Assembly (NCBI RefSeq): GCF_988242995.1
Contig: NZ_OZ547043.1
DNA length: 64,000 bases
Direction: 5' to 3' (one strand)
Below the pieces are notes generated by a model. The model did not search any database. It saw only the letters and a list, made by a program, of their open reading frames with translations, and was not told the origin of the DNA. A program made the translations under genes and the position numbers. Shown in pieces: positions 1 through 64,000 of this stretch; positions within the stretch are counted from its first letter, which is position 1; the number at the start of each line of letters is the position of its first letter.

Positions 1-473
1 CACCTGTTGGATGCACTGGCGTGTCAAAGGGCCAACCATACTTTCGCTTTTTTTCTGGTACACGCCACCGAGCAAAATAACTTCACAAGGCGCGTCTTTC
101 AGCAAATGCGCGATGTAGCTGCTGACCGTGATGATAGTGACATTTTTCTTCTGCTCGCCCAGAGTCCGGGCGAGCAGGGCATTGCTGCTGCCATTTTCGA
201 TAAAGATGGTTTCGCCCGGTTGAACCAGTGACGCGGCAAACTCGGCGAGTTCACGCTTCAGCGTATAGTTGCTCATCATACGAGTTTCGACGTCATCACT
301 ATCAAGCGATACTGCAAAGCCATGTGCACGGCGGAGGTAACTCAGTTTTTCGAGGGTGTTGAGATCCTGGCGAATGGTAACTTCAGAAACTCCAGTGGCT
401 TTTGCCAGATCGGTTACGCTAACCTGACCCTGGTCAATGACCATCTGTAGAATAGTTTGTTGTCGGGAATTCA
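1..473 (-). CDS. yciT: DeoR-family transcriptional regulator YciT, N-terminal ~157 codons (3' end lies beyond window start)
   Basis: Minus-strand frame from ATG at 473 translates [38 protein letters not shown]... (DeoR-type HTH); sits next to yciZ/pdeR as in E. coli. Confidence 0.75.
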
Positions 474-563
474 TCGCTGTAATTCTTATAACGTTATAAT
501 ACTAAATAAAAAAATACTGACGCGCCGGGCATCCTCAAATAGGAAAACCTGAAGGCACGATTG

Positions 564-737
564 TTAAATCTCCCACGGTGCCTTCGGGATGTCTGGCGTA
601 GATTCAGCAACCTGGCGCAAGAGTTCTGCTTTAAGTATCTCGAGATTATGGATCGCAGAGTGGTAATCGCCTGCCACAAGGATATCTAACACAATATCAA
701 TACGTTCGGCAACGCGCTGGGCATCAAATTCAGACAT
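564..737 (-). CDS. yciZ: Small UPF0509-family protein YciZ (57 aa)
   Basis: ORF track 564..779; internal Met gives [57 protein letters not shown]; conserved neighbour of pdeR. Confidence 0.7.
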
Positions 738-883
738 CAAGGACATCCTTATAGCAAAAGTGGAAAAGGAATAATGCAAAAATTGCCGCTAAAAGAGAAG
801 TGTTTAACAGCAACGGCTAATTATCATCCAGTAATACGATATATAATGACGGAATATATCGCTAAGTATATATATTCATCTAC

Positions 884-2869
884 TTATGCGCGCTTCAGAT
901 AGCGTTTATACCAACGTTCGAAGGCGACGGCGGGCATCGGTTTGGCAAACAAAAATCCTTGCCGCTCATTGATCCCGTTCTTGGTTAAAAAAGCATCTTC
1001 CTTTTTACTCTCCACTCCTTCAGCGATCACCTGAAGATTCAATGCCTGGGCCACAGCGACGATCGCCCGGACCAGTGACTGCGAGACAGGTTGTTTGTGA
1101 ATATCCCGAACAAAAACCTGGTCAAGTTTGATGGCATCGATCGGAAAGCGCGCCAGTTGCGAAAGTGAAGAGTAGCCGGTACCAAAATCGTCCAGATGCA
1201 CTTGCGCACCTAGTTGGCTAAATTGTTGAATAACAGAAAGTGCCAGTTCATCATTCTCAATCAGGCAGCTCTCCGTCAGTTCAACATCAATAGGGCAGTA
1301 TTCAAAATTGAGTTCCTGGAGAACCTGTTTCAGGGCGGTGAAAATGGTTTGATCGGCGAGCTGACGTGCAGAAATGTTTACCGCCACTCGCAGGTTAATG
1401 CCTTTATCCCGCCACTTTGCCACCTGGCGTACGACATCGAGAATCACCCAACGGCCTAAAGGCACAATTAGCCCTGACTCTTCGGCGTAGGAAATGAAGT
1501 CCAACGGTGGAATCAACCCACGTTCAGGTGACTGCCAACGTACTAGTGCTTCCAGACTGCGCACTTCGCCACGCCAGGTGATTTTCGGTTGATAGTGAAT
1601 AACCAACTGATCGTTTTCCAGTGCTTTACGCAAGTTGGTATCCAGCCAGAGATATTCAAATACCCGCTGATTCATTTCTGGAGTAAAAACGCAAAATTGT
1701 CCTCGTCCGCCTTCCTTCGCTGTGTACATTGCTGTGTCGGCGTGACGAATAATAGTTGCGCTGTCCGAACCATGTTCGGGAGAGAGCGAAATACCTACTG
1801 AACAGCTGGTATAAACTTCAATTAAACCAATACGAAAGGGGAGCCGTAAGCGAGTCAAAATTCGTGATGCCATTGCTTCCAGCGCGCTTTGTGAGGTATT
1901 GGATGCGAGTACCAAAAACTCATCGCCACCTGGACGCGCCAACACCTGGTCATGTTCGAGACAGCTTAAAATAGCCAATGACACGTCGCGTAATAGCTGG
2001 TCACCAAACAAATGCCCATAGGCGTCGTTGACCTTTTTAAAATTATCCAAATCAAGATACACAACCCCAACTTTATTGTTATCTGTATGATTAATTGCGT
2101 GATCGATTAACTCCTGCATTGCGTTACGATTCGGCAGTCCGGTGATACTGTCGGTATTTGCCAGAATACGCAGTCGCTCCTGAGCGCGGCGCTCTTCGGT
2201 AATGTCGGTGCCGGAACAGATTAAAAAAATCTCGTTTTTGCCACTGCCGCTGTGGACAAATTTATTGCGAAACAGAAACAGCCGCTGGCCTTTACGTGTT
2301 GGTATCCACAGTTCGACTTCATATGCATTGCCGCTTCGAAAAAATACACGGTTATTGCGCCTGGATGCCGCAGCTTCACGACGGCTCATAAACAGTTTAA
2401 ACACGCTTTGCCCAATGACGTCGTGTTCTTTCAACCCTGTGTAATCTTCACATAACCGATTGAAGCGTTGGATATTCCCCCGGCTGTCGAGAATCACTAT
2501 TGCGGAATGTGCTTCAGAAACTACCTGCTCAGCAAAGGAAAGCCCGTGTGATAAATCACGAGCAACTGCTGGTGTGTCATGCCATGCAGACGCGTTGCCA
2601 GCCCATTCCCGTTTATTGATTTTTCGTCCTACCAGATGCACAGAAAGATCGCTTTCATCGACGGTCAGACTCATCATCAGACTGGAAGTGATGACAGTCA
2701 TTTCCCTGATGCGAGCAGCCTGTTCGGCAGATAACTGCAACGTACGTTCAGGTTCTGTGGTTTCGGTGGTAGAAAAGCGCAAAACATCGCTGCTTTCCGT
2801 TAACCGCCAGTATGGATTGTGCGATCCGAGAAAGTTGTACAACGTTGTGGACTCCCTAACGGTTTTCAT
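884..2869 (-). CDS. pdeR: c-di-GMP phosphodiesterase PdeR (PAS-GGDEF-EAL), 661 aa
   Basis: 661-aa ORF with GGDEF-like and EAL motifs (ELTES, QGF) and E. coli PdeR/YciR length and context. Confidence 0.9.
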   Translation of the reverse strand: MKTVRESTTLYNFLGSHNPYWRLTESSDVLRFSTTETTEPERTLQLSAEQAARIREMTVITSSLMMSLTVDESDLSVHLVGRKINKREWAGNASAWHDTPAVARDLSHGLSFAEQVVSEAHSAIVILDSRGNIQRFNRLCEDYTGLKEHDVIGQSVFKLFMSRREAAASRRNNRVFFRSGNAYEVELWIPTRKGQRLFLFRNKFVHSGSGKNEIFLICSGTDITEERRAQERLRILANTDSITGLPNRNAMQELIDHAINHTDNNKVGVVYLDLDNFKKVNDAYGHLFGDQLLRDVSLAILSCLEHDQVLARPGGDEFLVLASNTSQSALEAMASRILTRLRLPFRIGLIEVYTSCSVGISLSPEHGSDSATIIRHADTAMYTAKEGGRGQFCVFTPEMNQRVFEYLWLDTNLRKALENDQLVIHYQPKITWRGEVRSLEALVRWQSPERGLIPPLDFISYAEESGLIVPLGRWVILDVVRQVAKWRDKGINLRVAVNISARQLADQTIFTALKQVLQELNFEYCPIDVELTESCLIENDELALSVIQQFSQLGAQVHLDDFGTGYSSLSQLARFPIDAIKLDQVFVRDIHKQPVSQSLVRAIVAVAQALNLQVIAEGVESKKEDAFLTKNGINERQGFLFAKPMPAVAFERWYKRYLKRA

Positions 2870-3055
2870 GATGCATATCCTCCGGTTAACAGCGGAGTCC
2901 GCGGTTAAATAAAAGGAACAACATGACTTACATGAAATTAACGGCGGCTAAACGCATTGTTTTTTTTATATATTTATTTGTAATCCAGTTTTGGAAAAAC
3001 GCCAGTTTTCAAACGAAAGTCAGTTAAAAATCTGCCGGGATATGACGAAGGTGGA

Positions 3056-3093
3056 GCGGGGAAATAAACGGCCCATTCATGAGGAATGGGCCG
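3056..3093 (-). terminator. Intrinsic terminator downstream of rnb
   Basis: Perfect stem CGGCCCATT/AATGGGCCG (3069-3077 / 3085-3093) followed on the minus strand by a U-rich run, just 3' of the rnb stop. Confidence 0.5.
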
Positions 3094-3103
3094 TGAAAGG
3101 AGA

Positions 3104-5038
3104 TTACGCGACCGGGCGCGCAATAATGCTGCGGGTTTCCATGCGGACTTCGGCAATGGTGACGTCAATAACGTCAGTCACTTTATAAGCCGTTTCACCT
3201 TTAATTTGTACAGTGCCGTTTTCCTGGCTGCAAACCAGTTCATCGCGCACAGCGTGTAAGAAAGGTGCCGGAATAAAGGCAATAGCGCCGTTATCAACCA
3301 AACGCACACGCATGCCGCCACGGCTGATATCGACAATTTCCGCCGCGAAACGGGTGTCAGTCCCGGCTTTGTCTTTCAGGAAGCGTGCGTATAACCAGTC
3401 GCCAACATCACGTTCTGCCATTCGGTTGAGACGGCGACGCTCGGCCATTTGGACAGTGATTTCATCCTGCGGACGCGTCGCAGTTTCGCCTTTGATAACC
3501 GCTTTCAGCAGACGGTGGTTGATCATGTCGCCATATTTACGGATCGGCGAAGTCCAGGTGGCGTATGCCTCCAGACCGAGGCCAAAGTGAGGACCGGGTT
3601 CAGTGCTAATTTCAGCAAATGACTGGAAGCGACGAATGCGGCTGTCGAGGAAACCAGTTGGTTGCGCATCCAGTTCACGACGCAGTTTGCAGAAACCGTC
3701 CAGCGTGAGCACTTCTTCGGCATCGACATGCAGACCGTGGGTTTTCAGCAACGCTGCCAGCGCGTCGGCATTCGCCGGATCAAAGCCCATATGCACGTTA
3801 TAGATGCCAAAACCGAGCTTATCGCGCAGTACGCGGGCCGCACAAATGTTAGCGGCAATCATCGCTTCTTCGACGATACGATTGGCAATGCGACGAGGCT
3901 CGGCGACGATATCCAGCACTTCACCTTTTTCACCGAGAATAAAGCGGTAATCCGGGCGATCTTTAAATACCAGTGCGTGGTTATGACGCCACTCGCCGCG
4001 GCGTTGGCAAATTTGCGCTAACAAACGGACTTGTTCGGCAATTGCTTCACTTTCAGGCTGCCAGTCACCGGTATTTTCCAGCCAGTCAGAGACCTGGTCA
4101 TACACCAGCTTCGCTTTGGATTCGATGGTGGCGGCAAAGAATTCGATATTATCTTCAATGGTGCCATCAGCGGAGAGCGTCATGCGGCATGCCAGTACCG
4201 GGCGGACTTCATTGGCGCGCAGTGAGCAGAGATCGTCAGAAAGCTCGCGAGGCAGCATAGGGATGTTGAAGCCAGGCAGATAGTTGGTGAATGCGCGAAT
4301 TTTCGCGGCTTTGTCCAGCTTGCTGCCTTCAGCAATCCACGCGGTTGGATCGGCAATCGCCACAATCAGCTGAAGTTTGTCATCCGGCAACGCCTTAGCG
4401 AAAAGGGCGTCATCCATATCTTCTGTGCTGGCACTGTCGATGGTGACAAAATCCAGCGCGGTCAGATCTTCACGAACCAGACCTTCATCGAGCATTTCGG
4501 TAGCGACGCCGTCTGGTGCTTCTTTTTCCAGATTATGGCGCGCAAGGGTAACCCACCACGGTACAAAGTGGTCGTCACCAAAAGTGATGTATTGTGTTAG
4601 TTCAGCATAGAAAGAACGATCGCCTTTCAGCGGATGACGGCGCATTTCGGCAACCGCCCAGTCGCCTTCTTTAAACTCGTGGTTCAGGCCACGGGCTGCG
4701 CGGCAAGGAATGGCGTCTTTTAAGAGTGGATGATCAGGAACGATGGCCAGACGGTCATGTTTGCCCTGAACTTTACCCACGAAACGAGTCAGAAACGGTT
4801 CAACCAGTTCTTCTGGCTCTGCGGATTCACGTTCTTTTTCACTGTGGATAACCGCGATAATTCGGTCGCCATGCATGACTTTTTTCATCTGCGGCGGCGG
4901 AATGAAATAACTTTTTTGCGCGTCGACTTCCAGGAAGCCAAAGCCTTTTTCTGTGGCTTTTACCACCCCTTCAGCGCGTGGCGTCTGGGAATGCAGTTGC
5001 TGTTTAAGCTGCGCTAGCAGCGGGTTGTCCTGAAACAT
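3104..5038 (-). CDS. rnb: Exoribonuclease II (RNase II), 644 aa
   Basis: 644-aa ORF starting [48 protein letters not shown]; matches RNase II length and neighbourhood. Confidence 0.92.
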
Positions 5039-5105
5039 AATTGTCTATTTTGGTGGCCATTAGAGCGGCTGACAGTTTTACGCGAATCTGTCTGACGCGG
5101 CAAGG

Positions 5106-6233
5106 TTAATATGTCTCACCCAACGCGATTTTTAAGCGATTTATCCAGCCACACAGCCCGCTCCATACCAGCAGATTAATAATCTGCGTTGATGATTTTT
5201 CGTGTTCGAGTAAAGGGCTGAACTGGGCGGCGCTAAAGCGATCGGGTGCTCGGGTCAGCCATTGTATCGCCTGAACGGTAGCGCGCTCAACAGAATGACG
5301 GTCAGCCCATTGGTTAATTTCATTTTCGCCCTTGCGCATAAGGGTGCTGATTTTTTTATATTCATTTGATGAATCCATACAGGTGGCAAAACAAGCAGGA
5401 CTGCCATTTATACGCGCGCATAACAACGCCGCAAGCTGATTATCCGGCTGTGTATTGACCCGTGTGCTGTTTAACAACTTTTCGAGAAGGGAAAGTGAAA
5501 TAGGGTGGAGAGAGAGTATTTCGGCCAGTTGGCAAAGTTCTGCAGTTGAACTTTTTGTGTGTTCTTCAGGTAGTTTTTCCACCTCATAGCTGCTTCGCCA
5601 GCGTAATGATTCATCAGCAAACAGTGACGCGTCGGCGTAGTTTTGTATCTCCAGACCGGGTAACCAGCGTACCGGATGCCCGAGATAAGCCTGAAATGTC
5701 GCAATTGACCGCGCCTGAAAGCCAATAAAACCAATGATTTGGTTAATGATTACACAGTCCCAGACAGTAAGACCGACGTCATTCAGATGCTGGCGCGATC
5801 GGTTGTCGATAATAGAAGGCGAGCTAGCCAGTTGGCGGGCATATTGCGTGATTTGTGCTAACCGATGATTACTTTCCCTGGAGGAATCAGGCCCGGGGAG
5901 CGGCGTAAGTCGCGCCGAATAGTAGTTACATAACCGCTGGACGCCGCAAACCTGAGCAACCGTCAGGGCAGTAGACAAGCGTTCATAAGCGGTGAAGGTC
6001 TGTGAACGGGTCACGGTAAGCTGGTCAGGGAATAACTCCGCTGCAAGAACGCGCGCCGGGACCAGCCATGAAAGGAAGGGGGCCAGCGTTTTTTCATCAA
6101 GGATCACGTCGAGCAGAAAGGGATCGCTAACCTTTGCGGCTTCCGGGACCAGAGGCAGAACGTCATTCTCCGTAGTACTGGATTGCGTTTCATGATACCA
6201 GTGGCTTTTGCCGGTGATGTGGCGTTGTTCCAT
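5106..6233 (-). CDS. yciW: YciW, putative oxidoreductase (carboxymuconolactone decarboxylase-like); start uncertain (ORF extends to 6311)
   Basis: 401-aa ORF; internal Met ([15 protein letters not shown]...) gives the ~375-aa form; conserved position between rnb and fabI. Confidence 0.75.
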
Positions 6234-6337
6234 GGGCGCTCCTTGGTCGTAAAGGAAATCGTTATCCTGACGCAAGGCGGGAAGGGGAGAAAGACGGATC
6301 GGCGATAACAAATATCAGAAAGGTATAACAGAGATAA

Positions 6338-6358
6338 CGGGCGGCAGAACGCCGCCCG
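6338..6358 (-). terminator. Candidate intrinsic terminator of fabI
   Basis: Stem CGGGCGGC/GCCGCCCG with 5-nt loop, 19 nt 3' of the fabI stop, followed on the minus strand by U-rich sequence. Confidence 0.45.
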
Positions 6359-6376
6359 TCTTGACCAACAGAACGA

Positions 6377-7165
6377 TTATTTCAGTTCGAGTTCGTTCAT
6401 TGCAGCGATGCTGAAACCGCCGTCAACGTGGACCACTTCACCGGAGATACCGGCAGAGAGATCGGAGCACAGGAATGCCGCAGAGTTACCCACATCTTCA
6501 ATGGTAACGGTACGGCGAATCGGGGTAACGGCTTCGCAATGAGCCAGCATTTTGCGGAAGTCTTTGATACCGGAAGCCGCCAGAGTACGGATCGGACCCG
6601 CAGAGATGGCGTTAACACGCACACCTTCCGGACCCATCGCGTTCGCCATATAGCGCACGTTTGCTTCCAGAGACGCTTTTGCCAGACCCATAACGTTGTA
6701 GTTCGGGATAGCGCGCTCAGCGCCAAGGTAGGAAAGGGTCAGCAGGGCAGAACCCGGATTCAGCATGGAGCGGCAAGCTTTTGCCATTGCAACGAAGCTG
6801 TAGGAGCTGATGTCGTGGGCAATTTTGAAGCCTTCACGGGTAACGGCATTAACATAGTCACCATCCAGCTGATCGCCAGGTGCAAAACCAATAGAGTGTA
6901 CGAAACCGTCAAATTTCGGCCAAACTTTCGCCAGTTCAGCGAACATGGTGTCGATGCTGGTATCTTCTGCAACATCGCACTGCAGAACGATGTCAGAACC
7001 CAATTGAGCGGCAAATTCTTCTACGCGGCCTTTCAGTTTGTCGTTCTGGTAGGTGAATGCCAGTTCAGCTCCTTCGCGGTGCATCGCCTGAGCGATACCG
7101 TAGGCGATGGACAGTTTGCTGGCAACACCGGTTACCAGAATGCGCTTACCGGAAAGAAAACCCAT
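6377..7165 (-). CDS. fabI: Enoyl-ACP reductase FabI, 262 aa
   Basis: 262-aa [59 protein letters not shown]... recognised as FabI. Confidence 0.95.
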
Positions 7166-7599
7166 AGCTTTAATCCTTATTGTTGATGCTTGTTGTGCCT
7201 GAAAATCAGGCGATTCGTCGTTTTAGTAAACAGTACGAACAGATAAACGGTTATTATAATCAACCTGGCTGTGGGTGGCTATAGTTGCGCTTTCTGTAGC
7301 GGAGAGAAGCTGCGGTACAGAGCATTTTGCGTTATCTACTCTTGACGCCTGCAAGGGGTAGGTTGGGGAAATATCTTATAGAATCTGACTCTGAAACTAT
7401 TCGTATTAGCTCCGATAAGTTTGATGATGAAAACAGAACTGGTGACAACAAGTAGCAGCCTTTCTGATGAATTGACCCCAACTTAATATTGTCAACTATC
7501 TTCACAGAATCTCCACAATCTCTTCATTATCAGAATATGCACCATGAATAAGATAAAAATACTTTCCATTACTTTGGAGAAACGTATAATCAGCAAAAA

Positions 7600-7617
7600 T
7601 GAGAACGATCATTCTCA
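7600..7617 (+). promoter_or_regulatory. Candidate promoter/operator of the TetR gene (TATAAT at 7585-7590, then imperfect palindrome TGAGAA-cgatca-TTCTCA)
   Basis: Seen in sequence: consensus -10 hexamer followed by an 18-bp imperfect inverted repeat 26 bp upstream of the ATG at 7643. Confidence 0.35.
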
Positions 7618-7642
7618 CCAAGTGATAGGCCAGGAGACAGAA

Positions 7643-8209
7643 ATGACCAGCAAACTGGAGATACGCCACAAACAGCGTCAGGATGAAATCATTAACGCCG
7701 CCCGTCGGTGTTTTCGTCGCTGCGGGTTTCATGCCGCCAGTATGTCGCAAATTGCCAGCGAAGCTCAGCTTAGCGTGGGTCAGATATATCGTTACTTCGC
7801 CAACAAAGACGCCATTATTGAAGAGATGGTTCGCCGTATCATCGACTTTCGTATTGCCCAAATGGACATTGACGCGCGTACCGATCACTTCCCGGAAGTC
7901 CTTGCCTTGCGTAAATCCTTAAATGAGGACGACGACGCGCTGATGCTGGAAGTGGCTGCAGAAGCCACACGCAATCCGCGGGTTATGGCAATGCTTGAAG
8001 AAGCTGACGCCAGAATGTTCGCTAACGGTTGTGCACATATGAAAAGAATGCATCCCCATCTTAGCGACGAGCACATTCGTTGCTGCGTTGAAGTGTTTGC
8101 TACCATGATGGAAGGTACGGTTTATCGTCGTTTAACACCGCAAAAAAGCGATCCACAACATCTGCAGGAAATATATCAGGATATTGTTAGTATGTTGATA
8201 AATAAATAA
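7643..8209 (+). CDS. TetR/AcrR-family transcriptional regulator (~188 aa)
   Basis: N-terminal TetR HTH (EIINAARRCFRRCGFHAASMSQIASEAQLSVGQIYRYFANKDAI); start chosen at ATG 7643 with GGAG Shine-Dalgarno 6 nt upstream rather than the unsupported ATG at 7544. Confidence 0.8.
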   Translation: MTSKLEIRHKQRQDEIINAARRCFRRCGFHAASMSQIASEAQLSVGQIYRYFANKDAIIEEMVRRIIDFRIAQMDIDARTDHFPEVLALRKSLNEDDDALMLEVAAEATRNPRVMAMLEEADARMFANGCAHMKRMHPHLSDEHIRCCVEVFATMMEGTVYRRLTPQKSDPQHLQEIYQDIVSMLINK

Positions 8210-8229
8210 GAACAGAATTAACCAATAGC

Positions 8230-8253
8230 GGGGGATATTAATCCCCCTTATTT
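8230..8253 (+). terminator. Intrinsic terminator after the TetR gene
   Basis: Stem GGGGGAT/ATCCCCC with ATTA loop followed by TTATTT. Confidence 0.6.
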
Positions 8254-8309
8254 CATTGCGAAATTCATTTCGCGATGCGGGTTCGTTATAACTGAATATC
8301 CCTGACATA

Positions 8310-8331
8310 TCCTCATTAATTTTAATGAGGA
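8310..8331 (+). promoter_or_regulatory. 22-bp perfect palindrome TCCTCATTAA-tt-TTAATGAGGA, candidate operator upstream of the efflux operon
   Basis: 10-bp perfect arms, 27 bp upstream of the MFP start codon and downstream of the TetR terminator. Confidence 0.4.
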
Positions 8332-8357
8332 GGGTATTTCTCACCCTGGAGAAAATA

Positions 8358-9479
8358 ATGAAGTATATAGCAACATCTGTAGTGGCAATGCTGCTCTTAT
8401 CTGGTTGTGATAATACGCAAAGTAACAATTCATCCCCGTCAGAAACAGAAGTCGGCGTTGTTACAGTCAAATCTCAACCGGTCTCGGTAGTCAGTGAATT
8501 AACCGGACGCACCAGTGCTGCGCTCAGTGCCGAAGTACGTCCGCAGGTTGGGGGAATTATCCAGAAACGCTTATTTAAGGAAGGTGATCTGGTCAAGGCT
8601 GGACAGCCGCTCTACCAGATTGATGCGGCCAGTTATCAGGCTGCATGGAATGAAGCTCGGGCAGCATTACAACAAGCACAGGCACTGGTAAAAGCCGATT
8701 GCCAGAAAGCGCAGCGTTATGCCCGACTGGTGAAAGAGAACGGTGTTTCACAACAGGATGCTGATGATGCTCAGTCTACCTGTGCACAAGATAAAGCCAG
8801 TGTAGAGGCGAAAAAAGCCGCACTGGAAACTGCGCGCATTAATCTTGACTGGACCACGGTAACCGCACCGATTTCAGGGCGCATTGGCATTTCGTCGGTA
8901 ACCCCTGGCGCACTGGTGACCGCGTCGCAAGATACAGCGTTAACGACTATTCGTGGTCTGGATACAATGTATGTCGACCTCACTCGCTCCAGTGTCGATT
9001 TATTACGTCTGCGTAAACAGTCACTGGCGACCAACAGTGACACCATGAGCGTCTCACTTATTCTGGAAGATGGCACAACCTACAGCGAAAAAGGGCGTCT
9101 GGAACTCACCGAAGTCGCTGTAGATGAGTCTACCGGTTCGGTGACATTACGGGCGATTTTCCCCAATCCACAACAGCAGTTATTACCGGGAATGTTTGTT
9201 CGCGCTCGTGTCGATGAAGGCGTGATGGAAGACGCTATTCTCGCGCCGCAACAGGGCGTCACGCGCGATGCTAAAGGCAATGCAACTGCGCTGGTGGTCA
9301 ATAAAGACAATAAAGTAGAGCAGCGAACGCTCGAAACGGGAGAAACGTATGGTGATAAATGGCTGGTGCTGAACGGCCTGCACAACGGCGACCGACTGAT
9401 TGTTGAAGGTTCTGCCAAAGTCACTTCAGGGCAGACCGTCAAGGCTGTTGAAGTTCAGGCTAATGGAGGCAACGCCTGA
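8358..9479 (+). CDS. RND efflux periplasmic adaptor (membrane fusion lipoprotein), ~373 aa
   Basis: Start ATG 8358 with GGAG Shine-Dalgarno; lipoprotein signal MKYIATSVVAMLLLSGC; HlyD/AcrA-like sequence; stop overlaps next start (TGATG). Confidence 0.8.
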   Translation: MKYIATSVVAMLLLSGCDNTQSNNSSPSETEVGVVTVKSQPVSVVSELTGRTSAALSAEVRPQVGGIIQKRLFKEGDLVKAGQPLYQIDAASYQAAWNEARAALQQAQALVKADCQKAQRYARLVKENGVSQQDADDAQSTCAQDKASVEAKKAALETARINLDWTTVTAPISGRIGISSVTPGALVTASQDTALTTIRGLDTMYVDLTRSSVDLLRLRKQSLATNSDTMSVSLILEDGTTYSEKGRLELTEVAVDESTGSVTLRAIFPNPQQQLLPGMFVRARVDEGVMEDAILAPQQGVTRDAKGNATALVVNKDNKVEQRTLETGETYGDKWLVLNGLHNGDRLIVEGSAKVTSGQTVKAVEVQANGGNA

Positions 9480-12400
9480 TGTTTTCGCGCTTTTTTGTTC
9501 GCCGCCCGGTCTTTGCCTGGGTTATCGCCATTTTGATTATGTTGGCGGGGATTCTGGCTATTCGCACATTGCCCGTCGCGCAATATCCTGACGTTGCGCC
9601 ACCGACCATTAAAATTTCAGCCACTTATACTGGTGCTTCTGCCGAAACGCTGGAGAACAGCGTGACTCAGGTTATCGAGCAACAACTCACTGGGCTTGAT
9701 AATTTACTCTATTTCAGCTCAACCAGCAGCTCTGATGGTTCGGTCAGTATTAATGTGACCTTTGAACAAGGTACCGATCCAGATACTGCACAGGTTCAGG
9801 TGCAGAATAAAATTCAGCAGGCGGAGTCGCGCCTACCCAGCGAAGTGCAGCAAACGGGTGTTACGGTGGAGAAATCACAAAGCAACTTTTTGCTGATTGC
9901 TGCCGTGTATGACACCACTGACAAAGCCTCCAGTTCGGATATCGCCGACTGGTTGGTTAGTAACGTTCAGGACCCACTTGCGCGTGTTGAAGGTGTGGGG
10001 AGTCTGCAAGTCTTTGGCGCGGAATACGCTATGCGCATCTGGCTTGACCCGGCCAAACTGGCGTCTTACTCGCTAATGCCTTCAGACGTGCAAAGTGCTA
10101 TTGAAGCGCAAAACGTGCAGGTTACTGCCGGGAAAATAGGGGCATTGCCTTCACCGAATACTCAGCAACTGACCGCAACGGTACGTGCGCAGTCTCGCTT
10201 GCAGACGGTGGATCAGTTCAAAAATATTATCGTGAAAAGCCAGTCAGACGGCGCAGTTGTTCGTATAAAAGATGTGGCTCGCGTTGAGATGGGCAGTGAA
10301 GATTATACCGCTATCGGCAAACTTAACGGTCACCCGTCTGCCGGGGTTGCTGTAATGCTTTCGCCCGGTGCGAATGCGCTGAATACGGCGACGCTGGTCA
10401 AGGATAAGATTGCCGAATTCCAGCGGAACATGCCGCAGGGATACGACATCGCATACCCGAAAGACAGCACTGAATTTATTAAAATCTCTGTAGAGGACGT
10501 AATTCAGACGCTGTTTGAAGCCATCGTATTGGTGGTTTGCGTGATGTATTTATTCCTGCAAAACCTGCGTGCCACACTGATTCCGGCGTTAGCTGTCCCC
10601 GTCGTTTTGCTGGGCACATTCGGCGTTCTTGCGTTGTTTGGCTATTCGATTAATACCCTGACGTTGTTTGCAATGGTGCTGGCGATCGGCTTGCTGGTGG
10701 ACGATGCCATTGTGGTGGTGGAGAACGTCGAACGCATTATGCGTGACGAAGGGTTGCCCGCGCGTGAAGCCACGGAAAAATCAATGGGCGAGATTTCTGG
10801 CGCACTGGTTGCCATTGCGCTGGTGTTGTCAGCCGTATTCCTGCCTATGGCCTTCTTTGGGGGATCTACGGGGGTAATTTATCGTCAGTTTTCGATAACC
10901 ATTATCTCCGCAATGCTGCTTTCCGTGGTAGTGGCATTGACCTTGACTCCCGCCCTGTGCGGTTCCGTCCTCCAGCATGTTCCGCCACATAAAAAAGGCT
11001 TTTTCGGCGCATTTAACCGCTTTTACCGCCGTACTGAAGATAAATATCAGCGAGGCGTAATTTATGTCCTGCGCCGTGCAGCCCGAACGATGGGGCTTTA
11101 TGTCGTGCTGGGTGGTGGAATGGCCCTGATGATGTGGAAACTGCCGGGCAGTTTCTTACCCACTGAAGACCAGGGCGAAATCATGGTGCAGTACACGCTG
11201 CCGGCTGGGGCGACCGCTGCCCGTACAGCAGAAGTGAATCGCCAGATTGTTGACTGGTTCCTGATTAACGAGAAAGCAAATACCGATGTCATCTTTACCG
11301 TTGATGGTTTCAGTTTTAGCGGTAGCGGACAGAACACCGGGATGGCGTTTGTTTCGTTGAAAAACTGGTCTCAACGTAAAGGGGCAGAAAACACCGCCCA
11401 GGCTATCGCCCTACGGGCAACCAAAGAGCTGGGCACAATTCGTGATGCCACGGTATTTGCGATGACGCCGCCAGCCGTTGATGGGCTGGGGCAAAGCAAT
11501 GGTTTTACGTTTGAATTGTTAGCTAACGGTGGAACCGATCGCGAAACACTACTGCAAATGCGTAATCAGTTGATAGAAAAAGCGAATCAAAGTCCGGAGT
11601 TACATTCTGTGCGTGCCAATGATTTGCCACAAATGCCGCAATTGCAGGTAGATATTGATAGTAATAAAGCGGTGTCATTAGGGTTGAGTTTGAATGATGT
11701 CACCGACACCCTGTCCAGTGCGTGGGGCGGTACTTATGTGAATGACTTTATTGACCGTGGTCGTGTGAAAAAAGTCTACATTCAGGGCGACAGTGAATTT
11801 CGTTCCGCGCCGTCAGACTTAGGTAAATGGTTTGTGCGCGGTAGCGATAACGCCATGACACCATTCTCTGCTTTTGCGACCACCCGCTGGCTGTATGGAC
11901 CGGAAAGACTGGTGCGCTACAACGGCTCGGCAGCCTATGAAATTCAGGGCGAAAACGCGACTGGCTTTAGTTCCGGCGATGCAATGACAAAAATGGAGGA
12001 ACTGGCAAACAGTCTTCCTGCGGGAACAACATGGGCCTGGAGTGGTTTGTCATTGCAGGAGAAACTGGCCAGCGGTCAGGCATTAAGTCTGTATGCAGTT
12101 TCTATTTTGGTGGTTTTCCTCTGCCTTGCAGCACTGTACGAAAGCTGGTCAGTCCCGTTCTCGGTCATTCTGGTGATCCCTCTGGGGCTTCTTGGCGCGG
12201 CGCTGGCGGCCTGGATGCGTGATTTAAACAACGACGTTTACTTCCAGGTAGCGCTATTAACTACTATCGGCTTGTCGTCGAAAAACGCCATTCTGATTGT
12301 GGAATTTGCTGAAGCGGCGGTTGCAGAGGGCTATTCCTTGAGTCGTGCGGCATTACGCGCGGCGCAGACTCGTTTACGCCCAATCATCATGACCTCGCTG

Positions 12401-12586
12401 GCGTTTATTGCGGGGGTAATGCCGCTGGCGATAGCAACCGGCGCAGGGGCGAACAGCCGCATCGCCATTGGTACGGGCATTATTGGCGGCACGCTGACCG
12501 CTACATTACTGGCCATTTTCTTCGTTCCTCTGTTTTTTGTACTGGTGAAACGTTTGTTTGCCGGTAAACCGCGCCGTCAGGAGTAA
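9479..12586 (+). CDS. RND (HAE1-family, AcrB/OqxB-like) inner-membrane efflux pump, 1035 aa
   Basis: 1035-aa ORF with hallmark RND N-terminus MFSRFFVRRPVFAWVIAILIMLAGILAIRTLPVAQYPDVAPPTI and conserved VDDAIVVVENVER motif. Confidence 0.9.
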   Translation: MFSRFFVRRPVFAWVIAILIMLAGILAIRTLPVAQYPDVAPPTIKISATYTGASAETLENSVTQVIEQQLTGLDNLLYFSSTSSSDGSVSINVTFEQGTDPDTAQVQVQNKIQQAESRLPSEVQQTGVTVEKSQSNFLLIAAVYDTTDKASSSDIADWLVSNVQDPLARVEGVGSLQVFGAEYAMRIWLDPAKLASYSLMPSDVQSAIEAQNVQVTAGKIGALPSPNTQQLTATVRAQSRLQTVDQFKNIIVKSQSDGAVVRIKDVARVEMGSEDYTAIGKLNGHPSAGVAVMLSPGANALNTATLVKDKIAEFQRNMPQGYDIAYPKDSTEFIKISVEDVIQTLFEAIVLVVCVMYLFLQNLRATLIPALAVPVVLLGTFGVLALFGYSINTLTLFAMVLAIGLLVDDAIVVVENVERIMRDEGLPAREATEKSMGEISGALVAIALVLSAVFLPMAFFGGSTGVIYRQFSITIISAMLLSVVVALTLTPALCGSVLQHVPPHKKGFFGAFNRFYRRTEDKYQRGVIYVLRRAARTMGLYVVLGGGMALMMWKLPGSFLPTEDQGEIMVQYTLPAGATAARTAEVNRQIVDWFLINEKANTDVIFTVDGFSFSGSGQNTGMAFVSLKNWSQRKGAENTAQAIALRATKELGTIRDATVFAMTPPAVDGLGQSNGFTFELLANGGTDRETLLQMRNQLIEKANQSPELHSVRANDLPQMPQLQVDIDSNKAVSLGLSLNDVTDTLSSAWGGTYVNDFIDRGRVKKVYIQGDSEFRSAPSDLGKWFVRGSDNAMTPFSAFATTRWLYGPERLVRYNGSAAYEIQGENATGFSSGDAMTKMEELANSLPAGTTWAWSGLSLQEKLASGQALSLYAVSILVVFLCLAALYESWSVPFSVILVIPLGLLGAALAAWMRDLNNDVYFQVALLTTIGLSSKNAILIVEFAEAAVAEGYSLSRAALRAAQTRLRPIIMTSLAFIAGVMPLAIATGAGANSRIAIGTGIIGGTLTATLLAIFFVPLFFVLVKRLFAGKPRRQE

Positions 12587-12589
12587 GTT

Positions 12590-13963
12590 ATGTTGCGTCG
12601 TTCTCTTATTTTTCTGGTGTTGTTGAGTGCGGGATGTGTCTCGCTCGATCCTCACTACAGTACGCCTGAATCCCCAATCCCGGCGACCTTGCCGGGAGCA
12701 CAGGGCCAGGGGAAGGCAATCAGCCATGACTGGCAGCAGGTGATCCACGATCCCCGATTGCAGCAGGTAGTAACCATTGCACTGAACAGTAACCGCGATG
12801 TGCAAAAAGCGATTGCTGATATTGACTCAGCACGGGCGCTCTATGGGCAAACTAATGCGTCGTTATTTCCGACGGTGAATGCGGCCTTAAGTTCGACTCG
12901 CAGTCGTTCGCTGGCGAATGGTACGGGAACAACTGCCGAGGCTGACGGCACGGTGTCCAGTTATACGTTAGATCTGTTTGGTCGTAATCAGAGTTTATCT
13001 CGGGCGGCGCGGGAAACCTGGCTTGCCAGTGAATTTACAGCCCAGAACACTCGTTTAACGCTGATTGCTGAAATCAGCACCGCCTGGCTGACACTGGCGG
13101 CTGATAACAGCAACCTGGCCCTGGCAAAAGAAACGATGGCCAGTGCAGAAAACTCATTGAAAATTATCCAGCGCCAGCAACAGGTTGGCACGGCGGCAGC
13201 GACAGATGTCAGTGAGGCGATGAGTGTTTATCAGCAAGCGCGCGCCAGCGTTGCCAGCTATCAGACACAAGTGATGCAGGATAAAAATGCGCTGAACTTA
13301 CTGGCAGGTACAACGCTTGCGGAAAATCTGCTACCGGGAACACTGGAAAGCCTGCCGGAACAAATGATAAGTCTGGTTCCTGCGGGAGTATCATCTGATG
13401 TTCTGCTGCGTCGCCCGGATATCCAGGAAGCGGAACATAATTTGAAGAGCGCCAATGCAGATATTGGCGCGGCGCGGGCTAACTTTTTCCCGACGATTTC
13501 GCTGACTGCCAGTGCCGGTGTTGGCAGTGACGCATTGTCGTCGTTGTTCAGCCACGGAATGCAGATCTGGTCATTTGCGCCATCGGTCACATTACCGCTG
13601 TTCACTGGCGGAAGTAATCTGGCGCAGCTTCGTTACGCAGAAGCACAAAAGCGTGGGCTCATTGCCACCTATGAAAAAACCGTTCAGACCGCATTTAAAG
13701 ATGTCGCTAACGGACTGGCGCGGCGGACCACGCTTGAAGAGCAACTGGATGCACAACGCCAGTATGTTAAAGCTGAGCAACAAACGGTCGATGTTGGCTT
13801 GCGTCGCTATCAGGCGGGTGTTGGTGATTACCTGACCGTGTTGACGGCGCAGCGCAGCTTGTGGATCGCACAGCAGGAGCTGCTGGCACTGCAACTGACT
13901 GATTTTACAAACCGAATCACGCTCTGGCAGTCGCTGGGCGGCGGCATGTCATCACTCAAGTAA
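12590..13963 (+). CDS. Outer-membrane efflux lipoprotein (NodT/OprM family), 457 aa
   Basis: Lipobox LLSAGC in signal peptide; starts 4 nt after the RND stop; TolC/OprM-like length and repeats. Confidence 0.85.
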   Translation: MLRRSLIFLVLLSAGCVSLDPHYSTPESPIPATLPGAQGQGKAISHDWQQVIHDPRLQQVVTIALNSNRDVQKAIADIDSARALYGQTNASLFPTVNAALSSTRSRSLANGTGTTAEADGTVSSYTLDLFGRNQSLSRAARETWLASEFTAQNTRLTLIAEISTAWLTLAADNSNLALAKETMASAENSLKIIQRQQQVGTAAATDVSEAMSVYQQARASVASYQTQVMQDKNALNLLAGTTLAENLLPGTLESLPEQMISLVPAGVSSDVLLRRPDIQEAEHNLKSANADIGAARANFFPTISLTASAGVGSDALSSLFSHGMQIWSFAPSVTLPLFTGGSNLAQLRYAEAQKRGLIATYEKTVQTAFKDVANGLARRTTLEEQLDAQRQYVKAEQQTVDVGLRRYQAGVGDYLTVLTAQRSLWIAQQELLALQLTDFTNRITLWQSLGGGMSSLK

Positions 13964-13971
13964 GGAATAAT

Positions 13972-15135
13972 ATGGCTAGAGTCTCTCTTTCATGGGCATT
14001 GATTCTTGGTCTTTTAGCCGGTATAGGCCCGATGTGTACCGATCTTTATTTGCCGGCTTTGCCGGAGATGTCTGAGCAACTGGCGGCAACCACGACCATA
14101 ACGCAATTAACCCTGACCGCATCACTGATCGGTCTTGGCGTCGGACAACTGTTATTTGGCCCTCTGAGCGACAAAATAGGGCGTAAACGTCCGTTAATCT
14201 TGTCGTTGCTATTGTTTATTGTTTCTTCCATTTTGTGCGCGACAACGAACAATATTTACTGGCTGGTGGTCTGGCGTTTTATTCAAGGGATCGCGGGGGC
14301 GGGTGGTTCGGTGCTCTCTCGTTCTATTGCTCGTGACAAATATCAGGGAGTAACGTTGACCCAGTTTTTTGCGCTGTTAATGACGGTGAATGGCCTGGCA
14401 CCGGTGTTGTCGCCAGTGCTGGGCGGGTACATTGTTAGCACTTTTGACTGGCGCACTTTATTCTGGGTAATGGCTGAAATTAGCACCGTATTGTTGCTGG
14501 GCTGCGTGTTATTTATTAATGAGACCTTGCCAGAAAATAAAAGGGGCTCATCATTGCTATTAACCGGACGAAGCGTGGTGCAGAACCGCCGTTTTATGCG
14601 CTTTTGCCTGATTCAAAGTTTTATGCTGGCAGGCTTGTTTGCATATATCGGCTCTTCGTCGTTCGTGTTGCAGAAGGAATTTGGCTTTAGTCCAATGCAA
14701 TTTAGCCTGGTGTTTGGCCTTAACGGCATCGGACTTATCATTGCTTCATGGATCTTTTCGCGCCTGGCTCGACGGATTAACGCGATGACATTGTTGCGAG
14801 GTGGCCTGATAGCGGCAATTTTGTGTGCATTGCTCACGGTCTTATGCGCATGGATACAATTGCCCATTCCGGCACTGGTGGCATTATTTTTCACCATCGC
14901 ATTTTGTAGCGGCATCGGCACTGTTGGCGGGGCAGAGGCTATGAGTGCAGTAGGGACGCAGGAATCTGGAACGGCGTCTGCGTTGATGGGGATGAGCATG
15001 TTTGTCTTCGGCGGTATAGCCGCGCCATTGTCGGGAATTGGCGGAGAAACACTGTTAAAAATGAGTCTGGCAATTACGGTGTGTTATACGCTGGCATTGC
15101 TGGTTGCTCTCACCAGAATCGACAATCAAAAGTAA
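13972..15135 (+). CDS. MFS (DHA1, Bcr/CflA-like) transporter, 387 aa
   Basis: 387-aa hydrophobic ORF with MFS motif GPLSDKIGRKRP; tightly coupled to the upstream OMP gene. Confidence 0.8.
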   Translation: MARVSLSWALILGLLAGIGPMCTDLYLPALPEMSEQLAATTTITQLTLTASLIGLGVGQLLFGPLSDKIGRKRPLILSLLLFIVSSILCATTNNIYWLVVWRFIQGIAGAGGSVLSRSIARDKYQGVTLTQFFALLMTVNGLAPVLSPVLGGYIVSTFDWRTLFWVMAEISTVLLLGCVLFINETLPENKRGSSLLLTGRSVVQNRRFMRFCLIQSFMLAGLFAYIGSSSFVLQKEFGFSPMQFSLVFGLNGIGLIIASWIFSRLARRINAMTLLRGGLIAAILCALLTVLCAWIQLPIPALVALFFTIAFCSGIGTVGGAEAMSAVGTQESGTASALMGMSMFVFGGIAAPLSGIGGETLLKMSLAITVCYTLALLVALTRIDNQK

Positions 15136-15139
15136 TGAA

Positions 15140-15177
15140 CACCTCATCCTGAGGGGGGCCCCTGTCAGGATGAGGTG
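15140..15177. terminator. Long perfect hairpin between the convergent MFS gene and sapF (probable bidirectional terminator)
   Basis: CACCTCATCCTGA...TCAGGATGAGGTG 13-bp perfect arms around a GC-rich centre; lies in the 49-bp gap between convergent stops. Confidence 0.5.
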
Positions 15178-15184
15178 CAAAGCA

Positions 15185-15991
15185 CTAACGGTCCTTACGC
15201 CACGCATCCGCCGTCAATGCCTCGCCAAAATGACCGGCGATCAGCCGTTTGGTGAGTTCATGCAGCGGCGATGCCAGCACATCGGCGGTGCTGCCTCGCT
15301 CGACAACCTCGCCCTGATGCATCACCAGCACCTGGTCGCTAATGTGCTTCATCATTCCGATATGCTGGGTAACATAAATATACGAAATGCCCTGTTTTTC
15401 CTGTAACTCAAGCATCAGATTAATCAACTGCGAACGCATCGACATATCCAGTGAGGCGAGGGCTTCATCGGCAATAATGACTTTTGGGCGCAATATCAGC
15501 GCGCGCGCCAGCCCCAGACGCTGTTTTTGCCCGGGTGCCAACATATGCGGATAGTAACTGACGTGATCCGGTAGCAGCCCAACCATACGCATCGTTTCAA
15601 TAATCTGTTTGCGACGCTGTTCCGGTTCCAGGTCGGTGTTCAGACGCAGTGGAAAATCCAGGATTTGCGAGATACGTTGACGGGGATTCAACGATGTCGA
15701 AGGATCCTGAAAAATCATGCGAATACGCTGACTACGGAAGGAATAATCGCCAAAATGCAGCGGATGATCGTCAATTAATAACTCGCCGCTGGTAGGTTCT
15801 ATCATTCCCGCCAGCATTTTTGCCAGCGTGGATTTACCCGAACCATTCTCGCCAATAATCGCCAGTGTCTGGCCTTCACGTAGCGTAAAGCTCAAGGGTT
15901 TTACCGCTTCTACGGTCTGACGACGAAACCAACCGGTCCGGTAGCGGAACGTTTTACTTAAATTACGCACTTCAAGCAGCGTTTCGATCAT
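15185..15991 (-). CDS. sapF: Peptide ABC transporter ATP-binding protein SapF, 268 aa
   Basis: Walker A GENGSGKST, ABC signature; fifth gene of the sapABCDF operon. Confidence 0.9.
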   Translation of the reverse strand: MIETLLEVRNLSKTFRYRTGWFRRQTVEAVKPLSFTLREGQTLAIIGENGSGKSTLAKMLAGMIEPTSGELLIDDHPLHFGDYSFRSQRIRMIFQDPSTSLNPRQRISQILDFPLRLNTDLEPEQRRKQIIETMRMVGLLPDHVSYYPHMLAPGQKQRLGLARALILRPKVIIADEALASLDMSMRSQLINLMLELQEKQGISYIYVTQHIGMMKHISDQVLVMHQGEVVERGSTADVLASPLHELTKRLIAGHFGEALTADAWRKDR

Positions 15992-15992
15992 C

Positions 15993-16985
15993 TCATTCTT
16001 TCTCCATGTTCAGCGGGAAATGACAGGCATAGAGATGATTTTTCGCCCCCGTCAAACGTGGCGTCACAATGCATTCTCGTTGTGCATACGGGCAACGCGG
16101 CCCCAGACGACACCCAATCGGTAACTGTTCCAGCAGTGGGATAGCGCCGGGCAGCGTATTGAGGCGACTTTTATGCGGCATCGCGCTGCCGAAGTCTGGT
16201 ATCGCGCGGATCAGCGCCTGGGTATAAGGATGATGTGGCATTGTCACCAACTCCTTACTTGGCGCGGTTTCCACCGTTTGACCGCAGTAAAGCACGTTAA
16301 TTTTATCCGCCCATTGGCTAAGCATTTGTAAGTCATGGCTGATAAGCAAAATAGTGGTATTGCTGTTTTGGTTGAGACGCGTCAGGAGGCGAAAGATTTG
16401 CGCCTGGGTTGTTGGCTCCATTGAGTTTGTCGGTTCGTCAGCAATCAGCAGACGCGGTTGATTCGCCAGTGCAATGGCTATCATCACTTTCTGACATTCA
16501 CCTTCGGTCAACTCATAGGGAAAACTGCGCATCGCATCTTTGTGATCTTTAATCCCCACGCGGTGCAGCAGTTCAATGGCACGGCGTTTGCGCCAGCCAA
16601 AACGCTGCCACCAACGGCCTTTATAGGTCCAGGCTGGGATGTTTTGCATCAACTGGCGACCCACACGTTCTGAAGGATCAAGACACGACTGCGGTTCCTG
16701 GAAAATCATCGACACGTTGTGACCTACCAGCTTGCGCCGTTCGCGTGCGGAGAGACGCAGCAAATCGATATCATCAAAACGCATACGGTCAGCAGTAACA
16801 CGCCAGTTATCTTTATTCACCCCACAAATCGCTTTCGCAATCAAACTTTTGCCGGAACCTGATTCGCCAACAAGACCGCGGATTTCACCTTCGGTTAAGG
16901 TCATACTTACGCGGTCGACGGCTTTAACCCACTCATCACCGGTTTTAAATTCAATGGTCAGGTTACGAATATCGAGTAATGGCAT
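15993..16985 (-). CDS. sapD: Peptide ABC transporter ATP-binding protein SapD, 330 aa
   Basis: Walker A GESGSGKS; operon context. Confidence 0.9.
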
Positions 16986-17875
16986 TATTCCACCCCCGCA
17001 ATAATTGCACGACGGACACCGTCGCCAAGGAGGTTAACCAACAGCACGCTAATCATAATTGCCGCACCTGGCAGCATGACAGTCCACGGGGCGACATAAA
17101 TCAGTTCCAGCGCATCACCGAGCATCGCTCCCCATTCAGGCGAGGGGAGTTGTGCGCCGAGATCGAGAAAGCCCAGCGCGGCGATATCGAGAATTGCCAT
17201 CGACAGTGCGCGGGTGATCTCGGTGACCAGCCCAGCGGTGATGTTTGGCATCACAGCAAACCAGAGAATATTCAGCGTTGATGCGCCATCCAGACGGGCG
17301 GCGATAACGTACTCTTTTTCCAGTTCGTCATGCACCATGCTGTAAATCGAACGTACCATACGAGGCAGCAGCGCCAGCCAGACGGCAAACATGGCGTGAG
17401 ACAAACTCGGTCCGGCAAACGCTACAACGATAATTGCCAGCAGCAGCGAAGGGATCGCCAGTAAGGTATCCAGAATATGGTTAAGCACCGCTGAGCGTAG
17501 GCCGTGGGTCGCCCCGGCGAAGGTGCCCAGTACCAGGCCACAGATCGTCGCGGCAAGCGTCACCACAAATGCGCCGCCTACGGTTGGCGCAGCTCCGCTC
17601 AGTAAACGGCTTAAAACATCGCGTCCGAGGTCGTCAGTCCCAAGGAAGAAAGAAACTTCGCCATAGCGCGACCATGACGGTGGCAATAATTGATAACCGA
17701 GAAATTGCTGATCGATGCCGTAAGGCGCAAACCAGCCGCCAAAAATACACAGTACAGCCAGCCCCGCGCAGCCGTACAGGCCGACCATCGCAGAGGCGTC
17801 ACTATAAAATTTGCGCCAGGCGGTACGCAGCGTGCCCGGCGGGCGCTTTTCGCTGTATACGCTATCGTAAGGCAT
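16985..17875 (-). CDS. sapC: Peptide ABC transporter permease SapC, 296 aa
   Basis: DppC/OppC-like permease; overlapping start/stop with neighbours. Confidence 0.9.
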
Positions 17876-18827
17876 ACCATTCCTTATGTTTCAGAGGGTT
17901 AGCCATGGCACCCAAAATATCAGAAATCACGTTAACAATAATGACCAGTGAGCCACACACCATCACTCCGGCGGAAATGGCTGCGTAATCCTGCTGGCGG
18001 ATAGCGTTAATTAACCAGCGCCCTAAACCCGGCCAGCTAAAAACCATTTCGGTGATCATCGCCAGCGTCAGCATGGTAGAAAACTGTAAGCCCAGGCGAG
18101 GAATAACCGGAGGTAACGCGTTATGCAGAACGTGGCGACGCAAAATAGTAAAGCGCGACAAACCGCGGGTCGCCGCTGCTTTAACATAGTTCTGGTCATA
18201 CACTTCGATAGTGCTAATACGCATCAGTCGGATCACTTCAGTTGTTGGCGCAACCGACAGGGTGATCACGGGCAATATCATATGGCGGATTGCGCTCATG
18301 ACCATTTCATCCCGCCATGGTGAGTCCGAAAGCCAGGCATCAATCAACGCAAAACCGGTAATCGGTTTCACTTCGTAGAGCAGATCGAAACGTCCTGAAA
18401 CGGGCAACCAACCTAGCGTGAGTGAACAAAACAGCGTCAACAGAAGCGCCAGCCAGAACACCGGGATTGAAAAGCCCAGTAAGGCGATGGCGTTGATCAA
18501 GTTATCCTGCCACTTATGGCGCGTAATCCCGGCAATCATCCCCACGGGGATGCCAACAATCAGCGCAAAACCGAAGGCGAGGATGCACAGTTCCATCGTC
18601 GCCGGGAAGACCTCTTTTAACTGTTCGGCAATCGGTTGACCGTTAATGCTGGAAACACCAAAATCCCAGTGGATCAGGCCATTAAACCAGAACACCCAGG
18701 CATTCCACAGTGACGCGCCTTGTAACGGCGCATGTGGGGTGAAATAGCTCAAGCTGAAGCCAACAAAGGTCAGCAGGAACAAGGTGACAATCAATAACAA
18801 AATGCGGCGTAAGGTGAAGATAATCAT
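17862..18827 (-). CDS. sapB: Peptide ABC transporter permease SapB, 321 aa
   Basis: DppB/OppB-like permease; operon context. Confidence 0.9.
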
Positions 18828-20467
18828 GGTTTTTTCACCTCATCCTGTTTCTCGCGATACACCCCAGCAAAGGAGGCGTTACCAAACGGGCTAAGTACCA
18901 GACCTTTGATATCGTACCGATAGGCCTGCAAACGCAATGACGACGCCAGCGGCAAAATGGGCAATTCCTGCGCCAGAATACTCTGCGCTTCGTCATAGGC
19001 TTCAATACGCGCCGCCAGCTGCTGCGAGGAGAGCGCCTTACGCAACACGCTGTCGAATTTCGGATCGCACCAGTGGGCGAGGTTGGTCTGTGAATGAATT
19101 GCCGCGCAGCTCAGTAAAGGACGGAAGAAACTGTCCGGGTCGTTACTGTCCGTCGCCCAACCGGATAACGTCAGATCATGGCTCATATCCATCAACCGCG
19201 CCTCCTGAAAGCGACCTTCTACCGGCACAATCACCACTTTTACGCCAACCTGCGCCATATCCGCCTGAATCAGTTCGGCAGTTTTCAGTGGACTGGGGTT
19301 CCACGCCTGCGAACGTGTGGGCACCCACAGTTTCAGCGTTAAGTTTTCCAGCCCCAACGCCTTCAACTGTTCGCGCGATTTCGCCGGATTGTATTCAGTA
19401 ATTTTAGCCTCGTTGTCATAGGCCCACGAGGCGCGCGGTAAAATAGAGGCCGCCGTTTCAGCCGTACCATAATAGATGGATTGCATCAGGCGCTGGTTAT
19501 TAATCGCCAGTGCCAGTGCATGGCGGACAGCGGGATTATTTAGCGGCGGTTTGGCGGTGTTAAATGCCAGATAGGCGACGTTCATCCCAGGACGCAGCGT
19601 TAAACGCAAGCGCGGGTCGTCACGCAAAATGGATAGCTGGCTGGCAGCAGGCCAGGCCAGAACGTCGCATTCCCCGGTCAGGAGTTTCGACAGACGTCCG
19701 GTGCCGCCGGAGCCTAAATCCACCACTACCTGCGGCATTAACGGTTTACCGCGCCAGAAGTCATCATGACGTTGTAGGCGAATAAATTGCCCGGCGCGGT
19801 ATTCCGACAACTGATACGGACCGGTGCCGACCGGTTGACGGTCGAGTTGCTCCTGGCGATCTTCTTTCTCTAACTTCCGGGCATATTCTGCCGACATGAC
19901 CGATGCATAATGGGTCGCCAGGTGCCACAAAAAAGAAGCATCCGGCTGGGCGAGTCGGAACTCAACGGTATGATTATCCAGTTTGCGGACGCTTTTCACG
20001 TTATCGGCAAATTGCAGGCTGTCGAAGTAGGGGAAGTTGCTGCCGTTGACGTTATGCCACGGGTTGTTGCGGTCAAAAATTCGCTGGAAGGTAAACACCA
20101 CATCGTCGGCATTCATTTTACGAGTGGGAGTAAACCAGTCGGTTTTTTGAAACGGAACATCGCGACGCAGGTGGAAGCGATAGGTCGCGCCGTTGTCGAG
20201 AACTTCCCAGCTTTCGGCAAGTTCCGGCATCAGGCGATAGGTATAGGGATCGACATCCAGCAGTCGATCATAAAACTGGGCGGCAAGGGTATCGACAATT
20301 AACCCACTGCTCGCTTTGGATGGGTTAAAGGTGTTGACTTGCCCGCTGACGCAATAGACAAAACCGCTGTCGCGGATATCAGCATGCGGGGGGGATTCAG
20401 GCGCGGCGATTGCCTGACCACTCACAAGTCCAGCAATCACCAAAAGAGACGATAATACCTGGCGCAT
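18824..20467 (-). CDS. sapA: Periplasmic peptide-binding protein SapA, 547 aa
   Basis: 547-aa family-5 solute-binding protein with signal peptide [21 protein letters not shown]. Confidence 0.9.
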
Positions 20468-20714
20468 AATATTAATGGATTTTATGTAAAGAGGCTATCT
20501 TACTAATATTTAATGACATTTGCCATTACCGTTTGTGTTCAGGGGTCGTAATGAGGGCCGTGTGGTTGGTCGTTGAACAGGTGACGTCGCCATCTGTTCA
20601 ACATTCGTACCCGTGATTTCTCTATAACTATAACTCACAGAACAACTTAGCGAGGAGCAGAGCGGTACGATCGTGAGAAACCCATTAAAGCACGCTGCAG
20701 TGCGTGTCATTTTT

Positions 20715-20745
20715 AGCCGGATGCGGCGTGAACGCTTTATCCGGG
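20715..20745. repeat. REP/palindromic unit
   Basis: GCCGGATGCGGCGTGAACGCTTTATCCGGGC matches the E. coli REP consensus; located 3' of ymjA. Confidence 0.6.
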
Positions 20746-20779
20746 CAACGATACTGACCGAGCGTCTGCAATGAAATAA

Positions 20780-21025
20780 TTACTCATTACCCCATTGATT
20801 CAAAAACTCTGCGATCTCATCAATGCGTACGGGATTAATCCCCGCTTCAGCAGCCATTTCATGTTGGGCTTCTTCGCTGATCTCTTCATTGTTCATCAAA
20901 CGGGTGAGCAGTAACTGGAAGTAGAGGGCCAGCGGTGTGCGTTCAGCGTCTGCGACAGGCTCTGCGCATTCGGTCGCGTACTCATCGGCAATATCAAAAT
21001 ATTTTAGCGGGATATCGTGGTTCAT
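20780..21025 (-). CDS. ymjA: Small protein YmjA (DUF2543), 81 aa
   Basis: 81-aa [27 protein letters not shown]... in the conserved sapA-puuP position. Confidence 0.85.
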
Positions 21026-21158
21026 TATTTGCCCCTGGGGTTAATGCGCTAAGCATAAGGGCGGATGATAGCACTCGTGATCCGGGTCATACATCTTTTT
21101 ATAGTTAATGGCGCGGTGCATTACCCTCAGGCAGGATAATGCGCCGCGAATCCGGCTA

Positions 21159-22544
21159 TTACGTTTCGCTCACCGGCGCTCTGTCACCATCATACAACGG
21201 CACTTTGCGATAGCGGCGGATCAGATACCACAAATATGCGCCGCCTAACGAAGCCCATACCAGACCGAGTGTCAGTGACGTTGACTCGAGGTTAACCCAC
21301 AGCACACCCACCGTCAGCGCGCCAACCAGCGGCATCAGCAAATAGTGGAAGTGATCCTTCCAGCTTTTATTCATTCCTTTACGCCGCCAGAAATGATTAA
21401 ACACCGACAGATTTACGAAGGTAAACGCCACCAGAGCACCGAAGTTAATCAATGCTGTCGCGGTGACTAAATCAAAGAACAGCGCTGACAACGCGACAAT
21501 CCCGACCATAATGACGTTCAGTGCCGGAGTCCGCCATTTCGGGTGCACATAGCCAAACACGCGCTCCGGAAACACATTGTCACGCCCCATCACATACAGC
21601 AGACGCGACACGCTGGCGTGCGACGCCAGGCCAGACGCTAACGTGTTCACAAACGTGGTACAGAGGAAAATCGACTGGAAGAGCTTGCCGCCGACGTATA
21701 GCGCAATTTCAGGCAGTGCGGCGTCCGGGTCTTTAAAGCGGCTGATATCGGGAAAGAACAGCTGCATAAAGAACGACGCAGCGATAAAGATAACGCCGCC
21801 GTATACCGCCGTCAGGAAGATGGCTTTCGGGATCACGCGTGCGGCGTCCGGCGTCTCTTCCGAAAGCGTGGTCACCGCATCGAAACCGAGGAAGGAGAAA
21901 CAGACAATCGTCGCCCCGGTAATAATCGGGATCAGGTGCGCGTTCTCGCTGATAAACGGCTGAAGTGACCAGACGGTGCCAACGCCTTCTCCTTTATGCA
22001 GTCCCTGAACCACCAGGAAGATAAACACCACCATGATGGAGATTTGCACCAGTACAAACAGGGTATTGAAGTTTGCGACCAGGTTGACGCTCTTCAGATT
22101 CGCGGCGGTTAAAATGGCGACGAAGGTTACCACCCACACCCACGGCGGCACTTCCGGGAAGAGGGCGGAGAGATAGATTTTCGCCAACAAGACGTTGATC
22201 ATCGGCAAAAAGAGATAATCCAGCAGCGATGACCAGCCGACCATAAATCCGACGTGCGGGTTAATCGACTTTTGCGCGTAGGTATAGGCCGAACCGGCTT
22301 CCGGAAACTGGCGAACCAGTTTGCCGTAGCTGATAGCGGTAAACAGCACGCCCGCCAGCGCCAGCAAATAGGACGCCGGAACGTGACCGTCGCTAATGCC
22401 GGAGACAATACCAAAGGTATCGAACACAGTCATCGGCGTGAGATAGGCCAGACCCATCATCACCACCTGCCACAATTTCAGTGATTTTCGCAGACGGGTT
22501 TTGCCGGGTTGCGCAGCAATATTCAGTGGTGAATTAATAGCCAT
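21159..22544 (-). CDS. puuP: Putrescine importer PuuP (APC family), 461 aa
   Basis: APC-family permease; start set at [12 protein letters not shown] (the ORF track has an 18-codon in-frame extension). Confidence 0.9.
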
Positions 22545-22846
22545 AATTGCTGCCTCCCCTGCGTAATAAGGTTTGCGGTCGTGTCGACCTGAAATCAAAC
22601 CTGTTTAGCAAGGGAAGCAAAGGGGGCGGAGTCCAGTCAGTCGCAGGAGGGGCGCATACGCAGCCTCCCTCGCCATGCGGGGATTTAATCATCGGCATCA
22701 TCTCATTTCCTCGTCACAGTCTTAATCGTTAACGGAAGCCCGTTGCCGCCTGCGCTCCATAACGCGACATCCGGAAAATGTCTGGATTACCAGCAAATGT
22801 CAGGCCTGGCTCCGCTCAGGCCGATGAAACAACCCCGCAAGGGGTA

Positions 22847-24265
22847 TTACGCGTTTTTCAACATCCACTCAATTTCTGTTTCTGTGATGAGGCGCTCAAA
22901 CTGCAACAGCTCATCATTTTTACAGGCGTGATAGACATGGCAGAAGCGTTCGCCTAAATAGCGGCGCAGGTGATCATTCTCGATAAACTCACCCAGGGCA
23001 TCGCTCTGGCGAATCGGGAAGGGTAAGCCTTCCTGTTCCAGCCCGTTACCTTCGACTTCTTCCTGTAATGGCAGTTCGTTATCAAGGCCATGCAAAATAC
23101 CGGCAAAAATCGCCGCCATCACCAGATACGGGTTGGCATCGGCACCCGCCACGCGATATTCCACGCGGTGATTATGGCGATCGCCGCAGGGAATACGCAG
23201 GGCGACGGTGCGGTTGTTATGGCCCCACGACGCCTGCGTCGGTACATACATCCCCGGCTGGAAGCGGCGATACGAGTTCACGTTTGGTGCCAGCAACGCC
23301 ATTGATGACGGCATCAGGTCAATCATCCCGGCGAGCATCTTTTTCAGCAGCGGCGAATCTTCGCCTTCCGCGTCAGAAAGCACGTTCTCGCCACGGTTAT
23401 TTTGCATACTGATATGGATATGCATCCCGCTGCCCGCGTGCTCTTCATACGGCTTCGCCATAAAAGTGGCGTGCATCTTATGCTTTTCTGCCATCAGACG
23501 CACCAGGCGTTTTAGTGCCAGCGCATCATCGCAAGCTTCCAGCACGTTATCGGTATGGTAAAGATTGATTTCAAACTGACCTGGCGAGGCCTCGGCGACC
23601 GCGCCATCTGCCGGAATCAGCTGTAACTGCGCCAGCTCATCAATATCATTGAGCACGTCGGCGAAGTGGTTGAGGTTATCAACGGAGTAAACCTGGCTTT
23701 GTGTATTGCGGTCATCGGTGCCGGGCGCGCAGGGCGGTTGCAGATATCCTTCAGCGTCGCGCTGGCGATCCAGTAAATAGAACTCCAGCTCTACCGCTAC
23801 GATCGGGAACAATCCGCGCTGGCGCAGCTGCTGCCACAGGCGGTTAAGAACGTTCCGCGGCTCAACGTCAAAGGGAGCGCCATCTTCATCGACCATGGTC
23901 AGGAGCATCTGACCGATAAACTCTGGATCGGCGGCAGAAGGGGTTAAGGAACCGAGAACAGGAACACAGGTACGATCCGGCTCGCCCATTTCCTGACCCA
24001 GGCCCGCTTCTTCTACTACGTTGCCCAGAATATCCATTGCAAACACCGAGGCCGGGAAATAACACCCTTTCTCGAGCTTCTTCAGGCTTGAAACAGGAAT
24101 ACGTTTTCCACGGAAGCAACCATTCAAATCGGTAAGTAAAACATCAACATATTGCGTATTCGGGTAGCGCTCCAGGTAGCGTTTCACTTCCTGCGTAAAG
24201 GCGCTACCCCGCCTCTCTTCTGACTGCTGAACAAAGTTCTCTACTTCAACGATATTGGTTTCCAT
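22847..24265 (-). CDS. puuA: Gamma-glutamylputrescine synthetase PuuA, 472 aa
   Basis: Glutamine-synthetase-like sequence; start METNIVEVENF; first gene of the puu cluster. Confidence 0.9.
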   Translation of the reverse strand: METNIVEVENFVQQSEERRGSAFTQEVKRYLERYPNTQYVDVLLTDLNGCFRGKRIPVSSLKKLEKGCYFPASVFAMDILGNVVEEAGLGQEMGEPDRTCVPVLGSLTPSAADPEFIGQMLLTMVDEDGAPFDVEPRNVLNRLWQQLRQRGLFPIVAVELEFYLLDRQRDAEGYLQPPCAPGTDDRNTQSQVYSVDNLNHFADVLNDIDELAQLQLIPADGAVAEASPGQFEINLYHTDNVLEACDDALALKRLVRLMAEKHKMHATFMAKPYEEHAGSGMHIHISMQNNRGENVLSDAEGEDSPLLKKMLAGMIDLMPSSMALLAPNVNSYRRFQPGMYVPTQASWGHNNRTVALRIPCGDRHNHRVEYRVAGADANPYLVMAAIFAGILHGLDNELPLQEEVEGNGLEQEGLPFPIRQSDALGEFIENDHLRRYLGERFCHVYHACKNDELLQFERLITETEIEWMLKNA

Positions 24266-24476
24266 GATTCTTCGCCTTTGGTTTGTTTTCCGCTCGTTAT
24301 CAAAGCGTAAAATATAATGACCACTATTCGAATCTGTATGCAAACTAAATGTTTGTCAAATGTTAAATTGAGTTTGCAAAAATGAAAACCCACTGCTAGA
24401 TTGAAAAAATATTGAACATAAAGGTCATTTAAAGCGCAGTAATGGCGATAATTTAGTCCACTTTGTGAGATTGAGC

Positions 24477-25241
24477 ATGGAAAATATAATGAACAATCCG
24501 GTTATCGGTGTCGTAATGTGCAGGAACAGGCTTAAGGGTCATGCGACCCAGACTCTGCAAGAAAAGTACCTGAATGCCATCATCCACGCAGGCGGCTTGC
24601 CAATTGCGCTGCCACATGCGCTGGCGGAACCGTCATTACTTGAACAACTTTTGCCGAAACTCGATGGTATTTATCTTCCTGGTAGTCCCAGCAATGTGCA
24701 GCCGCACCTATATGGTGAAAACGGCGATGAGCCTGACGCCGATCCCGGGCGTGATCTTCTGAGCATGGCGTTAATTAATGCCGCACTCGAAAGGCGCATC
24801 CCCATTTTCGCCATCTGCCGGGGTTTACAGGAACTGGTGGTGGCAACCGGTGGTTCGTTGCATCGCAAGCTGTGCGAACAGCCTGAATTGCTGGAACATC
24901 GGGAAGATCCCGAACTGCCGGTGGAGCAGCAATATGCGCCGTCGCATGAAGTTCAGGTTGAAGAGGGGGGATTACTGTCTGCGTTGTTACCTGAATGTAG
25001 CAACTTTTGGGTAAACTCTCTGCATGGACAAGGGGCGAAGGTCGTTAGCCCACGGTTGCGTGTTGAAGCTCGCTCGCCGGATGGCTTAGTTGAGGCGGTT
25101 AGCGTCATCAATCATCCTTTTGCGCTGGGCGTACAGTGGCACCCGGAATGGAACAGTAGCGAGTACGCGCTTTCGCGTATATTGTTCGAGGGCTTTATCA
25201 CCGCTTGTCAGCACCATATCGCTGAAAAACAGCGACTCTGA
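24477..25241 (+). CDS. puuD: Gamma-glutamyl-GABA hydrolase PuuD, 254 aa
   Basis: Class-I glutamine amidotransferase-like; start MENIMNNPVIGVV. Confidence 0.9.
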   Translation: MENIMNNPVIGVVMCRNRLKGHATQTLQEKYLNAIIHAGGLPIALPHALAEPSLLEQLLPKLDGIYLPGSPSNVQPHLYGENGDEPDADPGRDLLSMALINAALERRIPIFAICRGLQELVVATGGSLHRKLCEQPELLEHREDPELPVEQQYAPSHEVQVEEGGLLSALLPECSNFWVNSLHGQGAKVVSPRLRVEARSPDGLVEAVSVINHPFALGVQWHPEWNSSEYALSRILFEGFITACQHHIAEKQRL

Positions 25242-25267
25242 CCACTACAGTTTAAGGAAATGCAAAT

Positions 25268-25825
25268 ATGAGTGATGAGGGACTGGCGCCAGGAAAACGC
25301 TTGTCGGAAATCCGCCAGCAGCAGGGGCTTTCACAACGTCGTGCCGCCGAACTCTCCGGGCTGACTCACAGTGCTATCAGTACGATAGAACAAGATAAAG
25401 TCAGCCCTGCCATCAGTACGCTGCAAAAGCTGCTGAAGGTGTATGGTCTGTCACTCTCGGAATTCTTTTCCGAGCCGGAAAAACCTGATGAGCCGCAGGT
25501 CGTCATTAATCAGGACGACTTAATTGAGATGGGCAGTCAGGGTGTGTCAATGAAGCTGGTTCATAACGGTAATCCGAATCGCACGCTGGCGATGATCTTT
25601 GAAACTTACCAGCCGGGCACAACCACTGGGGAAAGAATTAAGCATCAGGGTGAGGAAATAGGCACTGTACTGGAAGGTGAAATTGTTCTGACGATTAATG
25701 GTCAGGATTACCACCTCGTCGCGGGGCAAAGTTATGCCATTAATACCGGCATCCCGCACAGTTTCAGTAATACGTCGGCAGGTATTTGCCGAATTATCAG
25801 CGCCCATACGCCCACCACGTTTTAA
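25268..25825 (+). CDS. puuR: HTH repressor PuuR, 185 aa
   Basis: XRE-type HTH plus cupin; puu cluster context. Confidence 0.9.
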   Translation: MSDEGLAPGKRLSEIRQQQGLSQRRAAELSGLTHSAISTIEQDKVSPAISTLQKLLKVYGLSLSEFFSEPEKPDEPQVVINQDDLIEMGSQGVSMKLVHNGNPNRTLAMIFETYQPGTTTGERIKHQGEEIGTVLEGEIVLTINGQDYHLVAGQSYAINTGIPHSFSNTSAGICRIISAHTPTTF

Positions 25826-25974
25826 TCTTTTTGTTCTGTAAGCCGGGTAAGCGCAATGCGCCCGGCAATCCATAAAGAATGTCGCCAGAAATAAACGGGC
25901 ATGCGGCCCGGGGATCTCTGCGCCCTGACGTTCACAAACTGCATATATCTGATAGACGTGAAACAGGAGTCATA

Positions 25975-27462
25975 ATGAATTTTCATCATCTGGCTTACTG
26001 GCAGGATAAAGCGTTAAGTCTCGCCATTGAAACCCGCTTATTTATTAACGGTGAATATACTGCTGCGGCGGAAAATGAAACTTTTGAAACCGTTGATCCG
26101 GTCACCCAGGCACCGCTGGCGAAAATTGCCCGCGGCAAGAGCGTCGATATCGACCGTGCGGTGAGCGCAGCACGCGGCGTATTTGAACGCGGCGACTGGT
26201 CACTCTCTTCTCCGGCTAAACGTAAAGCGGTGCTGAATAAACTCGCCGATTTAATGGAAGCCAACGCCGAAGAGCTGGCACTGCTGGAAACTCTCGACAC
26301 CGGCAAACCGATTCGTCACAGTCTGCGTGATGATATTCCCGGCGCGGCGCGCGCCATTCGCTGGTACGCCGAAGCGATCGACAAAGTGTATGGCGAAGTG
26401 GCGACCACCAGTAGCCATGAGCTGGCGATGATCGTGCGTGAACCGGTCGGCGTGATTGCCGCCATCGTGCCGTGGAACTTCCCGCTGCTGCTGACTTGCT
26501 GGAAACTCGGCCCGGCGCTGGCGGCGGGAAACAGCGTGATTCTAAAACCGTCTGAAAAATCACCGCTCAGTGCGATTCGTCTCGCCGGGCTGGCGAAAGA
26601 AGCAGGTCTGCCGGATGGCGTGTTGAACGTGGTGACGGGTTTTGGTCATGAAGCGGGGCAGGCGCTGTCGCGTCATAACGATATCGATGCCATCGCCTTT
26701 ACCGGTTCGACCCGTACCGGGAAACAGCTGCTGAAAGATGCAGGCGACAGCAACATGAAACGCGTCTGGCTGGAAGCGGGCGGCAAAAGCGCCAACATCG
26801 TTTTCGCCGACTGTCCGGATTTACAACAGGCAGCAAGCGCCACCGCAGCAGGCATCTTCTACAACCAGGGGCAGGTGTGTATCGCTGGAACGCGCCTGTT
26901 GCTGGAAGAGAGCATCGCCGATGAATTCTTAGACCTGTTAAAACAGCAGGCGCAAAACTGGCAGCCGGGCCATCCACTTGATCCCGCAACCACCATGGGC
27001 ACCTTAATCGACTGCGCCCACGCCGACTCGGTGCATAGCTTTATTCGGGAAGGCGAAAGCAAAGGGCAACTGCTGCTGGATGGCCGTAACGCCGAGCTGG
27101 CTGCCGCCATCGGCCCGACCATCTTTGTGGATGTAGACCCGAATGCGTCCTTAAGCCGCGAAGAGATTTTCGGCCCGGTGTTGGTGGTCACGCGTTTCAC
27201 ATCAGAAGATCAGGCGCTTCAGCTTGCTAACGACAGCCAGTACGGCCTCGGCGCGGCAGTATGGACGCGCGACCTCTCCCGCGCGCACCGCATGAGTCGC
27301 CGCCTAAAAGCCGGTTCCGTCTTTGTCAATAACTACAACGACGGCGATATGACCGTGCCGTTTGGCGGCTATAAGCAGAGCGGCAACGGTCGCGACAAAT
27401 CCCTGCACGCCCTTGAAAAATTCACCGAACTGAAAACTATCTGGATAAGCCTGGAGGCCTGA
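25975..27462 (+). CDS. puuC: Gamma-glutamyl-gamma-aminobutyraldehyde dehydrogenase PuuC, 495 aa
   Basis: Aldehyde dehydrogenase family; start MNFHHLAYWQDKAL. Confidence 0.9.
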   Translation: MNFHHLAYWQDKALSLAIETRLFINGEYTAAAENETFETVDPVTQAPLAKIARGKSVDIDRAVSAARGVFERGDWSLSSPAKRKAVLNKLADLMEANAEELALLETLDTGKPIRHSLRDDIPGAARAIRWYAEAIDKVYGEVATTSSHELAMIVREPVGVIAAIVPWNFPLLLTCWKLGPALAAGNSVILKPSEKSPLSAIRLAGLAKEAGLPDGVLNVVTGFGHEAGQALSRHNDIDAIAFTGSTRTGKQLLKDAGDSNMKRVWLEAGGKSANIVFADCPDLQQAASATAAGIFYNQGQVCIAGTRLLLEESIADEFLDLLKQQAQNWQPGHPLDPATTMGTLIDCAHADSVHSFIREGESKGQLLLDGRNAELAAAIGPTIFVDVDPNASLSREEIFGPVLVVTRFTSEDQALQLANDSQYGLGAAVWTRDLSRAHRMSRRLKAGSVFVNNYNDGDMTVPFGGYKQSGNGRDKSLHALEKFTELKTIWISLEA

Positions 27463-27463
27463 A

Positions 27464-28744
27464 ATGACCGAACATACCAGCAGTTACTACGCCGCCAGTG
27501 CGAATAAATACGCGCCATTCGACACGCTGAATGAGTCGATTTCCTGCGACGTTTGCGTGGTCGGTGGCGGCTATACCGGGCTGTCTTCCGCGCTGCATCT
27601 GGCGGAAGCGGGCTTTGACGTGGTGGTTCTTGAAGCCTCACGCATCGGCTTCGGCGCAAGCGGACGCAACGGCGGGCAGCTTGTGAACTCCTACAGCCGC
27701 GACATCGACGTCATTGAAAAAAGCTACGGCATGGACACCGCCCGTATGCTCGGCAGCATGATGTTCGAAGGCGGCGAGATCATCCGCGAACGTATCAAAC
27801 GTTATCAGATTGACTGCGACTACCGCCCCGGCGGCCTGTTTGTGGCGATGAATGATAAACAGCTCGCGACTCTGGAAGAGCAGAAAGAGAACTGGGAACG
27901 CTACGGCAATAAACAGCTGGAGCTGCTGGACGCCAACGCTATTCGCCGCGAGGTCGCCAGCGATCGCTACACTGGTGCGCTTCTGGATCACAGCGGTGGG
28001 CATATTCATCCGCTAAACCTCGCCATTGGCGAAGCGGACGCCATCCGCCTGAACGGAGGGCGCGTGTATGAGCTTTCTGCCGTGACGCAGATCCAGCACA
28101 CCACGCCAGCCGTGGTGCGGACTGCCAATGGTCAGGTGACGGCGAAGTATGTGATTGTCGCCGGGAATGCGTATCTGGGCGATAAAGTAGAGCCGGAACT
28201 AGCGAAACGCAGCATGCCGTGCGGCACGCAGGTGATCACCACCGAGCGGCTGTCGGAAGATTTAGCTCGTTCGCTGATCCCGAAAAACTACTGCGTGGAA
28301 GACTGTAACTATCTGCTTGATTACTATCGTCTTACCGCCGATAACCGCCTGCTGTACGGCGGCGGCGTGGTCTACGGCGCGCGCGACCCGGACGATGTTG
28401 AGCGCCTTGTGGTGCCGAAACTGCTGAAAACCTTCCCGCAACTGAAGGGCGTGAAAATTGATTACCGCTGGACGGGCAACTTCCTGCTGACCCTGTCACG
28501 CATGCCGCAGTTTGGTCGCCTCGATACCAACATCTACTACATGCAGGGCTACAGCGGCCACGGCGTCACCTGTACCCACCTCGCCGGGCGTTTGATTGCT
28601 GAACTGCTGCGCGGTGACGCCGAGCGTTTCGATGCCTTCGCCAATCTGCCGCATTACCCGTTCCCCGGCGGGCGCACGCTGCGCGTTCCGTTTACCGCGA
28701 TGGGCGCGGCTTATTACAGCCTGCGCGATCGTCTGGGCGTTTAA
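27464..28744 (+). CDS. puuB: Gamma-glutamylputrescine oxidase PuuB, 426 aa
   Basis: FAD-dependent oxidoreductase with GGGYTG dinucleotide motif. Confidence 0.9.
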   Translation: MTEHTSSYYAASANKYAPFDTLNESISCDVCVVGGGYTGLSSALHLAEAGFDVVVLEASRIGFGASGRNGGQLVNSYSRDIDVIEKSYGMDTARMLGSMMFEGGEIIRERIKRYQIDCDYRPGGLFVAMNDKQLATLEEQKENWERYGNKQLELLDANAIRREVASDRYTGALLDHSGGHIHPLNLAIGEADAIRLNGGRVYELSAVTQIQHTTPAVVRTANGQVTAKYVIVAGNAYLGDKVEPELAKRSMPCGTQVITTERLSEDLARSLIPKNYCVEDCNYLLDYYRLTADNRLLYGGGVVYGARDPDDVERLVVPKLLKTFPQLKGVKIDYRWTGNFLLTLSRMPQFGRLDTNIYYMQGYSGHGVTCTHLAGRLIAELLRGDAERFDAFANLPHYPFPGGRTLRVPFTAMGAAYYSLRDRLGV

Positions 28745-28781
28745 TTTCCGATTAACAGTGAAGAGTCAAAAGGTGTGAAAC

Positions 28782-30047
28782 ATGAGCAACAATGAATTCC
28801 ATCAGCGTCGTCTTTCTGCTACCCCACGCGGGGTTGGCGTGATGTGTAACTTCTTCGCCCAGTCGGCAGAAAACGCTACGCTGAAGGACGTAGAGGGCAA
28901 CGAATACATCGATTTCGCCGCAGGCATTGCGGTGCTGAATACCGGGCATCGCCACCCTGATCTGGTCGCGGCGGTGGAGCAGCAATTGCAACAGTTTACC
29001 CACACGGCGTATCAGATTGTGCCGTACGAAAGCTACGTCACGCTGGCGGAGAAAATTAACGCCCTTGCCCCGGTGAGCGGGCAGGCTAAAACTGCGTTCT
29101 TCACCACCGGTGCGGAAGCGGTTGAGAACGCGGTGAAAATCGCCCGCGCCCATACCGGACGCCCTGGCGTGATTGCGTTTAGCGGCGGCTTCCACGGTCG
29201 TACATATATGACCATGGCGCTGACCGGAAAGGTCGCGCCGTACAAAATCGGCTTCGGCCCGTTCCCCGGTTCGGTGTATCACGTACCTTATCCGTCAGAT
29301 TTACATGGCGTTTCAACGCAGGACTCCCTCGACGCCATCGAACGCTTGTTTAAATCGGACATTGAAGCGAAGCAGGTGGCGGCGATTATTTTCGAACCGG
29401 TGCAGGGCGAAGGCGGTTTCAACGTTGCACCAAAAGAGCTGGTTGCCGCCATTCGCCGCCTGTGCGACGAGCACGGCATTGTGATGATTGCCGATGAAGT
29501 GCAAAGCGGTTTTGCGCGTACCGGCAAACTGTTTGCCATGGATCACTATGCCGATAAGCCGGACTTAATGACGATGGCGAAAAGCCTCGCAGGCGGGATG
29601 CCGCTTTCGGGCGTGGTCGGTAACGCGAATATTATGGACGCGCCCGCGCCGGGCGGGTTGGGTGGTACTTACGCCGGGAACCCGCTGGCGGTGGCTGCCG
29701 CGCACGCTGTGCTCAACATTATCGACAAAGAATCACTCTGTGAACGCGCGAATCAACTGGGCCAGCGCCTGACAAACACGTTGATTGATGCCAAAGAAAG
29801 CGTTCCGGCCATCGCGGCGGTACGCGGTCTGGGGTCTATGATTGCGGCAGAGTTTAACGATCCGCAAACGGGCGAGCCGTCAGCGGCGATTGCACAGAAA
29901 ATCCAGCAACGCGCGCTGGCGCAGGGGCTGCTTCTGCTGACCTGTGGCGCATACGGCAACGTGATTCGTTTCCTGTATCCGCTGACCATCCCGGATGCGC
30001 AATTCGATGCGGCAATGAAAATTTTGCAGGATGCGCTGAACGATTAA
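28782..30047 (+). CDS. puuE: 4-aminobutyrate aminotransferase PuuE, 421 aa
   Basis: Class-III PLP aminotransferase; end of puu cluster. Confidence 0.9.
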   Translation: MSNNEFHQRRLSATPRGVGVMCNFFAQSAENATLKDVEGNEYIDFAAGIAVLNTGHRHPDLVAAVEQQLQQFTHTAYQIVPYESYVTLAEKINALAPVSGQAKTAFFTTGAEAVENAVKIARAHTGRPGVIAFSGGFHGRTYMTMALTGKVAPYKIGFGPFPGSVYHVPYPSDLHGVSTQDSLDAIERLFKSDIEAKQVAAIIFEPVQGEGGFNVAPKELVAAIRRLCDEHGIVMIADEVQSGFARTGKLFAMDHYADKPDLMTMAKSLAGGMPLSGVVGNANIMDAPAPGGLGGTYAGNPLAVAAAHAVLNIIDKESLCERANQLGQRLTNTLIDAKESVPAIAAVRGLGSMIAAEFNDPQTGEPSAAIAQKIQQRALAQGLLLLTCGAYGNVIRFLYPLTIPDAQFDAAMKILQDALND

Positions 30048-30655
30048 TAGCCCAACGCAATAATGTCTGATGCGCTGCGCTTATCAGGCCTGCAAACGAC
30101 GTATTGATTATGTATGCCGGACAAAGCATTCTGAACTGCACCCCAAATGTTGGACATAATCTGACATCTGAAGGTGCAGTTTATGAAACATTCATTTGAA
30201 GTAAAACTTGCCGCTGTAAATCATTACCTGGCTGGTCATGCAGGCATCATTTCTACGGCAAAACTCTTTCAACTTTCTCACACCAGCCTCTCACACTGGA
30301 TTAATCTTTTTCTTCTTCACGGTCCTCGGGCACTGGATTGCAGACACAAGCGTAGCTATTCTCCTGAAGATAAACTTTGCGTGGTTCTTTATGCTCTCGG
30401 GCATTCTGAGTCTCTACCCCGGGTAGCTGCCCGGTTTAACATTCCCAGCCACAACACGGTTAAAAACTGGATAAAAGGCTACCGCAAATCTGGTAATGAG
30501 GCCTTTATCAGGCGCAGGAAGGAGAAAAGCATGACCCGTTCTGATGATACCCATGAAAACGAGGCAAACATGACGCCGGAAGAGATGAAGAATGAGCTGC
30601 GTTATCTTCGCGCAGAAAATGCATATCTGAAAGCCATGCAGGAGCATCTCCTGGA

Positions 30656-31563
<908 letters not shown>

Positions 31564-31602
31564 ATTCACGCCGCATCCGGCAAGTTGTATTGCCCAACTT
31601 CG

Positions 31603-32580
31603 CTAAATCTGGTGCTTTTTCAACAACGCGCGGAACTGATGATAGGTTAACCCCAGTAATTTAGCCGCGCGCTTCTGGTTATATTTCCCTTGTTGCAAAC
31701 TGAGTTGCAGCAACTCTTTTTCCTGCTGCATCTGAAACTCACGTAAATCCAGCGGCAGTGTTGGAAGCGAGGTGGTTTCTGAAACGGCGATAGCGTCTTC
31801 AGGCGGACGCCGTTTAAAGGGATCAATAATAATGTCATCAAGCGGATAATCGCTGGTGCCATGGCGATATACTGAACGTTCCACCACGTTTTTCAATTCA
31901 CGAATATTTCCCGGCCAGCGATAATTCAGCAATGTTTCTCTGGCGCGCTCCGTAAACCCCGGGAACAGAGGCAGCTTGATTTCCCGACACATCTGAATGG
32001 CAAAGTGTTCTGCCATCAGCATAATGTCGCTTTCGCGCTCGCGCAGGGGCGGCAGTTGCACTACATCGAAAGCCAGCCGGTCGAGCAGGTCAGCGCGAAA
32101 AGTACCTTCATTGACCATCGCCGGGAGATCGGCATTCGTCGCGCATACCAACCGCACATTCACCTGCAATGGCTGGCTGCCGCCAACGCGCTCCAGTTCA
32201 CCGTACTCAATCACGCGCAATAATTTCTCCTGCACCATCATCGGTGCCGTAGCGAGTTCATCAAGAAATAGCGTACCGCCGTCGGCACGTTCAAATCTCC
32301 CTGGATGACGTTTTTGCGCACCGGTAAACGCGCCCGCTTCGTGACCAAACAGTTCGGAATCCAGCAGATTTTCATTTAACGCCGCGCAGTTAAGGGAAAT
32401 AAACGGCCCCTGCCAACGGGAGGAGAGATAATGCAGACGGCTGGCAATCAGCTCTTTACCTGTGCCGCGCTCGCCGATGATGAGCACCGGTTTGTCCAGC
32501 GGTGCGAGATGCGAAACCTGTTCCAGCACTTCGAGAAAGCTGTTTGCCTCACCAAGTAAATTATCTTTGTATTCTGCCAT
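31603..32580 (-). CDS. pspF: Sigma-54 enhancer-binding activator PspF, 325 aa
   Basis: AAA+ sigma-54 activator motifs (GERGTGKE, GAFTGA); start MAEYKDNLLGE; divergent from pspA. Confidence 0.9.
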   Translation of the reverse strand: MAEYKDNLLGEANSFLEVLEQVSHLAPLDKPVLIIGERGTGKELIASRLHYLSSRWQGPFISLNCAALNENLLDSELFGHEAGAFTGAQKRHPGRFERADGGTLFLDELATAPMMVQEKLLRVIEYGELERVGGSQPLQVNVRLVCATNADLPAMVNEGTFRADLLDRLAFDVVQLPPLRERESDIMLMAEHFAIQMCREIKLPLFPGFTERARETLLNYRWPGNIRELKNVVERSVYRHGTSDYPLDDIIIDPFKRRPPEDAIAVSETTSLPTLPLDLREFQMQQEKELLQLSLQQGKYNQKRAAKLLGLTYHQFRALLKKHQI

Positions 32581-32674
32581 GATGAAATTCGCCACTTGTT
32601 AGTGTAATTCGCTAACTCATCCTGGCATGTTGCTGTTGATTCTTCAATCAGATCTTTATAAATCAAAAAGATAA

Positions 32675-33415
<741 letters not shown>

Positions 33416-33468
33416 TAACATCCAGGCGGCGTCCGAACGCGCCGCCGCTCATCGTCTAAGGAGTCCTT

Positions 33469-33693
33469 ATGAGCGCGCTATTTCTGGCTATTCCGTTAAC
33501 CATTTTTGTGCTGTTTGTTTTACCGATCTGGTTATGGCTGCATTACAGCAATCGTTCTGGTCGCAGTGAATTGTCGCAAAGTGAGCAGCAGCGATTAGCG
33601 CAACTGGCTGATGAAGCAAAACGGATGCGCGAACGTATTCAGGCGCTGGAATCCATTCTTGATGCAGAACATCCGAACTGGAGGGATCGCTAA
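33469..33693 (+). CDS. pspB: Phage shock protein B, 74 aa
   Basis: Single-transmembrane small protein MSALFLAIPLTIFVLFVLPIWLWLHY. Confidence 0.9.
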   Translation: MSALFLAIPLTIFVLFVLPIWLWLHYSNRSGRSELSQSEQQRLAQLADEAKRMRERIQALESILDAEHPNWRDR

Positions 33694-34052
33694 TGGCGGG
33701 CATTAATCTCAATAAAAAATTATGGCGTATTCCACAGCAGGGTATGGTACGCGGCGTCTGCGCCGGGATTGCCAACTATTTTGATGTACCAGTAAAACTG
33801 GTGCGTATCCTGGTGGTGCTGTCGATTTTCTTCGGTCTGGCGCTGTTTACCCTGGTTGCTTACATCATTTTGTCATTTGCGCTTGATCCAATGCCGGACA
33901 ACATGGCCTTTGGTGAGCAGCTACCTTCCAGCAGCGAATTGCTGGATGAAGTCGACCGTGAACTGGCGGCAAGTGAAACGCGTTTACGCGAGATGGAACG
34001 TTATGTCACTTCCGATACTTTCACGTTACGTAGCCGTTTCCGTCAACTGTGA
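33693..34052 (+). CDS. pspC: Phage shock protein C, 119 aa
   Basis: Start overlaps the pspB stop; PspC family. Confidence 0.9.
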
Positions 34053-34060
34053 GGAAAGTT

Positions 34061-34282
34061 ATGAATACTCGCTGGCAACAGGCCGGGCAAAAGGTGAAGC
34101 CTGGTTTCAAATTAGCAGGCAAGCTGGTACTTCTTACCGCACTGCGCTATGGCCCGGCGGGTGTAGCTGGCTGGGCGATAAAATCAGTTGCTCGCCGACC
34201 ACTGAAAATGTTGCTGGCCGTGGCGCTGGAACCGCTGTTAAGTCGGGCTGCCAATAAACTGGCGCAGCGTTATAAAAGGTGA
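34061..34282 (+). CDS. pspD: Phage shock protein D, ~73 aa
   Basis: Start [20 protein letters not shown]; operon context. Confidence 0.85.
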
Positions 34283-34356
34283 GGGGAGTTTCGCAAAAAT
34301 TGTTAAAGCTAAGGCATATTATGGATGGCAATTTTCATCCATAGAAGGACGCTTAC

Positions 34357-34671
34357 ATGTTTAAAAAAGGCTTACTTGCTCTGACACTGGTGTTTTCACT
34401 GCCCGTTTTCGCCGCTGAACACTGGATCGATGTTCGTGTTCCAGAGCAGTATCAGCAAGAGCACGTTCAGGGGGCCATCAATATTCCCCTGAAGGAAGTA
34501 AAAGAGCGCATTGCCACCGCCGTTTCGGATAAAAACGACACCGTGAAAGTGTATTGCAATGCCGGACGCCAGTCAGGGCAGGCAAAAGAGATCCTTAGCG
34601 AGATGGGATATACTCACGTTGAGAACGCCGGTGGCCTGAAAGACATCGCAATGCCGAAGGTCAAAGGTTAA
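34357..34671 (+). CDS. pspE: Thiosulfate sulfurtransferase (rhodanese) PspE, 104 aa
   Basis: Signal peptide plus rhodanese active-site region (VKVYCNAGRQS). Confidence 0.9.
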   Translation: MFKKGLLALTLVFSLPVFAAEHWIDVRVPEQYQQEHVQGAINIPLKEVKERIATAVSDKNDTVKVYCNAGRQSGQAKEILSEMGYTHVENAGGLKDIAMPKVKG

Positions 34672-34713
34672 CAAATTACTTATTGAGCGGTGTAAACAAC
34701 GCCGCTTATTCAT

Positions 34714-34739
34714 TTGATAAATCAAAATTAACCCACATT
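34714..34739 (+). promoter_or_regulatory. Candidate sigma-32 (heat-shock) promoter of ycjX
   Basis: TTGATAA ... CCCACATT resembles the sigma-32 consensus (TTGAAA / CCCCATnT) ~50 bp upstream of ycjX; spacing approximate. Confidence 0.35.
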
Positions 34740-34789
34740 ATTATCTCCAGTATCTAATCCTTTCTACAGCTTTCTGGCACAGGACAGCA

Positions 34790-36187
34790 ATGAAGCGACT
34801 TAAAAATGAACTCAATGCGCTGGTGAATCGGGGTGTCGACAGACATCTGCGCCTCGCTGTAACCGGACTTAGCCGTAGCGGCAAAACAGCGTTTATCACC
34901 GCGATGGTTAATCAGTTGCTCAATATTCATGCCGGAGCACGTTTGCCGCTTTTAAGTGCGGTGCGTGAAGAGCGCCTGCTGGGCGTAAAACGCATTCCCC
35001 AGCGTGACTTTGGCATTCCGCGCTTCACCTATGATGAAGGACTGGCGCAGTTATATGGCGATCCTCCTGCCTGGCCGACGCCAACGCGCGGCGTCAGTGA
35101 AATCCGCCTGGCGCTACGTTTTAAATCGAACGATTCGCTGCTACGCCACTTCAAGGACACCTCCACGCTGTATCTGGAGATTGTGGATTATCCCGGCGAA
35201 TGGCTGCTCGATCTGCCGATGTTGGCGCAGGACTATTTAAGCTGGTCGCGCCAGATGACGGGCTTACTTAATGGTCAGCGCGGCGAATGGTCGGGGAAAT
35301 GGCGAATGATGTGCGAAGGGCTGGACCCGCTAGCGCCTGCCGACGAAAACCGGCTGGCAGACATTGCCGCTGCGTGGACCGATTATCTCCACCACTGTAA
35401 ACAGCAGGGGCTGCACTTTATTCAGCCAGGGCGCTTTGTCTTGCCGGGAGATATGGCAGGTGCGCCCGCGCTGCAATTCTTCCCGTGGCCGGATATCGAT
35501 GCCTGGGGCGAGTCCAAACTGGCGCAGGCCGATAAGCATACCAATGCCGGAATGCTGCGCGAGCGGTTTAATTATTACTGCGAGAAAGTGGTGAAGGGGT
35601 TCTATAAGAATCATTTTCTGCGCTTTGACCGCCAGATTGTGCTGGTGGATTGCCTGCAGCCTCTCAACAGTGGGCCACAGGCATTTAATGATATGCGTCT
35701 GGCGCTGACGCAGCTGATGCAAAGTTTCCACTACGGGCAGCGAACCCTGTTCCGGCGTTTGTTTTCGCCGGTTATCGATAAGCTATTGTTTGCTGCCACT
35801 AAAGCAGACCATGTGACCATCGATCAGCACGCCAATATGGTTTCATTACTGCAACAACTAATTCAGGATGCCTGGCAAAATGCGGCGTTCGAAGGGATCA
35901 GCATGGATTGCCTGGGGCTGGCGTCTGTTCAGGCGACCACCAGCGGAATTATTGATGTTAACGGTGAGAAAATCCCGGCGCTGCGCGGTAATCGACTCAG
36001 CGATGGCGCACCGCTCACTGTTTATCCTGGCGAAGTTCCCGCACGTTTGCCAGGTCAGGCGTTCTGGGATAAGCAAGGCTTCCAGTTTGAGGCGTTTCGT
36101 CCGCAGGTGATGGATGTCGACAAACCGCTGCCGCATATTCGTCTTGATGCTGCGCTGGAATTTTTAATAGGAGATAAATTGCGATGA
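34790..36187 (+). CDS. ycjX: YcjX, P-loop NTPase (DUF463), 465 aa
   Basis: Walker A GLSRSGKT; matches E. coli YcjX length. Confidence 0.88.
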
Positions 36188-37245
36188 CCGAACCGTTAAA
36201 ACCACGTATTGATTTCGACGGTCCACTGGAGGTTGATCAGAATCCAAAATTCAGGGCGCAACAGACCTTTGACGAAAATCAGGCGCAAAATTTTGCCCCG
36301 GCCACGCTCGACGAAGCGCAGGAAGAAGAGGGGCAAGTTGAAGCGGTGATGGACGCAGCGTTACGTCCGAAACGCAGCCTGTGGCGCAAAATGGTGATGG
36401 GCGGGTTGGCTCTGTTTGGCGCAAGCGTTGTCGGGCAGGGCGTGCAGTGGACAATGAACGCCTGGCAAACTCAGGATTGGGTAGCGCTGGGTGGATGTGC
36501 CGCTGGGGCATTGATTATCGGCGCTGGCGTAGGTTCTGTGGTAACAGAGTGGCGGCGCTTATGGCGCTTGCGACAGCGCGCCCATGAACGCGACGAAGCG
36601 CGCGATTTGTTGCACAGTCACGGTACGGGTAAAGGCCGCGCATTTTGCGAAAAACTGGCGCAGCAGGCGGGCATCGACCAGTCGCATCCGGCACTGCAAC
36701 GCTGGTATGCCTCAATCCATGAAACGCAAAACGATCGTGAAGTGGTCAGCCTGTATGCTCATCTGGTCCAGCCGGTTTTAGATGCCCAGGCGCGGCGCGA
36801 AATCAGCCGTTCGGCGGCGGAATCAACGTTGATGATTGCGGTCAGCCCGCTGGCGCTGGTGGATATGGCATTTATCGCCTGGCGCAATCTGCGTTTGATC
36901 AATCGCATCGCCACGCTGTATGGCATTGAACTGGGATATTACAGCCGTTTGCGCCTGTTTAAGCTGGTATTGCTGAATATCGCTTTCGCCGGAGCCAGCG
37001 AACTGGTGCGCGAAGTGGGGATGGACTGGATGTCGCAAGATCTCGCTGCGCGTTTGTCTACCCGGGCAGCTCAGGGGATTGGTGCAGGACTTCTGACGGC
37101 ACGACTGGGGATTAAAGCTATGGAGCTTTGCCGCCCTCTGCCGTGGATTGACGATGACAAACCTCGCCTCGGGGATTTCCGTCGTCAGCTTATCGGTCAG
37201 GTGAAAGAGACGCTGCAAAAAGGCAAAACGCCCAGCGAAAAATAA
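36184..37245 (+). CDS. ycjF: YcjF, inner-membrane protein (UPF0283), 353 aa
   Basis: Start overlaps the ycjX stop; membrane protein of the ycjXF pair. Confidence 0.88.
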
Positions 37246-37304
37246 TGCAATATCGGGTGCTGACCGGATATCTTTACGCCGAAGTGCCCGTTTTTCCGTC
37301 TTTG

Positions 37305-37322
37305 TGTCAATGATTGTTGACA
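37305..37322 (+). promoter_or_regulatory. TyrR box (TGTCAA-N6-TTGACA) in the tyrR promoter
   Basis: Near-consensus TyrR box palindrome ~70 bp upstream of the tyrR ATG. Confidence 0.6.
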
Positions 37323-37392
37323 GAAACCTTCCTGCTATCCAAATAGTGTCATATCATCATATTAATTGTTCTTTTTTCAGGTGAAGGTTCCC

Positions 37393-38934
37393 ATGCGTCT
37401 GGAAGTCTTTTGTGAAGACCGACTCGGTCTGACCCGCGAATTACTCGATCTACTCGTGCTAAGAGGCATTGATTTACGCGGTATTGAGATTGACCCCATT
37501 GGGCGAATCTACCTCAATTTTGCTGAACTGGAGTTTGAGAGTTTCAGCAGTCTGATGGCCGAAATACGCCGTATTGCAGGTGTTACCGATGTCCGTACTG
37601 TCCCGTGGATGCCTTCTGAACGTGAGCATCTGGCGTTGAGCGCGTTACTGGAAGCGTTGCCTGAACCTGTGCTCTCTGTCGATATGAAAAGCAAAGTGGA
37701 TATGGCGAACCCGGCGAGCTGTCAGCTTTTTGGGCAAAAATTGGATCGCCTGCGCAACCATACCGCCGCGCAATTGATTAACGGCTTTAATTTTTTGCGT
37801 TGGCTGGAAAGCGAACCGCAGGATTCGCATAACGAGCATGTCGTTATTAATGGGCAGAATTTCCTGATGGAGATTACGCCTGTTTATCTTCAGGATGAAA
37901 ATGATCAACACGTCCTGACCGGTGCGGTGGTGATGTTGCGATCAACGATTCGTATGGGTCGTCAGTTGCAAAATGTCGCCGCCCAGGACGTCAGCGCCTT
38001 TAGTCAAATTGTCGCCGTCAGCCCGAAAATGAAGCATGTTGTCGAACAGGCGCAGAAACTGGCGATGCTAAGCGCGCCATTGCTGATAACCGGTGATACC
38101 GGCACCGGAAAAGATCTCTTTGCGTATGCCTGTCATCAGGCAAGCCCACGCGCGGGCAAACCCTATCTGGCGCTGAACTGTGCTTCTATCCCGGAAGATG
38201 CGGTCGAGAGTGAACTGTTTGGTCATGCTCCGGAAGGGAAGAAAGGGTTCTTTGAGCAGGCGAACGGTGGTTCGGTACTGCTGGATGAAATAGGTGAGAT
38301 GTCACCACGGATGCAGGCGAAATTACTGCGTTTCCTTAATGATGGCACTTTCCGTCGGGTTGGCGAAGACCATGAGGTGCATGTCGATGTGCGGGTGATT
38401 TGCGCTACGCAGAAGAATCTGGTCGAACTGGTGCAAAAAGGCGTGTTCCGTGAAGATCTCTATTATCGTCTGAACGTGTTGACGCTCAATCTGCCGCCGC
38501 TACGTGACTGTCCGCAGGACATCATGCCTTTAACCGAGCTGTTCGTCGCCCGCTTTGCCGACGAGCAGGGCGTGCCGCGTCCGAAACTGGCCGCTGACCT
38601 GAATACTGTACTTACGCGTTATGCGTGGCCGGGAAATGTGCGGCAGTTAAAGAACGCTATTTATCGCGCACTAACACAACTGGACGGTTATGAGCTGCGT
38701 CCTCAGGATATTTTGTTGCCGGATTATGACGCCGCAACGGTAGCCGTGGGCGAAGATGCGATGGAAGGTTCGCTGGACGAAATCACCAGCCGTTTTGAAC
38801 GCTCGGTATTAACCCAGCTTTATCGCAATTATCCCAGCACGCGCAAACTGGCAAAACGTCTCGGCGTTTCGCATACCGCGATTGCCAATAAGTTGCGGGA
38901 ATATGGTCTGAGTCAGAAGAAGAACGAAGAGTAA
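37393..38934 (+). CDS. tyrR: Transcriptional regulator TyrR, 513 aa
   Basis: Start MRLEVFCEDRLGLTRELLDLLVLRGIDLRGIEIDPIGRIYLNF; AAA+ domain with C-terminal HTH. Confidence 0.93.
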   Translation: MRLEVFCEDRLGLTRELLDLLVLRGIDLRGIEIDPIGRIYLNFAELEFESFSSLMAEIRRIAGVTDVRTVPWMPSEREHLALSALLEALPEPVLSVDMKSKVDMANPASCQLFGQKLDRLRNHTAAQLINGFNFLRWLESEPQDSHNEHVVINGQNFLMEITPVYLQDENDQHVLTGAVVMLRSTIRMGRQLQNVAAQDVSAFSQIVAVSPKMKHVVEQAQKLAMLSAPLLITGDTGTGKDLFAYACHQASPRAGKPYLALNCASIPEDAVESELFGHAPEGKKGFFEQANGGSVLLDEIGEMSPRMQAKLLRFLNDGTFRRVGEDHEVHVDVRVICATQKNLVELVQKGVFREDLYYRLNVLTLNLPPLRDCPQDIMPLTELFVARFADEQGVPRPKLAADLNTVLTRYAWPGNVRQLKNAIYRALTQLDGYELRPQDILLPDYDAATVAVGEDAMEGSLDEITSRFERSVLTQLYRNYPSTRKLAKRLGVSHTAIANKLREYGLSQKKNEE

Positions 38935-38940
38935 GCGCGA

Positions 38941-38973
38941 ATATGCCTGATGGTGCAACACCATCAGGCATAT
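38941..38973. terminator. Bidirectional terminator hairpin between tyrR and tpx
   Basis: ATATGCCTGATGGTG-caa-CACCATCAGGCATAT perfect 15-bp arms between convergent stops. Confidence 0.6.
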
Positions 38974-38977
38974 TAAC

Positions 38978-39484
38978 TTATGCTTTCAGTACAGCCAGAG
39001 CTGCTTCGTAATCCGGCTCGGTGGTGATTTCATCCACCAGTTGGCTGAAAATCACATTGTCATTTTCATCAATAACCACAACGGCACGCGCTGCCAGACC
39101 TTTCAGTGGGCCATCAGCAATTGCCACACCGTAGGCTTGCAGGAATTCAGCGTTACGGAAAGTGGAGAGGGTGATAACGTTGTTCAGACCTTCTGCGCCG
39201 CAGAAACGAGACTGGGCGAACGGCAGATCGGCAGAAATACACAGCACAACGGTGTTGTCGATCTCGGTTGCCAGTTGGTTAAACTTACGTACTGATGCGG
39301 CGCAAACACCGGTATCAATACTCGGGAAAATGTTCAGCACTTTGCGTTTACCCGCAAACTGACCGAGGGTGACGTCAGACAGATCTTTTGCCACGAGAGT
39401 AAAAGTCTGCGCTTTGCTACCCGCCTGCGGGATGGAATTGGCGACTGTAACCGGGTTGCCCTGGAAATGAACGGTTTGTGACAT
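38978..39484 (-). CDS. tpx: Thiol peroxidase Tpx, 168 aa
   Basis: [70 protein letters not shown] recognised as Tpx. Confidence 0.93.
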
Positions 39485-39592
39485 GATTATCTTTCCTGTT
39501 TACATATAGTTAACGTCACACCTAGTTTATGCTAACTGTCAATAACACAGCAAACGCTATTTGCGCTTAATCCGCAGACCACCGCGACAACA

Positions 39593-40542
<950 letters not shown>

Positions 40543-40568
<26 letters not shown>

Positions 40569-41271
40569 GATGCCAGCGCAGCAAGTTTGCCATCGCAAAG
40601 AGATATTTTTCGCTGGCTTCGTCGGAGGAGATGGGGGGAAACTCTGCGGTGATGCAATGCAGGTTGAGATCCGCACACCAACTACCGAAAGAGCCAGGTG
40701 TTTCATAACCGACGCTGGTTACCAGAGGCAATTCAAACGCCTGGGCCAGCCATTCGCCTAATTCGCTGTGTCTGGGATCTTCAATACAGGCCAGCGGATC
40801 GTGGAATGAGACCACCCAGGCGGGTTGAATGCGGTGTATAAGCTGGCACAGCGCCTGGGTTTCAGGTTCAGAGCCAGGTTTGTCACCTGTCAGCAATACG
40901 ACATCACGTTCTTCAGCGGCGCTGTTCCAGCGATAAACGGTTTCACCTTCCTTCCAGTTCGCCGCCGGAAAGTTTCTGTTTAAATCCACACCATTAGCAT
41001 TGGCCCGTAACCCCAACTGGCAGCCGTCAGGATTCACACACAGCACCACATGATGGCGGCGCAAAGACGGTGTCAAAGTCCGCAGAGCACAGGAGAGCGT
41101 GACGACCGAAGAGTTTTCATCACCGTGAGTGCCAGCCAGAATCAAACCACTTTCGCGGCTGGCTGCAGGGGCCGGAAACCAGATTAACGGCGCGCCCAAT
41201 AATGAACGTCCGTAATGTTCTGTTCCGGGCGGAAATGCGCCGCGTTCGGCGCGTGGGCGAGTTACGGTCAT
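40543..41271 (-). CDS. mpaA: Murein peptide amidase A (gamma-D-Glu-Dap amidase), 242 aa
   Basis: Zinc carboxypeptidase-like; start MTVTRPRAERG; 3' end overlaps ycjG by 26 bp. Confidence 0.88.
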
Positions 41272-41516
41272 GATCGTCTCTGGTTCAGGAAGTATTACAG
41301 GCAGTGTTGTGCAAATTTTGCGGATTATCAAATCCTTTTCTTCAACGCTATGTCATCGATCTTGTATCACCTTTTTGCCGGAAGTTGTTTGCATTTTCAT
41401 TGATGGTCAGATATTAGAATTGTCGTAATGTTATATACATGGCGTATTTTATTCTTACTGGTTCTACACATGTTAATCGCATCTGATTGATCAGTTCACC
41501 TTAATAAGTTTAATAA

Positions 41517-41543
41517 ATCGTACTGCACATAGTACAGTACGAT
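41517..41543 (-). terminator. Candidate terminator of the ymjC-like gene
   Basis: 9-bp perfect stem ATCGTACTG/CAGTACGAT with 9-nt loop, followed on the minus strand by UUAUUAAAC. Confidence 0.4.
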
Positions 41544-41561
41544 GGTAGCTATATAATTGAT

Positions 41562-42200
41562 TTACATGAAGAATGGCTTGTCGCCATCAGTCCCGGGTTG
41601 ATTGATTCCTATATTCTCACCAATGTGTTTCTCAGGTTTATCGATGATATCTGTAATTAATGCTGCGACACTCTTACGTGATACGATCGTACCTTTGAAT
41701 GGTTCATTGCGTGAGGTAAGCTCATAATCAATAATATCTTCATCGGTCAGCCAGGCAGGGCGAAGAATTGTATATTCCAGTCCAGAAGCCTCAATTGCAT
41801 CCGCAGCCCTGCGGAATGGTTTTAGGGGTTCACCAATAACTGCATTATTCCATTCGCCAAATTTTCCTGGAACTTCATCATAAATACCGAGGGAAAGAAC
41901 AAAGATCAGACGTTTAACATCACAGGCTTTCATCGCAGCGATCACTGAATTTGCCTGAATATCTAAATCTTCCCCCGTAAGGTTGGCATACACAACATCC
42001 TGTCCCTGCATGGCCTGCTTCAGTGCTGCATGATTCAGTACATCCCCCATAATAATCTTGCTATTAGTGGGATAGGGTTTGTGGATTTTTGCTGGCTGAC
42101 GGGCAAATAAAGTTTGTTTAATGGTTTGTTTATCTGCCAGTTGATTAATCACATGGCGGGCTATCTGACCGCCAGCACCAAGAATCAGTACATTTTTCAT
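41562..42200 (-). CDS. ymjC: NAD(P)-binding (NmrA/atypical SDR-like) oxidoreductase, 212 aa; intact counterpart of K-12 ymjC
   Basis: Rossmann motif LILGAGGQIA near the N-terminus; full-length ORF between mpaA and ycjY. Confidence 0.65.
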   Translation of the reverse strand: MKNVLILGAGGQIARHVINQLADKQTIKQTLFARQPAKIHKPYPTNSKIIMGDVLNHAALKQAMQGQDVVYANLTGEDLDIQANSVIAAMKACDVKRLIFVLSLGIYDEVPGKFGEWNNAVIGEPLKPFRRAADAIEASGLEYTILRPAWLTDEDIIDYELTSRNEPFKGTIVSRKSVAALITDIIDKPEKHIGENIGINQPGTDGDKPFFM

Positions 42201-42270
42201 GAAACTTTTCCCAGATTATTGGCAGCAATATGCCAGGCCATATCACTATTACGGATTTGAATATGTTTCA

Positions 42271-43191
42271 TTACAGAGTTTCCTCAAAGAACGGAGCTAA
42301 TACTGAAATTGCTTCAGCCACATAGACTTTGCCGTCATAAAGATCCATATGGTTTGCGCCTTCAACAATGTGATAGCGTTTATCCTGGCTTGATGCTCGA
42401 TCGTACAGGTCGTCACTCATCCATTTGCTCCCAGCCTGGCTGCCCGCCACAATCTGTATCGGCTGAGTCAGGTACACTTCCGCCATATGGTAAGCATCAT
42501 AGGTAATAATCTGGTTAAGGCTGCGCAAAGTAGCGTAACCCGGTGCTGTTGGGTACTGCGCGCGAGGGGTGTGGTAATACTCCCAGGCCTGACGCAGTTC
42601 TTCGTTCGGCGCATCGGACTCCTTCATTGGTGCCAGTGGCATAGTGGCGTATTCTCCGCTGCTAATATCGCTGGTTCGGGCGTTTGAACCCGCGTCAACG
42701 TATGGTAGGGCATCAATAGATTTCACATTGTTTTCCCAACCATTACGGAACATCGAACCAATATTGACCGCACTAACAGTACCGATGGCCTTGATGCGGC
42801 GATCCTGAATTGCAGCATTGGCTGTATATCCTGCACCGGCACAAATTCCCATCGCACCAATTCGGCTATTGTCGACATAAGAAAGCGTTGTCAGGTAATC
42901 AATCACGGCACTGACGTCTTCAGTACGAATGTATGGGTTTTCTAACTGACGCGGCTCGCCGCCGCTTTCACCTTGATAAGATGCGTCATAAGCAATAGTG
43001 ACAAATCCCTTTTCCGCCAGTTTTTCGGCATAGGTTCCGGCCGTTTGCTCTTTAACGCCCCCACCTGGGTGAGATACCACAATTGCCGGATACTGACGGG
43101 TTTCATCAAATTTTGGAGGGAAATAGATCACTGCAGACAAAGAGATGGTTGGATTATTGCTGTTAGTGAAGCTGACTTTATTATTCATCAT
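42271..43191 (-). CDS. ycjY: YcjY, alpha/beta hydrolase (dienelactone hydrolase/S9-like), ~306 aa
   Basis: Hydrolase fold with GICAGAG nucleophile elbow; start approximate (ORF extends to 43203). Confidence 0.8.
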   Translation of the reverse strand: MMNNKVSFTNSNNPTISLSAVIYFPPKFDETRQYPAIVVSHPGGGVKEQTAGTYAEKLAEKGFVTIAYDASYQGESGGEPRQLENPYIRTEDVSAVIDYLTTLSYVDNSRIGAMGICAGAGYTANAAIQDRRIKAIGTVSAVNIGSMFRNGWENNVKSIDALPYVDAGSNARTSDISSGEYATMPLAPMKESDAPNEELRQAWEYYHTPRAQYPTAPGYATLRSLNQIITYDAYHMAEVYLTQPIQIVAGSQAGSKWMSDDLYDRASSQDKRYHIVEGANHMDLYDGKVYVAEAISVLAPFFEETL

Positions 43192-43328
43192 TCCGTTCCT
43201 CATGGAGTTGTCGGTTCGTTTTAACGGTTGGTGATATCACTATAGATATTGATCATTAAGTTGATTAGACCCAAAATCATGATTAGACCTATCATTTAAA
43301 TGATTAATAGATTGTATGGAGATACTGA

Positions 43329-44228
43329 ATGAAGCGTGAAGAAATCGCTGATCTGATGGCGTTTGTCGTCGTTGCAGAGGAGCGTAGCTTCACTCGCGCA
43401 GCAGCCCGCCTGAGCATGGCGCAGTCAGCTTTAAGCCAGATAGTGCGCCGTATAGAAGAACGATTGGGATTGCGGCTTCTGACGCGAACCACGCGCAGCG
43501 TTGTACCCACTGAAGCGGGCGAGCATCTTTTGTCTGTTCTTGGCCCTATGTTGCATGACATAGATTCTGCCCTGACATCCCTGAGCGATCTGCAGAACCG
43601 CCCATCCGGGACAATACGTATTACTACTGTAGAACATGCAGCAAAAACGATATTGTTACCAGCTATGCGCACATTCCTGAAATCGCATCCTGAAATTGAT
43701 ATCCAGCTTACCATTGATTATGGTTTGACCGATGTCGTTTCTGAACGTTTTGATGCAGGCGTCCGTCTGGGTGGGGAGATGGATAAAGATATGATCGCCA
43801 TTCGAATCGGGCCAGATATACCAATGGCTATTGTTGGCTCACCGGATTATTTTTCTCGTCGAAGTGCTCCAACGTCAGTGTCACAATTAATAGATCATCA
43901 GGCAATTAATTTGTATCTTCCCACATCGGGTACAGCAAATCGCTGGAGATTAATACGCGGTGGACGTGAAGTTCGTGTTCGCATGGAAGGTCAGCTTTTA
44001 CTGAATACGATAGACCTGATCATTGATGCTGCAATTGATGGGCATGGATTGGCGTATCTACCTTATGATCAGGTTGAGCGGGCTATTAAAGAAAAAAAAC
44101 TGATACGTGTTTTGGATAAATTCACACCAGATTTACCCGGTTATCACCTGTACTATCCACACCGTCGACATGCTGGCTCGGCATTCTCATTATTTATAGA
44201 TAGGCTGAAGTATAAAGGTGCTGTTTAG
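43329..44228 (+). CDS. pgrR: LysR-type regulator PgrR (YcjZ), 299 aa
   Basis: LysR HTH (FTRAAARLSMAQSALSQIVRRIEERLGLRLLTR); divergent from ycjY. Confidence 0.88.
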   Translation: MKREEIADLMAFVVVAEERSFTRAAARLSMAQSALSQIVRRIEERLGLRLLTRTTRSVVPTEAGEHLLSVLGPMLHDIDSALTSLSDLQNRPSGTIRITTVEHAAKTILLPAMRTFLKSHPEIDIQLTIDYGLTDVVSERFDAGVRLGGEMDKDMIAIRIGPDIPMAIVGSPDYFSRRSAPTSVSQLIDHQAINLYLPTSGTANRWRLIRGGREVRVRMEGQLLLNTIDLIIDAAIDGHGLAYLPYDQVERAIKEKKLIRVLDKFTPDLPGYHLYYPHRRHAGSAFSLFIDRLKYKGAV

Positions 44229-44564
44229 CACTACTTGCTGATACATTAATTTAATTCTTCTCTTAACGTATTCTCAGTTCCTTTCAACGTTTTGGTCATT
44301 TTTTATTCTTCGTACAATGGCGACAGATGCTGATTATGATACCGAAAACGGGTTTGAACGTGCGAAGCCCGAACGTAGTGTTCGGAGTTCTATGTGCTTT
44401 ACCGCATTTTGGAGACTATTATTTACACTAAATCTGATTTGATATATTGATACTTAAAACATTTGATGCTTCCTTTGTCACTTTTTTGATGGAAGTTGTT
44501 TGCATTTCTTTAAGGCGAAACAAATAATTACGCATCAATTTTAATGTCGGTTAGAGGGAAACTT

Positions 44565-46178
44565 ATGAAGCACTCTGTTTCAGTCACGTGTTGTGCGCTG
44601 TTGGTCAGCAGCATTTCTCTTTCGTATGCTGCTGAAGTTCCGAGCGGCACAGTACTGGCAGAGAAGCAGGAGCTGGTGCGCCACATTAAAGATGAGCCAG
44701 CGTCGCTGGATCCCGCTAAAGCCGTGGGCCTGCCGGAGATTCAGGTCATTCGCGATCTGTTTGAAGGACTGGTGAATCAGAACGAGAAAGGGGAGATTGT
44801 CCCCGGCGTTGCGACTCAGTGGAAAAGTAATGACAACCGTATCTGGACTTTTACCCTGCGCGATAACGCAAAATGGGCGGATGGCACACCGGTAACGACG
44901 CAAGATTTTGTCTACAGCTGGCAACGTCTGGTGGACCCAAAAACATTGTCGCCATTTGCATGGTTTGCCGCGCTGGCGGGAATCAACAACGCACAGGCGA
45001 TTATTGATGGTAAAGCCACGCCTGACCAGCTTGGCGTCACCGCAGTTGATGCCCATACTTTGAAAATCCAGCTTGATAAACCGTTGCCGTGGTTTGTGAA
45101 TTTAACCGCTAACTTTGCCTTCTTCCCGGTGCAAAAAGCCAACGTAGAAAGCAGTAAAGAGTGGACGAAACCCGGAAATCTGATCGGCAATGGCGCTTAT
45201 GTTCTTAAAGAGCGCGTAGTCAATGAAAAACTGGTCGTGGTACCGAATACCCATTATTGGGATAACGCCAAAACGGTGCTGCAAAAAGTGACCTTCCTGC
45301 CAATTAATCAGGAATCCGCAGCCACTAAGCGTTACCTCGCGGGGGATATTGATATCACCGAATCCTTCCCGAAAAATATGTATCAGAAGCTGTTGAAGGA
45401 TATTCCGGGGCAGGTTTATACGCCGCCGCAGCTCGGGACCTATTATTATGCGTTTAACACGCAAAAAGGGCCGACGGCCGATCAGCGTGTTCGCCTGGCA
45501 TTAAGTATGACGATAGATCGCCGCCTGATGACCGAAAAAGTGTTGGGGACGGGGGAAAAGCCAGCGTGGCATTTTACACCAGATGTTACTGCCGGTTTTA
45601 CGCCGGAGCCTTCGCCGTTTGAACAAATGAGTCAGGAAGAACTGAATGCGCAGGCAAAAACTTTGTTGAGCGCAGCTGGTTATGGTCCGCAAAAACCGCT
45701 GAAGCTGACGCTTTTGTATAACACTTCAGAAAACCATCAAAAAATTGCGATTGCTGTAGCATCGATGTGGAAAAAGAACCTTGGCGTAGATGTTAAATTG
45801 CAGAATCAGGAATGGAAAACCTATATCGATAGCCGTAACACCGGCAATTTTGATGTTATCCGCGCCTCATGGGTAGGGGATTATAATGAACCCTCCACTT
45901 TCCTTACGTTGTTAACGTCAACGCATTCAGGGAATATTTCACGCTTTAACAATCCGGCATACGACAAAGTACTGGCCCAGGCATCAACGGAAAATACCGT
46001 TAAAGCGCGTAATGCCGATTACAATGCGGCAGAAAAAATCCTCATGGAGCAAGCACCGATTGCACCAATTTATCAATATACCAATGGACGATTAATCAAG
46101 CCGTGGCTGAAAGGTTATCCCATTAATAACCCGGAAGATGTGGCGTACAGTCGGACTATGTATATTGTGAAGCATTGA
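44565..46178 (+). CDS. mppA: Periplasmic murein tripeptide-binding protein MppA, 537 aa
   Basis: OppA-like solute-binding protein with signal peptide; start MKHSVSVTCCALLVSSISLSYA. Confidence 0.9.
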   Translation: MKHSVSVTCCALLVSSISLSYAAEVPSGTVLAEKQELVRHIKDEPASLDPAKAVGLPEIQVIRDLFEGLVNQNEKGEIVPGVATQWKSNDNRIWTFTLRDNAKWADGTPVTTQDFVYSWQRLVDPKTLSPFAWFAALAGINNAQAIIDGKATPDQLGVTAVDAHTLKIQLDKPLPWFVNLTANFAFFPVQKANVESSKEWTKPGNLIGNGAYVLKERVVNEKLVVVPNTHYWDNAKTVLQKVTFLPINQESAATKRYLAGDIDITESFPKNMYQKLLKDIPGQVYTPPQLGTYYYAFNTQKGPTADQRVRLALSMTIDRRLMTEKVLGTGEKPAWHFTPDVTAGFTPEPSPFEQMSQEELNAQAKTLLSAAGYGPQKPLKLTLLYNTSENHQKIAIAVASMWKKNLGVDVKLQNQEWKTYIDSRNTGNFDVIRASWVGDYNEPSTFLTLLTSTHSGNISRFNNPAYDKVLAQASTENTVKARNADYNAAEKILMEQAPIAPIYQYTNGRLIKPWLKGYPINNPEDVAYSRTMYIVKH

Positions 46179-46228
46179 TGTGATGGGAATTGGCGTTACC
46201 CTTGTGGATAACGCCAGTGATGTCTGAT

Positions 46229-47260
46229 TTAGCGACCCTGGTCCGGCGGTGTAATGTTATCCATATACAGCGTCTGGCTGGGGAAGGCAAAGTCCGCGCC
46301 GTGTGACTGTACAATATCGATAATCTTCAAATAAACGTCTTGCTGTGCAGCAAGCCATTCAGCCCATACCGTGGTTTTGGTAAAGCAATAAACCATAATA
46401 TTTAATGACGAATCGGCAAACTGGTTGAAATAAACCAGTAAGGTTTGTCGCTGGTCGATGGCCGGGTGATTTTTCAGCATCTCACGTACGGCTTCGACAA
46501 TAACGCCCACTTTTGCCGCATCCTCATAACGTAAACCAATGGTCGTGGTAATGCGCCGGTTGGTCATTCGTCCAGGATTTTCTACGCTGATCGACGAAAA
46601 CAGCGAGTTCGGTACGTACAATGGACGATTATCAAAGGTCGTAATTTTGGTAATTCGCCAGCCAATTTCCGCTACTGTACCTTCGATATTTCTGTCCGGT
46701 GAACGGATCCAGTCGCCAATACTAAAAGGACGGTCGAAATAGAGCATAATCCCGGAAAAGAAGTTACTCAGAATATCTTTACCGGCCATACCGACAGCCA
46801 GACCACCAATACCACCAAAGGTCAACAAGCCAGAAAGGCTCATGCCGAAATGTTCGCCATAAAGCAGAACAAGCACCACAATAATGGTGATTTTGATGAT
46901 ACGCGACATAATCCGCGCACTGGTGATATCGCGACCTTTTTTAATCTGCTGTTTTTCAAACTGATTAATCAGCAGAAATAGCTTAATCGTCAGAATAACC
47001 GCAATCAGGGACGTACAGATAAAATCGATAACGCCTGGGGTGATAAATTTGAGTTTATAGTTTTCTATAACATAATTAATGATGCTACCAACAGCACTGA
47101 TAATTATGGTGTAGATTAAAAATTGCACCGCATGGAATAAAAAACCTTTTCTTTTACGATTTCCGCGGCGAAACCAAAAGCTCATCAGAATCAATGCTGC
47201 GCAGCTACCGAAAATAATGACCAGATTAAGCGCATTATTTGTAAACAGTTCAGCGATCAT
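46229..47260 (-). CDS. ynaI: MscS-family mechanosensitive channel YnaI, 343 aa
   Basis: MscS-like transmembrane and beta domains; 343 aa as in E. coli YnaI. Confidence 0.88.
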
Positions 47261-47503
47261 TGTTTTATCAGGCTCCTCCAGATAATTGTCGTCATGCCGG
47301 AAACCCCTGGCGGGGCTATTTTACCGCGACAATTCATTCAGATCATCAATAGTCAGGGAAGGAAGTAGCAACATTAGCTAACTAATCAATGCGTTGATTG
47401 TAAATCCAGCTAAGAGGTAAGGTTTTCAGAGCAGACAACGGTAAAATGTCATGGTATTGTTACGTTTAGGTAACAAGAAATTTGTCTGCACAAGGATTAC
47501 ATC

Positions 47504-47761
47504 ATGATTATGGCGAAACTGAAGTCAGCGAAAGGGAAGAAATTTCTCTTTGGTTTGTTGGCGGTTTTCATTATTGCGGCGTCGGTTGTGACTCGCGCGA
47601 CCATCGGCGGCGTTATAGAACAGTACAATATTCCGCTGTCTGAGTGGACGACATCAATGTATGTGATTCAGTCATCGATGATTTTTGTTTATAGCCTGGT
47701 CTTTACTGTGTTGCTGGCAATACCGTTGGGAATTTATTTTCTTGGCGGCGAAGAGCAGTAA
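47504..47761 (+). CDS. ynaJ: Small membrane protein YnaJ, 85 aa
   Basis: 85-aa two-helix ORF; divergent from ynaI; bidirectional terminator downstream (47772-47795). Confidence 0.8.
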   Translation: MIMAKLKSAKGKKFLFGLLAVFIIAASVVTRATIGGVIEQYNIPLSEWTTSMYVIQSSMIFVYSLVFTVLLAIPLGIYFLGGEEQ

Positions 47762-47810
47762 GTAAAAAATAGGCCCGATAACTCGGGCCTTGTCAGTTAT
47801 TGAAGAGTCG

Positions 47811-48761
47811 TTAATCGTCTTCTTCGTCATCCAGTTCAACGGGTGTCTGATACTGGTCAGGTTTAATGACCAGCAGGTCGCAGCGAAGATGATCAATCAC
47901 CTGTTCCGCCGTGTTGCCGAGGAATGCTGCTGAAATACCGGTGCGTCCGACCGTGCCCAGAACCACAATCCCCGCCTGTAAATGCTCCGCCAAATCAGGA
48001 ATCACCTCTTCTGGCAGACCTTTTTCTACGTGCGTCATGTTTTCATTAATGCCGAATTTCTGCCGCAGGGCTTTCATTGCCAGCAAATGTTGCCCACGAA
48101 TGGCATCGTTATAAACGCTCGGATCAAATTCCGGCAGTTCAATCGCGATATTAATTGGCGTTACCGGATAAGCGCCAACCAGATGAACTTCAGTATGGTT
48201 GACTTGTTCTGCCAGTTCGATCGTCTCTTTGACCAGTTTTTCATTGAGCGCATTATGGTACGGCTCTTCACTGGCGAGATTCACCGCCACCAGCGCCTTA
48301 CCCCCTTCCGGCCACGGCTGGTCTTTCACCATCCACACCGGGCTTGGGCATTTGCGTAACAGATGCCAGTCCGTTGGCGTAAAAATCACCGCTTCCAGAC
48401 GGTCATGTTGGTGCGCCATTTTTAGCACCAAATCGTGCCCGCCGCTGATCACTTCCTGAATGATGGCTTCGAAAGGACGGTTATGCCAGACCACTTTAAT
48501 TTCAATGGGAACGCCAGCATTGAGATAATATTTTGCCTGCTCGTGGATCCAGGCTGTACGCTGGCTGATGACGCCCTGACGCATAGCGGTACGTTCGTCC
48601 GGAGAGAGCAGGGTGGTCATTTCGTATGAGAAGTCATAGATCGGCAAAAAGGCTTTAATTTTGCCACCAATCCGTTGATGTAAATAAACAGCTCGCCGCA
48701 ATGCTGGTTGGTCGTCCTGGTTAGGATCGATAACAACGAGCATGTTCTGATACATAGCCAT
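47811..48761 (-). CDS. uspE: Universal stress protein E (tandem Usp domains), 316 aa
   Basis: Start [27 protein letters not shown]; tandem UspA domains. Confidence 0.9.
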
Positions 48762-48912
48762 ACAGGGTCTCCTTACAACAACTGTCAACGCAGTTTGTAA
48801 TTAAAAGATTAACCCATATCTGGTGAATGAAACAGTGATGAACCTTCTGCCAGATCAATAAATCAGAAAAATTTAATGATATGACAGAAGGATAGTGAGT
48901 TATGCGGAAAAA

Positions 48913-49665
48913 TCAGGCAACGTTACGCGTATGACCAGCAAGCTGGGCCAGCGCATCGTTATTTTCGATGGTGATGTATTTACCTTTGACTGCCAGCATA
49001 CCGCTTTTCTGGAAGCGACCCAGCAGACGGCTGATGGTTTCTACCGTCAGGCCCAGATAGTTACCGATATCGCCACGAGTCATCGTCAGGCGGAATTCAC
49101 GAGGGGAGAAGCCGCGTTGGGCAAAACGACGGGACAGGTTGTAGATGAATGCAGCCAGACGTTCCTCGGCATTTTTCTTCGACAACAGCAGGATCATGTC
49201 CTGATCGCCTTTGATTTCACCGCTCATCAGACGCATCATCTGCTGACGCAGATTCGGCATTTTACCGGACAAATCGTCCAGCGTTTCGAACGGGATTTCA
49301 CATACCATCGAGGTTTCCAGCGCCTGCGCGAAGCTCGGGTGATGACCGCTGCCGATTGCATCAAATCCCACCAGGTCACCAGCTAAATGGAAACCAGTGA
49401 TTTGCTCGTCGCCTTGCTCAGTAATGGTATAACTTTTAATCGTACCGGAGCGGATGGCATAAAGCGATTTTAGTTCATCACCAGCCTTAAACAGCGTCTG
49501 GCCTTTCTGAATAGGCTTCTTCCGCTCAATGATATTATCAAGCTGATCAAGCTCATGTTCGTTGAGTGTGAACGGGATGCAAAGCTGGCTGATGCTGCAA
49601 TCCTGGCAATGGATAGCACAACCGCCAGACTGAATGCGCCGTATAATTCGCTTTTCCGGGATCAT
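48913..49665 (-). CDS. fnr: Anaerobic global regulator FNR, 250 aa
   Basis: [42 protein letters not shown]... N-terminal Cys cluster and CRP-family HTH. Confidence 0.95.
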
Positions 49666-49684
49666 AGGTCTGCTCAAGCCGTAA

Positions 49685-49698
49685 TTGATATTTGTCAA
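49685..49698. promoter_or_regulatory. FNR site (TTGATATTTGTCAA) in the fnr promoter
   Basis: Near-consensus TTGAT-N4-ATCAA palindrome 20-33 bp upstream of the fnr start codon. Confidence 0.6.
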
Positions 49699-49859
49699 TT
49701 TTAACATCTTTTTAGGGAGCAAGTAAGTCTAAGCAAACCTTAACAGCAGAGAATTCCGATATTAGATGTAAATATATGTCTATCTATTTGAAAACCCTTA
49801 AGTTGTTAAGGGTAACTTTACATAAAAGTGTGAACAAGCTGGCACAAATTGTTTAATGT

Positions 49860-50375
49860 TTACAGCAAAAGATAACCTTCGTGGCGTAATAACCACTCTT
49901 TTCGCTGAACTCTGCCTGCATATCCGGTCATGGTACCGTTTCTGCCAATGACCCGATGACAAGGCACAACAATGCTGATGGGATTCGATCCATTTGCCGC
50001 ACCTACGGCACGCGCCGCACCGGGGCGGCCCAATTGTTCAGCCAGTTGGCCGTAATGCATTACCTGCCCGCAGGGGATAGTACGTAGTGTTTTCCAGACT
50101 TCGCGCTGAAATGGCGTCCCCCCCGTGGCAGTGGGAAGCGTATCAATAATGCTAAGATTACCGGCAAAATATTCACGAAGCTTGTCACTTAAACCACCTG
50201 GGTTGGTGGCAGAAATGCGTTCATAGCCTTCTTTGCGGTAATGGATGTCCAGCAGCTGCACCATGCGTTCGCTGTACTCTTCCCATTCAACCGCCCGCAG
50301 GCGAAATTGCTCATCGCAAATCACCCACAGTGGACCCAGTGGCGTGACAATTTTTTCTTCAAGTAATCTCAGCAT
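49860..50375 (-). CDS. ogt: O6-methylguanine-DNA methyltransferase Ogt, 171 aa
   Basis: PCHRVIG active-site motif. Confidence 0.92.
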
Positions 50376-50385
50376 CCGTTCTCTC

Positions 50386-51912
50386 TTAAGACAAACGTGG
50401 GTAAATCCCCGGACCTATCGGCAGACCGACAAGATACCACGCCAGCAACATCAGCAGCCATACCACCAAAAAGATAAGTGGATAGGGCAAAACTAACGAA
50501 TAGTAAGTACCCAGTTTCGCGTCTGGTTTGTAGCGTTGCAGGAATCCAAGAAACAGTGGAACAAAAGGAGATACCGGCGCTAAAGGCAATACGGATGAGT
50601 CGGCAATACGAAAGAGGATTTGCGCAAATGCCGGGTGAAAGCCAAGTAGCATAAACATCGGTACGAAAATGGGGGCCAGAATCGACCAGATTGCGGAACC
50701 GCTGGCGATAAACATGCATAAGAAAGAGGAAAGCAACTCCAGACCGACAAACGCCGGGATGCCGCTAAGCCCTGAACTTTCCAGTATATCGGTCAGCCCC
50801 ACGGCGATGAATTTCCCCATGTTGCTCCAGTTAAACATGGCGACAAACTGGGCGAGGGGAAAAACCATCACGATAAATCCCGCCATCTCTTTCATCGGTT
50901 CAATCATTAATTGCGGTAAATCCGCCTGATGTCGAATTGTGCGGGTAGCGATGCCATAAGCCAGCGAGACCACAAAGAAAAAAAGAATGATCAGTGGCAC
51001 GATACCTTTAATAAAGGGTGATGGCATCACGGTGTGATTAATTGGATCGCGCAATATCCCGTTTTCCGGGATCACCATCAGCGCAATCGCAGCAATAAAA
51101 AGTAGCGATACGACACCTGCTATGCGTAAACCAAAACGCTGACTTTCGGTCAATGTCTGCAGTTTCTCATCGCTGTTTCCCTGCCATTGACCTAACCGTG
51201 GCTCGATGATTTTGTCGGTTATCAGGCCGCCAACAATCGTCAGTACGACTACGGAGCTGGCCATAAAATACCAGTTATCAATTACACTGACGTGCATTTG
51301 CGGATTGAACGCAGCCGCCGCTTCCGTGCTGATCCCCGACAGCAACACGTCGGTTGTGACAATCAGTAAATTAGCCGTAAAGCCGCAACCTACGCCTGCA
51401 ATGGCGGCAAGTAAACCTGCAACTGGATGCCTGCCCACCGCCAGAAAAATTAGCGCACCCATCGGTGGCATGATCACTAACGCCGCATCGGAAGAAATGT
51501 GGCTGAAAAAAGCAATAAACAGCACCATATAACTGGCGTAGCGGGCATTCACATGCGATGCCATTTTAACCATCAACGCTGGCAGTAAGCCGACGCGCTC
51601 CGCCAGACCGGCACCTAAAACCAGCGCCAGGATCGCACCAAGTGGAGCAAAACCGCTAAAGTTTTTAATAACATTGGGTAAAAACCAGTGTAATCCTTCC
51701 ACACTGAGCAGGTTTTTCACGACCACCGGCGTACCATCGGTCGGGTTTTTCGCACTGACGCCAAAGGCCGACAAAATTGCCGTCGTCACCATGAGTACGA
51801 TAATCAAATAGATAAAGAGCAAAAAAGGATGGGGAACCTTGTTACCAATTCTTTCGACCCAGCCATAGAGCTTCCCGGATTGGGAGGACGACGGTATGGA
51901 TGACATACTCAT
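50386..51912 (-). CDS. abgT: p-aminobenzoyl-glutamate transporter AbgT, 508 aa
   Basis: AbgT-family membrane protein; start [18 protein letters not shown]. Confidence 0.9.
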
Positions 51913-51948
51913 GGGCATTCCTCGTTTGTTGTGTTTGCGTTGTTGTTG

Positions 51949-53394
51949 TTATTTTAAAGGTGACGGTGTCACGTTTTTCGGGATAGGGCAGTGATACGGT
52001 TGCGTGTCCGTAACTTGCTGATGCTCTTGTTGGCATTCTTGCAATAGCCCTGAATCAATGAAGAGATTAAGTGTGGTTGCTGCCATAGTTTTCGCCGCCA
52101 GCAGCATTCCTTTATGAGCAATAGATGTTCGCCCCTGGCTAACCAGTTGCCACGTATGTAGCGGGGTACCGACGGCAAAGCAGGGGCTGAAACACTGGGC
52201 AACAGGCAGTTTCCAACTGACGTCGCCGACATCAGTCGATGCCGCAAGCACGTTATCGGTGGCGGCATATGGAGCGACTTCATTCGCCAGTACCGTTTCA
52301 CGATGACGTAGTGCAAAAGCCTTGCCGTTTTCGCCACCGGTTGCAGCGATATTATTCAGACTGTTTTGCCGATCGTTGGGGGTGAGCGTAGCCTGAATTT
52401 GTTTCGCAAAAGCCAGTTCTTCGCAGTTCCATTCCGGAGTACCAAAATGGGATAGGGCCTGGTACATGGCATTTTCTAAGGTGCGATTCGGGAGATAACT
52501 GGAACAGGCTTTGTCGAAGCGGCATTCAACCGTGGTTTCGGTCATCAATGCCGCACCTTCGGCGATTTTGGCGACCCGATCATAAATATGCTGCACATCG
52601 GTCATTTCGGGGGCGCGGATAAGATAAAGCACTTCTGCCTGCGCCTGGACCACGTTGGGCGAGATCCCGCCGCTATCTATGATGGCATAGTGTACGCGCG
52701 CTTTTTCAATAATATGTTCGTTGAGGAAGTTGGTGCCAGTGGTCATCAACGTTACGGCATCAAGGGCGCTGCGTCCCAAATGAGGGGAGTTCGCGGCATG
52801 TGCTGCGATCCCTTTAAAGCGCCATGATGCCTGAATGTTTGCCAGCGTGCGGGTATTGAACATACCGGCAAAGGCTTCCGGGTGCCAGGTGAGTGCCGCA
52901 TCCACATCATCAAATACCCCCTCGCGGACCATGAACGCTTTACCCGAGCCGCCTTCTTCGCCAGGACAACCATAAAAGCGCACCGTGCCGCCTTGCCCAT
53001 ATTGTTCCAGCCATTTCTTGACGGCTATTGCTGCGGCAAAGGCGGCGGTTCCCAGCAAATTGTGTCCGCAACCGTGACCATTTTCACCGGGCGTCGCGGA
53101 TGTAGGTTGCGCGCAACCTGCTTGCTGACTTAAACCTGCCAGGGCGTCATATTCCCCCAGCAGGGCGATAACCGGTTTGCCTTGACCAAACGAAGCAATA
53201 AAGGCATTTGGGATATTGCCTACGTTGCGGGTAACGGTGAAGCCTGCAGACTCCAGCGCCGAAGCCAGATGCTCCGCTGACCAGAACTCTTCAAAACGTG
53301 TTTCTGGATGATCCCAGATTTGATCGGCAATATCGGTATAACGTTGGCGATCGGCTTCAATCGCATCGTCGATAAAACGATAGATTTCCTGCAT
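51949..53394 (-). CDS. abgB: p-aminobenzoyl-glutamate hydrolase subunit B (M20 peptidase), 481 aa
   Basis: M20-family metallopeptidase; abg operon context. Confidence 0.9.
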   Translation of the reverse strand: MQEIYRFIDDAIEADRQRYTDIADQIWDHPETRFEEFWSAEHLASALESAGFTVTRNVGNIPNAFIASFGQGKPVIALLGEYDALAGLSQQAGCAQPTSATPGENGHGCGHNLLGTAAFAAAIAVKKWLEQYGQGGTVRFYGCPGEEGGSGKAFMVREGVFDDVDAALTWHPEAFAGMFNTRTLANIQASWRFKGIAAHAANSPHLGRSALDAVTLMTTGTNFLNEHIIEKARVHYAIIDSGGISPNVVQAQAEVLYLIRAPEMTDVQHIYDRVAKIAEGAALMTETTVECRFDKACSSYLPNRTLENAMYQALSHFGTPEWNCEELAFAKQIQATLTPNDRQNSLNNIAATGGENGKAFALRHRETVLANEVAPYAATDNVLAASTDVGDVSWKLPVAQCFSPCFAVGTPLHTWQLVSQGRTSIAHKGMLLAAKTMAATTLNLFIDSGLLQECQQEHQQVTDTQPYHCPIPKNVTPSPLK

Positions 53395-54704
53395 CAGATA
53401 CCTCGCGTCCAGGGAAAATTGAGCGCGGTGCGCGCCAGCGTTTCGACGGCAATAGCGAGAACCTGCTCGTCAAAATCGAATTTTTCGTTGTGATGACCTG
53501 CCGCCAGCTGTGTGCCAAACACCATATAGGAGGCTTGCCCTTGATGTTGCTGCACGCGGGCCATCATTAATGTGGCATCTTCGGAACCCGCAGGCGCTTC
53601 AACACGTTCAATGGCCTGATTGACCCCCGCGACCTGAGCTGCCTGACTTTGCAACCATGCGACCCATTGCGGCGAAGGAGAACTGGCGGTAGCTGCACCC
53701 ATCAGACGAGTTTCAACGCCGACACCATACATGGTTGCTGCGCCCTGAATCGCTTGTTGTGCACGGTCAAAAACATATTGATTAATGACGTCGCTGGCCC
53801 CGCGTGTTTCCACTTTCAGCAACGCTGAGGCGGGAACAACATTACGACCGCTTCCTGCCTGCATAACGCCCACGTTTACTCTGGAAGCGCCTTCGCTGTG
53901 CGGGGCGATTGCATGCAGTGCAAGAGTTGCTTGTGCTGCCGCCAACAAGGCATTGTGACCGTCTTCTGGTTTTGCGCCTGCGTGAGCGGCGGTCCCGGTG
54001 AAGTGCGCGTCAAATTTGGTGGTTGCCATAAAATTATCACTGCCGCACACCACGGTGCCCGCAGGTACGCCAGTGCCAATGTGCACGGCAGTAAAATAAT
54101 CAACATCATCCACTACACCTGCATCGACCATCGCCCGCGCGCCACGCGTACCTTCTTCTGCAGGTTGAAAAATCAGTTTGATGACGCCATGTAGTCCGGA
54201 CTCGAACTGTTTAAGGGTATGCGCCAGCCCAAGCCCAATGGTGGTATGTCCATCATGACCACAGGCATGCATCATTCCGGCGTTACATGACGCAAAACCG
54301 TCGCGGTAGGGGCGATGGCTGACATCCTGCTCTTCACTGAGATCCAGCGCGTCCATATCGACACGGAAAGCCATCACCGGACCGGGGCGACCGGTATCCA
54401 GGGTGGCGACGATACCAGTGAAACCGCCTTCAAAAGCCGCAATCCATTGTTCTAGCGCACCCTGTTGACGAGCGCGCTCGAATTCGCGTTGTAGAGTGAA
54501 TTCATCAGGTAATCCCATCCGGCTACTTTCATTAACTACTTCGCGGCCCAGCGCCAGTGAATAACCGAGCTGGTGCAATTCTTCCGCAACAAGGGTGGCA
54601 GTGCGGAATTCCACCCAGCCAGACTCTGCATAGTGGTGAAAATCACGTCGCCAGTGCGATAATTTTGGGGCAAGCGAATTAATAAATTGATTCAAAGACT
54701 CCAT
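53394..54704 (-). CDS. abgA: p-aminobenzoyl-glutamate hydrolase subunit A (M20 peptidase), 436 aa
   Basis: Start MESLNQFINSLAPKLSHWRRDFHHYAESGW; M20 family. Confidence 0.9.
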   Translation of the reverse strand: MESLNQFINSLAPKLSHWRRDFHHYAESGWVEFRTATLVAEELHQLGYSLALGREVVNESSRMGLPDEFTLQREFERARQQGALEQWIAAFEGGFTGIVATLDTGRPGPVMAFRVDMDALDLSEEQDVSHRPYRDGFASCNAGMMHACGHDGHTTIGLGLAHTLKQFESGLHGVIKLIFQPAEEGTRGARAMVDAGVVDDVDYFTAVHIGTGVPAGTVVCGSDNFMATTKFDAHFTGTAAHAGAKPEDGHNALLAAAQATLALHAIAPHSEGASRVNVGVMQAGSGRNVVPASALLKVETRGASDVINQYVFDRAQQAIQGAATMYGVGVETRLMGAATASSPSPQWVAWLQSQAAQVAGVNQAIERVEAPAGSEDATLMMARVQQHQGQASYMVFGTQLAAGHHNEKFDFDEQVLAIAVETLARTALNFPWTRGI

Positions 54705-54879
54705 AACCTTTCCCGTCATCAGTAAAAAGTGTGACCCGGTTCACGTAGCGATAGTTTTTACTTATCACTAACTGATTTTTCACAGTTTTAACCGTTCATA
54801 AATTACCCTGACACAATCATCTGCATTAAAGTAGATGCCAGTTTCTTTGGTCTGATAAATAACGGTTATCGGTGGCGTC

Positions 54880-55788
54880 ATGGCTTTTCAGGTAAAAATT
54901 CATCAAATTCGGGCTTTTGTTGAAGTGGCTCGTCAGGGCAGCATTCGCGGAGCGAGCCGAATGTTGAATATGTCGCAACCGGCACTGAGTAAATCTATTC
55001 AGGAGCTGGAAGAAGGGTTGGCGGCACAACTCTTTTTTCGCCGTAGTAAAGGCGTGACGTTAACTGATGCCGGCGAAAGTTTTTATCAGCACGCCAGTCT
55101 TATTCTTGAAGAGCTGCGCGCAGCGCAAGAGGATATTCGCCAACGACAAGGGCAACTGGCAGGGCAAATTAATATCGGCATGGGGGCCAGTATTTCCCGC
55201 AGTCTGATGCCAGCTGTCATATCTCGTTTTCATCAGCAGCATCCGCAGGTAAAAGTACGCATTATGGAAGGGCAACTGGTATCGATGATTAATGAATTGC
55301 GCCAGGGGGAACTGGATTTCACCATCAATACCTATTATCAGGGACCCTACGACCACGAATTTACTTTTGAGAAATTACTGGAAAAGCAATTCGCGATCTT
55401 TTGCCGCCCGGGACACCCCGCCATTGGTGTCCGTTCGATCAAACAGTTACTGGACTACAGCTGGACAATGCCGACGCCACACGGCAGCTACTACAAACAG
55501 TTGAGTGAATTGCTTGACGATCAGGCGCAAACGCCACAGGTCGGTGTAGTCTGCGAGACGTTCTCAGCCTGTATCAGTCTGGTGGCAAAAAGCGATTTTC
55601 TCAGCATACTGCCTGAAGAAATGGGCTGCGATCCCTTGCACGGACAGGGGCTGGTGATGTTGCCGGTTAGCGAAATTTTACCGAAAGCGACCTATTATTT
55701 GATTCAGCGGCGTGATAGTCGCCAGACACCACTGACCGCGTCATTAATCACGCAATTTCGGCGAGAATGCGGCTATCTGCAAAGTTAA
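54880..55788 (+). CDS. abgR: LysR-type regulator AbgR, 302 aa
   Basis: LysR HTH; divergent from abgA. Confidence 0.9.
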   Translation: MAFQVKIHQIRAFVEVARQGSIRGASRMLNMSQPALSKSIQELEEGLAAQLFFRRSKGVTLTDAGESFYQHASLILEELRAAQEDIRQRQGQLAGQINIGMGASISRSLMPAVISRFHQQHPQVKVRIMEGQLVSMINELRQGELDFTINTYYQGPYDHEFTFEKLLEKQFAIFCRPGHPAIGVRSIKQLLDYSWTMPTPHGSYYKQLSELLDDQAQTPQVGVVCETFSACISLVAKSDFLSILPEEMGCDPLHGQGLVMLPVSEILPKATYYLIQRRDSRQTPLTASLITQFRRECGYLQS

Positions 55789-55795
55789 AACTGCA

Positions 55796-55890
55796 TAAAA
55801 AAATAGAGCCTGTCGACATCCGCCAGACTCTACAGTACACACAGCAGTGCATCCTCGTCTTAAATCCGGCCTGGTCTCCTCTGTGCCGGT
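55796..55890 (-). ncRNA. mcaS: McaS (IsrA) small regulatory RNA, ~95 nt
   Basis: Minus-strand sequence ACCGGCACAGAGGAGACCAGGCCGGAUUUAAGACGAGGAUGCACUGCUGUGUGUACUGUAGAGUCUGGCGGAUGUCGACAGGCUCUAUUUUUUUAU with GGA motifs and intrinsic terminator, in the abgR-smrA intergenic region. Confidence 0.8.
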
Positions 55891-56117
55891 GACTGTGTTA
55901 TAACGGTTTTAACCTTTAGTTGCCAATTTTCTTCAGTGACAGATTTCACGAAAATATAAGTTACATTATTAATATCGTGAATGAATAATCATGCATAAGC
56001 ATTTTGCTTAAAATATCGGCAACATTTGGAACTCATTACTGGAAATTTGGGTAATACGTTGTTGGACCGACCCGGTCTGGTTATCATATCGCGCTCTTAA
56101 TTGCGGGAGGATGTAAC

Positions 56118-56681
56118 ATGAACCTTGACGACAAATCGCTGTTTCTTGACGCCATGGAAGATGTCCAGCCGCTGAAACGTGCTACAGATGTCCACTGGCA
56201 TCCAACGCGTAACCAACGTGCGCCGCAGCGTATCGACACGCTGCAACTTGATAATTTCCTCACCACCGGATTTCTCGACATCATCCCGCTAAGTCAGCCG
56301 CTGGAGTTTCGGCGGGAAGGGTTGCAACATGGGGTGCTGGATAAGCTGCGCAGTGGTAAATATCCGCAACAGGCGAGCCTGAATCTTTTGCGCCAGCCGG
56401 TGGAAGAGTGCCGCAAAATGATGTTCAGTTTCATTCAACAAGCCATGGCGGATGGTTTGCGTAACGTGCTGATTATTCATGGTAAAGGGCGGGATGATAA
56501 ATCGCATGCCAATATTGTCCGCAGCTATGTGGCGCGCTGGCTGACCGAATTTGATGATGTTCAGGCATATTGCACCGCGCTACCGCATCATGGCGGCAGC
56601 GGGGCGTGTTACGTCGCACTACGTAAAACGGCGCAGGCGAAGCAAGAAAACTGGGAGCGCCACGCTAAGCGCAGCCGTTGA
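56118..56681 (+). CDS. smrA: Smr-domain endonuclease SmrA (YdaL), 187 aa
   Basis: Smr domain (LIIHGKG motif); 187 aa. Confidence 0.88.
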   Translation: MNLDDKSLFLDAMEDVQPLKRATDVHWHPTRNQRAPQRIDTLQLDNFLTTGFLDIIPLSQPLEFRREGLQHGVLDKLRSGKYPQQASLNLLRQPVEECRKMMFSFIQQAMADGLRNVLIIHGKGRDDKSHANIVRSYVARWLTEFDDVQAYCTALPHHGGSGACYVALRKTAQAKQENWERHAKRSR

Positions 56682-56701
56682 TCTCGAGACGCATCCGCGG
56701 C

Positions 56702-57934
56702 TTATGCCGCCAGCACGCGGTTGCGTCCATCATTTTTCGCCCGATACAAAGCATCATCAACGCGTTTAAACAGTTCATCGATGCTTTCATTTCCTTCGTG
56801 ATGCGCCACACCAATGCTGACGGTAAAGCGTGGTAAGCCTGAAATACTCACTTTTGCCACGCTTACGCGGATAGTTTCAGCCAGCGAAAGCGCGGTATCC
56901 AGTGGGGTTCTTGGTAGCAATAAGACAAACTCTTCGCCTCCCCAACGAAACACCAAATCGCCTTTGCGAGCGCAACTTTCGAGAGTGCGGGCGAGGGCGC
57001 ATAACACCTCATCACCTTTAGAATGCCCATAGAGATCGTTAATGTGTTTAAAACGATCTGTGTCGATGAGCAATAAGCTGTAATCCTGAGCGATGGCGAG
57101 GTGCTGCATTTGGCCTGGCTCGGTAATGTGATAAAACTGTCGCCGATTCAGTAATCCGGTCATCGCGTCATGGTGGGCAGCATGTTCCAGCTGCTCCTCC
57201 AGCCGTTTTTGCTCAGTAATATCATGCACAATACATAACATGAGCTTGTCGCCATAAATTTCAATCGGCCCGGCATAGGTCTGCACATGACGAGTCGAAC
57301 CATCCGCCAGTTTATGAACAAAATTCAAAGGCTTATGACCGCCTGGTAAATGCGAAATTTCATGCATGATAGGCATGACGCGACGCCCGAGCATATTTAT
57401 TTCCCAGGTATGTTTCTGGCACATCGTTTCATGGTTATAACCATAGAAATTGAGCGCGGCGAGGTTAGCATCGACGATTTGGCCATCTCGTGAGGGGTCA
57501 ATCAACAACATTGGTGCAGAGTTAGTCAGAAAAAAGCGCGCATAAAAACCTTGTTTTTTGCGCTGATAATTTGCCGAGCGACTGGCTTTTAAACCCAGCG
57601 TTGCCGGCGCTTCGATACCTTCGAAAATAATCACCGGTTCTGCTTCTGTCAGCTCTCGCAAAACAAGCCGACAGCTCAATGCTGTTTCCTCTTCATTGCG
57701 CTGAACGGTGAGGATTTCGATAATATCGTGTTGGTTTTGCAGATCGGAGAGGTATTTCGGCAGTTCTTTTTGTGAGGAGACGGAATAGGGACCGGTTCGT
57801 AGCTGACTAAACGTGAGGTCTTGCATCAACAGTCGCGCCGCGCTGTTGGCATAAATTAACTGTTCCTCAAATGGCGAAACGATCCAGACAGGACTGGTGA
57901 GTAAGTCCAGGGTATTGAAGTTGTGCGTAATCAT
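56702..57934 (-). CDS. dgcM: Diguanylate cyclase DgcM (YdaM; PAS-PAS-GGDEF), 410 aa
   Basis: Start MITHNFNTLDLLTSPVWIVSPFEE; GGEEF active-site motif. Confidence 0.9.
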   Translation of the reverse strand: MITHNFNTLDLLTSPVWIVSPFEEQLIYANSAARLLMQDLTFSQLRTGPYSVSSQKELPKYLSDLQNQHDIIEILTVQRNEEETALSCRLVLRELTEAEPVIIFEGIEAPATLGLKASRSANYQRKKQGFYARFFLTNSAPMLLIDPSRDGQIVDANLAALNFYGYNHETMCQKHTWEINMLGRRVMPIMHEISHLPGGHKPLNFVHKLADGSTRHVQTYAGPIEIYGDKLMLCIVHDITEQKRLEEQLEHAAHHDAMTGLLNRRQFYHITEPGQMQHLAIAQDYSLLLIDTDRFKHINDLYGHSKGDEVLCALARTLESCARKGDLVFRWGGEEFVLLLPRTPLDTALSLAETIRVSVAKVSISGLPRFTVSIGVAHHEGNESIDELFKRVDDALYRAKNDGRNRVLAA

Positions 57935-58167
57935 TGAGATCCCGTTATTTTTATCAATTTTTGTTGCTATCCGATCGCAAAAAAGCCACGTCATATGATC
58001 AGATAATTCTGATAATGATAGACGCTATTTAACACTTCACACGGTTTGTATATGGAAAAGCATTTTGCTTTTTGTATTCAATTTAGACAGAATTTTATTA
58101 ATCATTTCAGGGTAATGGGGGGATGAGATGTTGCGTAACAGGGCCAGAAGGCTAGACTACAAAATAA

Positions 58168-59172
<1,005 letters not shown>

Positions 59173-59218
59173 CAAAAGCAATTTTTCCGGCTATCTGTAT
59201 ACAAAAACGCCGCAAAGT

Positions 59219-59232
59219 TTGAGCGAAGTCAA
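59219..59232 (+). promoter_or_regulatory. FNR box (TTGAGCGAAGTCAA) of the fnrS promoter
   Basis: FNR-type palindrome centred ~42 bp upstream of the FnrS 5' end (class II position). Confidence 0.7.
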
Positions 59233-59267
59233 TAAACTCTCTACCCATTCAGGGCAATATCTCTCTT

Positions 59268-59389
59268 GCAGGTGAATGCAACGTCAAGCGATGGGCGTTG
59301 CGCTCCATATTGTCTTACTTCCTTTTTTGAATTACTGCATAGCACAATTGATTCGTACGACGCCGACTTTGATGAGTCGGCTTTTTTTT
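59268..59389 (+). ncRNA. fnrS: FnrS small regulatory RNA, 122 nt
   Basis: GCAGGUGAAUGCAACGUCAAGCGAUGGGCGUUGCGCUCCAUAUUGUCUUACUUCCUUUUUUGAAUUACUGCAUAGCACAAUUGAUUCGUACGACGCCGACUUUGAUGAGUCGGCUUUUUUUU with terminator hairpin and U8 tract, between zntB and dbpA. Confidence 0.85.
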
Positions 59390-59446
59390 GCCTGTTATTT
59401 ATCAGCGTCTACCCTTTAAGAGTCCACCCAATGACCGGAGGGAAAT

Positions 59447-59620
59447 ATGACGACACTTATTTATTTGCAAATTCCTGTCCCTGAACCGATTCCTGGCGAT
59501 CCTGTTCCAGTGCCCGATCCGATCCCTCGCCCGCAACCCATGCCTGACCCACCACCCGATGAAGAACCGATTAAATTGTCGCATCGTGAGCGTAGATCTG
59601 CGAGGATACGCGCCTGCTAA
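59447..59620 (+). CDS. Candidate small proline-rich protein (57 aa), not in the ORF track because it is under 60 aa
   Basis: ATG with GGAGGG Shine-Dalgarno; translation MTTLIYLQIPVPEPIPGDPVPVPDPIPRPQPMPDPPPDEEPIKLSHRERRSARIRAC; stop lies 29 nt upstream of the dbpA GTG start. Confidence 0.4.
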   Translation: MTTLIYLQIPVPEPIPGDPVPVPDPIPRPQPMPDPPPDEEPIKLSHRERRSARIRAC

Positions 59621-59649
59621 CTTTGCGTCGATGACCACGAGAATAGATT

Positions 59650-61023
59650 GTGACCGCTTTTTCTACCCTGAATGTTTTGCCTCCCGCCCAACTCACGAAC
59701 CTTAATGAGTTGGGTTATTTAACCATGACGCCGGTGCAGGCCGCCGCGCTTCCGGCGATCCTTGCCGGAAAAGATGTTCGCGTGCAGGCGAAAACCGGCA
59801 GCGGCAAAACGGCGGCTTTTGGCCTCGGCTTGTTACAGCAAATTGATGCGTCGCTATTTCAAACCCAGGCTTTAGTGCTGTGTCCTACGCGTGAACTGGC
59901 GGATCAGGTGGCAGGTGAATTGCGTCGGCTGGCGCGTTTTCTGCCAAATACCAAAATTTTGACGTTGTGCGGTGGTCAACCGTTCGGTATGCAGCGTGAT
60001 TCGTTGCAACATGCGCCGCATATTATCGTGGCAACGCCGGGCCGTTTGTTGGATCATCTGCAAAAAGGCACGGTATCACTGGATGCGTTGAATACGCTGG
60101 TGATGGATGAGGCCGACCGCATGCTGGATATGGGATTTAGCGACGCCATTGATGATGTCATCCGTTTTGCGCCTGCATCTCGACAGACGCTTCTGTTTTC
60201 GGCAACCTGGCCGGAAGCCATCGCCGCAATCAGCGGACGAGTGCAACGCGATCCTTTGGCGATTGAAATTGACTCAACAGATGCTTTGCCACCCATTGAA
60301 CAACAATTTTATGAGACATCCAGTAAAGGCAAAATTCCTCTGTTGCAACGGTTATTAAGCTTGCATCAGCCATCCTCTTGTGTGGTGTTTTGCAATACCA
60401 AAAAAGATTGCCAGGCTGTCTGCGACGCGCTGAATGAAGTAGGGCAAAGTGCATTGTCGTTACACGGCGATCTGGAGCAACGTGATCGCGATCAGACCCT
60501 GGTACGTTTTGCTAACGGTAGCGCCCGTGTACTGGTTGCGACTGATGTTGCTGCGCGAGGTCTGGATATTAAATCGCTTGAGCTGGTGGTGAACTTTGAG
60601 CTGGCGTGGGATCCTGAAGTTCATGTGCATCGCATCGGTCGTACAGCGCGTGCAGGAAATAGCGGTCTGGCGATCAGTTTCTGTGCCCCGGAAGAAGCAC
60701 AGCGGGCCAATATCATTTCTGACATGTTGCAGATAAAACTTAACTGGCAAACGCCGCCAGTTAATAGTTCCATTGTGCCGCTGGAAGCCGAAATGGCAAC
60801 GTTATGTATCGATGGCGGGAAAAAAGCCAAAATGCGCCCGGGTGATGTATTAGGTGCGCTGACAGGAGATATCGGGCTTGATGGCGCAGATATTGGCAAA
60901 ATCGCCGTGCATCCGGCGCATGTCTATGTCGCGGTGCGTCAGGCTGTTGCTCATAAAGCATGGAAACAGTTACAGGGCGGGAAGATTAAAGGAAAAACGT
61001 GCCGGGTGCGGTTATTAAAATAA
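59650..61023 (+). CDS. dbpA: ATP-dependent RNA helicase DbpA (DEAD-box), 457 aa, GTG start
   Basis: DEAD-box motifs (AKTGSGKT, DEAD, SAT, HRIGRTAR) and C-terminal RNA-binding domain. Confidence 0.93.
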   Translation: MTAFSTLNVLPPAQLTNLNELGYLTMTPVQAAALPAILAGKDVRVQAKTGSGKTAAFGLGLLQQIDASLFQTQALVLCPTRELADQVAGELRRLARFLPNTKILTLCGGQPFGMQRDSLQHAPHIIVATPGRLLDHLQKGTVSLDALNTLVMDEADRMLDMGFSDAIDDVIRFAPASRQTLLFSATWPEAIAAISGRVQRDPLAIEIDSTDALPPIEQQFYETSSKGKIPLLQRLLSLHQPSSCVVFCNTKKDCQAVCDALNEVGQSALSLHGDLEQRDRDQTLVRFANGSARVLVATDVAARGLDIKSLELVVNFELAWDPEVHVHRIGRTARAGNSGLAISFCAPEEAQRANIISDMLQIKLNWQTPPVNSSIVPLEAEMATLCIDGGKKAKMRPGDVLGALTGDIGLDGADIGKIAVHPAHVYVAVRQAVAHKAWKQLQGGKIKGKTCRVRLLK

Positions 61024-61071
61024 TGAAATGTTGAATTGCAGGGTGCAAGAGTAAACATCTTCTTCGGGATT

Positions 61072-61145
61072 GCCGGATGCGACGCTGGCCGCGTCTTATC
61101 CGGCCTCCATAAGAGTAGCCCGATAAGCTTGCGCATCGGGCGCTA
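61072..61145. repeat. BIME/REP cluster between dbpA and ttcA
   Basis: TGCCGGATGCGACGCTGGCCGCGTCTTATCCGGCCTCC matches the REP consensus, followed by a second palindrome GCCCGAT...ATCGGGC. Confidence 0.6.
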
Positions 61146-61151
61146 TCCTGG

Positions 61152-62087
61152 TTATTTCACTTCAACCACATTCAGTCGTAACTCATCCAACTGATTTTCA
61201 TCTTCTTCAGGCTGCCAACCCGCCGGTTGTAGAGGGAGCTCTTCGCGATCAAACGCCAGATCACCCCCGTTAACAACTTCAGAACCGTGGGTAATGCCTT
61301 TGAAATCGAACAGGTTGGTATCGCACAGATGCGACGGCACCACATTCTGCATCGCGCTGAACATCGTCTCGATACGCCCCGGATAACGTTTATCCCAATC
61401 ACGCAACATGTCAGCAATCACCTGACGTTGCAGGTTAGGCTGTGAACCGCACAGGTTGCACGGAATAATCGGGAACGCTTTTGCATCGGCAAAGCGCTGA
61501 ATATCTTTCTCGCGGCAGTAGGCCAGCGGACGAATCACAATATGCTTGCCATCATCGCTCATCAGTTTCGGAGGCATACCTTTCATCTTGCCGCCGTAGA
61601 ACATATTTAAGAACAACGTTTGCAGGATATCGTCACGATGGTGACCCAGCGCGATCTTCGTCGCTCCCAGTTCCGTTGCGGTACGATAAAGGATACCGCG
61701 ACGAAGACGAGAACACAGTGAGCAAGTGGTTTTGCCCTCTGGAATTTTCTCTTTCACGATACCGTAAGTGTTCTCTTCCACAATCTTGTACTCAACGCCC
61801 AGCTTTTCAAGATACTCGGGCAGAACGTGTTCCGGGAAGCCCGGTTGCTTTTGATCGAGGTTAACAGCCACCAGCGAAAAATTGATTGGCGCGCTTTGCT
61901 GCAAATTGCGCAGAATCTCCAGCATGGTATAGCTGTCTTTACCCCCGGAGAGGCAAACCATGATGCGATCGCCTTCTTCAATCATATTGAAGTCAGCAAT
62001 GGCTTCGCCCACGTTACGACGCAGACGTTTTTGTAATTTGTTCAGGTTGTATTGTTCTTTCTTTGTAATTTGTTGATTTTCTTGCAT
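61152..62087 (-). CDS. ttcA: tRNA 2-thiocytidine biosynthesis protein TtcA, 311 aa
   Basis: PP-loop motif CLSGGKDS and paired CxxC motifs; start [30 protein letters not shown]. Confidence 0.92.
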
Positions 62088-62138
62088 TATTTCAGTTCTC
62101 TGGTACTAAATGGGGCAAATTGGGGGCAAACTTTGCAA

Positions 62139-63374
62139 CTACGATAACCGCGCATTCAACATGGCTATCTGTTCGTCGTTCATGTCATCAATCCACATAC
62201 CGTAAATTTCATACACCATCTGCGCAGTTTCATGCCCCATTTGGCTGGCTATAAATGCCGGGTTCGCTCCTGCCGTCAACAGCCAGCAGGCAAAAGTATG
62301 CCGCGTATGGTACGGATTACGGCGGCGAATACCAGCACGTTTTACTGCTGCATTCCACCTTGCCCCCAAACTGCTTACCGAGTAATAAGGTTTTTGTTTT
62401 CCGTTACACACCCTGGGCATGAAAACAAAATGCAGTTTTTGCTTTTCGGTTCTGCCGTACTCCCGATGATAAAAGGTGATTTCGCTTTTGCGATGATGCC
62501 CGGTCAGTTTGTATTGCTCCTTCAGTGCTTCAAGAGCAGGCTGCAGTAGTGTTACTGTTCGGATCCCGGCATTTGTTTTTGGGGGACCGAACATATCAAG
62601 TATCGTCAGGTTTCTTCTGACATTCACTATTCCCTTTTCGAGATCCACATCCTCCCACGCCAGAGCTGCCAGTTCCCCGTGACGAAGTCCTGAGTAAACG
62701 GCAAATTTCCACAAGTTCTGGCTCTGTCCTTTTTCACTTTCCATTAATGCATTGAATTCTGTTTTAGATAACGGATCAGGCTTTATTCTGTTTCGCTGTA
62801 ATTTTTTTACTCCTTCAAATGGTTTGGTTGATATAAATCCCGACTGATACGCAAAACGCAACAGCGAACAGAGCAGGGCGATATAGTTATCAACTGTGCG
62901 CACGGTTCTTCCTTTTTTGTTGGATCTTGGATTATCCAGGTAAAGCGTTTCTCCATGCAGCAGTTCATTCCGGTAGTTTAAGATATCGCTATAACGAATA
63001 TGTGATATCGGGGTACTTTCACAAATTATTATTCTGAGTGTTTTTAATTGTGATTTCGTTTTCTTCATTGTGTTTGTTGTTAACTCTGTCTCTTTAATTT
63101 TTGTCCAGATATCACAAAGCTCTCCGAACGTTTTTATGACTCTCGTTGTCACCATTTTTGCCCCAGTGCTGGACTGGGGAAAACGTCTTAAATACTCAAA
63201 TTCACCGGAGTTTATTTCATGAACTATCAGCGCTCTTAAATTTCCGGCCTTTTTAATATTACTGTTTGTAATCTCCCAGCCTTTTAATGTTTCCCGACAT
63301 CGTTTTCCTCGAAACATGAACCAGATGCGAATGTATCTACCTCTAATCTCGACACCTGTTGGTAATTTAGACAT
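62139..63374 (-). CDS. intR: Rac-like prophage integrase (tyrosine recombinase), 411 aa
   Basis: Tyrosine recombinase C-terminal region (HTRHTFACWLLTAGANPAFIASQMGHETAQMVYEIYGMW); AT-rich; immediately next to the ttcA 5' end. Confidence 0.88.
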   Translation of the reverse strand: MSKLPTGVEIRGRYIRIWFMFRGKRCRETLKGWEITNSNIKKAGNLRALIVHEINSGEFEYLRRFPQSSTGAKMVTTRVIKTFGELCDIWTKIKETELTTNTMKKTKSQLKTLRIIICESTPISHIRYSDILNYRNELLHGETLYLDNPRSNKKGRTVRTVDNYIALLCSLLRFAYQSGFISTKPFEGVKKLQRNRIKPDPLSKTEFNALMESEKGQSQNLWKFAVYSGLRHGELAALAWEDVDLEKGIVNVRRNLTILDMFGPPKTNAGIRTVTLLQPALEALKEQYKLTGHHRKSEITFYHREYGRTEKQKLHFVFMPRVCNGKQKPYYSVSSLGARWNAAVKRAGIRRRNPYHTRHTFACWLLTAGANPAFIASQMGHETAQMVYEIYGMWIDDMNDEQIAMLNARLS

Positions 63375-63375
63375 A

Positions 63376-63591
63376 TCATGAGTCTTTGATAAACTGATTT
63401 ATCTTTGGATAGTTGTACCAGATAATCCCTCGTTTGCTGTCTGGCTTACCTAAAGGAGATACTCGTTTGAAGTGGAAGCCCTCCACCCAACAGTTCTGGC
63501 GGTATGCTTCAATTTGTCTGGCCCCCAGACCAGTGCGAAGCATCAGGCCGTATTCAACCATCCACTCTTCATTAAAGATTACTTGTGCCAT
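63376..63591 (-). CDS. xisR: Prophage excisionase XisR (YdaQ), ~71 aa
   Basis: Small [38 protein letters not shown]... directly upstream of the integrase. Confidence 0.75.
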
Positions 63592-63669
63592 CGCATCACC
63601 TCTGGCAGGCGCCAATGTTAGACTGAAATTGACGCCCGATGTTGATTATTAATAATCAGCTATGAAGTT

Positions 63670-63891
63670 TTAATTTGAATACAATGCAATTCTCGAGGAC
63701 TGAAGTTTCTCGCAATTAAAATTTATCAGTTTTACTTTCTGCTCTCTGGAAACGCCTGCTTCTTTTTTACCTGAGAGCATTTTTTCGCATTCTGATTTCG
63801 TTAGTTTAGATTTTGAATATCTTGTCCAGTTAGTAGGAGTGCCACCTTCCTTTTCAATAGTGGCGGTAATTTTATACATGAACACCTCCAT
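63670..63891 (-). CDS. ydaC: Rac-like prophage small protein YdaC (DUF1187); start approximate
   Basis: MEVFMYKITATIEKEGGTPTNWTRYSKSKLTKSECEKMLSGKKEAGVSREQKVKLINFNCEKLQ...; the ORF track has an N-terminal extension. Confidence 0.65.
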   Translation of the reverse strand: MEVFMYKITATIEKEGGTPTNWTRYSKSKLTKSECEKMLSGKKEAGVSREQKVKLINFNCEKLQSSRIALYSN

Positions 63892-64000
63892 TATTATTTC
63901 CAGTGGTTCGTTTATTCCATCTTTCGAGTGCTTCTTTTTCACTTCCACCATAACCGGTTCGGGATTCGCATCCGTTACACTTCGCTCGGTAATATCCTGA

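Follow-up and report, generated by a model that had tools for sequence, protein, structure and literature searches.

The chromosomal eefRABCD efflux operon between fabI and sapF of Escherichia coli, with its haplotype junctions and a predicted structured spacer

We analyzed a 64,000-nucleotide stretch of DNA (contig NZ_OZ547043.1, assembly GCF_988242995.1; referred to below as the window), in which the interval between fabI and sapF contains five intact genes on the + strand, an ORF check of the window having found no internal stops. Protein families were assigned by NCBIfam profiles scoring above curated cut-offs, and all features are summarized in Table 1. The original prediction, namely five co-oriented genes between a divergent fabI and a convergent sapF that encode a TetR-regulated RND plus MFS efflux module, is confirmed by the ORF coordinates and holds up in domain content (NCBIfam, Pfam); the frameshifts or premature stops that it had named as grounds for abandoning the idea did not appear upon re-translation. 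With a probability of roughly 90%, we consider this region to be the chromosomal eefRABCD operon, with one EefR-repressed promoter, an RND pump and an MFS exporter. The eef locus is thus real yet not new, as the operon was named in the 2008 SMS-3-5 genome paper (cited in PMC12482432 and PMC12817139) and characterized in E. coli by Shen et al. 2025 in Virulence (PMC12482432) and by Pugh et al. 2026 in Microbial Genomics (PMC12817139). The published work describes eefRABCD as encoding a seventh RND drug-efflux pump and an MFS exporter, both under the control of a repressor. For the operon in the window, we show identity, intactness, prevalence, junctions and orthology, and our additions, namely the spacer hairpins, the identity of the junctions, the mislabelling of plasmids and the ancestry of the five-gene unit, are small.

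Table 1 Features of the fabI-sapF region (positions in the window).
Feature	Position	Strand	Evidence or remark
fabI	6377..7165	-	left flanking core gene, divergent; NF005938 FabI equivalog, 594 bits (cut-off 477)
fabI promoter-like site (TAGCCA-17-TATAAT), putative	7253..7281	-	consensus scan
eef-specific haplotype segment	7289..15139	+	stands in place of the ~600-bp K-12 ycjD segment
PeefR sigma-70 promoter (TTTCCA-16-TATAAT)	7563..7590	+	consensus scan, 10/12 matches
EefR operator, 18-bp palindrome TGAGAACGATCATTCTCA	7600..7617	+	directly 3' of the -10 box; identical to the validated operator
eefR, TetR-family autorepressor, 188 aa	7643..8209	+	Pfam TetR_N, E = 2e-15; RefSeq start
eefR-eefA intercistronic leader, 148 nt, predicted structure with four hairpins	8210..8357	+	fold, covariation
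predicted hairpin H1	8230-8235/8242-8247	+	U-rich tract after stem
predicted hairpin H2	8254-8262/8269-8277	+	
predicted hairpin H3	8310-8316/8325-8331	+	
predicted hairpin H4	8332-8334/8344-8346	+	just 5' of the eefA Shine-Dalgarno motif
eefA, periplasmic adaptor lipoprotein, 373 aa	8358..9479	+	TIGR01730, 276 bits (cut-off 95)
eefB, HAE1-type RND permease, 1035 aa	9479..12586	+	TIGR00915, 1553 bits (cut-off 940); NF000282 also assigned
eefC, NodT/OprM-type outer-membrane factor lipoprotein, 457 aa	12590..13963	+	TIGR01845 NodT, 374 bits (cut-off 210)
eefD, 12-TM DHA1 (Bcr/CflA-type) MFS exporter, 387 aa	13972..15135	+	TIGR00710, 282 bits (cut-off 201)
hairpin between convergent eefD and sapF	15140..15177	.	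13-bp stem CACCTCATCCTGA / TCAGGATGAGGTG, 12-nt loop; read from sequence
sapF	15185..15991	-	right flanking core gene, convergent; NF011692 SapF equivalog, 589 bits (cut-off 452)

All 10 primers of Pugh et al. 2026 map to the eef gene boundaries of the window, and neither these primers nor ATCC 25922 or SMS-3-5 mismatch it substantially. The module is 98.9% identical to that of ATCC 25922 over 100% of its length, the closest alleles (99.8%) being found in EFF60, 7/2 and similar strains rather than in ATCC 25922, and both the position between fabI and sapF and the gene set agree with RefSeq annotations, including those of the near-identical strain 7/2. The regulator had been read as the 221-aa longest ORF, starting at 7544; we rejected this start, as the extension contains the conserved promoter and operator, as a Shine-Dalgarno motif (GGAG) lies 6 nt 5' of position 7643 and as RefSeq also starts the gene there. 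A start of eefA at 8325 was likewise rejected as an over-extension, with a published cloning primer matching exactly at the start used here. EefA carries the lipobox LSGC with Cys17. EefB, whose gene contains exact matches to the published deletion primers, presents the proton-relay residues D408, D409, K935 and T972 at their published positions and scores below the NCBIfam equivalog cut-offs for AcrB, AcrD and OqxB. EefC begins with MLRRSLIFLVLLSAGC-VSLDPHY, the signal peptide ending in ...LLSAGC. EefD, the gene of which is also matched by published primers, contains the MFS motif A GPLSDKIGRK (residues 63-72); among solved structures, EmrD and MdfA are the closest to it. The four transporter genes are tightly coupled, as predicted, although the gaps are slightly different from the 4-9 nt given: eefA and eefB overlap by 1 nt (TGATG), while 3 nt separate eefB from eefC and 8 nt separate eefC from eefD. 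The hairpin that follows eefD is likely a bidirectional terminator, judging from its sequence; the K-12 counterpart has near-identical arms and a different loop.

Regulation and substrate range, which the original prediction had described as unknown, have both been studied experimentally (PMC12482432, PMC12817139), such that this statement is outdated. A fragment of ~316 bp 5' of eefR presented promoter activity in a GFP reporter (PMC12482432), and both PeefR hexamers are conserved across genera. Binding of EefR to its operator was demonstrated by EMSA and point mutants (Shen et al. 2025, PMC12482432). The operator, TGAGAACGATCATTCTCA, is found once in the 64-kb window and once per eefR-bearing locus in six genera, as well as in K. 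pneumoniae. EefR represses its own promoter, which drives all five genes, and deletion of eefR raised eefA-D 27-83-fold, as measured by qRT-PCR (PMC12482432). The E. cloacae homologue is also a repressor, its deletion having raised eefA more than 70-fold (PMC7365913).

The K-12 gene order given in the original prediction, with ycjD alone between fabI and sapF, matches that of MG1655 (fabI-ycjD-sapF). In blastn, K-12 homology stops at window position 7288 and restarts at the sapF stop codon (15186), and the K-12 fabI-sapF region matched the window in the flanks only, all matches in between having E values of 0.96 or higher. The putative fabI promoter lies wholly within the K-12-shared segment, 7 bp from the 7288/7289 junction. 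All three ycjD haplotypes examined (K-12, Q65 and HH97) show the same breakpoints, and such identical junctions of the eef and ycjD haplotypes argue against independent losses. The module is indeed strain-variable and stands in place of ycjD, as had been supposed: of 5426 complete E. coli genomes, 2043 (~38%) carry eef and 3377 the ycjD segment, the two being near-perfectly complementary. At least 80% of the module was present in 2037 of the 2043 carriers, i.e. the pattern is all-or-none. Only phylogroups B2, D, E, F and G carry the operon, and its conservation equals that of acrAB-tolC (PMC12817139).

As for mechanism, a single sigma-70 promoter (7563-7590) drives all five genes, and EefR, by binding the palindrome at 7600-7617, which overlaps the transcription start region, keeps eefR and the four transporter genes near-silent. 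Loss or inactivation of EefR, and presumably also ligand binding, leads to production of the two transporters. EefA, the proton-driven EefB and the OprM-like channel EefC would assemble as a tripartite pump and carry amphiphilic compounds out past the outer membrane, while EefD, a 12-helix MFS antiporter, would move cytoplasmic compounds across the inner membrane. Ethidium and rhodamine 6G are exported and the proton-relay residues are conserved (PMC12817139); loss of EefR confers multidrug resistance on AcrB-deficient cells and both pBReefABC and pBReefD raise MICs in a delta-acrB host (PMC12482432). The reported MIC increases of 4-32-fold in AcrB-deficient hosts, with ethidium efflux shown, should be read with a disagreement in mind: Pugh et al. 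saw MIC changes for dyes only and none for antibiotics (PMC12817139), while Shen et al. report changes of 8-32-fold (PMC12482432).

Every phenotype, moreover, needs an AcrB-deficient background or overexpression. In wild-type ATCC 25922, removal of eefB, eefABC or eefD left antibiotic, bile-salt and metal MICs unchanged (PMC12817139), and drug efflux may thus not be the natural role. To the reading that the real job is physiological, i.e. export of a host-derived or endogenous metabolite or a contribution to acid or gut-colonisation fitness, with drug efflux a side effect of overexpression, we give somewhat less than even odds. On our main reading too, the native substrate may be something beyond the drugs tested; on the physiological reading, the MFS and RND transporters would be a two-step relay, taking one specific substrate from the cytoplasm into the periplasm and on to the outside. 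The phylogroup-confined conservation and all-or-none presence fit such a role, as do the gut-colonisation and acid-tolerance defects reported for a K. pneumoniae eefA mutant (cited in PMC12817139, PMC7365913). The linkage of eefD is kept in Escherichia, C. koseri, C. amalonaticus, Kluyvera, Pseudocitrobacter and K. pneumoniae, which suggests functional coupling; Enterobacter, Lelliottia, Dryocola and K. aerogenes have, however, lost eefD while keeping eefABC, and EefD and EefABC showed no synergy for the drugs tested by Shen et al. (PMC12482432). As the flanking genes vary among genera, no linked pathway hints at a substrate.

The 148-nt spacer between eefR and eefA bears on how the operon is divided. 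Its predicted RNA fold has a z-score of -4.2, and RNAalifold gave compensatory changes in 15 of 25 pairs, with 93% of cells paired; none of 500 shuffles reached the observed value and slid controls gave 1-5 pairs. An alignment of 15 sequences yielded compensatory changes in 17 of 25 pairs and 92.6% pairing, although these values come from ~9 genera only and from an alignment that was fitted to the model and is thus biased towards structure. The four predicted hairpins appear conserved and covarying and have no match in Rfam, and are an addition of this analysis. Such a spacer may tune the repressor-to-pump ratio, possibly by partial termination at H1 and/or through effects on mRNA stability and translation. 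The original prediction gave the TetR gene its own promoter and terminator, but the hairpin 3' of it is not a full terminator, and RT-PCR across all junctions showed the five genes to be co-transcribed from the eefR promoter (PMC12482432). Because of this co-transcription, the unit is one five-gene operon rather than a regulator gene followed by a separate four-gene operon. That eefR is a separate unit, with eefABCD driven by a second promoter in the spacer, we regard as improbable. The terminator-like hairpin with its T-rich tail at 8230-8247 has a stem kept through compensatory changes, and phenotypes of plasmid-borne eefAB, eefABC and eefABCD needed sequence 5' of eefA, where Shen et al. 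speculated that promoter elements lie (PMC12482432). Yet the eefR-eefA junction was amplified by RT-PCR, eefA-D rise without eefR and EefR does not bind the spacer (PMC12482432). Furthermore, the sole operator in the window sits 5' of eefR, a consensus scan of 8210-8357 found no sigma-70-like site on the + strand, and K. pneumoniae, in which the eefR ORF is deleted, keeps PeefR, the operator and the structured leader directly 5' of eefA.

That pathogenic lineages recently acquired eef as a mobile island at the fabI-sapF site, able to spread on plasmids, is highly improbable: although eef is missing from K-12 and phylogroups A, B1 and C, its chromosomal site varies between genera, its nearest structural relatives are of the Pseudomonas MexAB-OprM type, a resemblance that prompted Pugh et al. 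to propose lateral transfer of eef (PMC12817139), and Shen et al. describe five copies on plasmids (PMC12482432), the same fabI/sapF site is occupied, at 94-98% amino-acid identity, in E. albertii, E. whittamii and a cryptic-clade Escherichia, and the module therefore predates E. coli. In addition, neither GC (0.48-0.54) nor GC3 sets eef apart from the flanking core genes, and no integrase, IS or repeat boundaries were found at the eef junctions. The 'plasmid-borne' copies that we examined are mislabelled chromosome fragments: two records show the chromosomal gene order pyrF-rnb-fabI-eef-sapFDCBA-psp, are typed as non-mobilizable and have no replicon listed, and another is a 4.9-Mb record. Across Enterobacteriaceae, the full five-gene unit is the ancestral state, from which Klebsiella has deleted eefR.

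Among known systems, OqxAB resembles eef as an RND pump with an adaptor that is accessory in E. coli, but lacks the cognate outer-membrane factor and MFS gene that eef has; the suggested oqxAB-type resemblance fails and membership was rejected, with profile scores of 845 bits for OqxB (cut-off 2200) and 180 bits for OqxA (cut-off 835). MexAB-OprM of P. aeruginosa and AcrAB-TolC share the tripartite HAE1 RND architecture, the proton-relay residues and the lipoprotein adaptor; as in MexAB-OprM, an OprM-type lipoprotein channel is encoded within the eef operon itself. EefB is, however, just ~57% identical to AcrB/MexB (PMC12817139), the eef proteins score below the NCBIfam equivalog cut-offs of MexA, AcrA, AcrB and AcrD, the TetR regulator gene lies upstream in the same transcript whereas AcrR/MexR are divergent, and the RND genes share their transcript with an MFS pump gene, unlike in either of these. 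The proposed eefABC-type resemblance proved correct: EefB (86-89%), EefA (78-80%) and EefC (~76%) are close in amino-acid identity to the Eef proteins of K. pneumoniae, K. aerogenes and E. cloacae, and the Klebsiella/Enterobacter systems (K. aerogenes, K. pneumoniae and E. cloacae ECL_00056-eefABC) belong to the same orthologous family. The E. cloacae EefR is 68% identical, and the K. pneumoniae MFS gene 70% when compared with EefD; the predicted structured leader 5' of eefA is common to these loci and E. coli, and E. cloacae and K. pneumoniae additionally share the E. coli promoter and operator. These loci differ in lying at another chromosomal site, with a GNAT gene on the upstream side and murQP or yicS on the downstream side, and in gene content, as the eefR ORF is missing from K. 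pneumoniae and eefD from E. cloacae, and K. aerogenes, where eef is reportedly silenced by H-NS, lacks eefR, eefD, the -10 box and most of the operator. With the published E. coli eefRABCD, the window shares the site, gene order, operator and proton-relay positions, with no substantive difference.

The DNA between fabI and sapF is the E. coli eefRABCD locus, which is already known and has been experimentally dissected. Five co-oriented plus-strand ORFs fill the interval in the ORF list for 4.5-18.5 kb (see table), none with an internal stop on re-translation and all with the lengths of the RefSeq CDSs; eefA and eefB overlap by 1 nt, followed by gaps of 3 nt at eefB/eefC and 8 nt at eefC/eefD. 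The original prediction of five intact genes at a site where K-12 carries ycjD only was thus borne out. As MG1655 reads fabI-ycjD-sapF, the gene order given there was correct, and K-12 has no identical gene set at the site. Megablast assigned the window to E. coli, the fabI-to-sapF query being covered in full in 2037 of 5426 complete genomes. ATCC 25922 matched the 7852-bp module with 98.9% identity over 100% of its length, the published eefRABCD work giving >97% identity to this reference strain, and 10 of 10 primers from Table S2 of Pugh et al. (2026, Microbial Genomics; PMC12817139) fall at the gene boundaries as expected, with 0-2 differences each. Both that paper and Shen et al. (2025, Virulence; PMC12482432) trace the locus name to the 2008 SMS-3-5 genome paper. 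The eef system is the seventh E. coli RND pump; K-12 lacks it, most extra-intestinal pathogenic and EHEC lineages carry it, and it is a latent source of multidrug resistance for cells whose AcrB is lost or inhibited. Since this was published in 2025-2026, finding the locus by scanning adds nothing new by itself; the sole possibly new element is the structured leader between eefR and eefA, which is considered below.

Positions of the eef locus, its regulatory elements and other features of the window
Feature	Position	Strand	Description
fabI	6377-7165	-	FabI equivalog (NCBIfam)
EefR operator	7600-7617		exact match, single copy in window
eefR	7643-8209	+	TetR repressor
eefR-eefA spacer	8210-8357		148 nt, hairpins H1-H4
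hairpin 1	8230-8247		followed by U-rich tract
eefA	8358-9479	+	lipoprotein adaptor
eefB	9479-12586	+	RND pump
eefC	12590-13963	+	NodT-type outer-membrane factor
eefD	13972-15135	+	MFS exporter
sapF	15185-15991	-	SapF equivalog (NCBIfam)
IS1397	30132-31563		IS3 family, between puuE and pspF
pspE-ycjX junction	34671-34777		ycjX directly after pspE
McaS	55795-55890	-	known sRNA
FnrS	59268-59385	+	known sRNA
integrase-like ORF	62139-63374	-	adjoins RalA
RalA	63695-63873	+	known sRNA

The protein types that had been read from the sequence (adaptor, RND pump, NodT outer-membrane factor and Bcr-like MFS transporter) all scored above curated NCBIfam cut-offs. The eefA product passes TIGR01730 (RND adaptor family) and begins with a lipoprotein signal peptide with lipobox, MKYIATSVVAMLLLSGC, its ATG at 8358 being preceded by GGAG. 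EefB is a full-length HAE1 RND permease (TIGR00915, 1553 bits vs a cut-off of 940; NF000282, 1501 vs 1250) in which the proton-relay residues D408, D409, K935 and T972 are all present. EefC reached 374 bits against the NodT model TIGR01845 (cut-off 210); it has a lipoprotein-type N-terminus, with a signal peptide ending ...LLSAGC before VSLDPHY, from which we infer that it is lipidated, with a non-canonical Ser at position -3. For EefD, the Bcr/CflA DHA1 MFS model TIGR00710 gave 282 bits (cut-off 201), while the TcaB (316 vs 475) and Bcr (229 vs 303) scores stayed below the equivalog cut-offs. Its MFS motif A, GPLSDKIGRK, occupies residues 63-72, motif C in the strict pattern G...GP..GG was not found, and among solved structures EmrD and MdfA are nearest to it. 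EefR carries an N-terminal TetR helix-turn-helix (PF00440, E = 2e-15), its C-terminal domain giving weak matches alone, to TetR_C_6 and TetR_C_31, and its nearest solved structure is UidR (E = 1e-12). As UidR is too distant and these C-terminal Pfam matches are weak, no ligand can be named.

Identity of the pump with better-known systems was rejected. EefB fell below the equivalog cut-offs for AcrB (1380 vs 2150 bits), AcrD (1409 vs 1854) and OqxB (845 vs 2200), and across OqxAB, AcrAB, AcrD and MdtEF every score was under its curated cut-off; the OqxAB likeness that had been suggested was therefore not upheld, while the eefABC likeness was, EefA, EefB and EefC being orthologous to the Klebsiella Eef proteins by tblastn. 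Two alternative start codons were also discarded. A TetR start at 7544 would place the conserved promoter and the operator inside the extension, and both the GGAG before the ATG at 7643 and the RefSeq start favour 7643; an adaptor start at 8325 falls within hairpin 3, and the Shine-Dalgarno motif and RefSeq favour 8358.

Control by EefR was established by Shen et al., who found that EefR binds TGAGAACGATCATTCTCA by EMSA, with single-base changes abolishing binding, and represses a PeefR-gfp reporter (PMC12482432). Deletion of eefR raised eefA 83-, eefB 28-, eefC 43- and eefD 27-fold, and by RNA-seq other RND systems were unresponsive to the loss (PMC12482432); in E. cloacae, eefA rose >70-fold once the homologous TetR gene was deleted (PMC7365913). 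In the window, TGAGAACGATCATTCTCA is matched exactly and once, and a search allowing up to 3 mismatches found no second operator, whether in the spacer or outside it. We had also derived this operator independently, before the Shen paper was found, as an invariant palindrome upstream of eefR in seven aligned loci from five genera. A conserved promoter, TTTCCA-16-TATAAT, lies just upstream of the palindrome, and no sigma-70 promoter for eefA was detected in a scan of the spacer. The TetR gene had been predicted to have both its own promoter and its own terminator. The former stands, but the latter does not, as the five genes are co-transcribed, with an RT-PCR product over every intergenic junction (PMC12482432).

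The 148-nt spacer that separates eefR from eefA has a fold z-score of -4.2. RNAalifold on seven sequences gave four helices, with compensatory changes in 15 of 25 pairs. In this alignment, 93% of cells were paired, compared with 81% in shuffles and 50-59% with slid partners, and 15 pairs were changed on both sides, compared with 7.8 +/- 1.7 in shuffles (0 of 500 reached 15) and 1-5 when partners were slid. When a covariance model was built from the seven sequences, it matched each of 15 eef loci (about nine genera) exactly once, in every case immediately before eefA; K-12 and more distant RND loci gave no match. In the resulting 15-sequence alignment, covariation extends to 17 of 25 pairs, with 92.6% of cells paired; the fitting of this alignment to the model biases both values towards the structure. 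No Rfam family matched the eef regulatory region, including the spacer, at E <= 1. Hairpin 1, with its U-rich tract, looks like a leaky terminator, and hairpin 4 adjoins the eefA Shine-Dalgarno motif. In Escherichia sp. MOD1-EC7003 (locus L003), the interval from the eefR stop to hairpin 1 contains an inserted ERIC-like repeat of ~124 bp (~8610-8735), with a similar sequence upstream of eefR; the insertion leaves the structured leader that follows it intact.

We tentatively propose, with a probability of roughly 0.35, that the spacer is an undescribed cis-acting RNA element, present across Enterobacteriaceae, that would act post-transcriptionally to set the yield of pump from each repressor transcript. 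It may act by partial termination, by processing or stabilisation of the transcript, or by occlusion of the eefA ribosome-binding site. Binding of EefR to the spacer does not occur, as the 148-bp spacer fragment served Shen et al. as a non-specific competitor (PMC12482432). The leader should also be considered when the published phenotypes are compared. In a delta-acrB background, plasmid-borne eefABC raised the MICs of sanguinarine, tetracycline, erythromycin, chloramphenicol, clindamycin and fusidic acid 8-32-fold and plasmid-borne eefD raised MICs 2-4-fold, sequences upstream of eefA being needed for the plasmid phenotypes (PMC12482432). Pugh et al., however, observed effects on ethidium and rhodamine 6G only and no phenotype for the deletion in ATCC 25922, and their eefABC, cloned from the ATG without the leader, left antibiotic MICs unchanged (PMC12817139). 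As the leader was absent from this clone and upstream sequence was needed in the other study, the leader could explain the conflict, an RNA-structure account that is testable.

The locus had been predicted to be strain-variable, and this was confirmed: 2043 of the 5426 complete genomes carry eef and 3377 carry the ycjD segment, together 5420. Homology to K-12 stops at 7288, 7 bp past the fabI -35-like hexamer, and resumes at the sapF stop codon, with no alignment between these two points. Pugh et al. explained the distribution by "two or three independent losses" and described "fragment conservation" in their Fig. 3 (PMC12817139). The latter was not reproduced by blastn of the K-12 ycjD segment, which at word size 7 gave chance matches to eef only, all with E >= 0.96. 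Three ycjD haplotypes (K-12, Q65 and HH97) share identical junctions, most of the differences among them being indels in REP-like repeats; the Q65 haplotype is about 92% identical to K-12, with a ycjD 12 nt longer, and the HH97 ycjD copy is frameshifted. As independent eef deletions would not each create the same ycjD segment and breakpoints, a single ancient replacement, with the haplotypes then swapped by homologous recombination, is more parsimonious than independent losses. The polymorphism should thus be regarded as one pair of alternative haplotypes and not as repeated independent deletions.

Several details of the two haplotypes were also noted. At the end of sapF, the final four codons and the stop (window 15185-15197, K-12 locus L002 7829-7841) show synonymous differences only (AAG GAC CGT TAG vs AAA GAT CGC TAA), so that the haplotype boundary seems to lie a few codons inside sapF. 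The probable terminator hairpin at the sapF side has arms common to the window and K-12 and a different loop. The K-12 ycjD segment (L002 7190-7245 and 7322-7475) contains a GC-rich palindromic repeat, found also elsewhere in every E. coli genome, at several sites (median 4 places per genome), and a fragment of the ycjD 3' end is duplicated there. In the comparison of GC with the flanks that had been called for, GC and GC3 of the eef genes match their surroundings. The AT-rich part is the regulatory region only (about 7200-8700, GC 0.43-0.47 vs 0.50 for the whole window), a composition compatible with H-NS binding, although it does not count as evidence for such binding. Compared with strain 7/2 (NZ_CP023820.1), the eef region (6300-16000) shows 99.8% identity, but window 1-30147 as a whole only 99.1%, which suggests that the ancestry around the locus is mosaic, with recombination.

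Plasmid carriage of the E. coli module was rejected for the records examined, and our re-analysis corrects the claim of plasmid-borne eef. The three "plasmid" records in PLSDB (H61-H63) are chromosome sequence with chromosomal flanks, H61 (NZ_CP134663.1) being a 4.9-Mb record. The other two, L053 (NZ_CP141085.1) and L054 (CP054253.1), carry pyrF-rnb-fabI-eef-sapFDCBA-psp in chromosomal order and are typed non-mobilizable, with no replicon listed. L053, L054 and H61 are labelled E. coli plasmids in both PLSDB and GenBank, and carry essential genes in chromosomal order. In L053 and L054, pspF directly follows ymjA, so the puu cluster is absent in both strains.

Other features of the window can be mentioned briefly. 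The closely related strain 7/2 has IS1397 at the same puuE/pspF site in the opposite orientation. The pspE-ycjX junction lacks the ~14-kb cluster ycjM-ycjN-O-P-Q-R-S-T-pgmB-ycjV-ompG-ycjW that K-12 and strain 7/2 carry, an arrangement shared by 372 of 5426 complete genomes, strains 042 and PCN033 among them. The three sRNAs are Rfam gathering-score matches, and RalA together with the adjoining integrase-like ORF suggests that the window ends inside a Rac-type prophage.

Beyond E. coli, the module is found at fabI/sapF in E. albertii, E. whittamii and a cryptic-clade Escherichia, with 94-98% amino-acid identity. All five genes (R-A-B-C-D) are present in C. koseri, C. amalonaticus, Kluyvera and Pseudocitrobacter, and R-A-B-C sets in Enterobacter, Lelliottia and Dryocola, EefB being 86-91% identical among these genera and Klebsiella. 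The statement that the Enterobacter operon is "not homologous" (PMC12817139) fails at the protein level, where it is 68-88% identical to E. coli eef. The Klebsiella and Enterobacter loci were taken from mislabelled PLSDB records, a peptide-pattern scan of genome contigs having missed both. Neighbouring genes were rejected as a clue to substrate, as the flanks differ among genera. With such a distribution, EefR control is better read as the ancestral state than as the "lineage-specific adaptation" of Shen et al. (PMC12482432).

A known orthologous system is that of Klebsiella. By tblastn, its orthologues are 77.5-79% (EefA), about 80-89% (EefB) and, by fragment, 55-80% (EefC) identical, the K. 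aerogenes assembly being fragmented; the reported values for EefA, EefB and EefC are 78.1, 87.3 and 74.9% (PMC12482432). These identities are far above the ~57% to AcrB. K. pneumoniae has an A-B-C-D set, in which the eefR ORF is deleted while the promoter, the leader and a perfect operator, TGAGAATGATCATTCTCA, are kept (L046 5640-5910). K. aerogenes has also lost eefD, along with the -10 box and the greater part of the operator (L047 5700-5900), which fits the reported silence of its eef genes, attributed to H-NS. The site differs as well: whereas E. coli eef lies at fabI/sapF, the eef genes of Klebsiella, Kluyvera and Pseudocitrobacter lie between a GNAT gene and murQP.

Follow-up and report, generated by a model that had tools for sequence, protein, structure and literature searches.

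One EefR operator and a predicted RNA stem-loop probably account for the two palindromes of the Escherichia coli eefRABCD efflux locus

In the TetR/tetO, AcrR/acrAB and QacR/IR1 systems, a homodimeric helix-turn-helix repressor binds a palindrome over an efflux promoter or start site, and the arrangement is autoregulatory. In the papBA and malEFG spacers and in the 5′ hairpin of ompA, mRNA stem-loops or internal attenuators set differential operon expression. The eefRABCD locus resembles the repressor systems in that the EefR palindrome lies at the promoter and start of an efflux operon and is autoregulated. It departs from these classical pairs in that eefR heads the transcript of the genes it controls instead of being divergently transcribed, with one operator serving five genes, and in that an intrinsic terminator separates eefR from the pump genes. 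With the papBA and malEFG spacers it shares a hairpin in a non-coding polycistronic spacer, conserved in structure rather than sequence, and a terminator-like hairpin after the first cistron. Unlike papBA, malEFG and ompA, the eef spacer matches no Rfam family and is specific to the eefR–eefA junction. The operator itself has been described in E. coli ATCC 35218 (PMC12482432, Virulence 2025), where the identical 18-bp sequence occupies the same fabI–eefR position in the same eefRABCD operon; the published primers match our sequence exactly, and nothing of substance differs between the two operators.

We analyzed a 64,000-nucleotide stretch of the E. coli chromosome (NCBI RefSeq assembly GCF_988242995.1, contig NZ_OZ547043.1; hereafter the window), in which the accessory eefRABCD operon sits between fabI and sapF. 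The eef system is present in 2037 of 5426 complete E. coli genomes (~38%), in phylogroups associated with infection. EefABC/EefD is a cryptic multidrug efflux system that is turned on by EefR mutations, and its substrates include ribosome-targeting drugs. EefR carries a TetR_N helix-turn-helix domain (PF00440, residues 16–62, 57.5 bits against a Pfam cutoff of 24). The genes and the elements upstream of eefR are as follows.

7563–7590, + strand: eefR (operon) promoter, −35 TTTCCA (7563–7568), 16-nt spacer and −10 TATAAT (7585–7590), from a consensus scan
7600–7617, no strand assigned: palindrome 1, the EefR operator TGAGAA-CGATCA-TTCTCA (TGAGAACGATCATTCTCA), from sequence, conservation and published binding
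7643–8209, + strand: eefR, TetR-family repressor of 188 aa, start codon ATG 7643, same start in the RefSeq annotation
8358–9479, + strand: eefA, periplasmic adaptor, NCBIfam RND adaptor match, ATG 8358 in agreement with the RefSeq start
9479–12586, + strand: eefB, RND permease, NCBIfam match and RefSeq annotation
12590–13963, + strand: eefC, outer-membrane factor, NCBIfam match and RefSeq annotation
13972–15135, + strand: eefD, Bcr/CflA-type MFS, NCBIfam match and RefSeq annotation

The initial annotation had proposed one palindromic operator ahead of the TetR gene and another ahead of the adaptor gene, and direct reading of the sequence found both at the coordinates first given. Palindrome 1 indeed lies just 3′ of TATAAT and before the TetR gene: it begins 9 nt after the −10 hexamer, and the eefR ATG follows at 7643. 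The promoter scan scored TTTCCA-16-TATAAT at 10 of 12 consensus matches and predicted a transcription start site. As an 18-mer, palindrome 1 is self-complementary in 8 of 9 pairs, with C7 and A12 unpaired. The window contains 9 such 18-mers (one unpaired position or none), and shuffled sequence gives 8.7 ± 3.2; the 477-nt fabI–eefR spacer would contain one or more with a probability of 0.063. Judged by the shuffle counts, the symmetry by itself is unremarkable, and the weight falls on conservation and published binding.

Conservation of this site extends well beyond E. coli. TGAGAA-N6-TTCTCA, matched at 10 or more of its 12 outer positions, was present in 81 of the 81 related loci examined (Enterobacteriaceae, Erwiniaceae, Serratia, Brenneria and Lonsdalea), and nearly all of them have a −10-like hexamer placed 0–11 nt 5′ of the operator or sharing 1 nt with it. 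The consensus is TGAGAA-YGATCR-TTCTCA in Enterobacteriaceae, and Serratia has a plain 18-bp operator, TGAGAA-TGAACG-TTCRCA. Erwinia, Lonsdalea and Brenneria have a “long” operator of 22 bp, for which a change in half-site spacing was considered; a pair of 18-bp sites that overlap with a 4-bp offset is the better reading. Published gel shifts show specific EefR binding to a 129-bp probe, with cold-probe competition, and loss of the shift upon deletion or even single-base mutation of the palindrome, while a gfp reporter is repressed by EefR (PMC12482432). The primers for that probe map to positions 7514–7642 of the window. Palindrome 1 is the EefR operator, already experimentally established (PMC12482432), and the initial proposal of an autoregulatory site for the local TetR protein is upheld by these shifts and mutants together with the 81 loci. 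Across this TetR–pump operon family, the site is universally conserved and forms the single point of control.

All five genes appear to depend on this one promoter. In the published work, 316 bp upstream of eefR drive gfp expression, RT-PCR is positive across all eefRABCD junctions, and a ΔeefR strain shows eefA, eefB, eefC and eefD raised 83-, 28-, 43- and 27-fold, respectively (PMC12482432). The RT-PCR results and the 83-fold rise in eefA place eefRABCD on one transcript from the eefR promoter. An internal sigma-70 promoter in the eefR–eefA spacer was rejected: the promoter scan of the window returned none there, and a consensus scan of 33 orthologues found no sigma-70-like site with 8 or more of 12 matches between the terminator after eefR (H1, below) and eefA.

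The same regulator occurs in simpler units. Two-gene tetR–MFS units of Erwinia, Pantoea and Serratia encode an orthologous TetR protein (48–63% identity) with a TGAGAA-N6-TTCTCA-type operator at the promoter, followed by a Bcr/CflA-type MFS pump, the counterpart of eefD. These units have no RND genes and no spacer, and their MFS gene overlaps or abuts the TetR stop codon. By comparison with them, eefABC and the structured spacer look like an insertion into an older tetR–MFS operon.

The 148-nt eefR–eefA spacer contains, in order, terminator H1, hairpin H2 and H3, which coincides with palindrome 2. Its features, together with the eefA ribosome-binding site, are listed here.

8230–8257, + strand: H1, intrinsic terminator/attenuator, GGGGGAT-atta-ATCCCCC (8230–8247) followed by TTATTTCATT, from a terminator scan
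8254–8277, + strand: H2, conserved hairpin CATTGCGAAAT-tc-ATTTCGCGATG, predicted independently by RNAalifold
8296–8346, + strand: alternative pairings of the purine run after H3, from folding and covariation
8310–8331, + strand: palindrome 2, H3, predicted RNA stem-loop of 9 bp with an AUUU loop (TCCTCATTAATTTTAATGAGGA), also from an inverted-repeat scan
8326–8343, no strand assigned: palindrome-1-like box TGAGGA-gggtat-TTCTCA, 1 mismatch in 12 outer positions
8348–8352, + strand: eefA ribosome-binding site GGAGA, read from the sequence

Folding of the entire spacer gave −48.9 kcal/mol, with a z-score of −4.8 on the + strand versus −2.3 on the − strand. H1 is paired in 83.6% of cells, and among the orthologues both partners vary in 6 of its 7 pairs; the G+C-rich stem and the U tract are both conserved, with a T-rich tail seen in the orthologues. 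H2 is paired in 93.7–95.7% of cells and has 6 pairs with compensatory changes. Support for alternative pairings of the purine run is weak: an outer helix of GGGTAT (8332–8337) with ATATCC (8296–8301) appears in the minimum-free-energy fold, and H4, GGGT (8332–8335) with ACCC (8343–8346), is paired in 63% of cells with some both-side changes. Klebsiella sp. L040 has a 42-nt spacer that lacks H1–H3, so the hairpins are not indispensable. A scan of positions 7100–8500 against Rfam 15 (E ≤ 10) gave chance-level matches only, the best being sraA on the minus strand at 21 bits against a gathering score of 56 (E = 2.5). The words terminator, hairpin and stem-loop are absent from the published study, which does not discuss conservation in other genera (PMC12482432). 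What we add, a conserved terminator and two conserved RNA hairpins in the regulator–pump spacer, is a modest observation.

Palindrome 2 proved less symmetrical than the “perfect 22-bp palindrome” first reported, as two perfect 10-nt arms (8310–8319 and 8322–8331) flank a central TT that is not self-complementary. Its placement between the TetR terminator (hairpin 8230–8247) and the adaptor start at ATG 8358 stands. Counting perfect inverted repeats whose 10-nt arms are no more than 6 nt apart, we found 4 separate sites in the window versus 0.56 expected. Such a repeat would fall in the 148-nt spacer with a probability of 0.0025, which puts palindrome 2 beyond chance. Its arms differ between genera, where palindrome 1 stays constant. 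Per-sequence folding nevertheless predicts a hairpin at the H3 position in all 34 orthologues; compensatory and G·U changes keep its pairing, and the mean z-score against shuffles is −2.9. The hairpin spans 20–23 nt and lies 25–29 nt 5′ of the eefA AUG in the 14 orthologues with a readable distance. The + strand fold is the more stable in 26 of 34, and G·U pairs number 29 versus 12. When stems were anchored at their base, 95.4% of cells were paired versus 74 ± 3% after arm permutation, a value that comes from manual anchoring of per-sequence folds and leans towards pairing, with shuffle controls that ignore phylogeny. In these anchored stems, 6 of 7 positions show two or more Watson–Crick pair types, and G·U outnumbers A·C by 18 to 3. 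Pairing falls to 52.7% in a MAFFT alignment and 54% in a covariance-model realignment as the helix register shifts by a column from genus to genus; in an alignment of the bare hairpins, terminal gaps were placed. Sequence drift with pairing kept is characteristic of an RNA helix and not of a site bound by protein. This pattern indicates that palindrome 2 is the DNA image of a conserved + strand RNA stem-loop, not a protein operator. Palindrome 2 was rejected as an intrinsic terminator: no U tract follows the stem in the orthologues, where AGGACGTCG or CAGGCATCG stands instead, and in E. coli the terminator scan flags it weakly, with 3 G–C pairs and the tail GGGTATTTCT.

Taken as a whole, we think it likely that palindrome 1 is the single EefR operator and palindrome 2 the H3 RNA stem-loop of a polycistronic spacer. 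Palindrome 1 would cover roughly +3 to +21 of the predicted transcript, such that an EefR dimer bound there would block RNA polymerase at the only promoter and repress eefR itself along with eefA, eefB, eefC and eefD on the same transcript. H1 may stop part of the transcripts after eefR, leaving the repressor in excess over the pump. In read-through transcripts, H2 and H3 would fold the eefA leader and might set message stability, translation initiation or both, and the purine run next to the eefA ribosome-binding site could pair to either side. The spacer likely acts by attenuation and by controlling how stable the eefA message is or how well it is translated. We are more doubtful that it forms an undescribed, conserved cis-regulatory RNA that conditionally gates read-through, eefA translation or both, a proposal that seems unlikely. 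If true, the pump would have a second, post-initiation layer of control independent of EefR, and the spacer RNA might respond to, for example, a small RNA, an RNA-binding protein or a metabolite. The terminator and hairpins of the spacer may also account for the lack of a phenotype from constructs without eefA upstream sequence and for the disagreement between two laboratories over the pump substrates.

Several other explanations of palindrome 2 deserve consideration. The initial annotation took it for a TetR site controlling the pump operon, a reading favored by its position upstream of eefA and by a long inverted repeat that chance would seldom produce there. Several lines of evidence speak against such a second EefR operator with its own pump promoter, which we regard as highly improbable. 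The pump genes share a transcript with eefR and are derepressed through the eefR promoter, and the spacer of the window and of the 33 orthologues contains no promoter-like site. Palindrome 2 has no similarity to the proven operator, and its sequence is not conserved where both the operator and EefR are. A 146-bp fragment served as the non-specific competitor in the published EefR assay and did not compete at 1–2x excess (PMC12482432); it maps to 8212–8357 and contains palindrome 2. At so low an excess, weak binding to the spacer could have gone unnoticed. The initial annotation was correct in spirit to question whether one protein binds both palindromes, and palindrome 2 should receive no operator annotation. 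Binding by another DNA-binding protein, whether a second local or a global regulator, is also very unlikely. The authors of the published study do suggest that pump phenotypes require sequences upstream of eefA, with which unidentified regulators may interact (PMC12482432). In Klebsiella aerogenes, eefABC is reportedly silenced by H-NS. A protein site shared across genera should keep its sequence, however, whereas only pairing is kept at palindrome 2; the G·U wobbles that outnumber A·C there would be mismatches in duplex DNA, the signal is biased to one strand, and no promoter is present to act on.

The RNA stem-loop could also be the 5′-terminal stabilizing hairpin of a separate eefABCD transcript whose 5′ end comes from an unrecognized internal promoter or a processing site just 5′ of the hairpin. 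The fixed distance between hairpin and eefA start and the need for eefA upstream sequence in constructs (PMC12482432) are in keeping with this, and processing of the polycistronic RNA is compatible with all observations. We nonetheless consider it quite unlikely: no orthologue has a sigma-70-like site, and the dependence of eefA on EefR points to the eefR promoter for most transcription; the processing variant overlaps the reading of H3 as a polycistronic spacer hairpin rather than opposing it. Since the pump exports ribosome-targeting drugs and the ATGCGG in the 3′ arm of H2 is well conserved, the spacer might also be a ribosome-dependent leader-peptide attenuator that senses translation inhibitors through a small open reading frame at ATG 8275 (MRVRYN). 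That peptide is not conserved among the 33 orthologues. Its start codon is absent in 6 and GTG in 2 more, the frame reads Met-stop in E. albertii, length and frame vary widely, and a Shine–Dalgarno-like GGAG abuts the ATG; we rejected this scarcely probable candidate as close to refuted. The two palindromes do differ, as first stated, but the statement is incomplete: the palindrome-1-like box at 8326–8343 overlaps the right arm of palindrome 2. Base frequencies predict only ~0.0003 sites with a single outer mismatch in 148 nt, and the box might serve EefR as a weak auxiliary site ahead of eefA, either a roadblock or a partner in looping, an idea to which we attach very little probability. Other Escherichia and all other genera have GTTCACC in place of TCTCACC, the left half falls within the variable H3 arm, and the central 6 bp are unlike the conserved YGATCR. 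The one outer mismatch of the box, A5>G, corresponds by dyad symmetry to T14>C in mutant MT-1, for which no gel shift remained, and the non-competing fragment 8212–8357 carries the box (PMC12482432). The box is probably non-functional, even though the spacer haplotype that contains it predominates in E. coli (1905 of 2040 genomes at 99% identity or more).

The window comes from an E. coli chromosome, and its plus-strand genes at 7643-15135 make up the eefRABCD operon known from PMC12817139 and PMC12482432. They follow rnb, yciW and fabI (minus strand), and sapF comes last; across the 1235 bases at 7166-8400, many complete E. coli genomes match at 99.6-100% identity, and the region is present at ≥80% query coverage in 2037 of 5426 E. 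coli genomes.

Genes and spacer elements of the eef locus
7643-8209, plus strand, TetR/AcrR regulator (eefR)
8230-8247, plus strand, hairpin H1, GGGGGAT-atta-ATCCCCC then TTATTTCATT; terminator-like, directly after the eefR stop codon
8254-8277, plus strand, hairpin H2, 94-96% paired with 6 compensatory pairs
8348-8352, plus strand, eefA ribosome-binding site, GGAGA
8358-9479, plus strand, RND adaptor (eefA)
9479-12586, plus strand, RND permease (eefB)
12590-13963, plus strand, outer-membrane factor (eefC)
13972-15135, plus strand, Bcr/CflA-type MFS pump (eefD)

In published work, cDNA was amplified across every eefR-A-B-C-D junction, a ΔeefR strain showed increases of 83-fold for eefA, 28 for eefB, 43 for eefC and 27 for eefD, and the data have the pump genes transcribed from the eefR promoter (PMC12482432). 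A minus-strand TAGCCA-17-TATAAT at 7253-7281 (10/12 matches), aimed at fabI, is probably the promoter of that gene, ~300 nt from the eefR promoter and divergent to it.

The palindrome upstream of eefR (palindrome 1, TGAGAACGATCATTCTCA) lies at 7600-7617, as located by the initial annotation, which had proposed it as an autoregulatory operator. It begins 9 nt past TATAAT (7585-7590) and ends 25 nt ahead of the eefR start ATG at 7643. The 6-base arms are perfect, and the whole 18-mer is self-complementary at 8/9 pairs. Symmetry of this class is ordinary, as 18-mers with at most one unpaired position number 9 in the window vs 8.7 in shuffles, and window shuffles give a probability of 0.063 for at least one in the 477-nt spacer. 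Exactly this sequence has been named as the EefR operator: purified EefR shifts a 129-bp probe, for which cold probe competes, a palindrome-less probe gives no shift, operator point mutants, including one single-base change, abolish it, and a PeefR-gfp fusion is repressed by EefR (PMC12482432). The primers of PMC12482432 match the window exactly, with the specific probe corresponding to 7514-7642. For a phylogenetic test, 80 related loci (one genome per species) and the window itself were searched for TGAGAA-N6-TTCTCA within 200 nt ahead of the TetR gene, with at least 10 of the 12 outer positions matching. Every locus carried the site, which in nearly all of them lies 0-11 nt past a −10-like hexamer or overlaps the last hexamer base; its centre in Enterobacteriaceae is YGATCR, with all four Y/R combinations seen. 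Autoregulation through palindrome 1 is thus supported by both the published gel shifts and mutants (PMC12482432) and the presence of the site in all loci compared, which makes it the conserved control point of this TetR regulator family. In each testable respect palindrome 1 belongs with the TetR-family operators, and it is identical in sequence to the published one; as an operator it was already known and is no discovery.

At 7607-7610 the operator is centred on GATC, a Dam methylation site, which nearly every Enterobacteriaceae orthologue keeps as YGATCR; the versions in Erwinia, Serratia and Pantoea lack it. A 22-bp palindrome, TGAGAATGAACGTTCATTCTCA, stands upstream of the TetR gene in related loci L044, L047, L067, L068, L073 and L080, which come from Erwinia, Brenneria and Lonsdalea and, for L068 alone, from Serratia marcescens. 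One reading of it is a pair of 18-bp TGAGAA-N6-TTCTCA-type sites that overlap with a 4-bp offset, and two dimers may bind it in those lineages. In the remaining Serratia loci there is just one 18-bp version, TGAGAATGAACGTTCRCA.

Palindrome 2 (TCCTCATTAATTTTAATGAGGA), in the 148-nt eefR-eefA spacer, also lies where it was first annotated, at 8310-8331, but the "perfect 22-bp palindrome" is actually two perfect 10-nt arms flanking a central TT. Such repeats are rare: those with perfect 10-nt arms and a spacer of up to 6 nt occur at 4 distinct sites in the window vs 0.56 in shuffles, and the probability of at least one in the 148-nt spacer is 0.0025 (window shuffles). The window has three more perfect inverted repeats whose arms reach 10 nt or more, at 3069-3093 (just downstream of rnb), 31488-31512 and 38945-38969 (the latter two GC-containing stems); all three look like intergenic terminator hairpins.

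Four independent lines of evidence speak against the initial proposal that palindrome 2 is a TetR-family site for the pump operon, and it is not an operator. Its arms differ among orthologues that conserve the operator and the repressor.

Palindrome 2 arms in orthologues
E. coli, TCCTCATTA/TAATGAGGA
Raoultella, CCCTGCTA/TAGCAGGG
Enterobacter, CCCTGTTAA/TTAACAGGG
Kluyvera, TCCTCGC/GCGAGGA
Kosakonia, CCTGTTT/AAACGGG

The substitutions between orthologues preserve pairing. A promoter scan of the plus strand at 8210-8357 found none, and an internal promoter in the spacer was rejected because no site with at least 8/12 matches lay between the terminator and eefA in the 33 orthologous spacers scanned. 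The "non-specific" competitor primers of PMC12482432 map to 8212-8357, the entire eefR-eefA spacer including palindrome 2, and this fragment, used at 1-2x only, failed to compete for EefR (PMC12482432). Palindrome 2 does not qualify as a TetR-family operator. The competitor fragment also includes a palindrome-1-like box missed in the initial annotation, TGAGGA-N6-TTCTCA at 8326-8343, which overlaps the right arm of palindrome 2; a repeat finder gave 77% identity between 8324-8345 (AATGAGGAGGGTATTTCTCACC) and 7598-7619. The box has one mismatch to the operator in 12 outer positions and merited examination, since by our own estimate ~0.0003 such boxes are expected by chance per 148 nt. It is not conserved, as the TCTCACC of this strain is GTTCACC in other Escherichia and in every other genus; its centre is unlike the conserved YGATCR, and the fragment that contains it did not compete. 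By dyad symmetry its outer mismatch, A5>G, corresponds to MT-1 (T14>C, window 7613), a published single-base mutant in which the EefR shift is abolished (PMC12482432). We rate the box a coincidence, or a very weak site at most.

As RNA, palindrome 2 corresponds to H3, the last of three successive spacer hairpins. Individual folding of each orthologue predicted a hairpin of 20-23 nt at the homologous place in 34/34, located 25-29 nt upstream of the eefA AUG in the 14 with a readable distance, and the mean z-score vs shuffles was −2.9. Stability was greater for the plus-strand than for the minus-strand RNA in 26/34, and G·U pairs numbered 29 on the plus vs 12 on the minus strand. With stems manually anchored at the base (28 distinct sequences, 7 pairs each), 95.4% of cells were paired vs 74 ± 3% when 3' arms were permuted among species, and 0/2000 permutations attained the observed pairing. 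Six of the 7 positions in these stems have at least two Watson-Crick pair types, and G·U combinations number 18 vs 3 for A·C; the only stem changes within Escherichia (loci L002 and L005) are new G·U wobbles. Pairing is just 53-54% in MAFFT and covariance-model alignments because the helix register slips one column between genera; these alignment-based figures understate H3 pairing, which we acknowledge as a weakness of the H3 evidence. Such a pattern marks a plus-strand RNA helix and not a protein site in duplex DNA, and palindrome 2 can be placed among conserved intercistronic mRNA stem-loops, an ordinary class.

Taken whole, the eefR-eefA spacer forms a conserved structured RNA that includes a terminator. 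H1 is 83.6% paired across orthologues, with both-sided changes at 6/7 pairs, and H2, predicted by RNAalifold unaided, is the best-supported helix. The predicted folding energy of the spacer RNA is −48.9 kcal/mol (z = −4.8 for the plus strand vs −2.3 for the minus strand), and its covariance model matches this junction only, once per locus with eefA; no Rfam family matches it. Spacer identity is ≥99% in 1905 of 2040 E. coli genomes, among which we found no annotation on it. A purine run 3' of H3, GGGTAT (8332-8337), pairs back to ATATCC (8296-8301) in the minimum-free-energy fold or, alternatively, with downstream ACCC (8343-8346) adjoining the ribosome-binding site; we regard either pairing as a weak prediction. 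PMC12482432 does not use the words terminator, hairpin or stem-loop. This arrangement of terminator plus hairpins has not been previously described and is a modest lead, no surprise.

EefR at palindrome 1, just past the −10 box, silences the sole promoter of the five-gene operon, and its loss derepresses all five genes (PMC12482432). H1 would end a fraction of transcripts, leaving repressor in excess of pump and basal pump expression very low, and in read-through transcripts H2 and H3 would shape the eefA leader and affect stability or translation. A remark in PMC12482432, given there without data, that sequence upstream of eefA is essential for the phenotypes of multi-gene constructs is compatible with a leader role of H2/H3. 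A leader-peptide attenuator was tested and rejected.

Erwinia, Pantoea and Serratia carry the same operator with tetR-MFS alone, so eefABC and the structured spacer appear to have been inserted into an ancestral two-gene tetR-MFS operon that kept its operator. In L031-L081, from Erwinia, Pantoea, Serratia, Brenneria and Lonsdalea (TetR stop at ~3550-3595 in locus coordinates), and likewise in L009, L010, L012, L018, L025 and L027, the TetR gene is directly followed by a Bcr/CflA-type MFS gene, the eefD counterpart, which overlaps it or lies within ~140 nt, with no RND genes.

Many database entries annotate EefA as 384 aa, starting at an in-frame ATG (8325) within the right arm of palindrome 2; the RefSeq start at ATG 8358 (373 aa) has a ribosome-binding site and yields a normal lipoprotein signal peptide. 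In the spacer haplotype of this strain, UUCUC (8338-8342) can pair with GAGAA (8349-8353), which in the minimum-free-energy fold would occlude the eefA ribosome-binding site; other Escherichia have GUUCA there, so this pairing is lineage-specific. Escherichia sp. MOD1-EC7003 carries a 124-nt insertion between the eefR stop codon and H1 (L003:3583-3706) that resembles an ERIC/IRU repeat element, with H1-H3 intact downstream. Citrobacter sp. JGM124 (L055) has a different hairpin, and Klebsiella sp. BIGb0407 has a spacer of only 42 nt (L040:3562-3603) without H1-H3 that retains a TTCAC...CTGAGAAAAA motif ahead of the start codon. The most widely kept leader sequence is a conserved CGTTCACCCTGR-A-rich block by the ribosome-binding site.

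Follow-up and report, generated by a model that had tools for sequence, protein, structure and literature searches.

To our knowledge, a functional link between the psp genes and ycjXF has long been suspected and never shown. In Yersinia, pspABCD-ycjXF has been described as a single operon (PMC3467454). Across species, Huvet et al. 2010 found that 32 of 81 psp operon structures were extended by ycjX, and that the physical association and dissociation of psp and ycjX were independent in different species (PMC3041696). E. coli K-12 in which ycjW is deleted or mutated expresses more pspE and becomes able to make H2S in a PspE-dependent manner (PMC6599011). The annotated record of K-12 MG1655 places 14,113 bp between the pspE stop and the ycjX start, with the order ycjM, N, O, P, Q, R, S, T, U, ycjV/ymjB (a pseudogene), ompG and ycjW (12-13 genes; b1308-b1321 locus). 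Products named in that record include a glucosylglycerate phosphorylase (ycjM), a kojibiose phosphorylase (ycjT) and guloside/glucoside dehydrogenases with an epimerase (ycjQRS); the block also encodes an ABC transporter, the porin OmpG and the LacI-type repressor YcjW.

The locus studied here lies in a 64-kb stretch of DNA, which we call the window. Similar to Yersinia enterocolitica, the window carries its psp genes directly before ycjX-ycjF; unlike Yersinia, it has pspE and a terminator-like hairpin between pspD and ycjX, as well as a promoter-like element of its own before ycjX. It also resembles K-12 MG1655, in that the flanking genes are 97-98% identical, a hairpin stands at the same place after pspE, and a TTGATAA…CCCACATT core precedes ycjX. 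In contrast, K-12 carries an additional 14,113 bp, along with a strong terminator with nine U and three more promoter bases, and its regulator YcjW has no equivalent at the window locus. Whereas Huvet et al. compared species, variation of this kind segregates here within a single one, E. coli, and the insert that dissociates psp from ycjX is the ycj/ompG block.

The genes of the locus belong to well-characterised families, and the psp, YcjX and YcjF proteins of the window are 98-100% identical to their K-12 counterparts. They are arranged as follows:

31603-32595, minus strand: pspF, sigma-54 activator of the psp operon (NCBIfam NF008622, 4.7e-205; 99% identical to K-12 PspF); a K-12-type start would fall at 32580
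32747-33415, plus strand: pspA (NCBIfam equivalog; 100% protein identity to K-12)
33469-33693, plus strand: pspB (NCBIfam equivalog; 100% protein identity to K-12)
33693-34052, plus strand: pspC (NCBIfam equivalog; 100% protein identity to K-12)
34061-34282, plus strand: pspD (NCBIfam equivalog; 100% protein identity to K-12)
34357-34671, plus strand: pspE, periplasmic rhodanese (thiosulfate sulfurtransferase), 104 aa (NCBIfam PspE equivalog NF007627, 1.6e-63; 98% identical to K-12 PspE)
34672-34789, plus strand: pspE-ycjX spacer, 118 bp, GC 36%, the empty-site allele of the ycj/ompG island
34790-36187, plus strand: ycjX, DUF463 P-loop protein, full-length, 465 aa (Pfam PF04317 (DUF463/YcjX), 6.7e-181; 99% identical to K-12 YcjX)
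36184-37245, plus strand: ycjF, DUF697 membrane protein, overlapping ycjX by 4 bp (Pfam PF05128, 1.2e-55; 99-100% identical to K-12)
37393-38934, plus strand: tyrR, the end of the conserved ycjX-ycjF-tyrR block (NCBIfam NF008085, 1056 bits; tblastn 37393-38931, 100%)

An earlier note on this DNA had claimed that pspE is followed directly by ycjX, and the two genes, both securely identified by NCBIfam, Pfam and identity to K-12, are indeed separated by exactly 118 bp. Its K-12 map of about twelve genes between pspE and ycjX agrees with the annotated MG1655 record. The note had also described the junction as free of gene fragments and IS scars, and this was borne out: no ORF of at least 60 aa lies wholly within the spacer, and nothing in it is IS-like. 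The hairpin and the candidate ycjX promoter that it had placed in the 118 bp were both recovered as predicted elements, the hairpin at 34684-34708 with a T-rich tail and the promoter-like TTGATA-N16-CATTAT at 34714-34741. When all proteins of the K-12 cluster were searched against the 64-kb window by tblastn, no ycjM-W/ompG homologue was found. The sole matches were two adjacent ABC-transporter ATPase genes at 15236-16946 (minus strand), which are weakly and paralogously similar (23-27% identity) to YcjV. Judging from the relatives of the window, the ycjM-W/ompG genes are probably missing from the remainder of the genome as well.

The spacer would thus hold a predicted pspE terminator, made of a hairpin and a weak U-tract, followed by a predicted ycjX promoter. 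Its elements are:

34684-34708, plus strand: pspE terminator-like hairpin, 10 pairs with a 5-nt loop (terminator scan; folding -14.7 kcal/mol, z = -4.5)
34709-34713, no strand assigned: inferred site of the 14-kb ycjM-ycjW block in K-12-type genomes (alignment; boundaries blurred by divergence)
34714-34741, plus strand: candidate ycjX promoter, with -35 TTGATA at 34714-34719, a 16-nt spacer and a sigma-70-like -10 CATTAT at 34736-34741
34781-34784, plus strand: ycjX ribosome-binding site AGGA, 5 nt before the ATG (read from sequence)

Directly 3′ of the hairpin lies an interrupted U-tract, TTCATTTGAT, at 34709-34718. In K-12 the corresponding stem is of comparable stability (-15.8 kcal/mol) and runs into nine consecutive U, as opposed to the interrupted tail UUAUUCAUUU of the window. 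Since the stems are similar and only the U-tracts differ in this way, the pspE terminator of the window is probably leakier than that of K-12. The hairpin is kept, with a G-U to G-C change, in E. albertii and in a cryptic Escherichia (L004), making three Escherichia species in all; the L004 genome, which is labelled E. coli, shares ~90-93% identity with K-12 and likewise with the window. Rfam, scanned over 29500-37500 at E ≤ 1, gave no match, and thus no known sRNA or riboswitch is recognised in the spacer.

The candidate promoter is less clear-cut. In a sigma-70 consensus scan, TTGATA-N16-CATTAT scored 9/12, which alone is not significant (expected 1.0±1.3 per region). TTGATAA is conserved, its distance from ycjX unchanged, in E. 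albertii, L004, Citrobacter, Enterobacter, Lelliottia and K-12. A sigma-32-like -10 remnant, ACCCACAT, overlaps the candidate at 34731-34738, only 11 nt after the -35. The sigma-32 consensus attributed to Nonaka 2006 reportedly consists of a CTTGAAA-like -35 and a CCCCATnT-like -10 lying ~13-15 nt apart. The K-12 arrangement, TTGATA-N14-CCCCACAT, fits this consensus, whereas TTGATA-N11-ACCCACAT of the window is three bases shorter than K-12 and, against the same consensus, has the weaker -10. The K-12 region (L001 19036-19066) owes its sigma-32-like spacing to three additional bases that the empty-site allele lacks between TTGATA and the CCCCA motif; the empty-site allele of the window, E. albertii and L004 instead fits the sigma-70-like TTGATA-N16-CATTAT. 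From these motifs, the two alleles may differ in heat-shock control of ycjXF. A sigma-32 promoter of ycjX has been reported for K-12 (PMC3041696, citing Nonaka 2006). When the DNA upstream of ycjX was searched with a regular expression for a sigma-32-type motif, only 7 of the 79 loci listed matched, as well as K-12, and the window did not; a conserved sigma-32 promoter at the window's ycjX was dropped on this account.

Allele frequencies were obtained from 5,426 complete E. coli genomes in RefSeq. A 601-bp query across the junction was contiguous in 372 of them and split in the others, and the spacer alone (115 bp query) was likewise found in 372 genomes, every match having at least 99% identity, one per genome and on the chromosome only. 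Any part of the K-12 block was detected in 5,051 genomes; together with the 372, this accounts for all 5,423 genomes in which the locus is present. Sensitive blastn detected ycjT-ycjU in 4,994 genomes, which leaves ~57 with an incomplete block. With ycjT-ycjU in only 4,994 genomes, there is no sign that diverged or relocated copies in empty-site genomes inflated the count. The earlier note's reading of a clean presence/absence polymorphism therefore stands, with both states at one chromosomal position (372 empty and 5,051 filled), and the check that it had proposed, alignment of the junction to K-12 and other E. coli, returned the 14,113-bp block in the former and the 118-bp spacer in 372 of the 5,426. 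It is an ordinary, common gene-content difference, of a kind already catalogued as pan-genome variation.

The empty-site group makes up ~7% of sequenced E. coli and includes the enteroaggregative strain (EAEC) 042, which we take to belong to phylogroup D. Over 28-42 kb, the nearest relatives of the window include EAEC 042, N3 and ST2747, and this, along with flanks that are 97-98% identical to K-12, agrees with the note's further suggestion of a non-K-12 lineage. E. coli 042, N3, ST2747 and ~370 other complete RefSeq genomes share the order puuE-pspF-pspABCDE-ycjX-ycjF-tyrR-tpx and have a spacer that is 99-100% identical. Compared with genomes of the 042/N3/ST2747 type, the window is 98.7-99.3% identical over the surrounding 12-16 kb and has an extra IS1397-like element between puuE and pspF. 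The best matches among the 5,426 genomes reached only 98.9% (28000-42000) and 99.3% (44000-60000), which means that the lineage of the window is not closely represented, though it groups with 042-like genomes. In a neighbouring 16-kb segment, ~370 genomes matched at 99% identity or above, several of them the same strains as in the spacer search; a number so near the 372 of the spacer, with overlapping strains, fits a single clade. Our literature search found no published statement on the clade distribution of the ycjM/ompG block by phylogroup.

Which of the two states is the older was addressed with an outgroup survey of one genome per species with YcjX, giving 80 listed loci that were annotated by tblastn. 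The Escherichia outgroups in this set are two species, with E. fergusonii, other cryptic clades and Salmonella absent from the 80 loci listed. In most of these loci, from Enterobacterales, Vibrionaceae and Aeromonas, the psp genes lie immediately 5′ of ycjX-ycjF(-tyrR); the Enterobacterales with this order include Yersinia, Serratia, Erwinia, Pantoea, Photorhabdus, Proteus, Kluyvera and Enterobacter asburiae. pspE itself adjoins ycjX in E. albertii (L003), the cryptic Escherichia L004 and Citrobacter youngae, and a ycj block occurs in only 7 of the 80 loci listed. The window's spacer is collinear from end to end, hairpin and TTGATAA included, with its counterparts in E. albertii (109/126 identical) and L004 (112/124). 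Its identity to them is 86-90%, and that of the flanking genes is 89-93%. As the spacer is about as diverged as its flanks, it is evidently orthologous, vertically inherited DNA.

Comparison with K-12 gave a matching picture. The window's flanks show an ordinary 2-3% divergence with no spike beside the junction: 9 differences fall in the final 372 bp of the left flank, and 10 in the opening 300 bp of ycjX. From 34777 onward the sequence is again nearly identical to that of K-12. In pairwise local alignment, which was used because a multiple alignment with the joined left and right K-12 flanks was not clean, ~95 bp of the spacer could not be matched closely to either of these flanks. Based on the adjacency in outgroups, the collinear spacer at flank-level divergence and the ~95 bp without a K-12 counterpart, we consider it very probable that the window carries the ancestral, never-interrupted psp-ycjXF-tyrR locus and that the K-12 block is a derived insertion. 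By these sequence comparisons, the block's absence from the window is best taken as ancestral, not as a loss relative to K-12.

The block itself has features that accord with this polarity. Its left and right boundaries are identical in K-12, ABU 83972 (presumably phylogroup B2) and an O157:H7 strain, and the divergence among the three blocks, 3.2-4.7%, equals that of the neighbouring 800 bp of ycjX. The shared boundaries and the equal divergence of block and ycjX indicate that the K-12-type block probably goes back to one old insertion, and an insertion shared by three E. coli lineages and as diverged as its flanks would predate much of E. coli diversification. The GC content of the block (51%) is that of its flanks. 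The K-12 left flank retains the pspE stop codon and the terminator at the equivalent place, and the right flank retains TTGATAA…CCCACATT…GCACAGGACAGCAATG; with the terminator kept on one side and the promoter core on the other, the block would sit between the two, at about 34709-34713 of the window. Pairwise local alignment showed the DNA between ycjW and ycjX in K-12 to be homologous, over its full length, to the corresponding spacer of Enterobacter and Lelliottia. This Enterobacter-like intergenic region suggests that homologous recombination, with its anchor in ycjX, brought in the block along with its own ycjX promoter region.

We propose the following history. The common ancestor of Escherichia, and of groups far beyond it, would have had the psp operon directly before ycjX-ycjF-tyrR. 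Later, in the line of descent of most E. coli, the ~14-kb block would have entered the locus behind the pspE terminator and ahead of the ycjX promoter, probably by the homologous recombination just described. The lineage of the window, that is, the ~7% of sequenced E. coli that include EAEC 042, would have kept the empty allele by vertical descent, either by separating from the other lineages ahead of the insertion or through a long coexistence of the two alleles.

Of the alternatives, the one that survives best, though we regard it as improbable, is secondary replacement, in which the ancestor of the clade carried the block and recombination with an empty-site Escherichia or E. coli donor restored the empty allele. 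An insertion as old as the divergence of K-12, ABU 83972 and O157:H7 leaves room for the window's clade to descend from a carrier, and recombination anchored in pspE and ycjX is plausible, as the K-12 allele seems to have arrived that way. However, neither pspE nor the 5′ end of ycjX shows elevated divergence from other E. coli, and therefore a donor from another species can be ruled out, and with it an import of this allele across species. An E. coli donor with similar flanks could have left an outcome indistinguishable from primary absence, and an event of this sort falls under the same low probability. Relative to E. albertii and L004, moreover, spacer and flanks are equally diverged, and the 372 genomes share one haplotype at 99% identity or above, with the ~370 genomes of the neighbouring 16 kb fitting one clade, all of which speaks against replacement and for the primary absence that we favor.

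Simple deletion, whereby a K-12-like locus lost 14 kb by an illegitimate or IS-mediated event and the 118 bp was left over, is very unlikely. Deletions within the block do occur, as seen in ETEC1739 and TW08637 and in the ~57 genomes with a partial block. Nevertheless, a spacer with ~95 bp absent from both K-12 flanks cannot arise by deleting DNA from a K-12-like locus, and the same spacer is collinear with that of other Escherichia. A deletion scar is built only from the two sides of the deleted segment, and documented deletions leave truncated genes and IS1; the junction has unmatched DNA, no gene fragment and no IS, and was rejected as a scar. In ETEC1739 (L086 2984-4312), an IS1-mediated deletion has shortened pspE to 276 nt and left a ycjW remnant. 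TW08637 (L087 1334-9004) has lost ycjT-ompG by an internal deletion and has its ycjM interrupted by a stop codon, O157:H7 N8B7-2 (L085 1010-3994) has a frameshifted ycjM and a stop codon in ycjN, and in K-12 (L001 15822-16903) ycjV/ymjB is a broken pseudogene. Based on such deletions, frameshifts and stops in its carriers, the block is evidently dispensable and decaying, and none of these four decay events resembles the clean 118-bp spacer. An assembly artefact, that is, a collapsed or mis-joined contig, can be practically discounted, as 372 independently finished genomes contain the very same junction.

If the empty site is ancestral, as we hold, the perspective on this locus is corrected: K-12 would represent the derived state and the compact pspE-ycjX junction the original one. 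The lineage of the window would be without the kojibiose/guloside/glucosylglycerate pathway, the associated ABC transporter, OmpG and YcjW repression, and with ycjW absent, YcjW control of pspE could not exist there. Results obtained with K-12 on YcjW-dependent pspE expression and H2S (PMC6599011), on OmpG and on the kojibiose/guloside/glucosylglycerate enzymes would thus be inapplicable to ~7% of E. coli, among them the enteroaggregative reference strain 042. Strains with the empty site, in which psp and ycjXF are physically coupled, offer a natural system for testing their co-regulation. By analogy with the Yersinia operon described above, we can speculate that the weak-looking pspE terminator lets PspF/sigma-54 transcription reach ycjX-ycjF, which would place YcjXF in the phage-shock response of ~7% of E. 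coli and not of K-12, with pspE escaping the YcjW-linked 'emergency' H2S control; we consider this doubtful. If such read-through were true, the 14-kb insert would have uncoupled YcjXF from psp in K-12. Presence or absence of the block can also serve as a simple lineage marker. These consequences are modest and should come as no surprise to a specialist.

Two further observations concern the surroundings of the junction. The position of the block differs by genus. In E. coli it lies between pspE and ycjX; in two Citrobacter (Citrobacter sp. FP75, L026, and C. werkmanii, L060; 340-9850) it lies upstream of pspE, in the order ycjW-pspE-ycjX; and in Enterobacter cloacae, Lelliottia and Superficieibacter (L006, L009, L019, L072; 1-9850) it abuts ycjX, with no pspE between ycjW and ycjX. 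Such variable placement suggests a hot spot at which insertions or rearrangements have recurred. The other observation is an IS3-family element of 1,432 bp at 30132-31563, between puuE and pspF and 3 kb upstream of the junction, which is missing in K-12 and N3. It carries ORFs at 30174-30704 (HTH) and 30809-31531 (rve integrase core), is bounded by the inverted repeats TGAACTGCACCCC and TGAACTGAACCCC and a 4-bp ATTC duplication, and has as its target a REP/palindromic unit of the puuE-pspF spacer. The element is 99.2% identical to one annotated as 'IS3-like element IS1397 family transposase' that occupies the same spacer, in the opposite orientation, in E. coli GF43.

Follow-up and report, generated by a model that had tools for sequence, protein, structure and literature searches.

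Promoters of the heat-shock sigma factor sigma-32 (RpoH) are described in the literature as CTTGAAA-[11-15]-CCCCATnT or as CTTGAA-N13-17-CCCCATNT, and the C residues at –15 and –14 have been assigned an "extended –10" role (PMC10216364). A promoter of this kind is already known for Escherichia coli ycjX: RegulonDB and Nonaka 2006, in the form in which PMC3041696 quotes them, assign the ycjX promoter to sigma-32 and give ycjX-ycjF-tyrR as the transcription unit. In K-12, ChIP-chip gives sigma-32 a signal of 2.9 at ycjX, the same as at dnaK (PMC2996942, Table 2), and Cho et al. 2014 report both sigma-70 and sigma-32 binding there (PMC3923258, Table S6), at a ChIP-chip resolution too coarse to tie a signal to one hexamer. 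In BL21(DE3), ycjX and ycjF are early heat-induced genes (PMC7572479). Both genes also rise during phiX174 infection of E. coli C, alongside the psp genes and the sigma-32 regulon, of which ibpA, ibpB, and fxsA are strongly induced. Because tyrR has start sites of its own, the "ycjX-ycjF-tyrR" unit describes read-through and is not the sole route of tyrR expression. All of these experiments stem from K-12 (which carries a different allele from the one studied here), BL21(DE3), and E. coli C.

The K-12 start has been mapped by 5' RNA-seq to 1384070, 47 nt before the ATG (PMC4488433, S7). This base lies within ...ggcccccacattcatatcC and puts the –10 octamer CCCCACAT at –15 to –8, the geometry that dnaK P1 shows in the cryo-EM scaffold. 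Most stationary-phase transcripts of K-12 ycjX start with 5'-CC, one base further upstream, and are sensitive to oligoribonuclease (PMC4488433); this sensitivity indicates primer-dependent initiation (positions 18070–18071 of the K-12 locus, L001). Two other K-12 starts, at U00096.2 1381942 and 1381977 (PMC3923258; Cho et al. 2014), convert to ~197 and ~162 nt before the ATG (L001 ~17921 and ~17956), in or beside the start of ycjW, and neither equals the –47 start. In S. Typhimurium, ycjX and ycjF (STM1685 and STM1684) are among the genes most strongly activated by PreA/QseB (13.9- and 6.1-fold on arrays, 38- and 61-fold by qRT-PCR; PMC2653508), which suggests that a further regulator acts at or near the ycjX promoter. 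Our literature searches on YcjX function and on the transcription start of the allele described below returned nothing useful.

Here, we analyze the ycjX upstream region in a 64-kb stretch of DNA (hereafter, the window, meaning all 64,000 nucleotides). An earlier note, made from the sequence of the window, had tentatively proposed a sigma-32-like promoter upstream of ycjX-ycjF-tyrR at 34714–34739. We find that the window carries a minority, pspE-adjacent allele of the ycjX promoter with a weaker –10 element, correct its register and spacing, and conclude that it is probably a promoter for sigma-32 RNA polymerase, an assignment that rests on orthology.

Results

The element lies directly behind the pspE terminator

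The genes that flank the element are all on the plus strand. The 104-aa ORF at 34357–34671 has an equivalog-level NCBIfam match to PspE. It is followed by ycjX (34790–36187, 465 aa), identified from the ORF list and the annotation of matching E. coli genomes, and by ycjF (36184–37245, 353 aa; NCBIfam TIGR01620, E = 1e-129, and the annotation of strain 042), whose start overlaps the ycjX stop by 4 nt. After a further 147 bp comes tyrR (37393–38934, 513 aa; NCBIfam TyrR equivalog, 1056 bits). E. coli chromosomes with annotated pspE, ycjX, ycjF, and tyrR match the region at 98.9 to 99.5%. A scan of 37150–37450 found no terminator-like hairpin between ycjF and tyrR, so part of the transcription from ycjXF would continue into tyrR. 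Within this second gap, upstream of tyrR, TGTGTCAATGATTGTTGACA (37303–37322) forms an imperfect palindrome; we take it to resemble a TyrR box, which would agree with autoregulation of tyrR.

The 118-bp gap between pspE and ycjX (34672–34789) contains TTGATAA at 34714–34720 and CCCACATT at 34732–34739, and the full span of 34714–34739 reads TTGATAAATCAAAATTAACCCACATT. Upstream of these elements, the terminator scan located an intrinsic terminator hairpin of pspE with a 10-pair stem (34684–34708, plus strand). Its RNA fold has a free energy of –14.7 kcal/mol (z = –4.2), and none of 200 shuffled sequences was equally stable. The U-rich tail TTCATTTGAT (34709–34718) reaches into the –35 element described below. 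Thus, a GC-rich hairpin followed by a U-tract, as expected of a rho-independent terminator, is present 3' of pspE, with a tract that is interrupted (T at 5 of 8 bases). At the other end of the gap, reading of the sequence and alignment to K-12 identify a Shine-Dalgarno-like CAGGAC (34780–34785, plus strand) upstream of the ycjX ATG, within a block, GCACAGGACAGCAATG, that is the same in K-12 and the window. A permissive scan of 33000–36000 returned no Rfam family and hence no known leader element.

The –10 element is one base further downstream than first read

We built a position weight matrix (PWM) with a spacer model from 17 MG1655 promoters of sigma-32 targets in PMC2996942, Table 2. In its best register, the window site consists of a –35 element TTTGATA (34713–34719; 5 of 7 positions of consensus CTTGAAA, with the core TTGATA at 34714–34719), a 13-bp spacer aatcaaaattaac (34720–34732), and a –10 element CCACATTA (CCaCATTa, 34733–34740; 5 of the 7 specified positions of CCCCATnT), all on the plus strand. 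The –10 keeps C–15, C–14, C–12, A–11, and T–10, and thereby retains the positions of established importance (the "extended –10" pair C–15/C–14 together with A–11 and T–10). Both of its mismatches, A at –13 and A at –8, have precedents, a non-C at –13 in clpB, hspQ, and fxsA and an A at –8 in grpE and clpP. Counted from the CTTGAA hexamer, the spacer is 14 bp; it is within the accepted sigma-32 range, and 13 bp is the length found in 10 of the 17 reference promoters (14 bp in 6 and 11 bp in 1).

Two other registers were considered. The one chosen in the earlier note takes CCCACATT as the –10 element at a spacing of 12 bp and matches just 4 of the 7 specified positions. The K-12-like register, ACCCACAT with an 11-bp spacer, has a lower PWM score (8.6) and is struck by C34732T, the sole nearby change in a divergent E. 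coli (L004), a substitution that leaves the CCACATTA register untouched. Because the gapless alignment to Citrobacter sets the register, we place the –10 at 34733–34740 with a 13-bp spacer, shifting the first parse by one base. The impression that the spacing was shorter than that of a textbook sigma-32 promoter therefore arose from the register chosen, and the coordinates given for the element hold except that it extends one base further, to 34740.

The motif by itself does not exceed chance

The PWM score of the window site is 10.1, below all 17 reference promoters (15.5 to 27) and below K-12 ycjX (16.4), although the matrix is partly circular because the reference promoters were parsed by consensus near ChIP-listed genes and not from mapped starts. 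Across both strands of the window it ranks 25th, with 25 sites scoring at least as well, and equally long random sequences from a first-order Markov model contain 38 ± 6.5 sites of at least 10.1. The site is thus neither as good a match as proven promoters nor rarer than chance. When only the top-scoring site of a 150-nt gene-upstream stretch is counted, it falls near the 96th percentile (null values: 9.08 at the 95th, 13.15 at the 99th). The resemblance to the sigma-32 consensus that had first drawn attention to the site is real in sequence and location, but the bare pattern does not rise above chance and proves nothing. With the motif at chance level, a sigma-32 assignment reaches the window allele only via orthology.

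The best match to the matrix in the whole window is elsewhere, GTTGAAA-14-CGCCATGT at 54164–54192 on the plus strand (score 18.3). It is antisense within a 441-aa minus-strand ORF (53394–54719) adjacent to a 302-aa ORF (54880–55788); from their position relative to K-12, we take these to be probably abgA and abgR. It could be fortuitous, or it could be a sigma-32 site that lies antisense within a gene.

Classical sigma-32 promoters (dnaK P1, groS, htpG, grpE, and ibpA, among others) share with the window site the bipartite CTTGAAA/CCCCATnT layout, a spacer of 13 to 14 bp in their case, and a location within ~100 nt of the start codon. They differ from it in strength, most matching 6 to 7 positions in each element compared to 5 of 7 in the window. 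The first base of the –35 heptamer is T in the window and C or G in the reference promoters.

The window site corresponds to the K-12 ycjX promoter

We next set the window site beside its two closest counterparts. The K-12 promoter serves the same gene and has the TTGATAA –35, the CCCACATT block, and an identical ribosome-binding region, and its –10 ends 54 nt before the ATG compared to 49 nt in the window. Its best –10 is CCCCACAT after a 14-bp spacer, compared to CCACATTA after 13 bp in the window, and from the –10 to the ribosome-binding region the two leaders are unrelated. Upstream, the neighbor of ycjX is ycjW in K-12, at the end of a 14-kb ycjM-ycjW island, and pspE in the window. The Citrobacter promoters (FP75, werkmanii, and youngae) share with the window the adjacent pspE and the order of hairpin then promoter. 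Citrobacter FP75 aligns to the window without gaps through the –35, the 13-bp spacer (9 of 13 bases the same), and the –10, and reads GTTGATA-13-CCCCATCT, with a full-consensus –10 and a PWM score of 22.3, where the same columns of the window hold TTTGATA-13-CCACATTA, two octamer substitutions apart. From the shared gene, the similar distance to its start, and this collinearity with a consensus promoter in Citrobacter, we conclude that the window element is orthologous to the K-12 ycjX promoter in both position and sequence, as judged by alignment.

The two arrangements are alleles of one locus within E. coli. In MG1655, 14 kb separate pspE from ycjX (ycjM through ompG, and ycjW on the opposite strand). 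The window lacks this ycjMNOPQRSTUV-ompG-ycjW cluster (K-12 L001 4005–18117), and pspE adjoins ycjX, as in strain 042; the DNA in which the –162 and –197 starts of K-12 lie is likewise absent from the window. Of 5,426 complete E. coli genomes, 372 contain the window intergenic sequence and 5,043 the K-12 ycjW-ycjX sequence, which together make up all 5,415 genomes matched by a K-12 query. Coding flanks are ~98% identical between the window and K-12, while ~83 bp (34691–34773) are allele-specific, a stretch that takes in the terminator's 3' half, the promoter spacer, and the greater part of the leader. The alleles are identical solely from GCACAGGACAGCAATG onward; upstream of it they share TTGATAA..TCAA and CCCACATT and differ in spacer, –10 flank, and leader.

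The pspE-adjacent form is common to the window, E. albertii, and Citrobacter. Enterobacter and Lelliottia appear to have the ycjW-linked form, judging by CATCTTACTGGAG, a motif conserved ahead of ycjX. Spacers group by type of arrangement, the window with Citrobacter and K-12 with Lelliottia (ATTGATA-13-CCCCATTT) and Enterobacter. Both Escherichia alleles have the unusual CCCACATT block despite this grouping. The origin of the alleles could possibly be an ancient polymorphism, horizontal transfer together with the island, or gene conversion.

A sigma-32-type site precedes ycjX in many Enterobacteriaceae

To place the allele in a wider context, we compared ycjX loci from 80 species (no Salmonella locus among them), inspecting and scoring their upstream regions. 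In ~18 loci of about ten Enterobacteriaceae genera, all with an upstream region that belongs to ycjX itself, the highest sigma-32 score in the 150 nt before ycjX is 10 to 22, and the –10 of that match ends 43 to 59 nt before the ATG despite unalignable flanks and a varying upstream neighbor. The genera with such a site include Escherichia, Citrobacter, Enterobacter, Lelliottia, Pluralibacter, Kosakonia, Phytobacter, and Cedecea.

At closer range, an alignment of the window, E. albertii, the divergent E. coli, and three Citrobacter is free of gaps from TTGATAA to the –10. Its invariant columns are TTGATAA (34714–34720) and CC..AT, which are the most informative positions of the consensus. K-12, Enterobacter, and Lelliottia have TTGATAA too, and the TTGA core of the –35 is constant across the aligned Escherichia, Citrobacter, Enterobacter, and Lelliottia promoters. 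Compared to E. albertii and the divergent E. coli, the window has no substitution in the –35 and –10, 1 to 2 in the spacer, 6 in the 49-nt leader, and 3 to 9 in the terminator region.

The remaining arrangement is found in Serratia, Yersinia, Rahnella, Pantoea, Erwinia, and others (loci L021–L063, ~2350–2500), where ycjX abuts or overlaps the preceding CDS of the psp operon; the position of ycjX straight after psp genes in many Enterobacterales is also noted in PMC3041696. In these loci we found no sigma-32-like site before ycjX, just a ribosome-binding site.

Other readings of the element

The strongest competing interpretation is that the element is mainly or also a sigma-70 promoter with a similar start, of dual or shifted specificity, to which sigma-32 adds little or only a part. 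A sigma-70-like –10, CATTAT (34736–34741, plus strand), follows TTGATA (34714–34719) by 16 bp, and the scan scores TTGATA-16-CATTAT at 9/12, with the A at position 2 and the T at position 6 of the –10. This overlapping hexamer sets the window apart from classical sigma-32 promoters and occurs only in the window allele, the K-12 –35 being at least 19 bp from any –10-like hexamer; the degenerate sigma-32 –10 of the window and the presence of sigma-70 in the K-12 ChIP-chip data also fit. However, such sigma-70 sites occur at chance frequency (2 found versus 1.2 expected in 700 bp), and the K-12 sigma-70 signal may stem from the divergent ycjW promoter or from the upstream starts. Conservation between genera falls on CC..AT, spaced as in sigma-32 promoters, and not on a TATAAT-like hexamer (Citrobacter has CATCTT). 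We consider this interpretation unlikely.

We regard as more unlikely still that the resemblance is fortuitous and that ycjX-ycjF depends on transcripts that start in the psp operon or at a pspE-proximal promoter and run past a leaky terminator. In its favor are the chance-level pattern, the interrupted U-tract of the pspE terminator, the promoterless ycjX directly behind a psp CDS in Serratia, Yersinia, Rahnella, and Pantoea among many Enterobacterales, and the joint rise of ycjX/ycjF with the psp genes in phiX174 infection. Yet that infection strongly induced the sigma-32 regulon as well, the hairpin behind pspE is stable, the –35 and –10 are the very positions conserved with E. albertii and Citrobacter, and in the ~18 loci of about ten genera the distance between ycjX and a sigma-32-type site is kept. 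A minus-strand sigma-70-like site from 34766 to 34737 was set aside as a chance-level match directed into the 3' end of pspE.

Discussion

Our analysis identifies the motif behind the pspE terminator as probably the ycjX promoter for sigma-32 RNA polymerase. The original proposal of such a promoter upstream of ycjX-ycjF-tyrR thus gains support from K-12 orthology, conservation, and the K-12 and BL21(DE3) literature, and the membership of ycjX and ycjF in the heat-shock regulon, on which the proposal drew, agrees with their early heat induction in BL21(DE3) (PMC7572479) and with sigma-32 ChIP in K-12. From the combined analysis, we infer that sigma-32 still uses the weaker window allele.

In the mechanism we propose, region 4 of sigma-32 would contact TTTGATA (34713–34719). 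After the 13-bp spacer, CC at 34733–34734 would serve as the "extended –10" and CAT at 34736–34738 would form the core –10, in which A34737 is the –11 base. Placing +1 at 8 nt past the last base of the –10 octamer, as in K-12 and dnaK, predicts a start at 34746–34749 (plus strand), most likely C34748 with a leader of ~42 nt, from which transcription would proceed through ycjX and ycjF. Given the TCC at the predicted start, primer-dependent initiation could apply to the window allele too.

A promoter placed right behind the pspE terminator would insulate ycjXF from the sigma-54/PspF-driven psp operon and put it under heat-shock control. Depending on genus, ycjX has its own sigma-32-type promoter or is fused to the psp operon, so that one gene pair falls under two different stress responses: PspF/sigma-54 appears to control ycjXF in the Serratia/Yersinia-type genera, and sigma-32 appears to do so in Escherichia, Citrobacter, and Enterobacter. 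For annotation, the element gives the expected ycjXF start in genomes without the ycjM-ycjW island.

Finally, the two E. coli alleles invite a comparison of how the same promoter is built. The distance from TTGATA to CACATT is 3 bp shorter in the window (14 bp) than in K-12 (17 bp), and the –10 register of the window appears to be shifted by 2 nt (CCACATTA with a 13-bp spacer in place of CCCCACAT with a 14-bp spacer). We postulate, as a speculation that is probably wrong in this form, that the alleles are a natural case of compensated promoter turnover, in which the shifted –10 register of the window creates TTGATA-16-CATTAT. If this were true, then in 7% of E. coli and in E. albertii the basal sigma-70 output of ycjXF would be higher, and its heat-inducible output weaker, than in K-12.

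Follow-up and report, generated by a model that had tools for sequence, protein, structure and literature searches.

A direct repeat around the pgrR islet between mpaA and mppA of Escherichia coli: a probable insertion scar rather than a regulon operator

The closest described arrangements are the attL and attR sites of genomic islands and prophages, where imperfect direct repeats surround an acquired segment, the unoccupied site has a single copy, the duplicated piece restores a function (e.g., the 3' end of a tRNA gene), and the segment can be lost again via the repeats. The locus analyzed here lies in a 64-kb window (the whole stretch of DNA that was examined) and resembles these sites in each respect, the restored piece being the -35 half of a promoter. 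It differs in that the segment and the sequence next to it encode no integrase or excisionase, the target is a promoter and not a tRNA or tmRNA gene, and the crossover positions vary among genomes without the segment. Target-site duplication by transposons likewise leaves target DNA directly repeated at both insertion junctions, but usually 2-14 bp of it; with a 37-nt repeat and with transposase and terminal inverted repeats both absent, we rejected this class. The locus matches short-homology islet deletion, with nothing unusual, in that a hybrid of its two repeats is found in genomes that lack the islet. The locus is also that of the PgrR (YcjZ) regulon of E. coli K-12, where ycjY-ymjDC-mpaA is subject to repression by PgrR acting at the ycjY/pgrR spacer (Shimada et al. 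2013, summarized in PMC5934670 and PMC5493296), whereas the repeat lies away from the PgrR site so reported and is older than pgrR at the locus.

The direct repeat comprises 37 nt on the plus strand, at 41360-41396 (left copy) and 44471-44507 (right copy), with 31 of the 37 positions identical. The initial annotation had described 32-mers with 28 identities and an exact 17-mer; these, and their coordinates, were correct, and the repeat extends them by 5 nt leftward. The exact core, GGAAGTTGTTTGCATTT, occupies 41380-41396 and 44491-44507 (both plus strand). Position 41371 is a C, a rare variant of the source strain, with T found in K-12, O157 and the empty sites; the T raises the match to 32/37. 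The left copy sits 89-125 nt upstream of the mpaA ATG (mpaA, 40543-41271, minus strand), on the strand opposite to mpaA, and the right copy runs on into the mppA-proximal spacer (mppA, 44565-46178, plus strand); the distances given earlier to the two start codons, at 41271 and 44565, were roughly right. Within 40500-45000 no repeat was longer than this pair. A longer duplicated fragment, named at the outset as what would undo a regulatory reading, was not found either: the similarity ends at 37 nt, and beyond it the flanks cannot be aligned, with no further homology between the two spacers. The unduplicated part of the ancestral mpaA-proximal spacer, 41272-41359, contains the conserved blocks GGCAGTGTTGTGCAAA (41300-41315) and ATCAAAT (41327-41333).

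The two directly oriented copies coincide precisely with the ends of a variable segment. This islet of 3,074 bp (41397-44470) is present in some E. coli genomes and absent from others, which have empty sites. We examined 75 loci with a spacer below 240 bp; they came from five Escherichia lineages and from more than 15 genera. In some 70 Enterobacteriaceae species besides E. coli (E. albertii and E. whittamii included), mpaA adjoins mppA across a spacer of ~182 bp with one copy of the element. Every one of the 69 short-spacer loci from outside Escherichia had this one-copy arrangement, as did E. albertii, E. whittamii and a further three lineages of Escherichia. A one-copy site reads as the left flank of the window joined to the repeat and then to the right flank (125 + 57 = 182 bp), and the window is collinear with such sites from the mpaA ATG through 41396. 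Judged from this comparison, the single copy at the unoccupied site is the ancestral state. Because the relatives have adjacent mpaA and mppA with a single copy, the islet appears to have been inserted in the E. coli lineage with duplication of its target. Among the relatives compared at this locus, the islet was shared only by Escherichia sp. E1V33, in which the right and left copies differ at only 3 of 37 positions, a pair that would fit a true duplication followed by drift.

The islet carries an SDR / NAD(P)H-binding oxidoreductase gene (41562-42200, minus strand), the intact counterpart of the K-12 ymjC/ymjD pseudogene; ycjY, encoding an alpha/beta hydrolase (42271-43203, minus strand); and pgrR (ycjZ), encoding a LysR-type regulator (43329-44228, plus strand). 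Its G+C content ranges from 0.37 to 0.52, compared with 0.50-0.56 in the flanks. A four-gene form of the cassette is retained in O157 and is carried by conjugative Klebsiella plasmids with 79% nucleotide identity; the cassette was also found on a Rhizobium plasmid, and YcjY shares 82-86% identity with proteins of Rhizobium, Agrobacterium and Sphingobium. Since the cassette occurs on plasmids and YcjY has its relatives in Alphaproteobacteria, the islet is, on these homologies, mobile cargo of foreign origin. The 94-bp left and 242-bp right ends of the islet had no plasmid matches. Of two donor candidates that were rejected, the closest non-E. coli YcjY (88% identity) lies in an unrelated context devoid of the islet end segments, and the second proved to be an E. 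coli contig. A search of 41200-44650 for known RNA families returned none, with one sub-threshold match within pgrR.

We therefore regard the repeats as the duplicated ends left by insertion of three genes of foreign origin (pgrR, ycjY and the oxidoreductase gene) into the ancestral mpaA-mppA control region, with a probability of roughly 85%. In the ancestor, mpaA and mppA would have been divergent neighbors separated by ~182 bp, with the one copy constituting the -35 hexamer of mppA (TTGCAT) and ~30 nt upstream of it. A horizontally acquired cassette, comprising pgrR, one or two alpha/beta hydrolase genes (ycjY) and the SDR oxidoreductase gene, would then have entered directly after ...GCATTT in the E. 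coli lineage, with ~37 bp of target sequence duplicated. The right copy, with the unchanged -10 region, would maintain mppA transcription, and the left copy would remain on the mpaA side in its ancestral position. The left copy lacks a -10 downstream and points toward the 3' end of the SDR gene, and so is most likely a non-functional relic. The duplication might have originated from att-like integration of a circular molecule bearing a copy of the target, or from a template switch during replication, with re-entry 37 bp behind. Against insertion stand the gene content of the islet (oxidoreductase, hydrolase and regulator, with no integrase, recombinase or transposase), the lack of terminal inverted repeats when the sequence from 41397 was compared with that ending at 44470, and a duplication of 37 bp, which far exceeds those of ordinary transposons.

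Islet-free E. coli genomes offer a second view of the empty site. Among complete E. coli genomes, 5,418 gave a match and 174 of these lack the islet, and pgrR is wholly missing from ~3% of complete genomes; in E. coli CLSC36 and the 173 others the mpaA-mppA gap is 182 bp with one copy of the element. Single copies of both a GCC type and a GAT type occur. A hybrid, in which the left-specific 5' end is joined to the right-specific GAT (TCTTGTATCAC...TTTGAT-core), was exact in 10 complete genomes, and 4 more were one base off (one of the four was checked), so that at least 10 and probably 14 of the 174 carry it; it was also present on three metagenome contigs. At least two flanking haplotypes carry the hybrid, and in one of them the encoded MpaA and MppA match the K-12 proteins exactly. 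As these islet-free genomes carry a left/right hybrid, the islet was presumably lost via recombination between the repeats, both of which would now act as short homology for such loss; the homology available for exchange is only 17-26 nt. The coexistence of GCC-type and GAT-type single copies suggests crossovers at at least two positions, in the core or upstream of it. The hybrids could be explained equally well by allelic replacement from an islet-free donor, and the common GCC-type empty site could be either an ancestral islet-naive allele or a secondary loss.

The function of the right copy is suggested by its position. A consensus scan called TTTGCA-18-AATAAT there, equivalent to TTGCAT-17-AATAAT, and called no promoter at the left copy. 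The predicted sigma-70 promoter of mppA (44500-44528, plus strand) consists of TTGCAT at 44500-44505, inside the core, a 17-nt spacer and AATAAT at 44523-44528, with the mppA ATG 37 nt past the -10. The overlap with a -35 had been recognized earlier as TTGCAT-N17-ATAATT, with the spacing off by one, since ATAATT requires N18 and N17 gives AATAAT. The 17-nt spacing falls in the 16-18 nt range of sigma-70 promoters, and both hexamers are kept, with their spacing, in the orthologous spacers: TTTGCATTT and GAAACAAATAATTAC are ~90-99% conserved at a fixed spacing in 69 non-Escherichia species. Conservation and consensus together indicate that the right copy provides the -35 hexamer and the upstream part of the mppA promoter, and transcription would be expected to start near 44535; no transcription-start data for mppA turned up in the literature searched. 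A promoter module, as first suggested, is thus upheld for the right copy, which overlaps the -35 and upstream region of a promoter conserved across Enterobacteriaceae. In E. coli the 17-nt core of the right copy is invariant, and the 5' 20 nt of that copy differ among lineages.

Other binding sites in the element were considered and set aside. Sigma-54 promoters have GG and GC elements exactly 10 nt apart (TGGCAC-N5-TTGC); the core resembles such a -24/-12 element, but the gap in GGAAGTTGTTTGC is 9 nt. In the upstream half, likeness to a Pho box or a CRP site was limited to weak half-sites that are not conserved across genera. The CRP site given for 'ycjZ/mppA' (ETEC ChIP, PMC4287617) is a 16-mer located at 54730-54745 of the window, 10 kb off.

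The best surviving alternative, which we nevertheless consider unlikely, is the one proposed originally: a shared operator, in which both copies bind one regulator (PgrR or another) that coordinates mpaA and mppA; on this view selection would have kept the duplication, each gene needing the site. The ancestral single copy does stand between two divergent genes of one pathway, and it could in principle have served both, each then keeping one copy; the left copy has stayed at its ancestral distance from mpaA. Moreover, the ATCA and GAAG blocks are conserved beyond the need of a -35 hexamer. The ATCA box, 99% conserved in other genera, is retained in the left copy and altered to GTCA in the right, a change that would not be expected if the box mattered for mppA alone. 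On the other side, the left copy has accumulated lineage-specific SNPs, namely the C at 41371 in the source strain and, in O157, a TTGCAT to TTGTAT change that breaks the hexamer, and a single copy suffices in islet-free genomes. The single copy is present in species without pgrR at this locus, meaning that the element predates pgrR here; PgrR arrived with the insertion, and the element therefore cannot have evolved as a PgrR operator. In addition, the published genomic SELEX targets of PgrR (PMC5934670) include the ycjY/ycjZ spacer and neither the mppA nor the mpaA spacer. Hence, membership of a PgrR regulon is unsupported for the element.

Nor did a regulon-wide motif emerge among close copies. 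The 17-mer occurred at two sites in the 64-kb window, with no third when up to 3 mismatches were allowed, and at a median of two places per genome. In metagenomes, exact 17-mers in E. coli-like contexts were all left junctions, right junctions or empty sites, so no copy was recovered beyond the two junctions. Most metagenome matches to the exact 17-mer were chance occurrences in unrelated organisms. Phylogenetic footprinting, which the initial annotation had proposed as a check, bears out the promoter part across Enterobacteriaceae and goes against a two-copy regulon, the relatives being single-copy. Two copies are consequently a junction duplication and not the signature of a regulon, given the single-copy, islet-free state of the outgroups and of the 174 E. 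coli genomes; the repeat pair is an ordinary insertion scar.

Insertion also accounts for an oddity of the E. coli map, in which two murein-peptide salvage genes that adjoin each other everywhere else are split by an unrelated foreign cassette, each with a copy of the old control sequence. PgrR would be the regulator of an imported hydrolase/oxidoreductase cassette, controlling mpaA only because that cassette landed upstream of it, and the 'PgrR regulon of peptidoglycan recycling' can be seen anew. Junction duplications of this kind can be misread as operators during annotation.

Somewhat less probable than a shared operator is a site-centered explanation, in which recombination would favor the 37-bp stretch of the mppA promoter, with foreign DNA moving in and out there time after time, through a chromosomal recombinase or structure-dependent breakage. 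This reading draws on the pgrR islet with its duplication, on the very common K-12-type 669-bp deletion with its end beside the repeat edge, and on Salmonella arizonae and diarizonae, in which a cdtABC islet interrupts the ancestral spacer inside the same element. We find it very unlikely that the repeats act as attL and attR for a small integrative element still able to excise and integrate through a site-specific recombinase whose gene lies elsewhere in the genome. Direct repeats that are imperfect, together with a single copy at the empty site, are a typical att architecture, the K-12-type 669-bp deletion stops within 1 nt of the repeat edge, and the two Salmonella have a different islet in the same spacer. 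Nevertheless, the islet itself has no recombinase gene, the Salmonella islet lacks a duplication and has the mppA promoter replaced, and instead of the fixed position in the core that marks an att site, the hybrid repeats crossed over at two places, in the core or upstream, which fits general homology-driven exchange.

Ungapped local alignment of the two spacers reached a best score of 22.5, compared with 9.3 ± 1.2 (maximum 15) for 300 dinucleotide shuffles, none of which reached the observed value (z ≈ 11). Despite the AT-rich composition of both spacers, the idea that two AT-rich promoter regions came to resemble each other by chance or convergence is refuted by these scores and by the empty-site junction, which lies exactly inside the repeat.

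The window is E. coli DNA (best match strain NRZ14408, 99.5%) with the gene order tpx-ycjG-mpaA-(SDR oxidoreductase-ycjY-pgrR)-mppA-ynaI. The initial annotation described two 32-mers (41365-41396 and 44476-44507) upstream of mpaA (40543-41271, minus strand) and mppA (44565-46178, plus strand), and these were borne out on the window sequence with 28 of 32 positions identical. The similarity extends five bases leftward, giving a 37-nt direct repeat (41360-41396 and 44471-44507, 31/37 identical) that contains an exact 17-mer, GGAAGTTGTTTGCATTT. Outside the 37 nt, comparison of the mpaA-side and mppA-side spacers revealed no relatedness, and no third copy of the 17-mer was found within the 64-kb window at up to three mismatches. 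Ungapped comparison of the two spacers gave a best score of 22.5; 300 dinucleotide-preserving shuffles gave 9.3 ± 1.2 and never exceeded 15. The repeat is real.

We searched the 40900-45000 region against 5,426 complete E. coli genomes, most of which contain all of it, while a few match at both ends only. In strain CLSC36, the divergent mpaA and mppA are directly adjacent, with 182 bp between them. On alignment, the spacer begins like the window at the mpaA start, stays with it to the end of the left copy, and then passes directly into the stretch that follows the right copy; it has one copy of the element, and 3,074 bp (41397-44470) are missing. The fit is exact: 41396 is 125 nt from the mpaA ATG, and 44508 begins a 57-nt stretch that runs to the mppA ATG, for a sum of 182. 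A search with this empty-site junction found the one-copy arrangement in 174 of 5,418 genomes. The two copies are therefore direct repeats that end a segment variably present among E. coli, and pgrR is wholly missing from ~ 3% of complete E. coli genomes. One islet-free strain, MFDS1019527, has a tyrosine-integrase prophage 66 bp into mppA (L002, the locus of this strain, 4555-6000), in agreement with mppA being the reported attachment site of mEpimmI phages (PMC11893012).

Relatives of MpaA were scanned in bacteria and archaea, one genome per species; 80 loci were kept with their flanks, and MppA, PgrR, YcjY and the SDR protein were mapped onto them. The mpaA-mppA distance was 138-316 bp in 75 loci, mostly 182-190 bp. 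These short spacers occur in Citrobacter, Enterobacter, Leclercia, Lelliottia, Kluyvera, Kosakonia, Pluralibacter, Trabulsiella, Yokenella and Pseudocitrobacter, as well as in E. albertii, E. whittamii and three more Escherichia lineages. Among the 80 loci, the islet genes were shared only by Escherichia sp. E1V33. The one-copy spacers of the outgroups indicate that this state is ancestral and that the segment entered on the lineage toward E. coli. The right copy of E1V33 (CCCTGTGTCACTTTTTTGCC followed by GGAAGTTATTTGCATTT) and the left copy disagree at only 3 of 37 positions, which fits a true target duplication that later drifted. Lineages differ rather widely across the entire pgrR-mppA spacer, so that the additional differences between the copies in the window require no special explanation.

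The short spacers from the 75 loci were aligned, and conservation was scored on the 69 non-Escherichia loci among them. The 17-nt core had a mean identity of 81% to E. coli, compared to 54-58% for the remaining spacer. Within the core, TTTGCATTT is ~ 90-99% conserved, as is GAAACAAATAATTAC, placed at a fixed spacing of eight bases downstream; an ATCA box and a GAAG box upstream are likewise conserved. The conserved blocks read as a predicted sigma-70 promoter, TTGCAT-N17-AATAAT, 37 nt ahead of the mppA ATG, and a consensus scan selected a predicted promoter at 44499-44528. The element would thus correspond to the -35 hexamer and ~ 30 nt upstream of it in the predicted mppA promoter. The insertion point lies directly past the -35 region, meaning that insertion without duplication would have split the two hexamers, and it is the right copy that appears to restore the predicted promoter. 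At the left copy, the consensus scan called no promoter, and the adjoining islet DNA offers no acceptable -10. Moreover, the left copy faces the 3' end of the SDR gene, which is convergent with it, and has lineage-specific changes (C at 41371 in the window, TTGCAT to TTGTAT in O157), and we therefore regard it as probably a relic. The promoter module proposed in the initial annotation is supported for the right copy. The C at 41371 (CACCTTTTT) is nearly private to the window strain; the 101-nt left junction was matched at ≥ 99% by only two complete genomes.

The same spacer was struck independently in Salmonella. S. enterica subsp. arizonae and diarizonae have a 3.1-3.4 kb islet there (L023 3848-7000 and L025 3562-7000, the respective loci) that encodes cdtA, cdtB and cdtC (Pfam CDtoxinA, Exo_endo_phos, CDtoxinA). 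The diarizonae locus retains the ancestral spacer up to ...ATATCAACTTTCTGCCGGA, a point within the element; this islet shows no duplicated target, and both the -35 and the GAAACAAATAAT block of the ancestral mppA promoter are lost.

An exact scan of metagenome contigs with the 17-mer gave chance matches for the most part. Further copies of the element did not emerge: every context resembling E. coli proved to be one of the two islet junctions (left or right) or an empty site. Three metagenome empty sites were hybrid, with TCTTGTATCAC (left type) followed by TTTTTTGAT and the core. The GAT in TTTTTTGAT is specific to the E. coli right copy and was found in no outgroup and no left copy, so that the hybrid genomes must descend from a left-type/right-type exchange upstream of the core, and hence that the islet was lost through recombination via the repeats, either in cis or during allelic replacement. 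The hybrid is exact in ten complete genomes and one base off in four others. One of the four, CP131_Sichuan, has the same MpaA and MppA protein accessions as K-12 BW25113 and a left-flank SNP unlike the other hybrids; the exchange thus occurred on two or more backgrounds. As for the ~ 160 "GCC" empty sites, they may stem from crossovers inside the core or represent alleles in which the islet was never present.

We conclude that the repeat is a duplication at the junctions of a small islet gained by horizontal transfer, and that it incidentally holds half a promoter. The duplication is real but ordinary, a fresh instance of a well-known feature type. The same picture would be expected from a replicative template switch with re-entry into the chromosome 37 bp behind the point of exit. 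The pattern also resembles the attL/attR of integrative elements, which bring a target copy that restores the interrupted function; in contrast to these, the islet has no recombinase (no integrase or transposase genes were found in it, nor do its ends form inverted repeats), and islet-loss genomes show no fixed crossover point. Transposon target duplications are far shorter than 37 bp.

The islet genes encode an NAD(P)H-binding SDR-type oxidoreductase, an alpha/beta hydrolase and a LysR regulator. The cassette, with a second hydrolase gene, is present on conjugative plasmids of Klebsiella aerogenes, K. variicola and K. pneumoniae (79% nucleotide identity), and also on a Rhizobium tropici plasmid; YcjY is 82-86% identical to proteins named from Rhizobium, Agrobacterium, Sphingobium and Burkholderia. 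By these relationships, the inserted segment is mobile cargo. The 82-86% amino-acid identity of YcjY between E. coli and Alphaproteobacteria is unusually high.

There are at least three structural forms of the islet in E. coli (window 42271-43203; L085, the O157:H7 record, 1622-3473; L084 5072-8620). O157:H7 has four genes with two hydrolases, as on the Klebsiella plasmids. The window has three (ycjY at 42271-43203), the second hydrolase having been lost in its lineage, and the K-12 form has a truncated SDR gene. A 669-bp stretch covering the SDR 3' part is absent from K-12 and 2,293 complete E. coli genomes, and also from E1V33. The deletion spans 41396/41397 to 42065/42066 (L083 997-998; L005), taking in the 3' part of the SDR gene and the spacer that follows it downstream. 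Its left end lies ≤ 1 nt from the left-repeat edge (...GCATTT/TATTAG...), with only 1 nt of microhomology, a coincidence of ~ 1 in 100 by chance. Just past the SDR stop (minus strand), a palindrome, CGTACTG...CAGTACG (41519-41541), precedes a T-rich stretch and may act as a weak terminator separating mpaA from the SDR gene; its removal by the K-12-type deletion might explain the co-transcription of mpaA with ycjY in K-12. At ~ 44327-44401 (L085 4608-4682), NCBI annotates a 75-bp queH (epoxyqueuosine reductase) pseudogene fragment in the O157:H7 pgrR-mppA spacer, suggesting that the 242 bp from the pgrR stop to the right repeat are debris of the donor context.

Because PgrR arrived with the islet, the element cannot have arisen as a PgrR operator, and this part of the initial annotation was not borne out. 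The published PgrR regulon comprises ycjG, ycjXF-tyrR and ycjY-ymjDC-mpaA, and the list omits both the mppA spacer and the ymjC-mpaA spacer (PMC5934670). Negative autoregulation of PgrR, detected by PPTP-seq, was assigned to the site within the promoter region of pgrR (PMC10505187). PgrR became linked to mpaA through the accident of the cassette's landing site. A less likely reading is that some other factor bound the single ancestral copy and served both divergent genes, each of which would now keep a site; this would account for the left copy keeping the invariant ATCA box, compared to GTCA in the right copy. The literature searched defines no mppA regulator or transcription start. The CRP site CGTGAACCGGGTCACA, listed under "ycjZ/mppA" in an ETEC ChIP study (PMC4287617), has an exact match at 54730-54745, 10 kb from mppA in the window. 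The most conserved block beside mpaA, GGCAGTGTTGTGCAAAT (41300-41316), resembles the core GGAAGTTGTTTGCATTT at 41380-41396 in 11 of 17 positions, in the same orientation and 80 bp apart. Both read GG-N9-GC, one base below sigma-54 spacing, and could be two sites for one factor, or alike by chance.
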